Part shown: positions 1 to 44,549 of the stretch, piece after piece
How positions within the stretch are numbered: position 1 is the stretch's first letter
How the letters are laid out: every line of letters starts with the position of its first letter
Origin: Alphaproteobacteria bacterium UBA1218
GTDB lineage: Bacteria > Pseudomonadota > Alphaproteobacteria > Rs-D84
Assembly: GCA_002309215.1 (NCBI GenBank)
Contig: DBXG01000006.1
Coordinates: 1-44,549 of the forward strand
DNA length: 44,549 nucleotides
Direction of reading: 5' to 3'
Notes under the pieces: generated by a model
What the model saw: the letters and a program-made list of their open reading frames with translations, nothing else
Told to the model about the DNA's origin: nothing
Database searches by the model: none
Position numbers and translations under genes: made by a program

Positions 1-144
1 GCTTCTGTTGTTGCTGATGTTATCGAACAAAAACGTGATGACAAGGTTTTGGTGTTCAAGAAAAAACGTCGCCAAAATTATCGCAGAACTGCCGGACATC
101 GTCAGTTTATCACTGTTTTGAAAATCAAATCAATCAAGGCCTAA
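1..144 (+). CDS. rplU: 50S ribosomal protein L21, C-terminal part (gene begins upstream of the window)
   Basis: Frame 1 reads [47 protein letters not shown], which has the KRRxNYRRxxGHRQ tail typical of L21. It lies directly upstream of rpmA, as in the conserved rplU-rpmA pair. It is absent from the ORF track because it is 5'-truncated. Confidence 0.85.
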
Positions 145-176
145 TCACAGACCACTAAAAAGTAAGGAGTTTAATT

Positions 177-440
177 ATGGCACATAAAAAAGCTGGTTCT
201 GCTTCTACAAACGGACGTGATTCAGCCGGACGTAGATTGGGTGTGAAGAAAAGTGGCGGCAGCCGCGTCATACCTGGAAATATCATTATTCGCCAACGTG
301 GAACATCTGTTCATCCTGGCTTGAATGTTGGTATGGGCAAAGATCATACTTTGTTTGCAAAAATTGCTGGTATCGTTTCTTTTAAACGTGGAAACGGCGA
401 CAGAAAGACTGTTTCTGTTGTACCAGACGAAGCAAAATAA
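177..440 (+). CDS. rpmA: 50S ribosomal protein L27
   Basis: [25 protein letters not shown]...[26 protein letters not shown] is the L27 signature. An AAGGAG SD lies at 164-169 and a hairpin terminator follows. Confidence 0.97.
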
Positions 441-466
441 TAATCACAAATTGCTGATTGTTTTAT

Positions 467-494
467 ACCGCCGGTTTTTATCGGCGGTTTTTTG
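467..494 (+). terminator. Rho-independent terminator after rpmA
   Basis: The stem is accgccg (467-473) / cggcggt (482-488), followed by a T-run at 489-494. Confidence 0.8.
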
Positions 495-500
495 TTTCTG

Positions 501-625
501 GGGTCAAGTTCCCCTCCTGCGGAGGGGAGGGCCGGAACGGCAGGGTGGTCTTTTCGATATTCGTATTATCTGGAATCAAAGCCCCCCTCCCCCTTGCGGG
601 TACTCCTCCGCAGGAGGAGAACCTA
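501..625. repeat. GC-rich palindromic element: two 7-bp-stem hairpins that are inverted copies of each other, flanking about 75 bp
   Basis: Hairpin 1 is cccctcc-tgc-ggagggg (511-527). Hairpin 2 is ctcctcc-gca-ggaggag (603-619). The core cctcctgcggagg is the exact reverse complement of cctccgcaggagg. The segment is markedly GC-richer than the AT-rich intergenic DNA around it. Confidence 0.6.
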
Positions 626-671
626 AAATATGATTTTTATTCTTTATATTCTTTTTTTCATCCCTTTTTTG

Positions 672-680
672 TGGTATAAT
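672..680 (+). promoter_or_regulatory. Extended -10 promoter TGGTATAAT for the 694-2937 gene
   Basis: TGgTATAAT lies at 672-680, with the hexamer at 675-680. The start codon at 694 implies a very short leader. The same 9-mer recurs at 11145-11153 and, on the minus strand, at 42129-42137. Confidence 0.45.
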
Positions 681-693
681 ATATCCCAAGGAA

Positions 694-2937
694 ATGAAGA
701 AAATTACATCGCTTTTTTTCGTGGCTGTTTTGTATGCCGCCAATGCGTTGGCTGCGGCTGATACCACTATATCGCGTGTAATTCCTGGCAAATCAAACGG
801 TTTGATTGAAAATACAGATTCTGAACGTGGGGAAAGCGCTGTTGTAAATCGTGCTGCACGTCGTGTAAATATTGCAAATAATAGTGACACAAAATCTGTT
901 GCAACACGCGCAACAACCCGCACAAACAATACGGCAACCAGAAGTCAAAGCAAATCTGTTAATGTTGTTTCGCGTTCAGTAAACAATCAGAAATCACGTA
1001 CCACTTTGGATGAAGGGGTAAATACATTTGGTCGAAATGCGCGCGTAAACTCTGCCAGTATAAATAATGAGGGGTCGGTCAGACGTGCTGGCTTGACATT
1101 GCGTACAACTACGGCAGAGGTTGGCGGTCGTGCAAAAATCATTGGGACAGACAAGCAAACAGGATCGAATATTGATGAACAGGTTCGTAATGTTCATGGG
1201 CGTGCTTTGGCATTAAATGGTTTTGCAAAAACTAAACCACAACCTGTGGCGACTGCTGAATCTATTGCTAATGCAAAAGATGTTTTGGAAAAAACTGCAG
1301 ATTTAAACAATACATGTCAACAGCAATATAACGAATGTATGGATCAATTCTGTGCAGTTGTTGATGCTAATCAAAAACGTTGCAGTTGTTCTGCAAATTT
1401 GTCGCGTTATGTCAAGGCGCAAGAGGCCGTGGAACAGGCGAATACTGAATTAAACGATGTTGCACAACGCATACGTTATGTTGGGCTTTCTGCTGATGAA
1501 ATTCGTGCCATTATGTCCGAGACTGAAGCCGAAGAAGCGATGAAGAAAAACAAAGATACCAGTGAAAATCGTTCTTTGCTGGATGATATTGCAGATATGA
1601 TAAAAGACCCCAGTGCAAAGTCTTCTGCGTCAAATTATGATGTCAGTTCTATATTGGATATGGATTTTGACTTTACCGAAGATTCTGGTGATATATTTGG
1701 TCTGGGTATCAGTTTGGGAGGCTCGTCCAGTGACATCGCAAAAAAACGTGGCAGGGATTTGTATAATGAAGCAACAAAACGTTGTAAATCTGTGTTGACT
1801 AATTGCAAGGAGGCTGGTGGTACAGAATCACAAATAACTGGCAATTATGATTTGGCGATTGACAAAGATTGTGTTGCTTATCAGGCAGGTTTGGAAAAAT
1901 TAAATAAAACTTTGGTTTCTAATGTGCGTAGTGCAAATTTAATGTTGCAGAAAGCGCGCTTGGCAGTTTTGCAAAACAAGAATCAGTATGATATTCGTGG
2001 GTGTATTGGTGCGCTGGAAAAATGCATGCTGGATGATATGGTCTGTGGCGATGGCTATCTGAAATGTTTGGATCCAACCAAGAAATACATAGACGAAAAT
2101 GGCGAAGTTGTTTTAGGCCAACAAATAACAAAAATTACACAGTTTATGACATCATACGATAATTCTAAAATTGATCGTGATTTTGTCAGAAATTCACCGT
2201 CCAGTTGTGCTGGTAGCAGTGATGGTGGTTGCATTGTGAACTATTTATTATCTAAGATTGGAACAGGGCAGACGATCAAAGACGGTGGTTTGTGTCGTGC
2301 TGTGCTGGATAAATGTCAAGATTATACATATACAACAAATAATAATACATCGACATACAAACAATATAATGATGTTGTTGTGAACTATATCCAACGCGCA
2401 ATGGTAAATATCAAGGCTGCACAATCAAAAATAATATCTGATTATGCGTCAAGTTGTTTGTCTGATATGTCAGATTGTTATAATCTGCAGATAACGCAAA
2501 TCAATTCTTTGACGGATGTTGCAAACATAGAAACTGTGCGACAGGTTATGACTGGTGCGTGTCATAACGTTGCATTAACGTGTGGTTATGCGGTTTTAGC
2601 GAATGAACTAAGCGACTCGGATACAGACGAAGATGTTGTTACAAAAATATCAGAAGTGTTTTACCAATCATTATTATGCCCAGAAAACTCAACGTATGAT
2701 CCAAATGATTCGCACACCACAAGTATAAACAGAAAGACCAGTACCTCATCGGCTTATGCATGGGTTAATTCACGTTGCAAATGTGATATTGGTTATACTG
2801 TTTGGAATGGTAGTTGTTTGCAGCAGTGCGCAACCAACCAATATCGTAATGCTTCGGGGGTTTGTGTTTCTGGATGTGCATCAAGTAAGTTGAAAAGAGA
2901 AACGGGCGAGTCAGAATATAGCAGATGTGACGAATAA
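694..2937 (+). CDS. Secreted cysteine-rich protein of unknown function (747 aa)
   Basis: The signal peptide is MKKITSLFFVAVLYAANALAAA. About 190 aa of basic Ser/Thr/Asn/Arg-rich low-complexity sequence follows, then a region with 28 Cys (my count), including seven C-x6/7-C pairs and an EGF/furin-like Cys cluster at the C-terminus. A terminator follows. I recognised no family. Confidence 0.8.
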   Translation: MKKITSLFFVAVLYAANALAAADTTISRVIPGKSNGLIENTDSERGESAVVNRAARRVNIANNSDTKSVATRATTRTNNTATRSQSKSVNVVSRSVNNQKSRTTLDEGVNTFGRNARVNSASINNEGSVRRAGLTLRTTTAEVGGRAKIIGTDKQTGSNIDEQVRNVHGRALALNGFAKTKPQPVATAESIANAKDVLEKTADLNNTCQQQYNECMDQFCAVVDANQKRCSCSANLSRYVKAQEAVEQANTELNDVAQRIRYVGLSADEIRAIMSETEAEEAMKKNKDTSENRSLLDDIADMIKDPSAKSSASNYDVSSILDMDFDFTEDSGDIFGLGISLGGSSSDIAKKRGRDLYNEATKRCKSVLTNCKEAGGTESQITGNYDLAIDKDCVAYQAGLEKLNKTLVSNVRSANLMLQKARLAVLQNKNQYDIRGCIGALEKCMLDDMVCGDGYLKCLDPTKKYIDENGEVVLGQQITKITQFMTSYDNSKIDRDFVRNSPSSCAGSSDGGCIVNYLLSKIGTGQTIKDGGLCRAVLDKCQDYTYTTNNNTSTYKQYNDVVVNYIQRAMVNIKAAQSKIISDYASSCLSDMSDCYNLQITQINSLTDVANIETVRQVMTGACHNVALTCGYAVLANELSDSDTDEDVVTKISEVFYQSLLCPENSTYDPNDSHTTSINRKTSTSSAYAWVNSRCKCDIGYTVWNGSCLQQCATNQYRNASGVCVSGCASSKLKRETGESEYSRCDE

Positions 2938-2941
2938 CAAT

Positions 2942-2968
2942 AAAAACCGAACGTTTGTTCGGTTTTTT
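2942..2968. terminator. Bidirectional hairpin terminator between the 694-2937 gene and dnaQ
   Basis: The stem ccgaac (2947-2952) / gttcgg (2957-2962) is flanked by an A-run (2942-2946) and a T-run (2963-2968). Confidence 0.75.
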
Positions 2969-3671
2969 ATTTATCTGAATTTAACAATTTATCCATAAAT
3001 TCGTTATGGATTTGCAGTTCGTCTTCTGGTACTGGAAAACTGCGTTTTGGAAAATCTGTGCCAATTTTTGGGTGTTTCAAGAAAGCAGCATGTTGTTCGT
3101 CCATAAATTCGTTTATATCTTGTGCTGGGGCGGTGTTTTCCAACTCCAAATATACATGCGCCAAAATTTCTGCGTCAATCAAAGCGCCATGGGCATCTGC
3201 ACGTGCAGTCAAAGATACACCAAACCATTTGGCCAATGCGTCCAATGTATAAGCCTTGGGACCAAAGACACGATTTCGCGCAATTACAATAGAATCCAAC
3301 ATCTGATTACGTGGTATCGGTTTCAGATTCAACTTTTCCAATTCATAATTTATAAACGGAAAGTCAAAGTCCAAACCATTGTGCGCAACAATTTGGGAAT
3401 CACCGATAAATTCTAAAAACTTTGGTGCAATTACGGACATTTTGGGTTTATCTTCCAAAAAAGCATTTGATATTTTATGCACCATATATGTTTCAGGTGG
3501 AATGATTTTACCTTCTGGATTGATGTATTCATGAAAAGTATTTTCTGTTAATTTGCCGTCAACCAATTCCACAGCGCCAATTTCAATGCAACGATCGCCG
3601 CGCATGTATTCAAAGCCTGTGGTTTCAATATCAAAGCAAATTATTCGTGTCATAATTAATCCATAATTCAT
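2967..3671 (-). CDS. dnaQ: DNA polymerase III epsilon subunit (3'-5' proofreading exonuclease)
   Basis: The three exonuclease motifs are present: Exo I CFDIETTG, Exo II VAHNGLDFDFPF, Exo III HGALIDAEILAHVY. Length is about 230 aa. The true start may be the internal ATG at 3653 (MTRIICFD). Confidence 0.9.
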   Translation of the reverse strand: MNYGLIMTRIICFDIETTGFEYMRGDRCIEIGAVELVDGKLTENTFHEYINPEGKIIPPETYMVHKISNAFLEDKPKMSVIAPKFLEFIGDSQIVAHNGLDFDFPFINYELEKLNLKPIPRNQMLDSIVIARNRVFGPKAYTLDALAKWFGVSLTARADAHGALIDAEILAHVYLELENTAPAQDINEFMDEQHAAFLKHPKIGTDFPKRSFPVPEDELQIHNEFMDKLLNSDK

Positions 3672-3720
3672 ATAACAAAGTGATTGTATAGAAATCTTTT
3701 ATAAATTACAATACGGAAAA

Positions 3721-5808
3721 TTGGAAAAATATATGCACTATATGGATAATCTTAACCCAGAACAAAAATTAGCGGTCACAACAACCGAAGGGCCTTTGTT
3801 AGTGCTGTCTGGTGCAGGAACAGGTAAAACGCGCGTTTTAACATCCAGAATTGCACATATTTTAAGTGAACATTTGGCTTTGCCATGGCAAATATTGTCT
3901 TTGACTTTTACTAACAAAGCCGCCAATGAAATGCGATTCAGAATTGCGCAATATGGCGAAATTGCACATTTGTGTATGGATTTATGGATGGGAACTTTTC
4001 ATTCGATATGTTTGCGAATTTTGCGGTCTAATTATTCAATGGCTGGATTGCAACGTGATTTTTTGATTTATGGCGAAGACGATCAAAAGGCTGTGTTAAA
4101 ACGTGTGATAACAAATCTTGGATTGGATACCAAGGAGTTTAATCCGTCTGATTGGGTGGAAAAAATATCGTCGATTAAAGACAAAGGTATATATGAACTG
4201 GAAAAAATACCATTAGCAGCGACCAGTCAGAAAATATTAGTCGCATATAACGCAGAACTTGCCCGTCTGAACGCAATTGACTTTGGTGATATAATCTTGT
4301 TCGTTATAAAATTATTCGTGTCCCAGCCTGAATTTTTAAGCAAATACCAGCATCAATTCAAATATATCTTGGTTGATGAGTTTCAAGATACCAATGCGGC
4401 GCAAATGATATTGCTGAAAATGCTGACCAAAGATATTGAAAATCCGAATATTTGTTGTGTTGGTGATGATGACCAGTCTATATATTCGTGGCGTGGCGCA
4501 GAAATCAGAAATATTTTGGAATTCGAACAAACTTATCCTGGGGCAAAAATTATTCGTCTGGAAACAAATTATCGCAGCAGCGGAAATATACTTGGTGCTG
4601 CCAATTCATTGATAAAACATAATACAGGCAGGTTGGGCAAAGATTTAAGATGTGCGCCAAATACAGATATGGGTGAACCTGTATATGTTTTGTCTTTGCC
4701 GAACGAATGGGACGAAGCGCGTTTTGTTGCAGATACAATTATCCGAAACGGTGATAATAATTTTTCTGATTTTGCAATATTGATTCGTGCAGGTTCTCTT
4801 TCCAGAACATTCGAAGAAGAGTTTGCGTCACGTGGTTTGCCTTATAAATTGGTTGGTGCAACAAGATTCTATGATCGTGCAGAAATTCGCGATGCAATCG
4901 CCTATATAAGGTTATTAGTTTATCCGTTTGATGATATATCTTTTGAACGAATTATATCTAAACCGCGTCGTGGTTTTGGGGATAGCGCGATTGCTAAATT
5001 GCGTGCATGTGGGAAAAGTTTAATGGACGGATTGAAAATTGCAAATTTATCTGCAAAACAAAATCTGGCTGCCCAAGATTTTCTGAATGCTTTTGATTTT
5101 GATTGGCAAAACACAACACCAAAAGATGCTGTATCGCAGTTGTTGGAAAACTCTGGTTATATGAATATGTGGCGTCAATCCAAAGATAACGATGCCGAAG
5201 AACGCATAGAACACATTCGTGAGTTGATTGATGGTGTTGTTTCTAAATACGATACCTTACCTGCATTTTTGGAACATGCCGCATTAATGATGACTGATGA
5301 TAATGACAATGAAAACGATGATAAAAATGTGGTCAGTATTATGACGATTCATGCTGCCAAAGGTTTGGAATTTAATACTGTGTTTTTACCGGGGTGGGAA
5401 GAAGGAATATTCCCAAACGATAAAACAACCAAAGAAGGCGATTTAGAAGAAGAGCGTCGTTTGGCCTATGTTGCGATTACGCGTGCGCGTGTTCGTGCTA
5501 TAATAACAAACGCGATGGTGCGTTCTGTATTCGGACAACGACAGTATCAATCCGAATCTCGTTTCATAAATGAAATCGATAAACAATTTATGAATATCCA
5601 AGGGCATAGTTATTCTAAACCTAATCAATCTTATCAAACGCAATCAAAACCAAAACAATCCAAATCTGAATCTGTGGTTGGTAAAATGGTTGTACATGCA
5701 GAAATGGGTGCTGGTGTAGTAATTGCAGAAAACAATAATATTTTAACAGTCGCTTTCAAGAACAAAGGTATTAAAAACGTCGCGCGTGATTTTTTACGTT
5801 TTGTTTGA
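3721..5808 (+). CDS. uvrD: UvrD/Rep/PcrA-family ATP-dependent DNA helicase
   Basis: SF1 helicase motifs are present: LSGAGTGKTRV (Walker A), ILVDEFQDTN, CVGDDDQSIYSWRGA, LETNYRS, TIHAAKGLEF, LAYVAITRAR. 3721 is a TTG; ATG at 3733 or 3742 (MDNLNPEQKLAV) is a plausible real start. Confidence 0.9.
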   Translation: MEKYMHYMDNLNPEQKLAVTTTEGPLLVLSGAGTGKTRVLTSRIAHILSEHLALPWQILSLTFTNKAANEMRFRIAQYGEIAHLCMDLWMGTFHSICLRILRSNYSMAGLQRDFLIYGEDDQKAVLKRVITNLGLDTKEFNPSDWVEKISSIKDKGIYELEKIPLAATSQKILVAYNAELARLNAIDFGDIILFVIKLFVSQPEFLSKYQHQFKYILVDEFQDTNAAQMILLKMLTKDIENPNICCVGDDDQSIYSWRGAEIRNILEFEQTYPGAKIIRLETNYRSSGNILGAANSLIKHNTGRLGKDLRCAPNTDMGEPVYVLSLPNEWDEARFVADTIIRNGDNNFSDFAILIRAGSLSRTFEEEFASRGLPYKLVGATRFYDRAEIRDAIAYIRLLVYPFDDISFERIISKPRRGFGDSAIAKLRACGKSLMDGLKIANLSAKQNLAAQDFLNAFDFDWQNTTPKDAVSQLLENSGYMNMWRQSKDNDAEERIEHIRELIDGVVSKYDTLPAFLEHAALMMTDDNDNENDDKNVVSIMTIHAAKGLEFNTVFLPGWEEGIFPNDKTTKEGDLEEERRLAYVAITRARVRAIITNAMVRSVFGQRQYQSESRFINEIDKQFMNIQGHSYSKPNQSYQTQSKPKQSKSESVVGKMVVHAEMGAGVVIAENNNILTVAFKNKGIKNVARDFLRFV

Positions 5809-5809
5809 T

Positions 5810-7150
5810 TTACTTTTTTAGCCAAGTTTGTGCTAGTTTTGTTGCAAGATTTTTTGCGTTGCCCCATACGGTTTTTGCAGCATCTTGGAATTGTTTGGTA
5901 TACATGTTATCGACATTGCCACCAATTTTTTTCGCTAAACTATCAGTCTGATTTGCAAAATATAAAACCAAATAACCAGCCAAGATAGTCGTTATCACAG
6001 AACCAACTGAATATCCACCGTTGCTGTCCAAAGATATAATATTTGCCAATAATGCAGCGCATATTGCAATTACAATTGATAAACTGACAAAATACACCGC
6101 AGCATTTACGAACACAAATAATACGCTTGTTAGTTTTTGCGTGTTAAATACTTTTAATAGACCATTGAATACTTGACCTGCAATATTCTTTTCTGAATTT
6201 GATGGCATAGATTCTGCCAATGCGGTAAAAGGCAACATCATCAATGTTAAAAATAAACTTGTAGCGATACCCAATGCCATAAACGCATATTTGAATATAC
6301 ATTTTACAAATATAACAATTGATACAATACCAACAACTATCATTGTTATACTGTGTCCCAGCCCGTATTTTATCCATTGAAAACCCGTTGCTGTCGCGTG
6401 ATAAAAATATATAGATATACGCGATGGCAGACACATTATATTGGCAGCGGTATCTGCATCAACCAATAAATCTAATGATTTGTCTGCGTTTACATAATTG
6501 TGAATTGCGGCGCATGTATCAGGAATATTGACTTTGTAAGTTTCTGCAACGGCCCCCAATATAAAGTCAGACAAATATGTTCCCAGTGCTAAAATTGGAG
6601 ACACAATCATCGAGAAAATCTTTATTGGACCATAGTTTAATATAACAATCCATATAACGATGGTAATCCCTTGCTTGAATATGTTATACAAAGCGGTCTT
6701 GTAATCGCCTGAATCACGAATAAGTTTATATGCTTCCATTCCAACCCCAAAAATATACATAAACAATAAAAATATAACTGCAAATTGAACCAATGACATT
6801 TGTAAAACAGTATCAATCACCGATAAAGCCTTCATCAACATTAAACCCAGTTTCGCCTCAATTGGTACAAAAGTATCAGGATTCAAATCGATTTTGGGTT
6901 CGAATTTATCAAAATCTTTGGAAATGTTTTGATTAAATGTTGTTATATCATTTGTGTCTAACCAATTTTTTTGTTCTGTTGGTTGTTCTGAGTTTTGTTC
7001 TTGTTCAGATGTTATTTCCTGGTCAACAATTTGTTCTGGTATTGAATCTTGGTCAGCAGGTAAAAGTTCTTCGCCATAAACACCGCGTATGCAAAATACG
7101 CATAATATGCAAATTATAAATCTCGATAATAATTTCACAATTCGCATCAA
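5810..7150 (-). CDS. Multi-pass membrane protein, paralog 1 of 5 (TrbL/VirB6-like, tentative), with a signal peptide and an acidic Gln/Glu-rich N-terminal region
   Basis: It has a signal-like N-terminus, then EELLPADQDSIPEQIVDQEITSEQEQNSEQ, then many long hydrophobic helices. It shares the motif IVSPILALGTYL, a two-Cys loop and MLPFTAL with the neighbouring paralogs. It ends in WLKK. Confidence 0.75.
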   Translation of the reverse strand: MMRIVKLLSRFIICILCVFCIRGVYGEELLPADQDSIPEQIVDQEITSEQEQNSEQPTEQKNWLDTNDITTFNQNISKDFDKFEPKIDLNPDTFVPIEAKLGLMLMKALSVIDTVLQMSLVQFAVIFLLFMYIFGVGMEAYKLIRDSGDYKTALYNIFKQGITIVIWIVILNYGPIKIFSMIVSPILALGTYLSDFILGAVAETYKVNIPDTCAAIHNYVNADKSLDLLVDADTAANIMCLPSRISIYFYHATATGFQWIKYGLGHSITMIVVGIVSIVIFVKCIFKYAFMALGIATSLFLTLMMLPFTALAESMPSNSEKNIAGQVFNGLLKVFNTQKLTSVLFVFVNAAVYFVSLSIVIAICAALLANIISLDSNGGYSVGSVITTILAGYLVLYFANQTDSLAKKIGGNVDNMYTKQFQDAAKTVWGNAKNLATKLAQTWLKK

Positions 7151-7161
7151 GATGTTTCCTT

Positions 7162-8607
7162 TTACTTTTTCATATTACCTTTGATTGCATCAAATATTTT
7201 TGCTGGTGCTTTGTAAACCATCACACCAAAATTTTTTACCCAAGTACCATAATTAAAGTTTTCTTTTGCAGGGCTACCAATTATTTTGTTGATTTCTGGT
7301 GAAATAATCCATAAATACAGAAACGCAACCCCAATCATGAACATCAAGAAATAAAAACCATCGTCCATAAAATCAAAAGCATCAGGATATTTCTTTGTGA
7401 CGACAGTTTTTTGTGCATTAAAACAGGCTACAAACTTATCTTTATCCATTTTGCCATCAATCAAGGCAACCTTTTCACATTCTGAAAATACAGCCATCAC
7501 CGACATAGTTTGTGCATCAGAGTTTTTAGGTGCGATTTGTCCAAACATTGGGGGCATAATAGTTGTAAAACCGTCCGTTGGACCCGGATAAAAACTGTCT
7601 GCAGAAAAATACACAACTGCATAGATTAAAGATATCTTTACACTAATTTTTATTATGCTAACAGCAGAATCAACCAATATGTTTATGGCGGATTCTGGTA
7701 GGTTTTTAGCAATTTTCCAAACTTCTTCAAACGCATATGCTGCTATGAAAAACGGCATAAATACGATAATAAAGATTAATTTGAAAATGACATTTAATAC
7801 CTGAAATACCAAATCAAACCCAATTGCTAAAAATATTAAAACCAACGCAAGTCCAGCTAACCAAGTAAATAGTCCCCCACCAAGTCCAAGCCAAGAATAA
7901 TTCATCAAAGCAAATCCACCGCCTGCACCAGCCAGCATTACTGTATTCAGATTACCCATAACGCACATAAACGGTTTTAATATAGGTGTTAAAACATTTT
8001 GTGATGATTCTGAATCCAAAGAAATATCACATTGTGCGTCGCTGATAACGCCTGTCACAGCCAAAGACAATGTTGTTCCAACATACATAACTGGTGTCAC
8101 TGTGATATTTGTTATTGTTTTCAATGCGGTTGTTCCAGACCAATTTAATGCGCCAATCAAAGCACCAGCAATAATAACCCGCAATCCTGTTTTCCAAACT
8201 TTTGTGAACCATTTTTGGAAATCAAGTTTTGGTTCGTTGCCGGATAAATCTTTGATATCTTTAGAAGCTGCTTGTTCATGAATGTATGACACAGTATGCA
8301 AAATGATAAATATCCCAAAACCAACAGCCATCAGTATCCACAAGTGTTTAACTATACCAGTCCAGAACATTTCTGTGGCGCGACCAATAACATCAAATAA
8401 ATCTGCAATATATCCACACAAGAAACATCCGTTTGCAGATGCAATATCACCAGTCTGGACACCGATTTGTTGCATAAAATTACTGACGCTGGTATAGGAT
8501 AAAGATGCACCATTAATAGAAGAACTTAGATACCAAATACCAACCCCAAGTGCTGTAACAGCGCTTAAAACTTTTATCAACCAAGATATAAGCCAAGCAT
8601 ATGCCAT
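7162..8607 (-). CDS. Multi-pass membrane protein, paralog 2 of 5 (TrbL/VirB6-like, tentative)
   Basis: The N-terminal CFLCGYIADLF motif is followed by a TM helix. It has TVTPVMYVGTTL, a two-Cys loop (DAQCDIS...FMCVMG) and a MPFFIAAY helix, and it ends in NMKK. The start lies 5 nt after the upstream gene's stop. Confidence 0.75.
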   Translation of the reverse strand: MAYAWLISWLIKVLSAVTALGVGIWYLSSSINGASLSYTSVSNFMQQIGVQTGDIASANGCFLCGYIADLFDVIGRATEMFWTGIVKHLWILMAVGFGIFIILHTVSYIHEQAASKDIKDLSGNEPKLDFQKWFTKVWKTGLRVIIAGALIGALNWSGTTALKTITNITVTPVMYVGTTLSLAVTGVISDAQCDISLDSESSQNVLTPILKPFMCVMGNLNTVMLAGAGGGFALMNYSWLGLGGGLFTWLAGLALVLIFLAIGFDLVFQVLNVIFKLIFIIVFMPFFIAAYAFEEVWKIAKNLPESAINILVDSAVSIIKISVKISLIYAVVYFSADSFYPGPTDGFTTIMPPMFGQIAPKNSDAQTMSVMAVFSECEKVALIDGKMDKDKFVACFNAQKTVVTKKYPDAFDFMDDGFYFLMFMIGVAFLYLWIISPEINKIIGSPAKENFNYGTWVKNFGVMVYKAPAKIFDAIKGNMKK

Positions 8608-8612
8608 ATTTA

Positions 8613-9818
8613 TTATTTGTTATCCTTTGCGTCCGATTTGATTGCGTTTTTAGCAACCTCTGTTGCTTTACTTGCAGCAATACCAATTAGTTTCCTTGTT
8701 TGGTTTGCAATATTGTTGGTCAATGCTAATACACTCTTACCCATTTCTGTTGAAATTTTATTTTCCTGTGATAATCCAAATGTAGACATGATTTCATTCG
8801 TTATATCTGGTATTTTCCCCTTGAAATAGTTTAGGATAAAAATTAAAACAATGGAACCCAAAAATGTCAACTGAACAACATTAGGATTATCAAAGTTGAA
8901 GTCTAATATAGATTGAGTTGTGTTTTCAATGGATTCGGCATTTAATTCATAACCGTTAAGATAACCACGAACCAGTTGTAATATAACGGTGTATGTGAAA
9001 ATTGTAGCCACAACAGATACAATTGCGTTAATCAATTTTTTTATTTGCCCGCCACCAAGGTCTTTGCCAAGATTTTTTAGCCAACCTGGCAAACTGGCAG
9101 CGCCACGAAATATAAATAATACCAATGATAAAGGAAAAAAGAACGCAAACATTGCCATAGCAAATATTATATCCATAAAACATAACGAATATTGTATGAA
9201 GAATTGTGCAAACTTATACGTAATGAATAACCCAATGAATAATATCAACAAACGTTTTATAATAAGCCATACTTCGATTTTTGATGGGAATGAAAATGAT
9301 GCATCAATAATTGATATGCCAAGTTTTATGAATACTTGGAAACTAGCAACACTTGTTTGTAAGATTTTAACAATTGTGTCACGCAAGTGTGGGTTAAAGA
9401 ATCCATTATCATTTAACTTTATTGCAGAATAATCGTCTGGAACTTTGTAATCATCGGGCAACATTATTTCAGAAAAGCCCAGTGTTATTTCTGCGACAGG
9501 TTCAAATGTTATAGTTGAAATAAACCTTGGGACATTTAATCCCAAAGCGAGCAAAGATAATACCATCACAGATTTTATTAAAACTGGTTTTAATGATTTT
9601 TGATAAGTTGGATCATTTATGCCTGATTTTATATTTTGCCAAACTACGTTCAAAACATAAAAAGCAAATAAAATACTAAAAATAACAACGCTGAAAAAAC
9701 TTAACCTGTCATACAAAGCGCCAGCGGTTTCAGAGATTATAGCAAACAAATTGTCGAATACTGGACATGTCCAACATTGCGCAACATTATCTATCAAAAT
9801 GTTTGCTATGTTTTGCAT
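8613..9818 (-). CDS. Multi-pass membrane protein, paralog 3 of 5 (TrbL/VirB6-like, tentative)
   Basis: It has CWTCPVFDNLF followed by a TM helix, then TFEPVAEITLGF and a FFPLSLVL helix, and it ends in KDNK. I place the start at ATG 9818 (MQNIANIL), 1 nt after the upstream stop (TAA-A-ATG), rather than at the overlapping 9839 start in the ORF track. Confidence 0.75.
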   Translation of the reverse strand: MQNIANILIDNVAQCWTCPVFDNLFAIISETAGALYDRLSFFSVVIFSILFAFYVLNVVWQNIKSGINDPTYQKSLKPVLIKSVMVLSLLALGLNVPRFISTITFEPVAEITLGFSEIMLPDDYKVPDDYSAIKLNDNGFFNPHLRDTIVKILQTSVASFQVFIKLGISIIDASFSFPSKIEVWLIIKRLLILFIGLFITYKFAQFFIQYSLCFMDIIFAMAMFAFFFPLSLVLFIFRGAASLPGWLKNLGKDLGGGQIKKLINAIVSVVATIFTYTVILQLVRGYLNGYELNAESIENTTQSILDFNFDNPNVVQLTFLGSIVLIFILNYFKGKIPDITNEIMSTFGLSQENKISTEMGKSVLALTNNIANQTRKLIGIAASKATEVAKNAIKSDAKDNK

Positions 9819-9819
9819 T

Positions 9820-11091
9820 TTATTTCTTCTTGCCCCCATTCCAGATGTTTTGTATTACACTTGGCGTTGCTTTCAATTTTTCCCATGTCCTTTTTCCCGT
9901 TGCGATGGCATCGTTATACGTGTTATGAGACAACCCAGAATATCTTTCGAGTCTTTCGCGTGTCATATTGAAAATGGCGCGCATCAAGAAGAATGTTAAA
10001 ATAGCAGAAATCCACAATATTGAATGTTGCCCAAAACCGCTGGATGTATCTGTAATGCCCGAAGCCATAGCAAATATTGGGGAAGACCAATTAAACAAAG
10101 CGTGAACTATCGCTATGTTTATGCACAATATAAATGCACACGCAATCATTGTAATAACCAATTTTTTTAGTGCGTTTATTATTTGATCAAATACTGGTAA
10201 TACATCAACCCATTTATCAGATTTTTTTGCAACCCATGCCAAAACTTTGAAGGGATACATAATCAGGGCTAAACAAAAATCAAATATACCCTGAATTATC
10301 AACAACGCCATAAATAAATTTGATGCCACAAATGACGCAATCAAAATAATACCTGTTATGATATTTAGTAAATCTCGTCCCCCACGCGGGATTATGGTCA
10401 GCATACCGGTAAAACCTTGTTTTAATAAGTCAAAGCCGTATTCAATAACACGATTGTTTTCTTTGGAAATTGTATAAACAGGTTGAATTAAAAAGTCACA
10501 ACTGCTTTCGGAAATCCAGCCTTTGTCTGCGATAGATACAGGACATTTTGGTACATTGTTCGTATTTGTTGATGAATATGGATTTACTGTCGTTAAAATG
10601 CTGTTAGTGTAAATTGCACCGAATTCCAAAAACGGGTTAACCAATAACTCTGTGACATATACTGGTTTTATTTGTAAAAGTACGGCACCCGCAATAATTG
10701 CACGCAAACAAGGTTTCAGAACATTTTCTGTCACTGTCCAAGCGTTTACATTATCCCATACACTATCACCTGGGGTAAAGCCAAGGAAAGACAACCAATC
10801 TTTTGGGATAAACATTTTGAAAGCATACAACGCCAAATAAAATCCCAAGAATGCATAAATCAAAATATAAATCAGGCCTGTCCCATTACCAACAAAATAT
10901 TTATATAACGATGTCGCGATGTTCATCATTGTTTCAAGAACCAGTGGCACAAAAGGTGCCAGATTGAAAGCATCAACCACACTGGATTCCGCATGTGCAG
11001 ATTCTGGCATCAAAAAACAAAATAAAATCAGCCCGAACAACATCGGGATACAACTAAACAACCGACACAAAGTAGGCTTTAATGTGCGCAT
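9820..11091 (-). CDS. Multi-pass membrane protein, paralog 4 of 5 (TrbL/VirB6-like, tentative); first gene of the minus-strand operon
   Basis: The signal peptide ends in ESAHA-ES. It has LVNPFLEFGAIY, a two-Cys loop (PKCPVSIADKGWISESSCDF) and a MYPFKVL helix, and it ends in GGKKK. A GAGAGA-type SD precedes the ATG. Confidence 0.75.
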   Translation of the reverse strand: MRTLKPTLCRLFSCIPMLFGLILFCFLMPESAHAESSVVDAFNLAPFVPLVLETMMNIATSLYKYFVGNGTGLIYILIYAFLGFYLALYAFKMFIPKDWLSFLGFTPGDSVWDNVNAWTVTENVLKPCLRAIIAGAVLLQIKPVYVTELLVNPFLEFGAIYTNSILTTVNPYSSTNTNNVPKCPVSIADKGWISESSCDFLIQPVYTISKENNRVIEYGFDLLKQGFTGMLTIIPRGGRDLLNIITGIILIASFVASNLFMALLIIQGIFDFCLALIMYPFKVLAWVAKKSDKWVDVLPVFDQIINALKKLVITMIACAFILCINIAIVHALFNWSSPIFAMASGITDTSSGFGQHSILWISAILTFFLMRAIFNMTRERLERYSGLSHNTYNDAIATGKRTWEKLKATPSVIQNIWNGGKKK

Positions 11092-11119
11092 TCTCTCTTT
11101 ATTATTTTTTACATATTGA

Positions 11120-11128
11120 ATTATATCA
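11120..11128 (-). promoter_or_regulatory. Extended -10 promoter (TGATATAAT on the minus strand) for the 11091-5810 operon
   Basis: The plus-strand attatatca at 11120-11128 reads TGaTATAAT on the minus strand. This predicts a leader of about 22 nt containing the SD before the ATG at 11091. Confidence 0.4.
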
Positions 11129-11144
11129 CATTTATTACAAAATA

Positions 11145-11153
11145 TGGTATAAT
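11145..11153 (+). promoter_or_regulatory. Extended -10 promoter TGGTATAAT for the divergent paralog 5 gene; predicts a leaderless or 1-nt-leader mRNA
   Basis: TGgTATAAT lies at 11145-11153 and the ATG at 11161. Only 7 nt separate the hexamer from the start codon, and there is no SD. Confidence 0.4.
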
Positions 11154-11160
11154 TAAAATT

Positions 11161-13128
11161 ATGAAGTGGATAAAAAAATTTTTAATGGGTTTTGTTATGG
11201 CTATGCCTTTGTCCGTTGGTGCAGTCACACCATTTGTCATAGGTGGTGCAGCAGTTGGTGTTGGCATAATTGGAATGTCCATTTGGCGTACTGTTGCGCC
11301 AGTAAATATAACTCAGGCTTTGGACTTTTTTTCATCTTGTTGGACGTGCCAAATATTTTCAGACATTATGGTTTCAATGTCTAATCTGTTGCCTGGGGTT
11401 TACAGCGCGTTGGGACGAATCGTTATACCAATTTCAGCAACATTATTAGCAGTTTTAGTAGCATGGCGTTTAATGTCTGGTTTTTTCAACGCAAAGGCAG
11501 AAAGTGGCACCAAATTGCTGGGAAACTTCGGAACGTATGCTATAAAATTGTCTTTGCTAACAGGTTTATTATTGGTGCCTTTGCCACGATTTATAACCAG
11601 CGGTTTAATAGAACCTGCTATGACAATTGGTACATCTTTGGATTATATTGTATCTGATAACAACAAATTTTCTGAATGTATGGTTGCGACTGCGCTGGCG
11701 GACCCCGTAACTATATCAGAAGACGCGTCGTCTTATGGTGCTTTTTCGCCAAAACTACGTCATCAACTGGCGTGTGAAGTCGCAAATGTCCATCAGATAA
11801 CAGGTCTGGGAATGACGGTTGGTTGGACAATGTTGAATATGTCGTTTAATGCAGAATATATGCACAAGATTTTTCTGGGTATCCCTGTGTTTCCAAATAT
11901 TCCAATATTTGCAATTGGTTTGCTGATATTGGTATTATATTTCTTTGCTTTATTGCCTATACCTTTATATTTTCTAGAAGTGTTTATAAAATTATCTTTG
12001 GATTTAGTAATGTTGCCATTGATGTTAATGGCATGGATGTTTGATGAAGACGGTTTTGCGATTTTCCCACAGGGAGGAAAAACGATTCGACAAATGATAG
12101 ACGATGTTATCAAGGCCGTACTAGGAATCGCTTTGACCGTTGTATTTTTAACTTTTTCAGTTATGTTTTTGAATGCGTTGTTTGAAAATGCAGATGGGGT
12201 CAGCGCTTTGCAACAGGCAATAGCGCAAAACGATTCGAAAATCTTTATGGACGGGTTGACTTTGCGCAATGACAGTATTGTTTTGGTGGTTTTAATTGGC
12301 TTGTTTTTAGCGATGTTTATGACTTCGATTCCGCAGTTGATTAATATGTTGTTCAAGATAAAAATATCTGATGAATATTATCAAAAAGTCAAAAAAGATT
12401 TGAGCATATTGTGGCAAGGAATCAAAAATATTATACCGGGGGATAAAAAGGCAAAATCTTCTGATGTTGGTGGCGGTTCCTCTGGGTCGGATGTTTTGTC
12501 AAATATGCTCAATCCTGGCGGTTCTGATAAGCAAAAACGGTATGTAGAACTTGAATATATTGAATCTTCAGGCACCCAATACATTGATACAGATTTTGCA
12601 CCAGACGACGACACAAGAATTAATATCAAAGTGCAACCAAAATCTGGTAAAAATACGTTTCTGTTTGGTGGGCGAGATAACAATCAATATAATTCATTCG
12701 CCTTGGAGGTTTTTCATGATGGAAATCCAGAAAAGGTCTATATTGAATATGGAACAGAGGCCCAAGTTATAGATTGTAGGCGTCCATTGAATGTTGATTC
12801 AATACGAATTATTATTTTTATAGATGGTGGCAGTGGTAGCAAGGATGGTTTTGTGGATGACAAGACTGTATCGTTCGTAAAACAATCGTTTAGTGCATCG
12901 AACAATATATTTTTGTTCGGATTAAATGATCGCGGGATTTTTACAGCAGGGACAACTTGCAGGTTATATCAGTGTGACATTTTCCAAAATGGTCGTTGTG
13001 TTCGTGGGTTTATTCCTGTAATAGACGTAAAAAATAATGTGCCATGCTTGTATGACATGATAAACGGGGAGTTTTATTATAACAAAGGCCAGGGAAAGTT
13101 TATCCCAGGACCGTTAAAGAAAAAATAA
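11161..13128 (+). CDS. Multi-pass membrane protein, paralog 5 of 5 (TrbL/VirB6-like, tentative), fused through a Gly/Ser linker to a C-terminal lectin / phage receptor-binding-like beta-sandwich domain
   Basis: It starts MKWIKKFLMGFVMAMPLSVGA. It has CWTCQIFSDIM followed by a TM helix, LIEPAMTIGTSL, a two-Cys loop and MLPLMLMAW. The linker is KKAKSSDVGGGSSGSDVLSNMLNPGGSD. The C-terminal domain runs YVELEYIESSGTQYIDTDF ... RLYQCDIFQNGRCVRGFIPV ... PCLYDMINGEFYYNKGQGKFIPGPLKKK. The TTG at 11116 in the ORF track lies upstream of the predicted promoter. Confidence 0.75.
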   Translation: MKWIKKFLMGFVMAMPLSVGAVTPFVIGGAAVGVGIIGMSIWRTVAPVNITQALDFFSSCWTCQIFSDIMVSMSNLLPGVYSALGRIVIPISATLLAVLVAWRLMSGFFNAKAESGTKLLGNFGTYAIKLSLLTGLLLVPLPRFITSGLIEPAMTIGTSLDYIVSDNNKFSECMVATALADPVTISEDASSYGAFSPKLRHQLACEVANVHQITGLGMTVGWTMLNMSFNAEYMHKIFLGIPVFPNIPIFAIGLLILVLYFFALLPIPLYFLEVFIKLSLDLVMLPLMLMAWMFDEDGFAIFPQGGKTIRQMIDDVIKAVLGIALTVVFLTFSVMFLNALFENADGVSALQQAIAQNDSKIFMDGLTLRNDSIVLVVLIGLFLAMFMTSIPQLINMLFKIKISDEYYQKVKKDLSILWQGIKNIIPGDKKAKSSDVGGGSSGSDVLSNMLNPGGSDKQKRYVELEYIESSGTQYIDTDFAPDDDTRINIKVQPKSGKNTFLFGGRDNNQYNSFALEVFHDGNPEKVYIEYGTEAQVIDCRRPLNVDSIRIIIFIDGGSGSKDGFVDDKTVSFVKQSFSASNNIFLFGLNDRGIFTAGTTCRLYQCDIFQNGRCVRGFIPVIDVKNNVPCLYDMINGEFYYNKGQGKFIPGPLKKK

Positions 13129-13203
13129 TAAACCGAATCAGTTTCTGATAAAAGTGCCAAAAAAACCAAAAAACAGGGAAAAATAATAAAAAAATAAAAA
13201 ATC

Positions 13204-13234
13204 AAGTGCTTTATTTAACATAGTGCACTTTTTT
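13204..13234 (+). terminator. Possible weak terminator after paralog 5
   Basis: The stem is aagtgc (13204-13209) / gcactt (13225-13230) with a 15-nt loop and a T-run to 13234. The large loop makes this weak. Confidence 0.3.
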
Positions 13235-13248
13235 AGTTGAACCGAATC

Positions 13249-13257
13249 TGATATAAT
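13249..13257 (+). promoter_or_regulatory. Extended -10 promoter TGATATAAT immediately before the 13265 ORF (leaderless-type)
   Basis: TGaTATAAT lies at 13249-13257. GTG at 13265 and ATG at 13268 follow 7-10 nt after the hexamer, with no SD. Confidence 0.35.
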
Positions 13258-13264
13258 TCACACT

Positions 13265-13777
13265 GTGATGAGAAAGTTTCCGTTTCTTTATTGGCCAAAC
13301 AAGACTGCTGGTGACGCAGATTACCAGTTGTCTCGTAAAGTTATAAACTCCGTAACAGGTGTTATGCCAGATGTAATATTGGACGATTTAGACATAGCCG
13401 GCATTTTTGATAAAAACGAAGATGCCGTTATATATTATCCTGTATTTTGTGAATCTACTGGTTGGTGGGGCGAACTATTGGGCGGTAATGGTGTTATCGT
13501 TGATAAGATAATTGTATCCCCAGAATGCCAATTGATGGTCATTGTTGCAGAATCCAAGGCGAATTTACATGGCAAAAATCAATTGTTGGCGGCAGAGATT
13601 CGTCCGTCTAGCGGTTTTTTCAAGAAAATGAATTCGTCTATTGCGACTGTGGCAGATATGTTGGCAACTGATGCGGGGACTATTTTGGCGCTGTTTTCTG
13701 GCAAGAATTCGAATCAGTTTGTAAATATAATAGAAGCAACAGGTAATTCTTATTTGGGTTGCATTGGTCAATATTGA
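13265..13777 (+). CDS. Hypothetical soluble protein (about 170 aa)
   Basis: It is the only long ORF here, and it has no signal peptide or TM segment. I recognised no family. The start may be GTG 13265 or ATG 13268. Confidence 0.55.
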   Translation: MMRKFPFLYWPNKTAGDADYQLSRKVINSVTGVMPDVILDDLDIAGIFDKNEDAVIYYPVFCESTGWWGELLGGNGVIVDKIIVSPECQLMVIVAESKANLHGKNQLLAAEIRPSSGFFKKMNSSIATVADMLATDAGTILALFSGKNSNQFVNIIEATGNSYLGCIGQY

Positions 13778-13798
13778 TATATAAAGAACAAGTTTATC

Positions 13799-13826
13799 TT
13801 GATTTTAAGAAAAAACCAGGTATAAT
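13799..13826 (+). promoter_or_regulatory. Sigma70-type promoter of rpmE
   Basis: TTGATT (13799-13804), a 16-nt spacer, then TATAAT (13821-13826). An AAAAGGA SD lies before the ATG at 13871. Confidence 0.55.
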
Positions 13827-13870
13827 CTTCGAGCTATTCAGATAGTTTTATAAAATAAAAGGACATAAAG

Positions 13871-14083
13871 ATGAAAAAAGGCATTCATCCAGAATATCAT
13901 GAAATCAACGTCACAACAACTGACGGAAAGACTGTAAAAATGTATTCTTCTGTAAATAAAGACTTGGTTTTGTCTATGGATAATTTGAATCATCCTGCAT
14001 GGACTGGTCAACGTAACAACGACGGTGCCAAAGGTAAACGTGCAGCAGAATTCAAGAACAAATTTGCAGGATTTAATTTCTAA
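13871..14083 (+). CDS. rpmE: 50S ribosomal protein L31 (Cys-less, zinc-independent form)
   Basis: MKKGIHPEYHEI...NHPAWTGQ is the L31 signature. Both CxxC pairs of the zinc form are absent (TTTDG and MDNLNHP in their place), as is usual for alphaproteobacterial L31. Confidence 0.93.
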   Translation: MKKGIHPEYHEINVTTTDGKTVKMYSSVNKDLVLSMDNLNHPAWTGQRNNDGAKGKRAAEFKNKFAGFNF

Positions 14084-14098
14084 AACTGGTGATTTGAT

Positions 14099-14809
14099 AT
14101 GGATTTGCTGATAAAGGGTTCAACAGAATTAAACAAGATGTTTGCAGCATTGCAAAATACAGCATCTGGTTTACGTCACGATTTTGGTGAAGTTGAAAAC
14201 CTTCAGCAGTCTTTACGTGGGGCACGTGATTTTGTGGCCAAGGCTTCTGCCAGAATAGAAGAAAGCATATTGTCAGATTTGCAACTTGTTCGGCCATCGG
14301 CGGGTTTGTTGACGCCAGATGTATCAAAGGCTGGTGATGGGCGCGATGAATTTGTGTTGGCGCTGTCTGGTGCATCCAATTTTGTTCGTGGAAATCCCCA
14401 TTTTGCAATATCTTTGGCTTTGCGGACAAATGGCGAAACAAAAATCGCATTGGTTTATTCCCCAATAGACGAAAGATTATATTATGCAGAGGCAGGCGTT
14501 GGTGCGTTTGTTTATTCTGCTTATCATTCTGAAAAAATACATGTATCTAATTTGACAGAACCATCAGATTTAACAATTGGCTATAATACAACCGGCCTGC
14601 GTCCAATAATTGCAGGTAATGCGCGTGAAACTGGCTGTCCAGCTTTGGATTTGGCATGGGTGGCTGCTGGTAAAATGGATGCTTTTGTATCTGACCCTGT
14701 TGATTATGCAGAAATTGCAGCAGGTGAATTATTGATACGTGAGGCTGGCGGAAAAATATCGCTGAACGGTGCGGATATTATTGCCACGAACGGCAAAGTT
14801 GAATTATAA
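14099..14809 (+). CDS. Inositol monophosphatase / SuhB-family protein with degenerate metal-binding motifs
   Basis: The family's C-terminal motifs are clear (ALDLAWVAAGKMDAFV, AAGELLIREAGG, HFAISLAL). The WxIDPxDGTxNF motif reads FVLALSGASNF, and the upstream EE(S/T) motif reads TPD. Confidence 0.75.
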   Translation: MDLLIKGSTELNKMFAALQNTASGLRHDFGEVENLQQSLRGARDFVAKASARIEESILSDLQLVRPSAGLLTPDVSKAGDGRDEFVLALSGASNFVRGNPHFAISLALRTNGETKIALVYSPIDERLYYAEAGVGAFVYSAYHSEKIHVSNLTEPSDLTIGYNTTGLRPIIAGNARETGCPALDLAWVAAGKMDAFVSDPVDYAEIAAGELLIREAGGKISLNGADIIATNGKVEL

Positions 14810-14815
14810 GTTATA

Positions 14816-14839
14816 AACCGACACTATGTCGGTTTTTTT
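14816..14839 (+). terminator. Rho-independent terminator
   Basis: The stem is accgaca (14817-14823) / tgtcggt (14827-14833), followed by a T7 run to 14839. Confidence 0.8.
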
Positions 14840-14889
14840 ATATTAAACATTGCTTGCATTGTTGAAATATTTCCAATAAAATCAGTGCT

Positions 14890-16944
14890 ATGAAAATCAA
14901 AAAAATATTACGAATTTTTATTAATGTTTTGTTTTGGTGTATTGTTGCCGGGATTGCTGGTCTGGCGGTATTGGTTTTAATTTATGGGCGTGATTTACCA
15001 GATTACAAAAAATTGGCAACTTACACACCTCCTGTGGCAACACGTTTGTATGCGTCTGACGGGTCTTTGTTGATAGAGTATGCCGAAGAAAGACGCGTGT
15101 TTATTGATTTTGCAGATATGCCAAAACAATTGGTAAATGCATTTGTTGCTGCTGAAGATCAACATTTCTGGTCACATCCTGGTATTGATGTTTTGGGAAT
15201 TATTCGTGCCAGTGTGAATAATGGTATGCGTTTGCTTGGGTTTAATACCAAATTTACTGGTGCTTCAACGATAACCCAACAGGTCGCAAAAAATTTCTTT
15301 TTAACTTCGGACAGAACCATTTCCAGAAAAGTGAAAGAGGCTATATTAGCCTTGCGTTTAGAGCGCAGTTTTTCCAAAGAACATATAATGACGTTATATC
15401 TGAATGAAATATTTTTGGGTGCGCGTGCATACGGTGTTGGTTCTGCGGCTTTGATGTATTTTAATAAACCTGTGAAAGATTTAACTTTGTCAGAATGTGC
15501 GTTTTTGGCATCGTTGCCAAAGGCACCAAATGACCGTAATCGTGCAGAAGAACGCAGAAATTATGTTCTGCGTCGTATGGTTGATGACGGATATATAACA
15601 CAACAAGACGCAAATATTGCAATGGCAGAACCGTTGAATATCAATTCTGGTTTCACAGCCCAGATGGAGGCTGATTTTCAGTATTTTGCAGAAGATGTTC
15701 GTCGTAAATTATTGGATAAAATTGGTCGTGATACTTTGTATAACGAGGGGCTTTATATAAAAACAACCATTGTGCCAGAATATCAACGCGCAGCGGCGGC
15801 AGCCTTGGCGAAAGAGTTGGATGCTTTTAATAAAAATAAGTCAGAAAATGCGCCAAAATTACAGGGTGCGATTATTGTAATGAATCCACATACTGGGCGT
15901 GTGCTTGCTATGACTGGTGGACGCTCTTTTGTAGAAAGTTCGTTTAATCGTGCGACCCAGGCATATCGTCAAATTGGATCCACTATAAAACCGTTTGTGT
16001 ATTTGGCTGCATTGGAAAAAGGGTATAGTCCTGAGAGTTTGATTTTAGACGCACCAATTGTCGGTTGGCGCGAAAATAATAAAGAATGGAAGCCTGAAAA
16101 TTACGACAGAAAGTTTTTGGGAAATATCCCGTTGCGTTTTTCGTTGGAAACATCGCGTAATGTTCCGACAGTTCGCTTGGTTGAACAAATAGGTGTTCCA
16201 ACTGCTATTGAAACAGCGCAAAGATTTGGTGTTTATCCAAAAGATATTAAATCCAGCCAATTTAACGAATCATTGGCTTTGGGTGCTGGTGAAACAACTT
16301 TGCAAAAATTGGTATTGGGTTATTCTGCATTTGTAAATGGTGGTCGCGTAATAACCCCAAAAATGATTGATTATGTCGAAGACAGATATGGCAAAACCCT
16401 AGATGGCGCATCGTCTGTGCAAATTGATTGGGACGAATCTTTATTGCCACCAGTTGCAGAAGAAAAAAGCGAACCTTTGTCCGATGCACAAAGTTTATAC
16501 CAAATTGTATCAATATTACAGGGTGCGGTAGAACGCGGAACAGGAAAGCAGGCGCGTGTTTATGGTCATACAATTGCTGGTAAAACAGGGACAACAAATC
16601 AGGTCAAAGATGTTTGGTTTATTGGTTTTTCCAAAGATTTAATTGCTGGGGTTTATTTGGGTTATGACATTCCGAAACCTTTGGGTGCTGGCGCGGGGTC
16701 GCATATGGCGGCGCGTGTTTTTGCAGATTTTATGAAAGTTGCGCTAGAAAATGAAAGCAACCAACCGTTCCCTGTGCCAGATGGTATGACCTTTGTGCGT
16801 GTGAATCGGAATAACGGTGTTTCTGCTGTTCAAGACCCAAACGGTGTCATTATAAACGAAGTGTTCAAGCCTGGCCAAACACCTAACCCATTACAAACAA
16901 ATGAAAAACACAGTACAAAGCCAATGGTTGGCGGAATATTTTAA
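14890..16944 (+). CDS. mrcA: Bifunctional class A penicillin-binding protein (PBP1A: glycosyltransferase + transpeptidase)
   Basis: An N-terminal TM anchor is present. GT51 motifs: EDQHFWSHPGID, GASTITQQVAKN, RKVKEAILALRLE. Transpeptidase motifs: STIKP, SRN, KTGTT. Confidence 0.93.
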   Translation: MKIKKILRIFINVLFWCIVAGIAGLAVLVLIYGRDLPDYKKLATYTPPVATRLYASDGSLLIEYAEERRVFIDFADMPKQLVNAFVAAEDQHFWSHPGIDVLGIIRASVNNGMRLLGFNTKFTGASTITQQVAKNFFLTSDRTISRKVKEAILALRLERSFSKEHIMTLYLNEIFLGARAYGVGSAALMYFNKPVKDLTLSECAFLASLPKAPNDRNRAEERRNYVLRRMVDDGYITQQDANIAMAEPLNINSGFTAQMEADFQYFAEDVRRKLLDKIGRDTLYNEGLYIKTTIVPEYQRAAAAALAKELDAFNKNKSENAPKLQGAIIVMNPHTGRVLAMTGGRSFVESSFNRATQAYRQIGSTIKPFVYLAALEKGYSPESLILDAPIVGWRENNKEWKPENYDRKFLGNIPLRFSLETSRNVPTVRLVEQIGVPTAIETAQRFGVYPKDIKSSQFNESLALGAGETTLQKLVLGYSAFVNGGRVITPKMIDYVEDRYGKTLDGASSVQIDWDESLLPPVAEEKSEPLSDAQSLYQIVSILQGAVERGTGKQARVYGHTIAGKTGTTNQVKDVWFIGFSKDLIAGVYLGYDIPKPLGAGAGSHMAARVFADFMKVALENESNQPFPVPDGMTFVRVNRNNGVSAVQDPNGVIINEVFKPGQTPNPLQTNEKHSTKPMVGGIF

Positions 16945-16989
16945 GATATAAAATCTGTTGTGATATTCATTTGTTTCGTTCGCTTTTTG

Positions 16990-16998
16990 TGATAAAAT
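16990..16998 (+). promoter_or_regulatory. Candidate extended -10 promoter (TGATAAAAT) upstream of mraY
   Basis: TGaTAAAAT lies at 16990-16998, about 30 nt before the mraY ATG, with an AAGGAAAGGAG SD in between. Confidence 0.3.
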
Positions 16999-17027
16999 GC
17001 ATAATGATAAAGGAAAGGAGTTGTTTT

Positions 17028-18161
17028 ATGCTGACTGGTTTTTTATTAGATAATAATTTTCAATTTTTTGCAAGTGGCTGGACCCAATTTGCAGCAGCAT
17101 TTGGAACTGCGTTTTTGATAATGTTGATTTTTGGACGCAGTTTTATACGCTTGATGCACAAGTGGCAAGGCAAAGGGCAACCAATCAGTGAAAATGTCCC
17201 GCTTGAGCATCTTAAAAAAGCAGGAACTCCATCAATGGGTGGCATATTGGTGATTGTGTCTATTTTAATTTCGTCTTTGTTGTTTATGCCTATTTTTAAT
17301 GCGCCAGCATGGATAGCTTTGGGTGCTTTGGTCGCGTTCGGTCTAATCGGTTTTGCAGATGATTACAAAAAAATCAAAAGCCAATCCAAAAAGGCGTCCA
17401 ACGGTCTGTCGCCAGCGTTGCGTTTGGTGATAGAGGGTGTATGTGTAGTTGTCTTGGCGTATCTAATAAATAAAACTATGCCTGGGTATGTGCCAAACTT
17501 ATCAGTAGTTTTGGGCTCCAGTATTGTTTTGCCGTTTGACAGTTGGCAAATCGGATATTTGTTTGGTGTACCTTTGACTTTGGGATTTTTGTATTATATT
17601 TTTGCATACTTTGTGATTTGTGGTTCTGCAAATGCAACAAATATCACAGATGGATTGGACGGGTTGTTGGCTAAATTATATATGCCTGTTTTGATAGTGT
17701 TGGTTGTTGCATTATATGGTTCAACCAGAATTGGTTTTATGGACGCAGTTATGTTTTTACCTGAAACCAGTGGTTTGTATGCTGTGTTGGGCGGTGCCTT
17801 TGGTGCGGTGTTGGGATTTTTATGGTTCAATGCCAAACCAGCAGCAATATTTATGGGTGATGTTGGCTCACTCGCGCTGGGTGGTTTTATGGGAACCGTT
17901 GCTATGTTATTAAAATCTGAAATTATTATGTGTGTGGCGGCGGGTATGATGGTGTTGATATTGTTGTCTTCGTTTATACAAACAATGTGTTTCAAGATTA
18001 CGCGTAAAATCACAGGTACAGGCAAACGTGTCTTTTTACGTGCACCATTACATCATCATTTTGAGGAATTAGGTTGGCCTGAAACCAAGATTGTGGACAG
18101 ATTTTTTGTGTTAGGCTTGTTATTTGCTGGCTTGGCTTTGGTTTTGTTGAAATTTGCATAA
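17028..18161 (+). CDS. mraY: Phospho-N-acetylmuramoyl-pentapeptide transferase
   Basis: Motifs present: GTPSMGG, FADDYKKI, NATNITDGLDGL, GDVGSLALGG, APLHHHFE. I place the start at ATG 17028, behind the strong SD AAGGAAAGGAG, not at the TTG 16971 of the ORF track. Confidence 0.95.
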   Translation: MLTGFLLDNNFQFFASGWTQFAAAFGTAFLIMLIFGRSFIRLMHKWQGKGQPISENVPLEHLKKAGTPSMGGILVIVSILISSLLFMPIFNAPAWIALGALVAFGLIGFADDYKKIKSQSKKASNGLSPALRLVIEGVCVVVLAYLINKTMPGYVPNLSVVLGSSIVLPFDSWQIGYLFGVPLTLGFLYYIFAYFVICGSANATNITDGLDGLLAKLYMPVLIVLVVALYGSTRIGFMDAVMFLPETSGLYAVLGGAFGAVLGFLWFNAKPAAIFMGDVGSLALGGFMGTVAMLLKSEIIMCVAAGMMVLILLSSFIQTMCFKITRKITGTGKRVFLRAPLHHHFEELGWPETKIVDRFFVLGLLFAGLALVLLKFA

Positions 18162-18173
18162 TGGGAATCACAA

Positions 18174-19325
18174 ATGTTAAGAATTACGCGTGGCGAAGAA
18201 AGTAAGTTAACCAGTTGGTATTTTGAGATAGACCGTAGATTATTAGGTTTAATCTTGTTGCTTGTTGCCGTTGGCGTAATAACAATGTTCACTGCTGGTG
18301 CCGCTCAGGCTGCACATATGAATCCACCGCGTCCATGGTTTTATTTTATTAAAAAAGCATTTCCTGCATATGTGGTTGGTTTGGGATGTCTGTTTGGTTT
18401 CAGTATGTTGAACAAACAAAAAGTAATAAAAATATCCGTGTTGGGCGCGATTATTGGAATACTTGGTCTGTTGTTGACTGTTATACATCCTGTCAGAATG
18501 AAGGGTAGTGCACGTTGGGCGCATATTGGTGGTTTTGGTTTTATGCCTGCGGATGTATTAAAGCCTGCGTTCATAGTTCTTACCGCTTGGTTCTTGGCAA
18601 AAATGCGTAGTGTGTTTGGTGAAAATATGTTTCTGAATAAACAGGCGTGGAAGTTTAGTTGGCTCAGTTGGTGGCCATTTTTGATATTGTTTGCACTATG
18701 CTCTTTAATTATATTCAGACACCCTGATGTTGGAACTGCCACATTGTATGTTTGTGTGTTGTTTATTATGACGTTGGTTGCTGGTATCCCGTTGAAGTTT
18801 ATGCCTGCGATGTGTGGGGTGTTGGCATCACTTGGTTTGTTGGCATATTTATCCAATTCGCATATTCGCGACCGTGCTATGCACATGTTCAGTGTAGAAC
18901 CACGCAGTCAGGTTTGGTATTCGTTAAATTCTATACGACATGGTGGTTTGTTTGGTAGTGGCGATGAAGCGTATGTCAAAGATGTTTTACCTGAGTCTAC
19001 GAATGATTTTGTGTATTCTGCGATTGCAGAAGATTGGGGCGCGATAATTGCGTGTGCTTTAGTTGTATTATTGTTTATGGTTATAAATAATTTGATAAAC
19101 CATGCTTTGCATGCCAAAGACAGATTTGTTTTATATGCAATAACTGGAACAGCGGCACTGTTTGGTGGTCAGATTTGTTTCAATTTGATGACTGCATTAC
19201 ATTTATTTCTGAACAAGGGTATGACTTTGCCGTTTATATCGTATGGTGGTGTTTCTTTTATATCTTTTTGCGTATTATTTGGTATGATATTGGCATTGAT
19301 ACGCGAAGATACTTGGAATAAATAA
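18174..19325 (+). CDS. ftsW: SEDS-family peptidoglycan polymerase / cell-division protein FtsW
   Basis: It is a 10-TM SEDS-like protein ending in GMTLPFISYGGVS. It is called FtsW rather than RodA because it sits between mraY and murG. Confidence 0.85.
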   Translation: MLRITRGEESKLTSWYFEIDRRLLGLILLLVAVGVITMFTAGAAQAAHMNPPRPWFYFIKKAFPAYVVGLGCLFGFSMLNKQKVIKISVLGAIIGILGLLLTVIHPVRMKGSARWAHIGGFGFMPADVLKPAFIVLTAWFLAKMRSVFGENMFLNKQAWKFSWLSWWPFLILFALCSLIIFRHPDVGTATLYVCVLFIMTLVAGIPLKFMPAMCGVLASLGLLAYLSNSHIRDRAMHMFSVEPRSQVWYSLNSIRHGGLFGSGDEAYVKDVLPESTNDFVYSAIAEDWGAIIACALVVLLFMVINNLINHALHAKDRFVLYAITGTAALFGGQICFNLMTALHLFLNKGMTLPFISYGGVSFISFCVLFGMILALIREDTWNK

Positions 19326-19335
19326 AGGTGTAAAA

Positions 19336-20382
19336 ATGAAAATATGGATTGCAACAGGTGGCACAGGCGGACATGTTTTTCCGGCATTAAGTGTCGCCAC
19401 TGAACTAGTAAAACGCGGGCATCGGGTTATAATTTCATCTGATGGTCGTGTGTCTAAGATGGTCAAAGATGGCAAACCGAAAAAAGCAAAAATGGTTTTT
19501 GTGTGGGCATCTGGTGTTGGTGCAAAATCGCGTATTAAACAAATGATATCTTTGATGAAGATTGGTTTGTCTGCATTGGCATTATCTCTGCGCTTTATAT
19601 TTAATCGGCCAGATAAATTAGTTGCATTCGGTGGTTATGCGTCTGTACCTGCTGTGTTTGCAGCGCATTTATGGAAAATACCAACATATTTGCATGAACA
19701 AAACGCAGCAATCGGACGCGCGAATAAATTTGCATTGCGCTGGGTAAAAACTTTGATGACCAGTTTTGATTCTGTTAATGGTTTGCCAAAACAATCAAAG
19801 GTGCGTGTTGTTTATACAGGATTGCCGGTGCGTTCTGATTTTATGAATGTTGCGAACGCGCCATTAAAGCATGAAAATAAGATTTTGGTAACGGGTGGCT
19901 CTTTGGGGGCACAGATTTTAGATGATATTGTGCCGGTCGCAATTTCTGAAATGAAAAACAAAAAAATATTCATCACGCATCAAACACGACCTGAAAATGT
20001 TGAAAAATTACAACGTTTTTATGCTGAACATAAAATACATGCAAACGTATTGTCTTTTATTCGTGATATGGCAAGTGCGATTCAAGATGCAGATATAGTT
20101 ATTGGGCGCAGTGGGGCAAGCACGGTAATAGAATTGGAAACAATTGGACGTCCTGCTATATTGGTGCCATTGGCGATAAATCCAGACCAAGCAGCCAACG
20201 CAGAATCGTATGCAAAATTGGGTGGTGGTTTTGCAGTACCCCAAGATAAGTTTTCATCAAAATGGTTATCAAATACATTGGACGAATTATTCGATAATCC
20301 ATCGCGTTTGGATAAAATGGCAAAAAAATCGTATGTGCAAAATACTGCGGTAGAAAAAATAGCTGATACGATAATAAAATAA
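19336..20382 (+). CDS. murG: UDP-GlcNAc:lipid I N-acetylglucosaminyltransferase
   Basis: It has the GGTGGHVFPAL N-terminal motif and GRSGASTVIELETIGRPAILVP, and it sits in dcw context. Confidence 0.93.
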   Translation: MKIWIATGGTGGHVFPALSVATELVKRGHRVIISSDGRVSKMVKDGKPKKAKMVFVWASGVGAKSRIKQMISLMKIGLSALALSLRFIFNRPDKLVAFGGYASVPAVFAAHLWKIPTYLHEQNAAIGRANKFALRWVKTLMTSFDSVNGLPKQSKVRVVYTGLPVRSDFMNVANAPLKHENKILVTGGSLGAQILDDIVPVAISEMKNKKIFITHQTRPENVEKLQRFYAEHKIHANVLSFIRDMASAIQDADIVIGRSGASTVIELETIGRPAILVPLAINPDQAANAESYAKLGGGFAVPQDKFSSKWLSNTLDELFDNPSRLDKMAKKSYVQNTAVEKIADTIIK

Positions 20383-20384
20383 AA

Positions 20385-20408
20385 GGCACCCGAAAGGGTG
20401 TTTTTTTA
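20385..20408 (+). terminator. Rho-independent terminator after murG
   Basis: The stem is caccc (20387-20391), GAAA loop, gggtg (20396-20400), followed by a T7 run. Confidence 0.85.
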
Positions 20409-20498
20409 TTTTGTGCATTTTATTTTAATAAATGTGTATTTTTCGCTTGCTTGCGATTCGTAAATTGTTCTATGATTGGTTTAAGGAAGGAAAGGAAT

Positions 20499-21764
20499 AT
20501 GCAGCGTTTTTCTGTATCATTGTTGTCGTGTTTAATATGTGCCAAGGCCTTGGCTGGCGCGTATTTGCCGGTTGTTGATGTGTCCAATGGGACGGTGTCC
20601 GCGCGTGCCGCTTTTGGTGAAGAAATCGCAGTTGAAAATCGTGTTTCTGTTGAACCTGTTGCAAAAAAAGTTGTTGCGCGAACTGCACGTAAACCTGCGA
20701 CAAAAACAAACTCTGTTATTGCATCAAATACGAATGATGTTCTGAAACCAATGCGTCCCAGTTCTGATTTGTGGGCGCATAACGAATCTCCTTTGCGCAT
20801 GCCACGTATGGATGAGATTGCAGTCGTTCGAACAGATGTTTTGTTGCCCGAAGAATCTTTGGATGTGACGCCCGCGCGTGTCGCTGCCCGTTCTGTAAAA
20901 AACACACAAAGCGAAACAAAAGTTTCTAATCGTGAAATGATGGCAGAAATAAATTCTTTGCGTTCTGAAATTGCCAGATTGAATGAAGCGCAAAAACAAA
21001 CCAGTGCAAAGATTGCTGCATCACGTGATGTTGTACCAGGAGCGGATATTTTGGATAAATTCGAATCAAAACCTGAAACAACAATTGCGCAAAATACTAA
21101 TGGTATAAATATTCGACGTGAAGTTGTCCCAATGCAATCAAATCAAAACATTGTGGCACGCGCTATTGATGAAAAGCCGGCAGAGCCAATAATTGCGCGC
21201 GTAAATGATATGGCGAAAATGTCGCCAAGCGAATTGAAAAAGGCTTTCAAGAAAACATATTTATCTGAAAACAAACATCTTTCTACGTATCAGGTTGATA
21301 ATCGTTATGATGTGGTCAGCGATATGACTACTTCGATTGAAGGATTTAATGCACAACGTGATTTGTCTGAAGCAAGTAGTGGTGTTCGTCCATTGGAAAT
21401 TAAAATATCTTTTATGAACAATGATGCAGGTTTGTCGCGCGAAAATTATAACTTGTTAAGTGAATATGCAAAAATTGTTGTGAACAATCCAAAACGCGCA
21501 ATTCAGGTTGCTATTCCAGAATCTGCAACGCGTGATAAAGATGGACGTAAATTGGCTGCGCGCAGATTAGCAATTGTAGAACAGGTTTTACGTGATACTG
21601 GTGTTGCAGAACAACGTGTTGTCCCTGTGTTGTCCCAACGCAGTGATGATTCTTTTGTATTGCGTATAATATCTGGTGATTTGTACGAAAGTTTGACAGA
21701 GCAGAAGCGCAATATGTTCGGTGATAGCGTGTCAAAGAAAACGTACAAAAGTATGTCGTGGTAA
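20499..21764 (+). CDS. Secreted protein with a coiled-coil segment and a degenerate OmpA/MotB-like C-terminal domain (tentative)
   Basis: The ATG at 20499 follows the SD AAGGAAGGAAAGGA. The signal peptide is MQRFSVSLLSCLICAKALA. The C-terminus ...RKLAARRLAIVEQVLRDTGVAEQRVVPV... resembles the OmpA_C peptidoglycan-binding fold. The product assignment is weak. Confidence 0.6.
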   Translation: MQRFSVSLLSCLICAKALAGAYLPVVDVSNGTVSARAAFGEEIAVENRVSVEPVAKKVVARTARKPATKTNSVIASNTNDVLKPMRPSSDLWAHNESPLRMPRMDEIAVVRTDVLLPEESLDVTPARVAARSVKNTQSETKVSNREMMAEINSLRSEIARLNEAQKQTSAKIAASRDVVPGADILDKFESKPETTIAQNTNGINIRREVVPMQSNQNIVARAIDEKPAEPIIARVNDMAKMSPSELKKAFKKTYLSENKHLSTYQVDNRYDVVSDMTTSIEGFNAQRDLSEASSGVRPLEIKISFMNNDAGLSRENYNLLSEYAKIVVNNPKRAIQVAIPESATRDKDGRKLAARRLAIVEQVLRDTGVAEQRVVPVLSQRSDDSFVLRIISGDLYESLTEQKRNMFGDSVSKKTYKSMSW

Positions 21765-22480
21765 AATTATTTAGTCGATTTTTCAATTTTGTTTTTCCAC
21801 CAACTTGTCCTGTATGTGGCGATGCTGTCGAATCGCATGGCACATTGTGTGCAAAATGTTGGTCTGGGTTTAATTGGATATCGAATCCAAAATGTTTCAA
21901 GTGTGGCTATCCGTTTCCGGCAGATTTAGATTTGGGGCCAAAGCCAATGTGTCCGCATTGTGCGGCTGGGGAATGCGATTTGGATTATATTCGCAGCGCA
22001 TGTGTTTATGATGATGTTTCTAAAAATATAATGTTGCCGTTCAAGCATGCATCAAAACTGAAATACCAAACAATGATGTCGCGTGCGATGATAAATGCTT
22101 TGCGCGATTTAGATTTAGATATTGATATTGTAATGCCTGTGCCATTAGCATGGCGTCGTTTGTTTAAACGTGGTTATAATCAGGCAACATTGCTGGCGCG
22201 TCCAATTGCGAAACATTTTGATGCAGTTTTGGATGTGGATACTTTATCGCGAAAATATAAACCAGATATGGGACATAAAAACGCAAAACAAAGACGCGAA
22301 AATGTTCGTGGTGTATTCAAGATTCTGAATCCAGACAAAATTCGCGGTAAAAAGATTTTGTTGGTTGATGATGTTATGACGTCGGGTGCAACATTTTATG
22401 AATTAAATCGTATTTTACGCAAAGCCGGAGTTTCTGCTGTATACGCGGTTTCTTTTTGTCGCGTTGTGCATGCGATTTAG
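21758..22480 (+). CDS. comF: ComF-family protein (phosphoribosyltransferase-like, ComFC/GntX)
   Basis: N-terminal zinc-finger Cys pairs are present (CPVCGD...CAKCW, CFKCG...CPHC), as is the PRTase motif ILLVDDVMTSGAT. The GTG start overlaps the upstream stop. Confidence 0.85.
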   Translation: MVKLFSRFFNFVFPPTCPVCGDAVESHGTLCAKCWSGFNWISNPKCFKCGYPFPADLDLGPKPMCPHCAAGECDLDYIRSACVYDDVSKNIMLPFKHASKLKYQTMMSRAMINALRDLDLDIDIVMPVPLAWRRLFKRGYNQATLLARPIAKHFDAVLDVDTLSRKYKPDMGHKNAKQRRENVRGVFKILNPDKIRGKKILLVDDVMTSGATFYELNRILRKAGVSAVYAVSFCRVVHAI

Positions 22481-22839
22481 ACTGCTGTTTTGCAAAGCGA
22501 GCGTTGTAAGAAATTTGCCATTTCCAGTTCGCGGTTTGTCATAGTTTGTGCAGTTTCTTGTAAATCATTTTTTTCTTTGCAAACATTTATTATATCGATC
22601 ATATCTTTTTGTTCGGGTGTCAAAGGTTTGCTGTCTGTCTGGTCCCATTTAACAGCCAGCACAGGTTTTTTATCTATCGATATGCTGTAATGATTTGTTG
22701 CCCAGCCATCTTTGACAGACAATACTTCGTGCCCATGATTGTTGAATACAGTATAATTATCGCCGTTGGCGTCGCGTTCGTGATACAATCTGTTGTTGTG
22801 AATAGTTTCTTTGACAAGCATTTTAAGAACTTTGTTCAT
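22477..22839 (-). CDS. Hypothetical protein (120 aa)
   Basis: This is a clean ORF with the SD AAGGGA 8 nt before the ATG at 22839. Its stop overlaps the comF stop (shared TTAG). I recognised no family. Confidence 0.5.
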   Translation of the reverse strand: MNKVLKMLVKETIHNNRLYHERDANGDNYTVFNNHGHEVLSVKDGWATNHYSISIDKKPVLAVKWDQTDSKPLTPEQKDMIDIINVCKEKNDLQETAQTMTNRELEMANFLQRSLCKTAV

Positions 22840-22976
22840 GTTGTGTCCCTTTGTGTTATATAAATGATACGCTGTCAAAGCCCCGTTTGCACTAGGAATC
22901 TTTTGTTTTTCAATTACTTGATTTTGCGATTTTTATCGTGTAAAATCCGTCTGTTTATAAAATATCGAGGCTACAA

Positions 22977-25379
22977 ATGAATATAGATTTAGGTAAAAAC
23001 ATAAATACGCGCGATTTAGAAACCAAAATTCAAGAGTTTTGGGATACTAATAATTTTTGGGATAATGATGTCAATTCTGATAAAAAATCGTTCTGTGTTA
23101 TGATGCCACCACCAAATGTGACTGGTAATTTACATATGGGGCATATCTTAGACAATACATTGACCGACATTATTTGCAGATATAAACGTATGTGTGGCTT
23201 TGATGTTTTGTGGCAACCTGGTTCTGACCACGCTGCAATCGCAACCCAATTATTGATTGAACGTGATTTGTCCAAGAACGGTATAAATCCTAAATCTTTG
23301 TCTATGGATGAAAAGTTAAAATATGCGTGGGATTGGTGTAAAAAATATGGCGGTCAAATCATAGAACAATTACACACTATTGGTGCGACACCTGTGTGGA
23401 AACGTGAACGTTTTACAATGGATGCCGGTTTATCAAGTGCAGTAACAAAATTGTTTGTTCGTATGTATAAAGAGGGTTTAATTTATCGTGATAAACGCAT
23501 GGTTAATTGGTGTCCGAAACAACAGACGACCGTATCTGATGTTGAAATCGATACACGTGAAGAACATGGTAAGTTTTATTATTTCAATTATCCGTTGAAA
23601 GATGGTGGTTTTGTTGAAATTGCAACAACCCGTCCTGAAACTTTATTTGGTGATAAAGCAATCGCAATTCACCCAGAAAATGAGAATCTGAAACATTTGA
23701 TTGGGAAAACAGCAATTATTCCGCTGACAGATATTGAAATACCAATCGTTGCTGATGAACATGCTGACCCTGAAAAGGGAACTGGTGCTGTGAAAATTAC
23801 ACCTGCGCATGATTTTGATGATTATGAGGTCGGGTTACGTCATAACTTGGAACCTTTGTGTATTTTAACACCGGATGCGAAATTGAACAATGAATCTGTG
23901 ATACCTGAAAAATATCGTGGCATGGACAGATACGAAGCGCGCAAAGCAGTTGTGGAAGATATCGAAGCTGCGGGTTTAATGGTTAAAATAGAAGACAAGG
24001 TTATTCCAACGCCATATTCAGAACGTGGCGGTGTTCCTGTGGAACCAATGTTAACAACACAATGGTTTGTTGATGCTGAAAAACTTGCACAACCTGCAAT
24101 CAAAGCGGTGGAAGATGGCAGAATAAAGTTTATGCCAGAACACAGATATAATTTATTTATGTCCTGGATGAAAAATATTCGTCCATGGACAATATCGCGT
24201 CAATTATGGTGGGGACATCGGATACCTGCATGGTATGATGAAGATGGTGCGGTTTATGTTGCAGAAACAGAAGAAGAGGCAATCAAACAATCTGGTGGTA
24301 AAAAATTGACCCAAGATCCAGATACATTGGATACATGGTTTTCGTCTGGTTTGTGGCCTTTTTCAACGTTGGGTTGGCCTGAACAGACACCAGAATTGAA
24401 AAGATATTATCCAACGAATTATTTATGTACGGGTGCGGATTTAATATTTTTCTGGGTTGCTCGTATGATAATGATGGGCTTATACGTTACTGGCGATGTT
24501 CCGTTTAATACGGTGTATATGCATGGTATGGTGGTCGACGCCAAGGGTAAAAAAATGTCGAAGAGTAAAGGTAATGGGACAGACCCTGTGGATGCAATAG
24601 ACAAGTTCGGTGTTGATGCGTTGCGTTATTGGGTTGCTACTGCGCCAATTGGAACGAATTTGCCGTATATAGAAGATGAGGTTAAACGTGGTTCTAAATT
24701 ACTGACAAAATTATGGAATGCATCAAAATATGTTTTGATGAATTTGTCTGATTTTGACCCAAATACAGCGAAAGAAATTCCAGTTAGTGAAAGATTTATC
24801 GAAGATAGATGGGTATTATCTGAATTGAACAAAGCTGTTGCAGAAACACGCAAGAATTTGGATAAATATTTTAATTATAACGCACGTTCCGCAATAGATA
24901 CTTTCTTTTGGGAAATATTCTGTGATCAGTATTTGGAATTTATCAAGGACAGATTTTGGTCGCCTGAAAAATATAGTGCGGAATCTAAATTATCTGCACA
25001 ATGGACGCTTTACACAGTATTGCGTGCAATAATTGGATTGTATGCACCATTTATTCCATTTATTACGGAAGAATTATGGCAAAAAATTTATAAGCAATTC
25101 GAAGGTGGTGAAACCTTGCATTTAACAAAATATCCAGAGGTACTGGCTGAATATGATACCGATGTCGTACAAATGAATATTGCGCTGGATATACTGAAAA
25201 CTGTTCGTGGCTTGCGTACAGAGCGCAAAGTTGGTAATGGTGCAAAACTGGAAACTTTGACAATACCAAGTGATACACCAGAAGTTTTGCATGGTCTGAT
25301 TAAGTCTGCGGCACGTGCAAATGAAATCGCGTTGGGTGATTCCATAGATTTTGTTGTTGCCCAGACTAATCAGCAATAA
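22977..25379 (+). CDS. valS: Valine--tRNA ligase (short, 800 aa)
   Basis: It has PPPNVTGNLHMGH (HIGH), KMSKSKGN (KMSKS), a TRPETLFGD editing-domain motif and a bacterial-type N-terminus. It ends right after the anticodon-binding region. Confidence 0.95.
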   Translation: MNIDLGKNINTRDLETKIQEFWDTNNFWDNDVNSDKKSFCVMMPPPNVTGNLHMGHILDNTLTDIICRYKRMCGFDVLWQPGSDHAAIATQLLIERDLSKNGINPKSLSMDEKLKYAWDWCKKYGGQIIEQLHTIGATPVWKRERFTMDAGLSSAVTKLFVRMYKEGLIYRDKRMVNWCPKQQTTVSDVEIDTREEHGKFYYFNYPLKDGGFVEIATTRPETLFGDKAIAIHPENENLKHLIGKTAIIPLTDIEIPIVADEHADPEKGTGAVKITPAHDFDDYEVGLRHNLEPLCILTPDAKLNNESVIPEKYRGMDRYEARKAVVEDIEAAGLMVKIEDKVIPTPYSERGGVPVEPMLTTQWFVDAEKLAQPAIKAVEDGRIKFMPEHRYNLFMSWMKNIRPWTISRQLWWGHRIPAWYDEDGAVYVAETEEEAIKQSGGKKLTQDPDTLDTWFSSGLWPFSTLGWPEQTPELKRYYPTNYLCTGADLIFFWVARMIMMGLYVTGDVPFNTVYMHGMVVDAKGKKMSKSKGNGTDPVDAIDKFGVDALRYWVATAPIGTNLPYIEDEVKRGSKLLTKLWNASKYVLMNLSDFDPNTAKEIPVSERFIEDRWVLSELNKAVAETRKNLDKYFNYNARSAIDTFFWEIFCDQYLEFIKDRFWSPEKYSAESKLSAQWTLYTVLRAIIGLYAPFIPFITEELWQKIYKQFEGGETLHLTKYPEVLAEYDTDVVQMNIALDILKTVRGLRTERKVGNGAKLETLTIPSDTPEVLHGLIKSAARANEIALGDSIDFVVAQTNQQ

Positions 25380-25405
25380 AACCATTCAGGCAAAAGGAGG
25401 GAAGC

Positions 25406-26128
25406 ATGGTGTCTAAATTAACAGAAGAACACGTATTGAAAGTGTATCAGTGTGACAGATATGGTTTTATGCGTCCGATTATGCTGATGAACGAGCTTCA
25501 AGGTTTGGCGGACAAGCATGCTGATATGTTGGGTGCTGGACGCAAATACTGTAATGAACACAATGTTGCATGGGTTGTCACACACTATTTTATCGATATT
25601 ATTGATATGCCACGTGCAAATGAAAGGTTGACTTATACAACATGGCCATCTGTGTCTGGCGCGTTAAAGTCTGAACGTGATTTCGAGATTCGTGGTGCGG
25701 ATGGTTCGTTAAAGGTTCGCGCAATCAGTCAATGGGTTTTGATTGATTTGAATACTCGTCGTCCTGCGCGTATTAGTGAGGTTTTACCAGGTTGGCAAGG
25801 TCTGGACGAACGTGTGTGGGAACGTGATTTTGATAAATGTCCTGATTTTGTGCCAACAAAGTCTTCTGTGATGGCGTGTCGTTTTGATGACATAGATGTA
25901 AATCAGCACATCAATAATGCAGTATATGCCGTATGGGCGACTGAATCAGTTGGTTTTGAGTATCGCAATAAGCATAAGTTGCGCGGAATGGAAATATATT
26001 TTGAACGCGAAATCAGTCCGACGACACCAACTGTTCGTATAGAGGTCGCAATGGGTGAATACGAAACCCGACACAAGATTATGACAGATGAAACCGAACA
26101 CGCAAAAATAGTTTGCTATTGGGATTAA
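25406..26128 (+). CDS. Acyl-ACP thioesterase family protein
   Basis: It shows a double hot-dog layout of about 240 aa. VTHYFIDI...TYTTWPS and DVNQHINNAVY resemble FatA/B-type acyl-ACP thioesterases. An AAAAGGAGGG SD is present. Confidence 0.7.
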   Translation: MVSKLTEEHVLKVYQCDRYGFMRPIMLMNELQGLADKHADMLGAGRKYCNEHNVAWVVTHYFIDIIDMPRANERLTYTTWPSVSGALKSERDFEIRGADGSLKVRAISQWVLIDLNTRRPARISEVLPGWQGLDERVWERDFDKCPDFVPTKSSVMACRFDDIDVNQHINNAVYAVWATESVGFEYRNKHKLRGMEIYFEREISPTTPTVRIEVAMGEYETRHKIMTDETEHAKIVCYWD

Positions 26129-26132
26129 AATA

Positions 26133-26155
26133 AACCGGCGATTGCCGGTTTTTTA
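26133..26155 (+). terminator. Rho-independent terminator
   Basis: The stem is ccggc (26135-26139) / gccgg (26144-26148), followed by a T-run at 26149-26154. Confidence 0.8.
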
Positions 26156-26204
26156 TTGCTGTTTTATTCTTCGGAAACATAGGGTTGTTTCAACATAAAA
26201 AATA

Positions 26205-26213
26205 TGATAAAAT
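26205..26213 (+). promoter_or_regulatory. Candidate extended -10 promoter (TGATAAAAT) of the 26240-29424 operon
   Basis: TGaTAAAAT lies at 26205-26213. An AGGAGGG SD precedes the ATG at 26240. Confidence 0.4.
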
Positions 26214-26239
26214 ACAAAGCATAAATAACAGGAGGGCAA

Positions 26240-27220
26240 ATGTTAAACAAATTGATTAAAAATTGTATTGCATTTTCGATGCTGGCAATATTGTTTAACC
26301 CAAATATTTCACGTGCGTACGAATATGAAGATGAAGGTTTGATGCGCAAGGCAGAAGAAATGTATCAGGCTGTGCGTATAACATGCTCTGGCATATCTGA
26401 TGAAATCAGTAAGGTTTCCAATATATCAAAGGCTAATACTGCGGTGACAGCTGTCGGAACTGCTGCATCCACAGGTGCATTAGTGGCAGGTATCAAAAAA
26501 TCTCAGGAAGAAGAAGAAATAGAAAAACTGATTGACCAGATTTGCAAGGCTGGTGGTTGCACTGCCAAGGAAGTTCAGGAAATGCCCGATGAACAGTTTT
26601 TTGGGATTTTACAACAAATGGCAGAGTTGTACCAATTACAAAAGAGAATTGAAAAATCCAAGACATTGGGTAATTGGCGTACTGGGTTGATGGCAGGAAC
26701 AATTGGAACTAATCTGGCATCTGCGATAATGTCTGGTATAAATATCAATCAGTCTGAATTGATACAACATATAACTGCATGTAATGAGGCTGTATCTGGT
26801 CTGGAAGACATAGAAACAGAATTGAAAAAGGCAGGTATAAGTCCGATACAGGAACCGATTGCAAAAAATATAAATAATGCCCGCACATGGTGTAACAAAA
26901 TAAACACCAAGGATGTAGAGAAAATAGAAAATCGTATGAAAGGCGTATTGGGGACATCTGTTGTTGGTGGTGTGATTGGTATAGTAGGAACAGGAACCAG
27001 TGCAGCCGCAAACAGTGATAAATATATGGCTGTTGAAAAAAAGGTCAGGTTGACAGAAGACCAAAAGAAAACAGAACATGCGTTGAATACAACTGCAAAT
27101 GTGATGGCAGGCGCAAACATAGCGACAGGTGTTGTAGAGACGGGATTAAACATATCACTGATATCATTAACCAAGAAATTGATGCAGCAAGCAGAGCGGT
27201 GTGAGGGTGCATTAAAATAA
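26240..27220 (+). CDS. Secreted protein with four Gly/Ala/Thr-rich hydrophobic (glycine-zipper-like) segments; unknown function
   Basis: A signal peptide ends in ...NISRA-YEYED. The four segments are AVTAVGTAASTGALVAGI, TGLMAGTIGTNLASAIMSGI, GVLGTSVVGGVIGIVGTGTSAAA and TTANVMAGANIATGVVETGL, separated by charged helices. The stop overlaps the next start (TAATG). Confidence 0.7.
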   Translation: MLNKLIKNCIAFSMLAILFNPNISRAYEYEDEGLMRKAEEMYQAVRITCSGISDEISKVSNISKANTAVTAVGTAASTGALVAGIKKSQEEEEIEKLIDQICKAGGCTAKEVQEMPDEQFFGILQQMAELYQLQKRIEKSKTLGNWRTGLMAGTIGTNLASAIMSGININQSELIQHITACNEAVSGLEDIETELKKAGISPIQEPIAKNINNARTWCNKINTKDVEKIENRMKGVLGTSVVGGVIGIVGTGTSAAANSDKYMAVEKKVRLTEDQKKTEHALNTTANVMAGANIATGVVETGLNISLISLTKKLMQQAERCEGALK

Positions 27221-28284
27221 TGAAAAGATTAGTCGCATTTTTTTGTTTGTTATTTTTACCAACTGTCACACTGGCAGCGCCAATGTCACATGACAGTTGT
27301 GTTGAAAATGGTAAATATAAATCTGAATATAAAATCGATAGACGTTGTTATGTGACAGATGAACAAAAACAGCAAACGCCATATAATGCTGTGGTAAAAT
27401 TGACTGATAAAAGTTGTACGGGTACCATAGTAAAAAAAGATGATGGATACTTTGTGTATACAGCGAGACATTGCGTTTATGATGGTTTGGATAAGCTGTT
27501 GAATATAGAAATAGAATTGCAAGACGAAAGGGCTTTTAGTGCCAGTTTTGTAAAAGAAGGGAAAAGTTTAAGTGATTTTGACGATTGGGCGCATTATAAA
27601 ATACCTGTTGATAAAGATGATACCAGTATCCCATATGTTCAAACTGATTCATTTGAAGATGGTAAGGTACAAATTGTCGGGTATGGTGCCTTGAAGATTC
27701 TGAGTGATAAAGAAATAAAAAAAGTTAAAGATACATATGTTGAGGTGTTGACCGAATTTGGAAGTGCAAATGATAAAGAAAATATAAAACAAGCCAAACA
27801 AAATGGCTTTATGAGGGACAAAATGTTTGTGGCTAACTGGTTCGGTGATTATGTCGGTAATAGAGAGTTAAAAATTTCTGACTGTGAATTATCAAACAAG
27901 ATTTTAAAAGGGTGTCAGGTGTGGGGTGGCAATTCCGGGGGGCCATTATTTAATAATCAAGGTGGAATTATGGGGATTATAGCAACCGGAAATTATCAGA
28001 TTGGTGGATCAGAACACGCTAATGTCGGTTTGGTAGTGGGGGTATATTCAGATGACAAGACGAGTGGCAAACGGTGGAATTGGGTTGCTTCATCTGGGGA
28101 AGCACAAAACTATTATACCAGTATTCAACAACAAAATGAGCAACAAGAAAGAGAGACGCATAATACAAAAGTATCAAACGCTCAAATGTTAAAACAGATA
28201 CAACAAGAAAACAGAATGCAACAGCAAGAAATTCGTCTACAGAACCAGCGAATGATGATGAACATGAACAAACAATATTGGTAA
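27220..28284 (+). CDS. Secreted trypsin-fold (S1 family) serine protease with a Gln/Asn/Met-rich C-terminal tail
   Basis: A signal peptide is present. The triad motifs are TARHC (His), DDWAHYKI (Asp) and GGNSGGPLF (Ser, GNSG as in S1B enzymes). The N-terminal Cys module is HDSCVENGKYKSEYKIDRRCYVTDEQKQQ. Confidence 0.8.
   Translation: MKRLVAFFCLLFLPTVTLAAPMSHDSCVENGKYKSEYKIDRRCYVTDEQKQQTPYNAVVKLTDKSCTGTIVKKDDGYFVYTARHCVYDGLDKLLNIEIELQDERAFSASFVKEGKSLSDFDDWAHYKIPVDKDDTSIPYVQTDSFEDGKVQIVGYGALKILSDKEIKKVKDTYVEVLTEFGSANDKENIKQAKQNGFMRDKMFVANWFGDYVGNRELKISDCELSNKILKGCQVWGGNSGGPLFNNQGGIMGIIATGNYQIGGSEHANVGLVVGVYSDDKTSGKRWNWVASSGEAQNYYTSIQQQNEQQERETHNTKVSNAQMLKQIQQENRMQQQEIRLQNQRMMMNMNKQYW
27289..27396 (+). 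repeat. Copy A of a 108-nt near-identical segment shared by the two protease genes
   Basis: It aligns without gaps to 28363-28470, with about 10 mismatches by eye (about 90% identity). That is far higher than the similarity across the rest of the two genes. Confidence 0.85.
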
Positions 28285-28293
28285 ATAAAACAA

Positions 28294-29424
28294 GTGAAAC
28301 AAGGATTGTTGTTTTTATGGTTAGCATTGAGTCCTGTGGTGGCATTTGCCGGTGTACAACCACATGACGGTTGTATGGAAAACGGTAAATATAAATCTGA
28401 ATATAAAGTCGACAGACGTTGCTATGTGACAGATGAACAAAAACAGCAAGCACCATATAATGCTGTGGTTGCGTTATTGGATGATCAAAATAATATTTAT
28501 TGCACAGGGACAATATTTCGTGATAATCAAGATTTTTTATTAGAAGATGCATTTAAGTATGAAACAAAATTGCCTGTTCCTGGTTTGTTTGTGTATACTG
28601 CTGCGCATTGTATTAATGGAGATAGGGTAAAAATAAGATTGCAAAATGGTAAAGAGATAATTACAGAACGTGTTAATGGAAAACATAGTTTCTGGGATAA
28701 ATCAACCACAGATTGGGCTGTTTATAAAATACCAGAAAATGAACAAAACGGTTTGCCGTATATTGACATTGCTTATGGTGAAGATGTTTCAGCAGAACTA
28801 AAAGTTGTTGGATATGGTTCGTTAGCAATTATGACTGACAAGGAAATAAAAGATTATAAACAAGCATATATTGACTTTCTGAAGTCTGATTTAGCAAAAA
28901 AAACAGATACAGATACTTTAATAGAGGCTAACTGTAAAAACAGGACAGACGGTTTAAGTTATGATTTTTGTAAATATATATATGAAACCAAACAAGATTA
29001 TAATCAAAACTATTTTGGCAGGCAGTTAGAGTATTTAGATAATATTGATGCGCCAGGAGTGCCGAGTGATTATTTTGTAGATGGTGCTATATCTACTCAC
29101 GACTCGATGTTTAGGGAGTTTAATAAAACAACTCCATTGCCAAGAGATGGTGATTTATTGAAAGAATCAGTATGTCATATGAATTCGACAGATGACTTTT
29201 GTCAGGCTTGGCATGGAAATTCTGGGGGTGGAATATTTGTAAGGGATAAAATTATAGCTGTGGTGTCAAACGGGCCAGGAACAATAGGCGGAAAACATCA
29301 TGCTGCATTTTTACAAGATATTACACGAAAATCTGAATTTGGGTCCAGGTTAGAAAAAGGTGTGGAACAGGCGGTCTTTTTGCAAAATTCACAGCAAGAT
29401 AATCTTGATAGATTGCGTAAATAG
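28294..29424 (+). CDS. Secreted trypsin-fold (S1 family) serine protease, paralog 2
   Basis: It has a GTG start and the signal peptide MKQGLLFLWLALSPVVAFA. The triad motifs are TAAHC, TDWAVYKI and HGNSGGGIF. It carries the same N-terminal Cys module (HDGCMENGKYKSEYKVDRRCYVTDEQKQQ). Confidence 0.8.
   Translation: MKQGLLFLWLALSPVVAFAGVQPHDGCMENGKYKSEYKVDRRCYVTDEQKQQAPYNAVVALLDDQNNIYCTGTIFRDNQDFLLEDAFKYETKLPVPGLFVYTAAHCINGDRVKIRLQNGKEIITERVNGKHSFWDKSTTDWAVYKIPENEQNGLPYIDIAYGEDVSAELKVVGYGSLAIMTDKEIKDYKQAYIDFLKSDLAKKTDTDTLIEANCKNRTDGLSYDFCKYIYETKQDYNQNYFGRQLEYLDNIDAPGVPSDYFVDGAISTHDSMFREFNKTTPLPRDGDLLKESVCHMNSTDDFCQAWHGNSGGGIFVRDKIIAVVSNGPGTIGGKHHAAFLQDITRKSEFGSRLEKGVEQAVFLQNSQQDNLDRLRK
28363..28470 (+). 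repeat. Copy B of the 108-nt near-identical segment
   Basis: See 27289-27396. Confidence 0.85.
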
Positions 29425-29430
29425 TTAAAT

Positions 29431-29460
29431 AAAAAAATCGTCCGATTGGACGATTTTTTA
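29431..29460. terminator. Bidirectional terminator shared by the protease operon (+) and rpmH (-)
   Basis: The stem atcgtcc (29437-29443) / ggacgat (29448-29454) is flanked by an A-run (29431-29436) and a T-run (29455-29459). Confidence 0.8.
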
Positions 29461-29610
29461 ATTCTTTGCAGATACGGCCAAACGTTTACGACCGCATGCG
29501 CGACGACGACTTAAAACATCGCGTCCGCTTCTGGTAGCCATTTTTTCACGAAAGCCATGTGTTTTCACACGACGTGTTTTAGATGGTTGATATGTTCTTT
29601 TTGTTGCCAT
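29458..29610 (-). CDS. rpmH: 50S ribosomal protein L34
   Basis: My manual translation of the minus strand is [50 protein letters not shown]. This matches the L34 consensus (KRTxQPS..R...HGFR.RM.T..GR.VL..RR..GRK.L). At 50 aa it is below the ORF-track cutoff. Confidence 0.93.
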
Positions 29611-29670
29611 AATTAAATCCTTTTGCCCCTATATTTAATCATACGTTTTACAAAAACGCAACTATTTTAT

Positions 29671-29787
29671 TTATTTTGTTTTACTTTGCACTAAACCCAG
29701 CTTTTTCAAGCCCTCTACAAACAAATAGTAAATAAATATTGCGCCAAGCAATTTCCAAAATGGTAAAAATATTCCATCTGTTTTCAT
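29671..29787 (-). CDS. Possible small membrane protein (38 aa) upstream of rpmH
   Basis: The minus-strand ORF reads MKTDGIFLPFWKLLGAIFIYYLFVEGLKKLGLVQSKTK*, with one hydrophobic helix. No clear SD is visible. This call is speculative. Confidence 0.2.
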   Translation of the reverse strand: MKTDGIFLPFWKLLGAIFIYYLFVEGLKKLGLVQSKTK

Positions 29788-29899
29788 TTTCAGCCTGTTT
29801 GTTTAATTGATATAATTATAGAACGTTTGTGCTTTTTGTCAAGTTTATTTTGAGTTTGTTTTTTATCTGTATTTTATTGTTATTTTTTTGCTTTAACCC

Positions 29900-29929
29900 T
29901 TGACCCAAAGGGTAATTTTTTGCTATGTT
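29900..29929 (+). promoter_or_regulatory. Sigma70-type promoter of gyrA
   Basis: TTGACC (29900-29905), an 18-nt spacer ending in TGc, then TATGTT (24-29 of 299xx, i.e. 29924-29929). It lies about 30 nt upstream of the ATG at 29960. Confidence 0.5.
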
Positions 29930-29959
29930 TTTCGTATTGAAACATAGGGGAAAACAAGT

Positions 29960-32722
29960 ATGTCTGAAATAAACGAAATAAATGAAATCAAAGTACCTCA
30001 ATCGCCAATTGAACATGAAATGCGGACCAGTTTTTTGGACTATGCAATGTCTGTTATCGTGGATCGTGCATTGCCAGATGTTCGGGACGGTTGTAAGCCT
30101 GTGCATCGTCGTATTTTATATGTGATGAATGAGGTTGCGCCCGCAACAAAATCAACTGTGAAATCTGCGCGTATCGTTGGTGATGTGATGGGGCGTTATC
30201 ATCCACATGGCGACTCGTCTATTTATGAGGCTATGGCTCGTATGGCCCAGGACTTTTCAATGGGTGAAATGCTGGTTCAGGGTCAGGGTAACTTTGGTTC
30301 GCGTGATGGTGATAAACCTGCTGCTATGCGTTATACTGAGGCTCGCTTGTCCAAACTTGGTGCGTCGTTAATGGAAGATTTGGACAAAGATACTGTGGAT
30401 TGGCAACCGAACTTTGACGGCACATTACAAGAGCCAATTGTCTTGCCGACCAAGTTTCCAAACTTTTTGGTAAATGGTGGTTCTGGTATTGCTGTGGGTA
30501 TGGCAACAAATGTTCCGACTTATAATTTGGGCGAAGTTTGCAACGGTATTTTGGCGATTTTAGATAACAAAGATATTTCAGACGATGAATTGTTTGGAAT
30601 TATCCCAGGACCTGATTTTCCAACGGGTGGAATTGTTATGGGACATGCTGGTGCGTACAAGGCACACACTACGGGTCGTGGTTCTATAATTGTTCGCTCT
30701 AAAACGCATTTCGAGACGATGCATGATCATCCTGTGATAATTGTTGATGAATTGCCATATCAGGTTAACAAATCGCAACTGATTATTAAAATCGCAGAAA
30801 TGGTCAAAGATAAAAAAATCGAAGGAATATCTGATATCCGCGATGAATCGTCCAAGGAAGGCTTGCGCGTAGTTATCGAATTGAAGCGCGATGCGATACC
30901 TGATGTTGTGTTGAATCACTTGTTCCAAGATACAGAAATGCAGTCTAATTTCCCTGTAAATATGATGGCATTAAATCGTGGTCGCCCAATGTTGTTTACT
31001 GTTCGCACTGTGTTGGACGCGTTTATAGAATTCCGCGAAGAAGTCATTCGTCGTAGAACTATATTCGATTTGAACAAGGCGCGCAATCGCGCACATACTT
31101 TGTTGGGTTTGTCTGTTGCGTGCGGTAATTTGGACGAAGTTATCAAATTGATTAAAGAATCTGCCAATCCAGATGAAGCGCGCGTTGCTTTGGTTTCGCG
31201 TGGTTGGCCTGCATCTGATATTGAAAGTTATATCAGTTTGATTGATGATCCAAATACTGAATACAAAGATGGAATGTTCTATATGTCCGAAGATCAGGCA
31301 AAGGCGATTTTGGAATTGCAATTGCACAGATTGACAGGTCTAGAACGCGACAAGATACACAATGATTTAACTGAACTTGGCGCAGTAATCAAAGATTTGT
31401 TAGCAATTTTAGGCAGTCATGAACGTATCGTTCAGATTATTCGCGAAGAAACAGCGGCTGTGCGTGATAATTGGTCGCAACCAAGACGTACAGAAATATC
31501 TGATGCAGAAATTGATATAGATATCGAAGATTTGATTGCACGTGAAGATATGGTTGTCACTGTTTCTAATACTGGCTATATCAAACGTGTTTCATTGGAT
31601 ACATATCGTGCACAAAAACGTGGTGGCAAGGGACGTAATGCGATGACAACCAAAGAAGACGATTATGTCGTAAATATGTTCGTTGCAAATACGCATACTC
31701 CATTATTGTTCTTCTCGTCCACTGGTTTGTGTTATAAATTGAAAACATACAAATTACCAGAAGCCTCGGCAGCGGGTAAGGGACGCCCATTGGTGAATCT
31801 ATTGCCTTTGACAGATGGTGAAACAATAACTGCTATTCTGCCTGTATCAGACGAAGATGTAAAACGCGTTCAAGAATCAGGTAAAGAGCATTTCTTGATG
31901 TTCGCAACCGCGTCTGGTACTGTGCGTCGTAATCGTATGTCAGACTTTGATTCAATACGTGCAAACGGAAAAATTGCTATGAAATTGGACGAAGGCGATT
32001 CTCTGATTTCTGTGTTGCCTTGCACCGAAGACCAAGATGTATTTTTATCAACATATCGTGGTCGTTGCATAAGATTTGCGGTTCCAGAGATTCGTATATT
32101 CGCAGGTCGTAATTCAACCGGTGTTCGCGGAATATCGCTTCAGAAAGACGATTATGTAATCGGTATGGCAATGTTGAATCATGGTGAATCTGATTCTGTG
32201 GTTCGTGCCGCCTATGTAAAACAAAGCAGGGCTTTGCGTCGTGCACAAACCGGTATCGAAGAAGAAGCAGATGCCGAAGAAGAAAACACAACCTTGGTAT
32301 TGAATGATGAACAGATGGCGAAAATGGCGTTGACCGAGCAGTTTATTTTGACTGTATCAGAAAACGGTTTTGGAAAACGCACATCTTCATATGAATATCG
32401 TTTGACACATCGTGGTGGTAATGGATTTACAAATATCAAATTGGGCGGTAAAAATACCGCAGTGGCTGGTTCGTTCCCTGTCACCGATGACCAAGATATT
32501 ATGATGGTGACAAATGGTGGAAAAATCATCAGAACCCCAGTTGTAGATGTTCGTATTGCTGGTCGTTCAACTGCGGGTGTGACATTGTTCAGAACAGCTG
32601 AAAATGAAAAAGTTGTATCTGCAATTGCAATCGCCAAAGAAGAAGAACCAGCGGAAGAAGTTGTTATTGAAGAAAACGTCAATACAGCAGAATCTGTGGC
32701 TGATAGCAATATCGCAGAATAA
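29960..32722 (+). CDS. gyrA: DNA gyrase subunit A
   Basis: Motifs present: [45 protein letters not shown], and the active-site Tyr context [11 protein letters not shown]-terminal beta-pinwheel repeats follow, and the tail is acidic. Confidence 0.97.
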
Positions 32723-32739
32723 AAAACAGGTGCGCAGAA

Positions 32740-33120
32740 ATGGAAAATCAAAATGAATATTTTGTTTCAATAAACGAAGTAGCAAAACGATTGGACGTTC
32801 CTGCGCATACATTACGTTATTGGGAAAAACAATTTTCTGGTGCAATTCGTCCAACAACTGGTGCGGGTGGCCGTCGTTATTATCGTCAGGATACAATTGA
32901 AAAATTAGAAACAATAAAATCTTTGTTATATGACAAAGGTATGACGATAAGCGGTGTTAAAAAAATTCTGCATAACGGAACATTTGGCGAAGAAATGGCA
33001 GAAATTAAAACCAAAACAACCAATGACGCACCAAGTGCTAAAACATTGTCAGTCCAAGATAAAGACGATTTAGAAGTTGCGATAACTCTGTTGAACCAAG
33101 CAAAATCATTTTTGGAATAG
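32740..33120 (+). CDS. MerR-family transcriptional regulator
   Basis: It has the N-terminal MerR HTH: INEVAKRLDVPAHTLRYWEKQF...GGRRYY. Confidence 0.8.
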   Translation: MENQNEYFVSINEVAKRLDVPAHTLRYWEKQFSGAIRPTTGAGGRRYYRQDTIEKLETIKSLLYDKGMTISGVKKILHNGTFGEEMAEIKTKTTNDAPSAKTLSVQDKDDLEVAITLLNQAKSFLE

Positions 33121-33204
33121 GTTATAATAAATACCTGACATCACAAATAGGTTGATGATTTTTTGTCGCGTTTTTTTTCTAATTTGTTGTCTTTAATTTT
33201 GTAA

Positions 33205-33233
33205 AAATAAAAAAAAGACGGCAAAAAGCCGTC
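33205..33233 (-). terminator. Rho-independent terminator of the 33298-33867 gene
   Basis: The stem is gacggc (33217-33222) / gccgtc (33228-33233). On the minus strand it is followed by a long T-run (plus-strand A-run 33205-33216). Confidence 0.75.
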
Positions 33234-33297
33234 TGAATTGATGTGTGATATTATACCACAAAATCACATAAAAAGCAATTTGAAATAAAATATGTGG

Positions 33298-33867
33298 TTA
33301 GCGATTTTTTGTAAACAATTTTTCCAACCATTCAAAAAAACGATCGATCCCAGACGTTGCATCTATAATTTCGGGTACAAAATGTTCCTCTTTCCTATAT
33401 TGAAATGTTATAGTGTTCGATACAAAGGTAAGTTCGTCATATATATCGGCAGTATTAACCAAAGCAAAATCCGAATGTTGTTCATATTCGTATCCACCTT
33501 GTTCCCTTATTTTGGCTATTATTTCGCTGTTGATGGCGGCTTGTGCTGGTGTGACATTCGCACAATCTATTACAGTTTGCACAAGATTCCCTCGGTCATC
33601 AAAACAATCTGTTTTTGTACTTTCGTTAACTTGTAAATCTATGTCTTCGCCCCAATTGTCGCTGTAATCACTATAACTATCGTCCCATCTATCTTTATGT
33701 TTTTGTGCGGAAAATTTCTGTGTTATTTCCTGATTGATAATATTTTGGGCAAATGTAGAATTTGCTTGTTTTTTTGCTGCTTTTTGTTCCTTGGCATTTT
33801 TACACCAATTTGCCCAAGCAACCTTTATTTCTTCGGCAGTTTGAACAGTTTTTTGTATTTGAGACAT
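33298..33867 (-). CDS. Hypothetical acidic protein (189 aa)
   Basis: This is a clean ORF. I place the start at MSQIQKTV (ATG 33867). It has an acidic Asp/Ser/Tyr/Trp stretch (RWDDSYSDYSDNWGEDIDL) and no TM segment or signal peptide. I recognised no family. Confidence 0.55.
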   Translation of the reverse strand: MSQIQKTVQTAEEIKVAWANWCKNAKEQKAAKKQANSTFAQNIINQEITQKFSAQKHKDRWDDSYSDYSDNWGEDIDLQVNESTKTDCFDDRGNLVQTVIDCANVTPAQAAINSEIIAKIREQGGYEYEQHSDFALVNTADIYDELTFVSNTITFQYRKEEHFVPEIIDATSGIDRFFEWLEKLFTKNR

Positions 33868-33972
33868 TTTGTGTCCTTTGTTTTTTGTGTTGTTTATTAT
33901 GGTTACAATATGACACAATATTAAAAAATGTCAAGAATAATATTTGGGTTCAAATAATGCATCTGTTTGAAA

Positions 33973-34004
33973 CAAAAAAGATAAAATTCGGAATAAATCC
34001 GAAT
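33973..34004 (-). terminator. Terminator downstream of tRNA-Glu
   Basis: The stem is attcgga (33986-33992) / tccgaat (33998-34004). On the minus strand it is followed by TTTTATCTTTTTT. Confidence 0.65.
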
Positions 34005-34014
34005 TTAATTTTTA

Positions 34015-34089
34015 TGGCACTCCCAATGGGAATCGAACCCATGTTGCCAGAATGAGAATCTGATGTCCTAACCGCTAGACGATGGGAGC
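34015..34089 (-). tRNA. tRNA-Glu (anticodon CUC), CCA encoded
   Basis: The reverse complement is GCTCCCATCGTCTAGCGGTTAGGACATCAGATTCTCATTCTGGCAACATGGGTTCGATTCCCATTGGGAGTGCCA. It folds with a 7-bp acceptor stem, the GTCTAG..GG..AGGAC D-arm typical of tRNA-Glu, an anticodon stem TCAGA/TCTGG with loop TT-CTC-AT, and a T-arm ATGGG-TTCGATT-CCCAT. Confidence 0.9.
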
Positions 34090-34128
34090 GTATGCCAGTA
34101 TTTTATATATAAAGTTTGTGTTTTTCAA

Positions 34129-34884
34129 TTATTTTATTTTGCCGGTAAATGCTTTTAATATTATTGCGGCCTTTCTATCGTTTGGGTGCAATTCCATGTA
34201 TCCACGAATGATTGGTGGTGCGATTTTTTTATATTTTTTCAATTTTTCGGGGCTTGTTAAACTGAAAGTCAGATGGTGAAAATGATTGGGCGAATCTTTT
34301 GACATATTCTGAATTATTTTTCTGTCTGTTCTGTCTATTGGGGTTATTAACTTCCATTTTTCAGCATGCATTTTATCAATAATTCTTTTGCGGTGTGCCA
34401 AAACAAGCGTTGGCGCAAGTCCGATTATTGTTCCCTCTAATAATATCAACCAATTTAATGTTGTGTTTTTATCCAAATTCAGCGGTTGCATGATACAATT
34501 CCATGCGTTCAGCATTTGGGTATCATGTGTCACAGGGTGTTGTTCTATATATTCCTGAGCTGCCATGGTTGCAATATTTTTGTTGTTTGTTCCTTGGAAT
34601 ACTTTTTTGTATTCTTGTGCTGCTTCTTCTGCAATCTTTTCGCTATTTTCAATAACAGAAATCCCAAATGTCATAAAAAATATAAACATGCATAACGGAA
34701 ACCATGATGCAATAGTTGCGTATGTTTTAGGCATAAAATGTGGAATATATTTTTCGTATCTTGTTCGACGTTCGTCCTCTTGGTGCCATGTGCGTTTCTT
34801 TTCGGTATCTGTGGGAAGCAGGGCAGAACGCAACTTTTTACCAAGTCTATGCATTTTATCGTGAAAAGTTCGTTTTTTGCTCAT
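34129..34884 (-). CDS. Hypothetical membrane protein (251 aa, about 2 TM)
   Basis: It has a basic N-terminus and hydrophobic helices (IASWFPLCMFIFFMTFGISVI and WLILLEGTIIGLAPTLVLA). A TTGACA-16-TATTCT promoter lies upstream. I recognised no family. Confidence 0.6.
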   Translation of the reverse strand: MSKKRTFHDKMHRLGKKLRSALLPTDTEKKRTWHQEDERRTRYEKYIPHFMPKTYATIASWFPLCMFIFFMTFGISVIENSEKIAEEAAQEYKKVFQGTNNKNIATMAAQEYIEQHPVTHDTQMLNAWNCIMQPLNLDKNTTLNWLILLEGTIIGLAPTLVLAHRKRIIDKMHAEKWKLITPIDRTDRKIIQNMSKDSPNHFHHLTFSLTSPEKLKKYKKIAPPIIRGYMELHPNDRKAAIILKAFTGKIK

Positions 34885-34912
34885 AGCCAGACCTTTGGGC
34901 TGTATATAGTTC

Positions 34913-34940
34913 AGAATAGAATAAAAAATTGCCTTGTCAA
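34913..34940 (-). promoter_or_regulatory. Sigma70-type promoter for the 34884 gene
   Basis: On the minus strand: TTGACA (plus 34935-34940), a 16-nt spacer, then TATTCT (plus 34913-34918). An AAAGG SD precedes the ATG. Confidence 0.4.
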
Positions 34941-34954
34941 GTTGGTGGTAGTGG

Positions 34955-34984
34955 AAAAATAACAGGCGGTATTTATATACCGCC
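34955..34984 (-). terminator. Terminator of the lipoprotein gene
   Basis: An 8-bp stem ggcggtat (34965-34972) / ataccgcc (34977-34984) is followed on the minus strand by TGTTATTTTT. Confidence 0.7.
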
Positions 34985-35005
34985 GTGTTTATATGTGCGC
35001 AAATC

Positions 35006-35539
35006 TTATATTTGATTTTGATTTGCTTCTACAATCTTGCATATGCATTCGCTAGCAGGACGTGTTTTTTCCCAATCTACAGTATATTGTTTCTTATCTG
35101 TACTTGCAGATTTGCAAATCTTTTGGCAAGCCTCTAATTCCAATTCAGCCTGTTCTTTCTGTTTGTGCGGAATAATATCTTGACCGTTGCATAAACAAGC
35201 GTCTTTATCAAATTCGTATTTTGATGGCATATATTTACACTGATTACCTTGTTTAATGAATGCGCCACCACAAGCATCAAAACATTTCATCGCATATTTT
35301 TGTTTGTCTGCATCAGAAGAGTATTTTTCTGCTTCGGCATTACGTACTTCCTTTAATGCATCTCTAAGGCATATTCTGTCAAAGCTGCTTGATATCTTAT
35401 CGTTTGTAAAATCTGTAGATAAAATGATTTTTGCTTTTTCTTCTTGTTGATCGTCCATTGTTGCGCAACCTGTCGCCATTAAAACGATAGTTGCACCCAA
35501 AGCAACCATATTTTCGATTTTGTATTTAATATTTTGCAT
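35006..35539 (-). CDS. Cysteine-rich lipoprotein, unknown function
   Basis: The lipobox is LMATG-C in MVALGATIVLMATGCATMDD. The mature part has many Cys (CFDAC, CKYM...CLC, CQKIC, CIC). Confidence 0.7.
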   Translation of the reverse strand: MQNIKYKIENMVALGATIVLMATGCATMDDQQEEKAKIILSTDFTNDKISSSFDRICLRDALKEVRNAEAEKYSSDADKQKYAMKCFDACGGAFIKQGNQCKYMPSKYEFDKDACLCNGQDIIPHKQKEQAELELEACQKICKSASTDKKQYTVDWEKTRPASECICKIVEANQNQI

Positions 35540-35577
35540 AGTTCAACCTTTTATTAAAAACGCTTTTGACAAAACAT

Positions 35578-35605
35578 AACGTAGTATATTTTGGCCGGTT
35601 GTCAA
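35578..35605 (-). promoter_or_regulatory. Sigma70-type promoter for the lipoprotein gene
   Basis: On the minus strand: TTGACA (plus 35600-35605), a 16-nt spacer, then TACGTT (plus 35578-35583). Confidence 0.35.
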
Positions 35606-35640
35606 GTTTTTTTCATGATTTCGTCATAAAATGGCGGGTT

Positions 35641-36372
35641 TTACCTGTGCAAATGTAATAAATTACACAAAAATGCGATAATTTTGTTATTCTGTGCAGA
35701 TTTTTTTTGTACAAGTGGTTTGATTTCTTTCTGTGCGGGTAAGGCAGGCATAGGTTTGATGTGTTGCGGCAATTCCTTGTCTGCTATGATAGTATTGTTT
35801 GCATCATAGACAATTTCATGGTTTCTGCCATTATTATCTGTTGTGATTTCGTGCCTTTCAACAATAACAGCTTTTGTTTCTGTCTCTGATTTATTGTGTT
35901 TAGGGTTCAGTTTCCTTTCCAATATAACCTTGTATTTTTCGTTCCTGACAATTTCGGTTATTTCACCTTTGTCAGAATACTTTAGTTCCTTTTGACCAAT
36001 GACTTTACCGTTTTCGTATACCAAACAGCCAACATATCTGCCAAGTTTATCAAATTTAGAATGGGAAACAATTTGGTGTTTCGTGTCCATTACTACTTCG
36101 TGTCTGAATCCGGAAGAATCAATATCTGTTTCAATATGATGCGACATTTTGCCGTCTGTATATATTTTCCCTTTTATCAAATAGCCCATAACAGAATATT
36201 GTTTATCAGATACGATTTGGTTTTTATCATTATAAACAATTTCCCTGTAATAACCATTGGTTTGTTTTATGGTTTTTTTACGACCAATGAAAACATTGTT
36301 CTGATACAGGTTTTCGATAATCAATTTTTCTGTTTTTTCCAGTTGATAATCATCAGATTCAGAATTAAACAT
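35641..36372 (-). CDS. Repeat protein (MORN/YwqK-like beta-hairpin repeats, tentative), unknown function
   Basis: Four copies of a G-x-x-H/R-E-I/V-V-x-x-x-x-x-x-I/V unit are present (NGYYREIVYNDKNQIV, SGFRHEVVMDTKHQIV, KGEITEIVRNEKYKVI, NGRNHEIVYDANNTII). They alternate with G-x-x-x-G-K-V/I-Y units. There is no signal peptide. Confidence 0.55.
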   Translation of the reverse strand: MFNSESDDYQLEKTEKLIIENLYQNNVFIGRKKTIKQTNGYYREIVYNDKNQIVSDKQYSVMGYLIKGKIYTDGKMSHHIETDIDSSGFRHEVVMDTKHQIVSHSKFDKLGRYVGCLVYENGKVIGQKELKYSDKGEITEIVRNEKYKVILERKLNPKHNKSETETKAVIVERHEITTDNNGRNHEIVYDANNTIIADKELPQHIKPMPALPAQKEIKPLVQKKSAQNNKIIAFLCNLLHLHR

Positions 36373-36402
36373 TAAACACCTTTAGTAATCTAATACACGA
36401 AT

Positions 36403-36430
36403 AACATACCAAAAAACACCATGGTGTCAA
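36403..36430 (-). promoter_or_regulatory. Sigma70-type promoter for the 36372 gene
   Basis: On the minus strand: TTGACA (plus 36425-36430), a 16-nt spacer ending in TGg, then TATGTT (plus 36403-36408). An AAAGGTG SD follows. Confidence 0.5.
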
Positions 36431-36468
36431 ATTATTTTATACAGCAGGGTACGTTGATAATTATGGTT

Positions 36469-37140
36469 TTATTTTTCATGTTTGCGATCTTTTTTGCCAT
36501 TGTTTTTTGTAGCGGCCAAATATTGTTTTGGAAATCTGCGGTCCCAATTTACACCTTGTTTAACAACGCGTGCTGGATTTCCAGCCAATACGCAGTTTGG
36601 ATTTGGGAATTTCCCTGCGACCACACTACGAGTGCCAACAATACAATTATCTGCAATTTCTGTGTTCTTGCAGATTGTCGCATTTTCGCCCAGCCACACA
36701 TGGTTTCCTATTTTTATGTATTTACCGATATTTGTGACCTCTCCGTTTTCATTTATGATGGTATGCATATCAGTTGGCCAAAATCTTTCATTTATTGAAA
36801 ACATGCAATCATCACCAATAGTGACAGTTGTTCCATCATCATGTAATTTCATGGCCAGTCCGCCCATAGAACAATTTTTTCCAATATGTATTGTACAATT
36901 ATCTACTGGTGCATCTGTTCGTCCCAAGATAATAGTTGCATAACATGGATATATACTATCTTCTTGGATAACTGTATTATTATTTCCATGAATTCGTACA
37001 ATCACAGGTGAATCTTTCGGGACAGATATCTTGTTTCCGATGCCGTCGTTTAACAATTTTGGTTTATAACTGAATATCATCATACCGAACATATAGTATC
37101 TGACATGACTATCGCTATAAATCTTTTTTATCAGTTTCAT
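36469..37140 (-). CDS. Hexapeptide-repeat (left-handed beta-helix) O-acetyltransferase
   Basis: The hexapeptide run IGNHVWLGENATICKNTEIADNCIVGTRSVVAGKFPNPNCVLAGNPARVV is typical of maltose/galactoside-type sugar acetyltransferases. The ATG at 37140 overlaps the upstream TGA (ATGA). Confidence 0.8.
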   Translation of the reverse strand: MKLIKKIYSDSHVRYYMFGMMIFSYKPKLLNDGIGNKISVPKDSPVIVRIHGNNNTVIQEDSIYPCYATIILGRTDAPVDNCTIHIGKNCSMGGLAMKLHDDGTTVTIGDDCMFSINERFWPTDMHTIINENGEVTNIGKYIKIGNHVWLGENATICKNTEIADNCIVGTRSVVAGKFPNPNCVLAGNPARVVKQGVNWDRRFPKQYLAATKNNGKKDRKHEK

Positions 37141-38114
37141 TTTTGACAACCCTTTATTTTTATTCCGAACAATGTTATGACAAGTTTGGAATTAATATGT
37201 TTCACAGAAAAAAGTTGTTTTACAAGATATTTAATCAAATATTTTGTAAAATAACGTTGTTGATTTACAGACTTCAATACTGTATACACCGTTCGTATTG
37301 TTTTTGGTTTAGAAATCGAATTAAATAATTTTTTGATATTTCTTTTGGTAAAGTCTGGGAATGTATCCAGCAGATTATATTTATAAAATAATTCCAATAA
37401 CCCCAAGGCATAGTACCAGTCTGCATTTGTTTTATATGTATTAACAGACACGCTATCGGCGTTATATACATAATATCTGTACCATGGCTGATTAAATAAA
37501 CGCATATGAAAATCCTTGCATTTCAATACGCGGGATACGTTTATCACAGCCTCTGGATAATATGTTAAATTATCATGAACAATCGGTGGCAAAACAGATT
37601 TTGCATATTCTGTTCTGAACAACCATGGCGCGTTCAAAGTGTTTATTTTATCAGCATCACAAAAGTATTCCAAATATTTATCTTTATCAAAATCTATATA
37701 TTTTCCATCGATACGTGGGAATATATTATCATGTTGATCAATGAAACAGCCACCAATACAGGAATAATTTTTTGGTACGCGCAGGGATAATTTATGTAAA
37801 TCATCAATCGTTGCAGATGAATACAGTTCATCGTCAGAATCCAGTTCCAAAGACCATTTCCCAGACGCAATTTTATAAGCGGTACGCGTAGCAATATGTT
37901 TTCCACCATGTTTTATTTTTTTATAAATAATTGGAAAGTCAGTTATTTTAATAAACTTTGACACAATATCTGACGTGTTGTCATCTGACCCATCATCAAC
38001 AATAATCCATTCAAAATTTTTGTTCGTCTGATTCATCAAAGAATTAAAGGCGATATGCAATTTGTTTGCCCGATTATAAGTTGGTGTAATGATTGATAAA
38101 AACAAAGATTTCAT
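37137..38114 (-). CDS. Family 2 glycosyltransferase
   Basis: It has LSIITPTYNRANKL...NFEWIIVDDGSDDNT and LDSDDEL (DxD). The start codon abuts the upstream stop (TAAATG). Confidence 0.85.
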   Translation of the reverse strand: MKSLFLSIITPTYNRANKLHIAFNSLMNQTNKNFEWIIVDDGSDDNTSDIVSKFIKITDFPIIYKKIKHGGKHIATRTAYKIASGKWSLELDSDDELYSSATIDDLHKLSLRVPKNYSCIGGCFIDQHDNIFPRIDGKYIDFDKDKYLEYFCDADKINTLNAPWLFRTEYAKSVLPPIVHDNLTYYPEAVINVSRVLKCKDFHMRLFNQPWYRYYVYNADSVSVNTYKTNADWYYALGLLELFYKYNLLDTFPDFTKRNIKKLFNSISKPKTIRTVYTVLKSVNQQRYFTKYLIKYLVKQLFSVKHINSKLVITLFGIKIKGCQK

Positions 38115-39275
38115 TTATTTTGTCTCCGATATCAAATTGATAATTTCATTTGCAATTATTTGTGGGCTAAATCTGTCCAAAGATTTTAATGCAACCGTCG
38201 TCATGTTTTTTATTTTGACTCGTTTATTATATACGTCACTTAAAGCATAGGCCAGTTCGTCAGTGTCCCCAGGTTGAAATAAAATCCCTGCGCGTCCGTC
38301 CAGCAAAATTTCGTGTGGACCATTTGGACAATTGGATGATATGTTTAATGTATTCGCCGCCATTGCTTCAATTAAAACAGTTGGCAAGCCTTCATTATAA
38401 CTAGACAATATATGCGCCATTGAACCAGCCATATAGCCAAAAGGATTTTGTTTGTTGCCTGTGAATATTATTTGTTCCGCAGATTGTAATGTTTTTGCAA
38501 GATTCTGAAAATCTTGTGCTTTTGCGCCACTGCCCACAATATACAATTTAACATCAGGACGATTTTCTTTTTGCCAAAACTTATCAAAAGCAAATAATAG
38601 AGTTTTTATATCTTTGTCAGAATCTAAACGTGAAACACATGAAAAATATTTGCCGTTTGGAATATCTGCAGATTTAAGTTTTTTCTGCATTTCTTTCAAA
38701 TCTATCGGATTATATATGCGTACGGCTTTGTTTGCGTATGTTGGATAGGTTTTGATGAATTCGCGCAGAAAACTATCGCTGATTGTGACAATTTTATCGT
38801 ATTGCGACAGTCCCGATATAAAATTATTTTCACGAAAATAATTCATCGAACAATGTGCCCATGTCAATTTCATTGGGCCAGATATATGTTTTATCAGTTT
38901 AGAAGAATATCCGCTGATATAGTCAATCAAAGCATCGAAATGCTTTGTATGCACACGTGGCGCCATAATAAAATTGCGATACTTTCTGTATATTCCAAAC
39001 CCAATTCTTTTCAGCAATCTGCGTATTGGTTTTTTGTGGTCTTGTTTATCGAAAAAACGTGCCCAAGGATAATAAATAACAACATTTATTTGTGGATGTT
39101 GTTCAAGCCACTTTATATACACAGGTTCAATAATTGTTCGATGCGAATACAAAGTTATTTCAACATTTTTGCTTGCCAGCAGGGCGTTAATAGTATTCAT
39201 CAACACAGTGCCAACGCCACCAACGCGCAAATCATACATAAAAAAAGCGATTTTCAGTTTTTGCTGTTTTTTCAT
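38115..39275 (-). CDS. Family 4 (GT-B, GT1-type) glycosyltransferase
   Basis: It has the N-terminal KIAFFMYDLRVGGVGTV and the C-terminal EGLPTVLIEAMA (E-x7-E). I place the start at MKKQQKLKIAFF (ATG 39275). Confidence 0.85.
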   Translation of the reverse strand: MKKQQKLKIAFFMYDLRVGGVGTVLMNTINALLASKNVEITLYSHRTIIEPVYIKWLEQHPQINVVIYYPWARFFDKQDHKKPIRRLLKRIGFGIYRKYRNFIMAPRVHTKHFDALIDYISGYSSKLIKHISGPMKLTWAHCSMNYFRENNFISGLSQYDKIVTISDSFLREFIKTYPTYANKAVRIYNPIDLKEMQKKLKSADIPNGKYFSCVSRLDSDKDIKTLLFAFDKFWQKENRPDVKLYIVGSGAKAQDFQNLAKTLQSAEQIIFTGNKQNPFGYMAGSMAHILSSYNEGLPTVLIEAMAANTLNISSNCPNGPHEILLDGRAGILFQPGDTDELAYALSDVYNKRVKIKNMTTVALKSLDRFSPQIIANEIINLISETK

Positions 39276-39362
39276 CAAATAATTTTTCAACCTTTTTGAT
39301 GATGCAAGTATTCTATAAAACACCGGCTATTTCAATACATTTTTACCAAATACAAAATATCG

Positions 39363-40010
39363 TTATAAAGACCCGTCAGTTGGGTTGCATGCAATCAGCC
39401 AAGCAGGAGGTTCATGTACAGTGAATTTATTACCGTCCCATTGAAATTTGATATATTCTGCATTTGGAATACCGTTGCGTGGATATGTGAAATTTGTAAA
39501 CTGTTTTATCAAACTTTTTATAAATCCACCATGTGTTGCAATTCCAATTGTTTTGGCGTCATTATTTTTTGTGATTTTCATCATTGTATCATATACGCGT
39601 TTTGCAAGCATATTATAACTTTCACCATTTTCAGGTACAAAATCATCGCTGGTTAACAAAGCCAAAGGAACATATACAATGTCTGTGCTGTAATCAATCG
39701 GGGTATCAGGAGATGCTTCGTTCATACGTACGATTTTTCCACTAAATGCACCAAGGTTTCTTTCTTTTAACCCGTCTTCAAGTATAATTTTTGTTGGTGA
39801 TTTTTCACAAACAATTTGTGCGGTTTTCAATACGCGTGATAATGGCGAAGAATAAATACAATCAAATTTTACATTAGATAATTTTTTTGCCAGTTCATAT
39901 GCCTGGGCAATTCCGTTGCCGTTCAGTGGAATATCCAGCCAACCTTGAACCCGCTTTTCAACGTTATAATCTGTTTCGCCATGTCTGAAAAAATAAAAAT
40001 CCCTCTTCAT
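39363..40010 (-). CDS. Histidine phosphatase (phosphoglycerate-mutase superfamily)
   Basis: It has the FRHGETDYN catalytic motif and a downstream IATHGGF motif. Confidence 0.8.
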   Translation of the reverse strand: MKRDFYFFRHGETDYNVEKRVQGWLDIPLNGNGIAQAYELAKKLSNVKFDCIYSSPLSRVLKTAQIVCEKSPTKIILEDGLKERNLGAFSGKIVRMNEASPDTPIDYSTDIVYVPLALLTSDDFVPENGESYNMLAKRVYDTMMKITKNNDAKTIGIATHGGFIKSLIKQFTNFTYPRNGIPNAEYIKFQWDGNKFTVHEPPAWLIACNPTDGSL

Positions 40011-40036
40011 GATATAACCCTTTTGCGCGTTTTTAT

Positions 40037-42106
40037 TTATATCGTTTTTTCTTTGTTTTTCAAGTGTTTTCTTGTGACTGTTCGTGCAAGTTTTAACATG
40101 GCTTGTTTGATTTTTGTAGCACGTGTTGCATGTTGGAATTTTGTAATATTCACGTGTTTATCGATATCCTGTAATGCAACTTGCATGGCATCTTCGCCTT
40201 CATTACACCTGATATCTGGTTTTAATCCGTGCAATTCATAACGATCGTGTCCTAATTCTTTATCTAAATCGCGATAATGTGTTCCAACCCTGATAACGGC
40301 GTTGCTATGTGGTAAATATATTTCTGATGACATATCCCCAAAAACCTCTGTTCCACCAGAATTATCACCGACAAAACGCACCATAGGGTGATGTCGCATA
40401 GCCAATATAAATCTTTCTGCACTGGAAGCTGTTCTTTTGTCTATCAAAATATAAATGGGTTTCATATATGCTTTGTCTTTGTTTATTGGGACAATTCCTT
40501 TGCTTGGTTGATACAATTGTGGTTCTTCTGAATCGGGTAAGTGAAGAACTTCTTTTATTTCTTTTAGTTTTTTTATTGGGGTGATTTTGTTTGCTTCCGG
40601 AGTTGTTCGAACGAATTCACGTATTGTTGGATAATTTATGACGCCACCACACAAGTAGGAGGCAAAATTATCTGTTGGACCAGAGTTGCCACCACGGTTG
40701 CCACGTAAATCAATAATCAAAGCGTTCGATTCTGGTAAAAAATCTTTACCCCAAACATTTAATCTATTTAATAAACGTTTTTCTTTTGATTCTAATTTAT
40801 TAAAATTTAGTGTATTAGCTGCGACAATCGCCAAACCATTACTTTTTGTTCTGGTAACAAAAACAAATGGGTTATTAGCGATGTTTTCACCAAAAAAAGG
40901 CTGTCTGAATCTGTTTCGTGTATTTACTATGCATAAATGATTGTCAGGAATTAAATTTGGTATTTGTTTTATTTTGTTTTGTAGTTCCTTTATGCTCATT
41001 TCTTGTGCGTTGTCATAAAGGTCTTTCAACAAATCTAACACTGCGATTTGTGTGGTTGGATGATGGTACGGCCAACCAACATAACCACGTATTAATATTC
41101 TTGCAAGTGTTGAAATGTCCTTTCTTATTTCTTGCTTGGATAATATTGTATTTACGTTTTGTCTAGTCTTTGGTGTTTTTGTAATTAAATCGTCGATTGA
41201 GGAATTTTTTAACAAATATTCTTCGGTTTTATCCATGTTGTTATATAATTCCAGATATCTGGCAAGTGACATTTGGCGTAATATTTTATGGTTTGTATCT
41301 ACGTTTAGTAGTTTGGCATAGTCGCCTATGGGGGCAAAATAGCATGTTTGTTTTTGACCATCTGCAGTTTCTAAAGCTATGACGATTCGATTTAATGGTT
41401 CTATGACGTGATTTTCGTTGTCTTTTTGTTCAATGACTGCGACACGCATTTGTTTTGCGATTTCTGGTTTTTGCTTTATCATTTCATCACAGAAAATGTA
41501 GAATTGCCTTTTACTGCGTACGGTAAATTTCAACATTTTATCAATTTCTGAGATGATGTTCTGTGTTTTTTTGCTGCGCTCAGAAGCCATTTTTGTGAAT
41601 TTATTAAAATCATATAAGCGTTCATCTTTCCAATCAACCAGTGCCATTATTTTATATTCAGGATATCCGTCCATGCCAGGCAAAATGTGTTTGATTTTGC
41701 TATCTACAACAATTGGTGTATCAATCATGGGAATTTTTGGACGTCTGAATTGTGGGTCAATCGCATAGTAATTACCATCAGCCATTTTTACACATGGCAG
41801 GGTATGGGTAGCATAAGAATCAATCAAATGGTCTGGGTGTGTGCTGACCATTATTTTGATATCTAACTGGTCGTTCCTTGGTAACAAAGAATTTTCATAA
41901 ACAAATACTTTGGCCCAGTGACCACATGAAAAAGCGTGTTGCGCGTCATGTATTTCTTTACCAGTTATTGCAAATAATTTGTCGTTATAATCCCCATTAT
42001 GTTTGTTCAACATTTCTTGCTCAGATTTGTTGGATTTATAATTGTGCAAAATATTCAAAATCTTTTTTATTGTTTCTATGCGTTCTGCATCTGTTTTTTT
42101 CTGCAT
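40037..42106 (-). CDS. Large protein (689 aa) with a C-terminal S41 (tail-specific/Ctp-like) peptidase domain and a possible N-terminal transglutaminase-like Cys-protease core
   Basis: S41-like motifs: LIIDLRGNRGGNSG and YILIDKRTASSAERF. The N-terminal part has FSCGHWAKVF ... THTLPCVKMADGNYYAIDP, a Cys...His...Asp spacing like the transglutaminase core. I saw no signal peptide. Confidence 0.7.
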   Translation of the reverse strand: MQKKTDAERIETIKKILNILHNYKSNKSEQEMLNKHNGDYNDKLFAITGKEIHDAQHAFSCGHWAKVFVYENSLLPRNDQLDIKIMVSTHPDHLIDSYATHTLPCVKMADGNYYAIDPQFRRPKIPMIDTPIVVDSKIKHILPGMDGYPEYKIMALVDWKDERLYDFNKFTKMASERSKKTQNIISEIDKMLKFTVRSKRQFYIFCDEMIKQKPEIAKQMRVAVIEQKDNENHVIEPLNRIVIALETADGQKQTCYFAPIGDYAKLLNVDTNHKILRQMSLARYLELYNNMDKTEEYLLKNSSIDDLITKTPKTRQNVNTILSKQEIRKDISTLARILIRGYVGWPYHHPTTQIAVLDLLKDLYDNAQEMSIKELQNKIKQIPNLIPDNHLCIVNTRNRFRQPFFGENIANNPFVFVTRTKSNGLAIVAANTLNFNKLESKEKRLLNRLNVWGKDFLPESNALIIDLRGNRGGNSGPTDNFASYLCGGVINYPTIREFVRTTPEANKITPIKKLKEIKEVLHLPDSEEPQLYQPSKGIVPINKDKAYMKPIYILIDKRTASSAERFILAMRHHPMVRFVGDNSGGTEVFGDMSSEIYLPHSNAVIRVGTHYRDLDKELGHDRYELHGLKPDIRCNEGEDAMQVALQDIDKHVNITKFQHATRATKIKQAMLKLARTVTRKHLKNKEKTI

Positions 42107-42128
42107 AATTTATCCTTTGTTTCTTGTA

Positions 42129-42137
42129 ATTATACCA
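42129..42137 (-). promoter_or_regulatory. Extended -10 promoter (TGGTATAAT on the minus strand) for the 42106 gene and probably the downstream minus-strand genes
   Basis: The plus-strand attatacca at 42129-42137 reads TGgTATAAT on the minus strand. A leader of about 16 nt carries the SD AAAGGA. Confidence 0.45.
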
Positions 42138-42396
42138 AAAAATGCGATAAAAATGAATAATTATATGCCCACAATACGATTCGTTTTGGGGCTGTGAATA
42201 TATGTAATAATAGGAAAATTTTACCGCATTTTATTCCTGGTGTGATATTGAATTTTTGCCTAGTTTTTGGGGGAGTTTTACCATTCAATCGCATTCAATA
42301 TCCCCATTTTATAAATCTGATTTCTAAAAACGGTATAAAGTAAATTTCCTAAACAGGAATATAATGAATGATGTCGCAACACAAAGGAGTAAAAAA

Positions 42397-42624
42397 ATGA
42401 CACATCAAGATATATGGCAAGCAATTGATAATTTCGCTTTGCAACAACAAATGTCCTGCTCGGGTCTGGCAAAGTTTTCTGGGTTAGACGCAACAACATT
42501 TAATAAAAGCAAGCGCTGGTCAAAATATGGTCAACCCAGATGGCCATCCACAGGAAGTATCGCAAAGATATTGAATTCCACAGGAAAAACTTTGGAGGAC
42601 TTTATAAAATGCGTTTGCGAATAA
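42397..42624 (+). CDS. Small HTH DNA-binding protein resembling the N-terminal domain of alphaproteobacterial S24/LexA-like repressors, without the peptidase domain
   Basis: The ATG at 42397 follows the SD AAGGAG. The sequence MTHQDIWQAIDNFALQQQMSCSGLAKFSGLDATTFNKSKRW...RWPSTGSIAKIL matches my recollection of that repressor family's N-terminus. It stops after 75 aa. Confidence 0.6.
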   Translation: MTHQDIWQAIDNFALQQQMSCSGLAKFSGLDATTFNKSKRWSKYGQPRWPSTGSIAKILNSTGKTLEDFIKCVCE

Positions 42625-42661
42625 AGATTTTTATTTACAAACAGATTTATATGGCTAAGAT

Positions 42662-43570
42662 ATGAATATGTCCACATTAAAAACAAAACTGATTTTATTG
42701 AAAGAGTTATTGGCTCTGAAGGAAGTTGTTGATAAGGGTAGTATTCAGATTGCTGCATGTGAAAACGGTATCAAAAATTCTAATCTTTCCCAAATGATTA
42801 AAGAATTAGAAGACAGATTTCATACTAAACTTATCAACCGCAGTTTTGATGGCAGTCAACCGACAAATTCAGCCCAGTTGATTTATAACGACATATGTGC
42901 CATAGAAGAATTGCTTAATAAAATCGCAGAAAACTTTGTGGATATGGAGGCTTTGTCCGGTTCAATGTCTGTCTGGACCGAAGAAGGTTTGTTCGGCAGT
43001 TTTATTCTGAAAGATTTGTCTGAATTTTATGCCAAGTATCCAAAACTGCGTTTGGAATTATTGATGCGCAAAGAGCCTGATATATCCAACATGGATATTT
43101 TAATTATTAAACCAAAATTGCATCCAAATATTCATGGAACCGTTTTGTTCAAGTTCAAGACGCATCTGAAATTTTATACCAGTAAAAAATATCTGGAAAC
43201 ACATGGTGTTCCAAAAAATATAAACGATTTGCTGGAAAATCACGATTTATGTATGGTTTATCGTTATATGAATTTGCCCGAATGCCAAAGCATTATAAAA
43301 CGTGCCAAGCATTTGAATACTATTTCTGATTCATTGGCTTTGATATACAGATTGGTTAACGATGGCGACGGTATTACGGTATTTCCATCTTGGTTTGAGG
43401 ATAGCAGTAAGAATCTGGTTTGCCTGAATGATTTAGATTTTGAATACGAAATGGAAACCCAGTGCATTTGCAGAACAGAGATTGCAGAATCACCAAAAGT
43501 TTGCGCTTTCGTGAATTTCTTTATAGATTTTTGCAAGGGCCACAACGTCCCAATTGATATATATTATTAG
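42662..43570 (+). CDS. LysR-family transcriptional regulator
   Basis: The N-terminal wHTH is LKELLALKEVVDKGSIQIAACENGIKNSNLSQMIKELEDRFHTKLINRS. A substrate-binding-like domain of about 200 aa follows. Confidence 0.75.
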   Translation: MNMSTLKTKLILLKELLALKEVVDKGSIQIAACENGIKNSNLSQMIKELEDRFHTKLINRSFDGSQPTNSAQLIYNDICAIEELLNKIAENFVDMEALSGSMSVWTEEGLFGSFILKDLSEFYAKYPKLRLELLMRKEPDISNMDILIIKPKLHPNIHGTVLFKFKTHLKFYTSKKYLETHGVPKNINDLLENHDLCMVYRYMNLPECQSIIKRAKHLNTISDSLALIYRLVNDGDGITVFPSWFEDSSKNLVCLNDLDFEYEMETQCICRTEIAESPKVCAFVNFFIDFCKGHNVPIDIYY

Positions 43571-43574
43571 TTTT

Positions 43575-44249
43575 TTATTTGTATTGTGCCAATAAATCTT
43601 TCCAAGTTTGTGGCGCATCAACTTCATCAAAATATGTATCTAAGAATTGAACAATGGTCTTGTGTTTTTTTTCCAAACATTTGCGACCTGGTTCTGTCAA
43701 AGCCAAATTGCGCAACCGTAATACTTTTTGGAAAAAATGATGGATAACGGGGCTTTGGAAATCTTGTCTGTAACTTTCTGCGGTTAAATTATCGGCGGGC
43801 AAACAATCGGGAACAAAGAACGGGATTCCAGCACGACATTCCATGGCTCTGGTAAGGCATATCAGTCCAGACGCATCACACATATCTGCATCAGAAACAA
43901 TTTTACCCTCTATACAGTTTGGTTGAATACCTTGTAATCGTTTGCTGTATCCCATGTGTTTAATAATGTCCAAACATTTGTCACAAAATTCATTATCAAA
44001 CCCAGATCCAGCCAATATGCGTCTGGTGTTTGTTTGTAATCTTTCAGATTCTTCACCAAAAAGTTTATAATCATCACAGTCGTGAAGTAGGGCGGCAGCA
44101 CTAACCAGTTCTCTGTCCGCATCGGGTATTTCATCACAAAATTTCATAGCGGTTTTATATACACGAAATATATGCTTGTCATCATGACCGCGTTGGTTTT
44201 GTCCCAATAATTCAGATACAGCATTTTTGATATATTCAATCTTGTTCAT
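43575..44249 (-). CDS. HD-domain metal-dependent phosphohydrolase
   Basis: It has H...HD motifs: GHDDKHIFRV ... AALLHDCDDYK ... DADMCD. Its stop lies 4 nt from the convergent LysR stop. Confidence 0.75.
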   Translation of the reverse strand: MNKIEYIKNAVSELLGQNQRGHDDKHIFRVYKTAMKFCDEIPDADRELVSAAALLHDCDDYKLFGEESERLQTNTRRILAGSGFDNEFCDKCLDIIKHMGYSKRLQGIQPNCIEGKIVSDADMCDASGLICLTRAMECRAGIPFFVPDCLPADNLTAESYRQDFQSPVIHHFFQKVLRLRNLALTEPGRKCLEKKHKTIVQFLDTYFDEVDAPQTWKDLLAQYK

Positions 44250-44324
44250 ATGTGGTCCTCATGTTATTGCCATCGTACCACAAAAAAGTAAAATGTAAAC
44301 ACTCGAAATTTTATTTTTTGCTCT

Positions 44325-44549
44325 CTAGAATGCGCACGGATTGGCTCGGTCGGCTATGCCGATGCTGTGTGTAATAACTAAACTAGCCCGCCTACGCTGG
44401 TGCTTAATTGCGTTAAAGTGGTGACGTTTGTGTGATAAATTTTGTCTGTTGAATGCGCCGGCTACGGCGAGGCACTGAAATTTTTTAAGCCCGCACTGCG
44501 TTGTGCGGGCTAACAAATTTTCGTGGTTGGAGTGTCTTAGCATTTCTCG
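44325..44549. other. GC-rich, structured non-coding segment running to the window edge; possibly part of an unidentified ncRNA or element
   Basis: It is visibly GC-richer than its surroundings. It contains a perfect 8-bp GC-rich hairpin gcccgcac-tgcgtt-gtgcgggc (44489-44510). It also contains an imperfect direct repeat: gaatgcgc...cggctatgccgatgc (44328-44365) versus gaatgcgccggctacggcgaggc (44451-44473). I recognised no conserved RNA motifs. Confidence 0.3.

Follow-up and report, generated by a model that had tools for sequence, protein, structure and literature searches.

A conserved array of five divergent, cysteine-rich VirB6/TrbL-like membrane proteins in Candidatus Enterousia, probably the base of a scattered type IV secretion system

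Introduction

What is the function of five adjacent, unannotated membrane-protein genes that sit amid housekeeping genes in the chromosome of Candidatus Enterousia (order Rs-D84)? The genes, designated here A to E, occupy positions 5810-13128 (7.3 kb) of the window, by which we mean the whole 44.5-kb stretch of DNA that was analysed. Enterousia has a reduced genome without standard transporters and is probably dependent on a partner; the published analysis of Enterousia genomes makes no mention of a type IV secretion system (T4SS) (PMC12306168). The initial annotation of the locus likened the five proteins to VirB6/TrbL, which in the R388 system is present as a pentamer at the base of the stalk (PMC9259494). 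It left two alternatives, an orphan module serving machinery encoded elsewhere or a distinct membrane-protein system. Our data for Enterousia consist of this window together with loci from the same region, so that about 5% of one genome is visible.

Results

Organization and conservation of the locus

The coordinates and lengths of the five open reading frames, and the arrangement of four tandem genes and one divergent gene, are as initially described. Genes A (5810-7150; 446 aa, or 445 aa from the adjacent ATG), B (7162-8607; 481 aa), C (8613-9818) and D (9820-11091; 423 aa) are encoded on the minus strand in the order D-C-B-A, with D first and A last, while E lies divergently on the plus strand. 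The reported junctions were likewise found: gaps of 11 nt between A and B and 5 nt between B and C, a TAA-A-ATG junction between D and C, and a spacer of 69 nt (11092-11160) between D and E. The longest frame of C extends to 9839 and encodes 408 aa; a start at the ATG at 9816-9818 gives 401 aa, which is consistent with orthologue lengths of 395-400 aa. The longest frame of E spans 11116-13128(+), and its start is most likely the ATG at 11161, since this yields a protein of 655 aa and the E orthologues are 655 aa long. As claimed, hydrophobic helices dominate all five proteins, and we count approximately 6-7 in each.

The D/E spacer carries back-to-back promoter-like sites. The strongest sigma-70-like match in the region lies at 11125-11153(+) (10/12, with an extended -10 element) and another at 11129-11101(-); these are consensus matches only, and the region as a whole contains no more of them than expected from shuffled sequence. 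It seems plausible that D-C-B-A are co-transcribed and that E is expressed divergently from this shared 69-nt control region. The neighbors are those named earlier: the end of uvrD lies 1 nt from A, and on the other flank a 170-aa gene of unknown function precedes rpmE (approximately 13868-14080).

The initial annotation had proposed a check of conservation, and this check revealed a strongly maintained locus. The order A-B-C-D-E(+) is intact in 72 of the 72 loci long enough to contain the array, drawn from about 91 Enterousia-like species; the orthologues have intact frames and share 45-95% identity, and orthologues of A were found in 76 loci. The flanks are syntenic and core across these loci, and no integrase, relaxase or repeats were detected in the array flanks in the window or the related loci. 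These observations bear on the idea that the array is what is left of an integrated conjugative element or of a former T4SS locus, now decaying and without current function. VirB6-like genes standing in the window without the remaining T4SS genes could be read in that way, but five intact genes in the same order in every complete locus, many invariant residues, core syntenic flanks free of mobile-element genes and the lack of pseudogene accumulation in published Enterousia genomes (PMC12306168) all speak against it, and we strongly disfavor this explanation.

Paralogy and sequence features of the five proteins

The five proteins share only about 16-24% identity with one another, and we compared them as orthogroup profiles using hhalign. 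The highest scores were obtained for C-E (98.3%, E 2e-14, 341 columns), A-D (96%), A-B (95%) and A-C (94%), followed by A-E and D-E (86% each), B-C (83%) and B-E (80%). These alignments span 250-340 colinear columns, whereas profiles of MraY or FtsW from the same genomes gave at most 0.8% over 12-63 columns when aligned with the A-E profiles. For the pairs B-D and C-D the connection is indirect only. Judged by their profiles, A-E are true paralogues whose similarity exceeds chance, as the initial annotation had claimed.

The motifs noted in the initial annotation also hold at the level of the family. In the merged alignment of A-E the proline of an xPxxxxG motif, two glycines and the proline of an M-x-P-F/L helix are invariant, corresponding to the Pro-centred motif and the Pro-containing helix described for all five proteins. 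An N-terminal CxxC occurs in three of them, B, C and E; among the E orthologues it is invariant. A loop with two cysteines occurs in A, B, D and E and is absent from C, in agreement with the four of five originally counted.

The individual proteins differ in how these features are combined. Protein A has a signal-peptide-like N-terminus, lacks CxxC and carries loop cysteines C213 and C240. Protein B has an N-terminal CFLC, the two-Cys loop and an additional Cys-containing insert ahead of the last helix, and its homologues comprise 606 cluster representatives, every one unannotated. Protein C has a CWTC motif. Protein D (816 homologues) has a signal peptide and the two-Cys loop PKCPVSIADKGWISESSCDF. 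Protein E has a CWTC motif and the cysteine pair C173/C205 (655-aa numbering). The Trp that is essential in VirB6 is kept, among the five, in D and E only.

Protein E is composed of two parts joined by a Gly/Ser-rich linker. The first is a VirB6-like membrane domain (11161-12465, residues 1 to about 435). The second (12538-13128, residues about 460-655) contains five cysteines and is predicted by AlphaFold, with a pLDDT of about 90, to form a beta-sandwich of the laminin-G/LNS type. Foldseek retrieved agrin G3, neurexin LNS and laminin LG domains for it (prob 0.9-1.0, TMt 0.44-0.52). The resemblance to these concanavalin-like domains lies in the predicted fold of the C-terminal 200 residues; the differences are an identity of just 10-14%, the lack of a Pfam match and the fusion to a VirB6-like membrane protein in few strains. 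The domain occurs in only 5 of the 82 E orthologues of the fetched loci, and most of the more than 800 E homologues are 430 aa long, corresponding to the membrane domain alone.

Relationship to VirB6/TrbL

The direct profile search proposed in the initial annotation returned nothing. Hmmscan against Pfam and NCBIfam (E<=1) gave no match of A-E to PF04610 or to any other TrbL/VirB6 model, and none of the five proteins (0/5) had a match of any kind in Pfam, NCBIfam or PHROGs. The likeness that had been claimed from architecture is supported instead by three other routes, namely transitive HMM searches, a chain of profile-profile alignments and fold searches.

In the transitive searches the family profile retrieved 1,088 representatives at E<=1e-3. 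PF04610 was matched by 17 of 67 distant family members, with no second family recurring, and three distant members (P0462, P0477 and P0471) exceed the Pfam gathering score for PF04610. One of them, P0462, scores 35.7 bits against PF04610 TrbL (cutoff 25.9) and is matched by the HMM of the B orthogroup at 6e-29; its TrbL match falls within the region aligned by the Enterousia profile. The register between the family and PF04610 matches is consistent in four intermediates.

The profile chain leads from Enterousia to arrays of bridging lineages (hhalign 99.9%, E 3e-34) and from these to 14 plasmid VirB6 proteins (97.5%, E 5.5e-12, 271 of 340 columns), with chain controls at or below 0.3%. Through the bridging profile, the invariant proline of the M-x-P-F/L helix aligns on the 'GPiFI...LF..TR' segment of plasmid VirB6. 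The direct comparison of Enterousia with plasmid VirB6 reached 50.8%. Among single orthogroups, A aligned best with the plasmid VirB6 profile in direct comparison (26.7%, E 7e-4, 234 colinear columns), and C gave 11% over 263 colinear columns. For these two the direct link is weak, and for D and E none was found.

Fold searches were carried out with AlphaFold models of E (pLDDT 60-85 across the membrane domain) and of D (pLDDT 73, pTM 0.63). Against the PDB, Foldseek retrieved only TrwI/VirB6 for the E membrane domain (8rt9_F, 7o3v_J, 8rtd_L), and the best nine matches of D were all TrwI/VirB6 (prob 0.99-1.0, TMt 0.41-0.50). The matches of E and D, both at prob 0.99-1.0, have E-values of 7e-3 to 0.1, TM-scores no higher than 0.50 and an rmsd of about 10 A, with model pLDDT of 69-73.

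The lack of a direct match to a curated family, the TM-scores not above 0.50 and the weak Foldseek E-values are what would be expected if A-E belonged to an unrelated polytopic family, such as a new kind of transporter, and resembled VirB6 as a consequence of hydrophobic helix composition. We regard this explanation as very improbable. MraY and FtsW controls gave short alignments at 1% or less, compared with 97.5-99.9% over 271-359 columns for the VirB6 chain; the intermediates exceed the Pfam TrbL threshold inside the shared region and in consistent register; and the searches with two paralogues, modelled separately, returned no membrane fold other than VirB6. An ordinary transporter family, which the initial annotation had named as evidence that would count against VirB6, was matched by none of A-E in Pfam, NCBIfam or PHROGs and did not appear among the confident fold matches of E and D. 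The homology of A-E to VirB6/TrbL is supported by the three routes, with modest scores on the fold route.

Distant arrays and the location of T4SS genes

The subfamily is found in Candidatus Enterousia and in further uncultured lineages, most of them gut-associated. It is marked by an N-terminal C-W-x-C together with the loop Cys pair, and no current curated model recognizes it. Five-gene arrays occur in distant lineages with GC contents of 29-58%, always amid housekeeping genes; L100, L102, L104, L107 and L108 have five tandem members each. Positional orthology can be followed among the distant arrays for positions p1-p4, with p4 corresponding to B, p3 to C and p2 to E. Array members of the distant lineages are 640-962 aa long, and fusions to M23 or LamG domains occur in the subfamily. 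Three of these lineages carry an unassigned 86-91-aa gene with two transmembrane helices, the size of VirB3, ahead of the array, with no VirB4 there. Accessory genes of the distant arrays have 0 homologues in the 44.5-kb window.

The initial annotation had noted the absence of adjacent secretion machinery, and this absence extends well beyond the array: VirB2, B3, B4, B5, B8-B11 and D4 were found neither in the 44.5-kb window nor within +-10 kb of the array in about 85 related Enterousia loci. In one lineage, L109, a full-length VirB11-like ATPase (TIGR02788, 3e-41) and a giant protein are encoded approximately 6 kb from the array. Close relatives of this ATPase belong to an islet of VirB8 (65 bits), VirB9/CagX (47 bits), VirB10/TrbI (113 bits) and VirB11 located among housekeeping genes. 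Physical linkage between the array and a T4SS core islet was observed in L109 only, and no array is present near the virB8-B11 islet in L110-L117.

These data are relevant to whether the array has been exapted into a T4SS-independent complex, the ATPases and outer-membrane core having been lost or never present. The complex could then act as a stand-alone channel, as a platform for lipid or protein insertion, or as an adhesion or contact site, with an interaction surface made up of its Cys-rich periplasmic loops and of the lectin-like domains that some members carry. Such a reading would fit the housekeeping surroundings of the arrays in every lineage examined, with a T4SS ATPase within +-10 kb in L109 only, the separation from virB3-virB4 that sets these arrays apart from those of Rickettsiales, and the extremely reduced genome without standard transporters. 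It would also fit the CWxC motif, the 8-15 cysteines per protein and the LamG or M23 fusions, all absent in canonical VirB6, as well as the silence of the Enterousia genome paper on a T4SS (PMC12306168). However, the same type of array occurs in related lineages that carry virB8-B9-B10-B11, once 6 kb away; the small VirB3-sized gene precedes the array in three lineages; and the Enterousia view covers only about 5% of one genome. We therefore hold the exapted complex to be credible but doubtful. Of the two alternatives left by the initial annotation, we favor the orphan module serving machinery encoded elsewhere, because related lineages carry the virB8-B9-B10-B11 islet.

Discussion

We conclude that the array probably encodes a very divergent, Cys-rich "CWxC" subfamily of VirB6 whose products make up the pentameric base, possibly heteropentameric, of a scattered, Rickettsiales-like T4SS. 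The parallel with tandem virB6 genes of Rickettsiales drawn in the initial annotation is an apt one. The Rickettsiales rvh system (RvhB6a-e in Rickettsia; VirB6-1 to -4 in Anaplasmataceae) likewise has 4-5 divergent tandem chromosomal genes with VirB6/TrbL domains in a reduced-genome alphaproteobacterium. The five Rickettsia copies are about 80% divergent from one another (PMC2653234), comparable to the low identity among A-E; their domain averages 413 aa, compared with 401-481 aa here, and some copies bear C-terminal extensions. The Rickettsia T4SS is spread over five islets (PMC2653234), and in the lineages related to Enterousia T4SS genes likewise stand apart from the array, as a virB8-B9-B10-B11 islet.

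There are also differences. The virB6 arrays of Rickettsiales are invariably joined to virB3-virB4 (PMC7648143), whereas the Enterousia array is not, lacks sodB and is flanked by uvrD and rpmE; E is divergently transcribed. The long extensions that bring the Rickettsia proteins to 674-1154 aa are missing from A-D, with E alone being extended by its LamG-like domain, and A-E do not reach PF04610 directly. The CWxC motif and the loop Cys pair seen here may also set the two apart. The host, a gut-living member of order Rs-D84, makes peptidoglycan, and an intracellular lifestyle is not known for it.

Canonical VirB6/TrbL proteins (TrwI of R388, TraD of pKM101/R46 and A. tumefaciens VirB6; PF04610) share with A-E a hydrophobic multi-helix architecture, a conserved Pro-containing helix followed by F..T(R/K) that aligns with the family, and profile-profile homology via intermediates; they are also the chains that Foldseek retrieves for the membrane parts of E and D, at modest TM-scores (<=0.50). 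In contrast to the array, they are single-copy proteins of about 300-350 aa, encoded in a T4SS operon with virB5/eex on one side and virB8 on the other (14/14 references), with 0-6 cysteines and no N-terminal CxxC (14 proteins) as opposed to 8-15 cysteines per subfamily protein, and they form a homopentamer (PMC9259494).

Under the preferred reading, a base for a scattered T4SS, A-E would be ancient, non-redundant paralogues of VirB6/TrbL acting as the polytopic inner-membrane pentameric base of the stalk. The five products may assemble into a VirB6-type inner-membrane platform, in the simplest case a pseudo-five-fold heteropentamer to which each contributes a single copy, a possible stoichiometry suggested by the number five. 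The platform would serve a chromosomal T4SS whose VirB3/B4 and VirB8-B11 are presumably encoded elsewhere in the Enterousia genome. The Cys-rich loops would face the periplasm or the cell surface, as would the LamG domain in those strains whose E carries one. Such a system could mediate contact-dependent exchange with a partner cell by an organism with a genome of less than 1 Mb and no standard nutrient transporters. A further proposal, which we consider quite unlikely, is that five position-specific VirB6 paralogues form a disulfide-stabilised, hetero-pentameric platform without a canonical T4SS (no VirB4/VirD4), acting as a contact-dependent conduit or attachment organelle for partner metabolites in transporter-poor, reduced-genome gut bacteria.

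The assignment gives a family to a conserved "hypothetical" block that amounts to about 0.8% of a genome of less than 1 Mb, and the superfamily reaches more than 1,000 protein clusters outside all curated models. Arrays of five tandem VirB6 proteins, hitherto a hallmark of Rickettsiales, are now extended to uncultured gut lineages. Matching five paralogues to the R388 VirB6 pentamer suggests that the stalk base may be heteropentameric, a testable account of an old peculiarity of the rvh system. Should Enterousia have a T4SS, it would be a candidate route by which these partner-dependent bacteria interact with other cells; should it have none, the array would be the first case of VirB6 working on its own.

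Conserved array of five paralogous membrane protein genes

Positions 5810-13128 are occupied by five open reading frames: A (5810-7150, minus strand, 446 aa), B (7162-8607, minus strand, 481 aa), C (8613-9839, minus strand, 408 aa; 401 aa if translation begins at the ATG at 9818), D (9820-11091, minus strand, 423 aa) and E (11116-13128, plus strand). Orthologues of C have 395-400 aa, and E, to judge from its 655-aa orthologues, most likely starts at the ATG at 11161. The junctions consist of 11 nt, 5 nt, TAA-A-ATG and a divergent 69-nt spacer, and both coordinates and junctions agree with the initial annotation. Each protein has approximately 6-7 hydrophobic helices. The cysteine and proline motifs described in that annotation were confirmed and are kept in orthologues; the merged alignment contains an invariant proline in xPxxxxG, two invariant glycines, and a second invariant proline within an M-x-P-F/L helix. 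The spacer between D and E (11092-11160) carries back-to-back promoter-like sites, identified as consensus matches only, with -10 boxes that stop about 7-10 nt short of the two start codons; the sequence suggests that the D and E transcripts may have very short leaders or be leaderless.

Gene A lies 1 nt from the end of uvrD, and E is followed by a gene for a 170-aa protein and then by rpmE (approximately 13868-14080). The 170-aa protein (13265-13777, plus strand) has no family match; it is syntenic in relatives, where it has 169 aa. A scan of species-representative genomes yielded 91 relatives. Every one of the 72 loci of sufficient length to span the array preserves the order A-B-C-D-E, with E on the plus strand. 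On the side of A, the relatives share L21, L27, a 758-aa uncharacterized protein, RNase T and uvrD; on the side of E, they share the 169-aa protein, L31, IMPase, PBP1, mraY, ftsW and murG. From the conserved order and syntenic flanks we conclude that the locus belongs to the core chromosome rather than to a mobile island. A decaying remnant, which might be suspected in an array lacking adjacent secretion genes, is an unlikely explanation for an arrangement maintained in this way. For B, D and E, searches returned 600-800 homologous cluster representatives per protein. None of these is annotated, and their sources are gut or rumen MAGs that bear the name Candidatus Enterousia or Alphaproteobacteria bacterium. 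Enterousia genomes (order Rs-D84) measure 0.75-1.0 Mb and lack the TCA cycle, respiration, flagella and standard sugar, amino-acid and peptide transporters; partner dependence has been proposed for these bacteria (PMC12306168).

The initial annotation regarded the five proteins as paralogues, and all-vs-all comparison bears this out. In pairwise searches the A-D (1.7e-9) and C-E (1.6e-10) pairs were linked, and B only weakly so. We then compared orthogroup profiles, using A-E orthologues taken from 85 related loci. Eight pairs, aligned over 250-340 colinear columns, scored between 80 and 98% (C-E 98%, A-D 96%, A-B 95%, A-C 94%, A-E 86%, D-E 86%, B-C 83%, B-E 80%); the B-D and C-D comparisons fell short of significance. 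Because membrane proteins may inflate profile scores, profiles of MraY and FtsW, drawn from the same genomes, served as controls, and these gave no more than 0.8% over 12-63 columns. The high paralogue scores together with the low control scores therefore place A-E in one family.

Relationship to VirB6/TrbL

The proposed similarity to VirB6/TrbL did not emerge from direct library searches, and it was recovered through intermediates and a chain of profiles. Neither Pfam and NCBIfam (E<=1) nor PHROGs (E<=0.1) gave a useful match to A-E, and the family profile had no true match among PDB sequences, where the sole hit, Pumilio, was judged spurious. The merged family profile collected 1,088 representatives at E<=1e-3. 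PF04610 (TrbL/VirB6) was matched by 17 of 67 distant members and no other family recurs. An unrelated transporter-like family, a reading compatible with the empty library searches, is unlikely. Three remote members, P0462 (35.7 bits), P0477 (35.3) and P0471 (34.5), exceed the PF04610 gathering score of 25.9. The TrbL match of P0462 (residues 260-370) falls within its match to the Enterousia profile (87-402, E 1.7e-23), and the B-orthogroup HMM by itself matches this protein at 6e-29. The intermediates are metagenomic sequences; in four of them, Enterousia-profile positions of about 243-252 correspond to VirB6 HMM positions of about 133-139. Source names of the distant members are uninformative with the sole exception of P0483, labelled 'type IV secretory pathway VirB6-like protein'.

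For reference we also derived a profile from the VirB6/TrbL genes of R46 and 13 further plasmids, 14 genes in all, each located between virB5/eex and virB8. Compared directly with it, the A orthogroup scored 26.7% (E 7e-4, 234 columns) and C 11%, D and E gave nothing, and the merged Enterousia profile reached 50.8% (controls <=0.3%). Remote family members from distant tandem arrays provide a bridge: the Enterousia profile matches the bridging-array profile at 99.9% (E 3e-34, 359 columns), and the latter matches plasmid VirB6 at 97.5% (E 5.5e-12, 271/340 columns). The family proline helix lines up with the canonical VirB6 'GPxFI...F..TR' segment.

AlphaFold models of E and D were used for fold searches. 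For E (pLDDT 68.7), R388 TrwI/VirB6 chains were the only membrane-domain matches (probability 0.9-1.0, TMt 0.47-0.50); for D (pLDDT 73, pTM 0.63), the best nine matches were all TrwI/VirB6, and beyond them the probability was at most 0.69. With E-values of 7e-3 to 0.1 and TM-scores of at most 0.50, these matches are modest and the models are of moderate confidence, so that the predicted fold is supportive of VirB6 identity without being decisive alone. Exhaustive profile searching, the profile-profile chain and the fold are three independent routes to VirB6/TrbL, and we consider homology of A-E to this family well supported and highly probable.

The subfamily is marked by an N-terminal C-W-x-C, which B, C and E share with 16 of 21 distant array members and 49 of 67 remote members. 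An N-terminal CxxC is absent from all 14 plasmid VirB6 proteins, one of which has C-x-x-C at residue 240, and subfamily members contain 8-15 cysteines per protein versus 0-6 in canonical VirB6. At the C-terminus of E (12538-13128, plus strand) the model predicts a beta-sandwich of laminin-G/LNS type (pLDDT about 90), with fold matches to agrin and neurexin. This domain looks like a recent gain in a few strains because only 5 of 82 E orthologues have it. One remote family member carries an M23 peptidase domain.

Distant arrays and type IV secretion genes

The bridging proteins likewise form tandem arrays amid housekeeping genes. Loci L100 and L102 have five members, and the arrays of L105 and L106 (GC 0.58) are interrupted by contig ends. 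In three loci a small gene precedes five larger ones: L104 (GC 0.30; 86 aa, then 770/781/857/474/650 aa), L107 (91 aa, then 640/648/405/457/763 aa) and L108 (GC 0.29; 88 aa, then 551/675/663/510/833 aa). Array positions p1-p4 are orthologous across these three loci, with p4 corresponding to B, p3 to C and p2 to E; five-fold paralogy therefore predates these lineages. The small genes (L104:4967-5227, L107:7780-8055, L108:6061-6327), missing from the Enterousia array, encode VirB3-sized proteins of 86-91 aa with two TM segments, and gave only non-significant hints (VirB3 E 0.03; IcmT/TraK E 0.035). A conserved accessory module, consisting of an HTH_3 protein and three or four uncharacterized proteins, follows the arrays of three distant lineages (L100:17681-21775, L105:6275-11079, L109:12561-18434). 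The 437-aa protein encoded after murG in the window (20451-21764, plus strand) is homologous (3e-24) to an OmpA-like 493-aa protein directly 3' of the L104 array.

Within 10 kb on either side of the arrays we found no VirB4, VirB11 or VirD4, L109 excepted. This locus encodes, beyond an HTH gene and four conserved accessory genes, a VirB11-like ATPase (TIGR02788, 3e-41, full length) along with a giant protein; it is the one case of array-to-core linkage. A metagenome scan placed close relatives of this ATPase in a four-gene islet between EF-G and S1, comprising VirB8 (PF04335, 65 bits), VirB9/CagX with a SPOR domain (47 bits), VirB10/TrbI (113 bits; 2,150-2,350 aa with many beta-flower repeats) and the VirB11-like ATPase. 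The giant VirB10/TrbI genes lie at L110:2934-9986, L113:2937-9989 and L114:2521-8988. The islet is chromosomal and flanked by housekeeping genes. Together with the L109 linkage, it leads us to conclude that in the wider clade a Rickettsiales-type T4SS is scattered over the chromosome.

The Enterousia window contains no homologues of the accessory or core genes of the distant loci, and the absence of secretion machinery near the array, as initially annotated, held in VirB searches of its uncharacterized ORFs, including phmmer with R46 VirB proteins. A 747-aa protein (694-2937, plus strand) with a signal peptide, about 40 cysteines and no match in any library has a 758-761-aa counterpart at the same position in all Enterousia loci, two genes from the array. 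We rejected it as a cryptic VirB4 or TraN in view of the missing Walker A motif, the signal peptide, the many cysteines and the lack of a family match; it is not common to the distant neighborhoods. Four successive unannotated ORFs of low GC (0.33-0.35) occupy 33298-36372 on the minus strand (206 aa; 251 aa with two TM segments; 177 aa, Cys-rich and lipoprotein-like; 243 aa), adjoining a glycosyltransferase cluster (36469-39323); these and the other uncharacterized ORFs gave no hint of VirB8/9/5 at E<=10. At 26240-29424 (plus strand) the gene for a 326-aa uncharacterized protein precedes a tandem pair of paralogous trypsin-like serine proteases (354 and 376 aa).

Possible function of the array

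In Rickettsia, virB6 occurs in 'an extraordinary five copies' with about 80% mutual divergence; the VirB6 domains have a mean length of 413 aa, and the T4SS genes are spread over five islets (PMC2653234). Synteny of the virB6 paralogues with virB3-virB4 extends to all Rickettsiales (PMC7648143). The A-E array resembles that of Rickettsia in copy number, divergence and chromosomal setting. It differs from Rickettsiales arrays in that virB3-virB4 are missing, the fifth gene is divergent, the proteins are shorter and have their own cysteine signature, and the host belongs to another order. Our literature searches found nothing on a T4SS in Rs-D84 or Enterousia, and nothing relevant on orphan VirB6-like proteins.

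The main rival interpretation, an exapted VirB6-like complex acting independently of any T4SS, would fit a window devoid of core genes; set beside the linkage in L109, we hold it possible, if doubtful. From related lineages, with Enterousia itself viewed over 44.5 kb of one genome and the same region in relatives, we lean toward an array that would serve a T4SS encoded elsewhere in the genome. The base of the R388 T4SS stalk is a VirB6 pentamer (PMC9259494). This pentamer, the number five and a positional orthology of ancient origin make it attractive to infer that the five paralogues may assemble into one heteropentamer.
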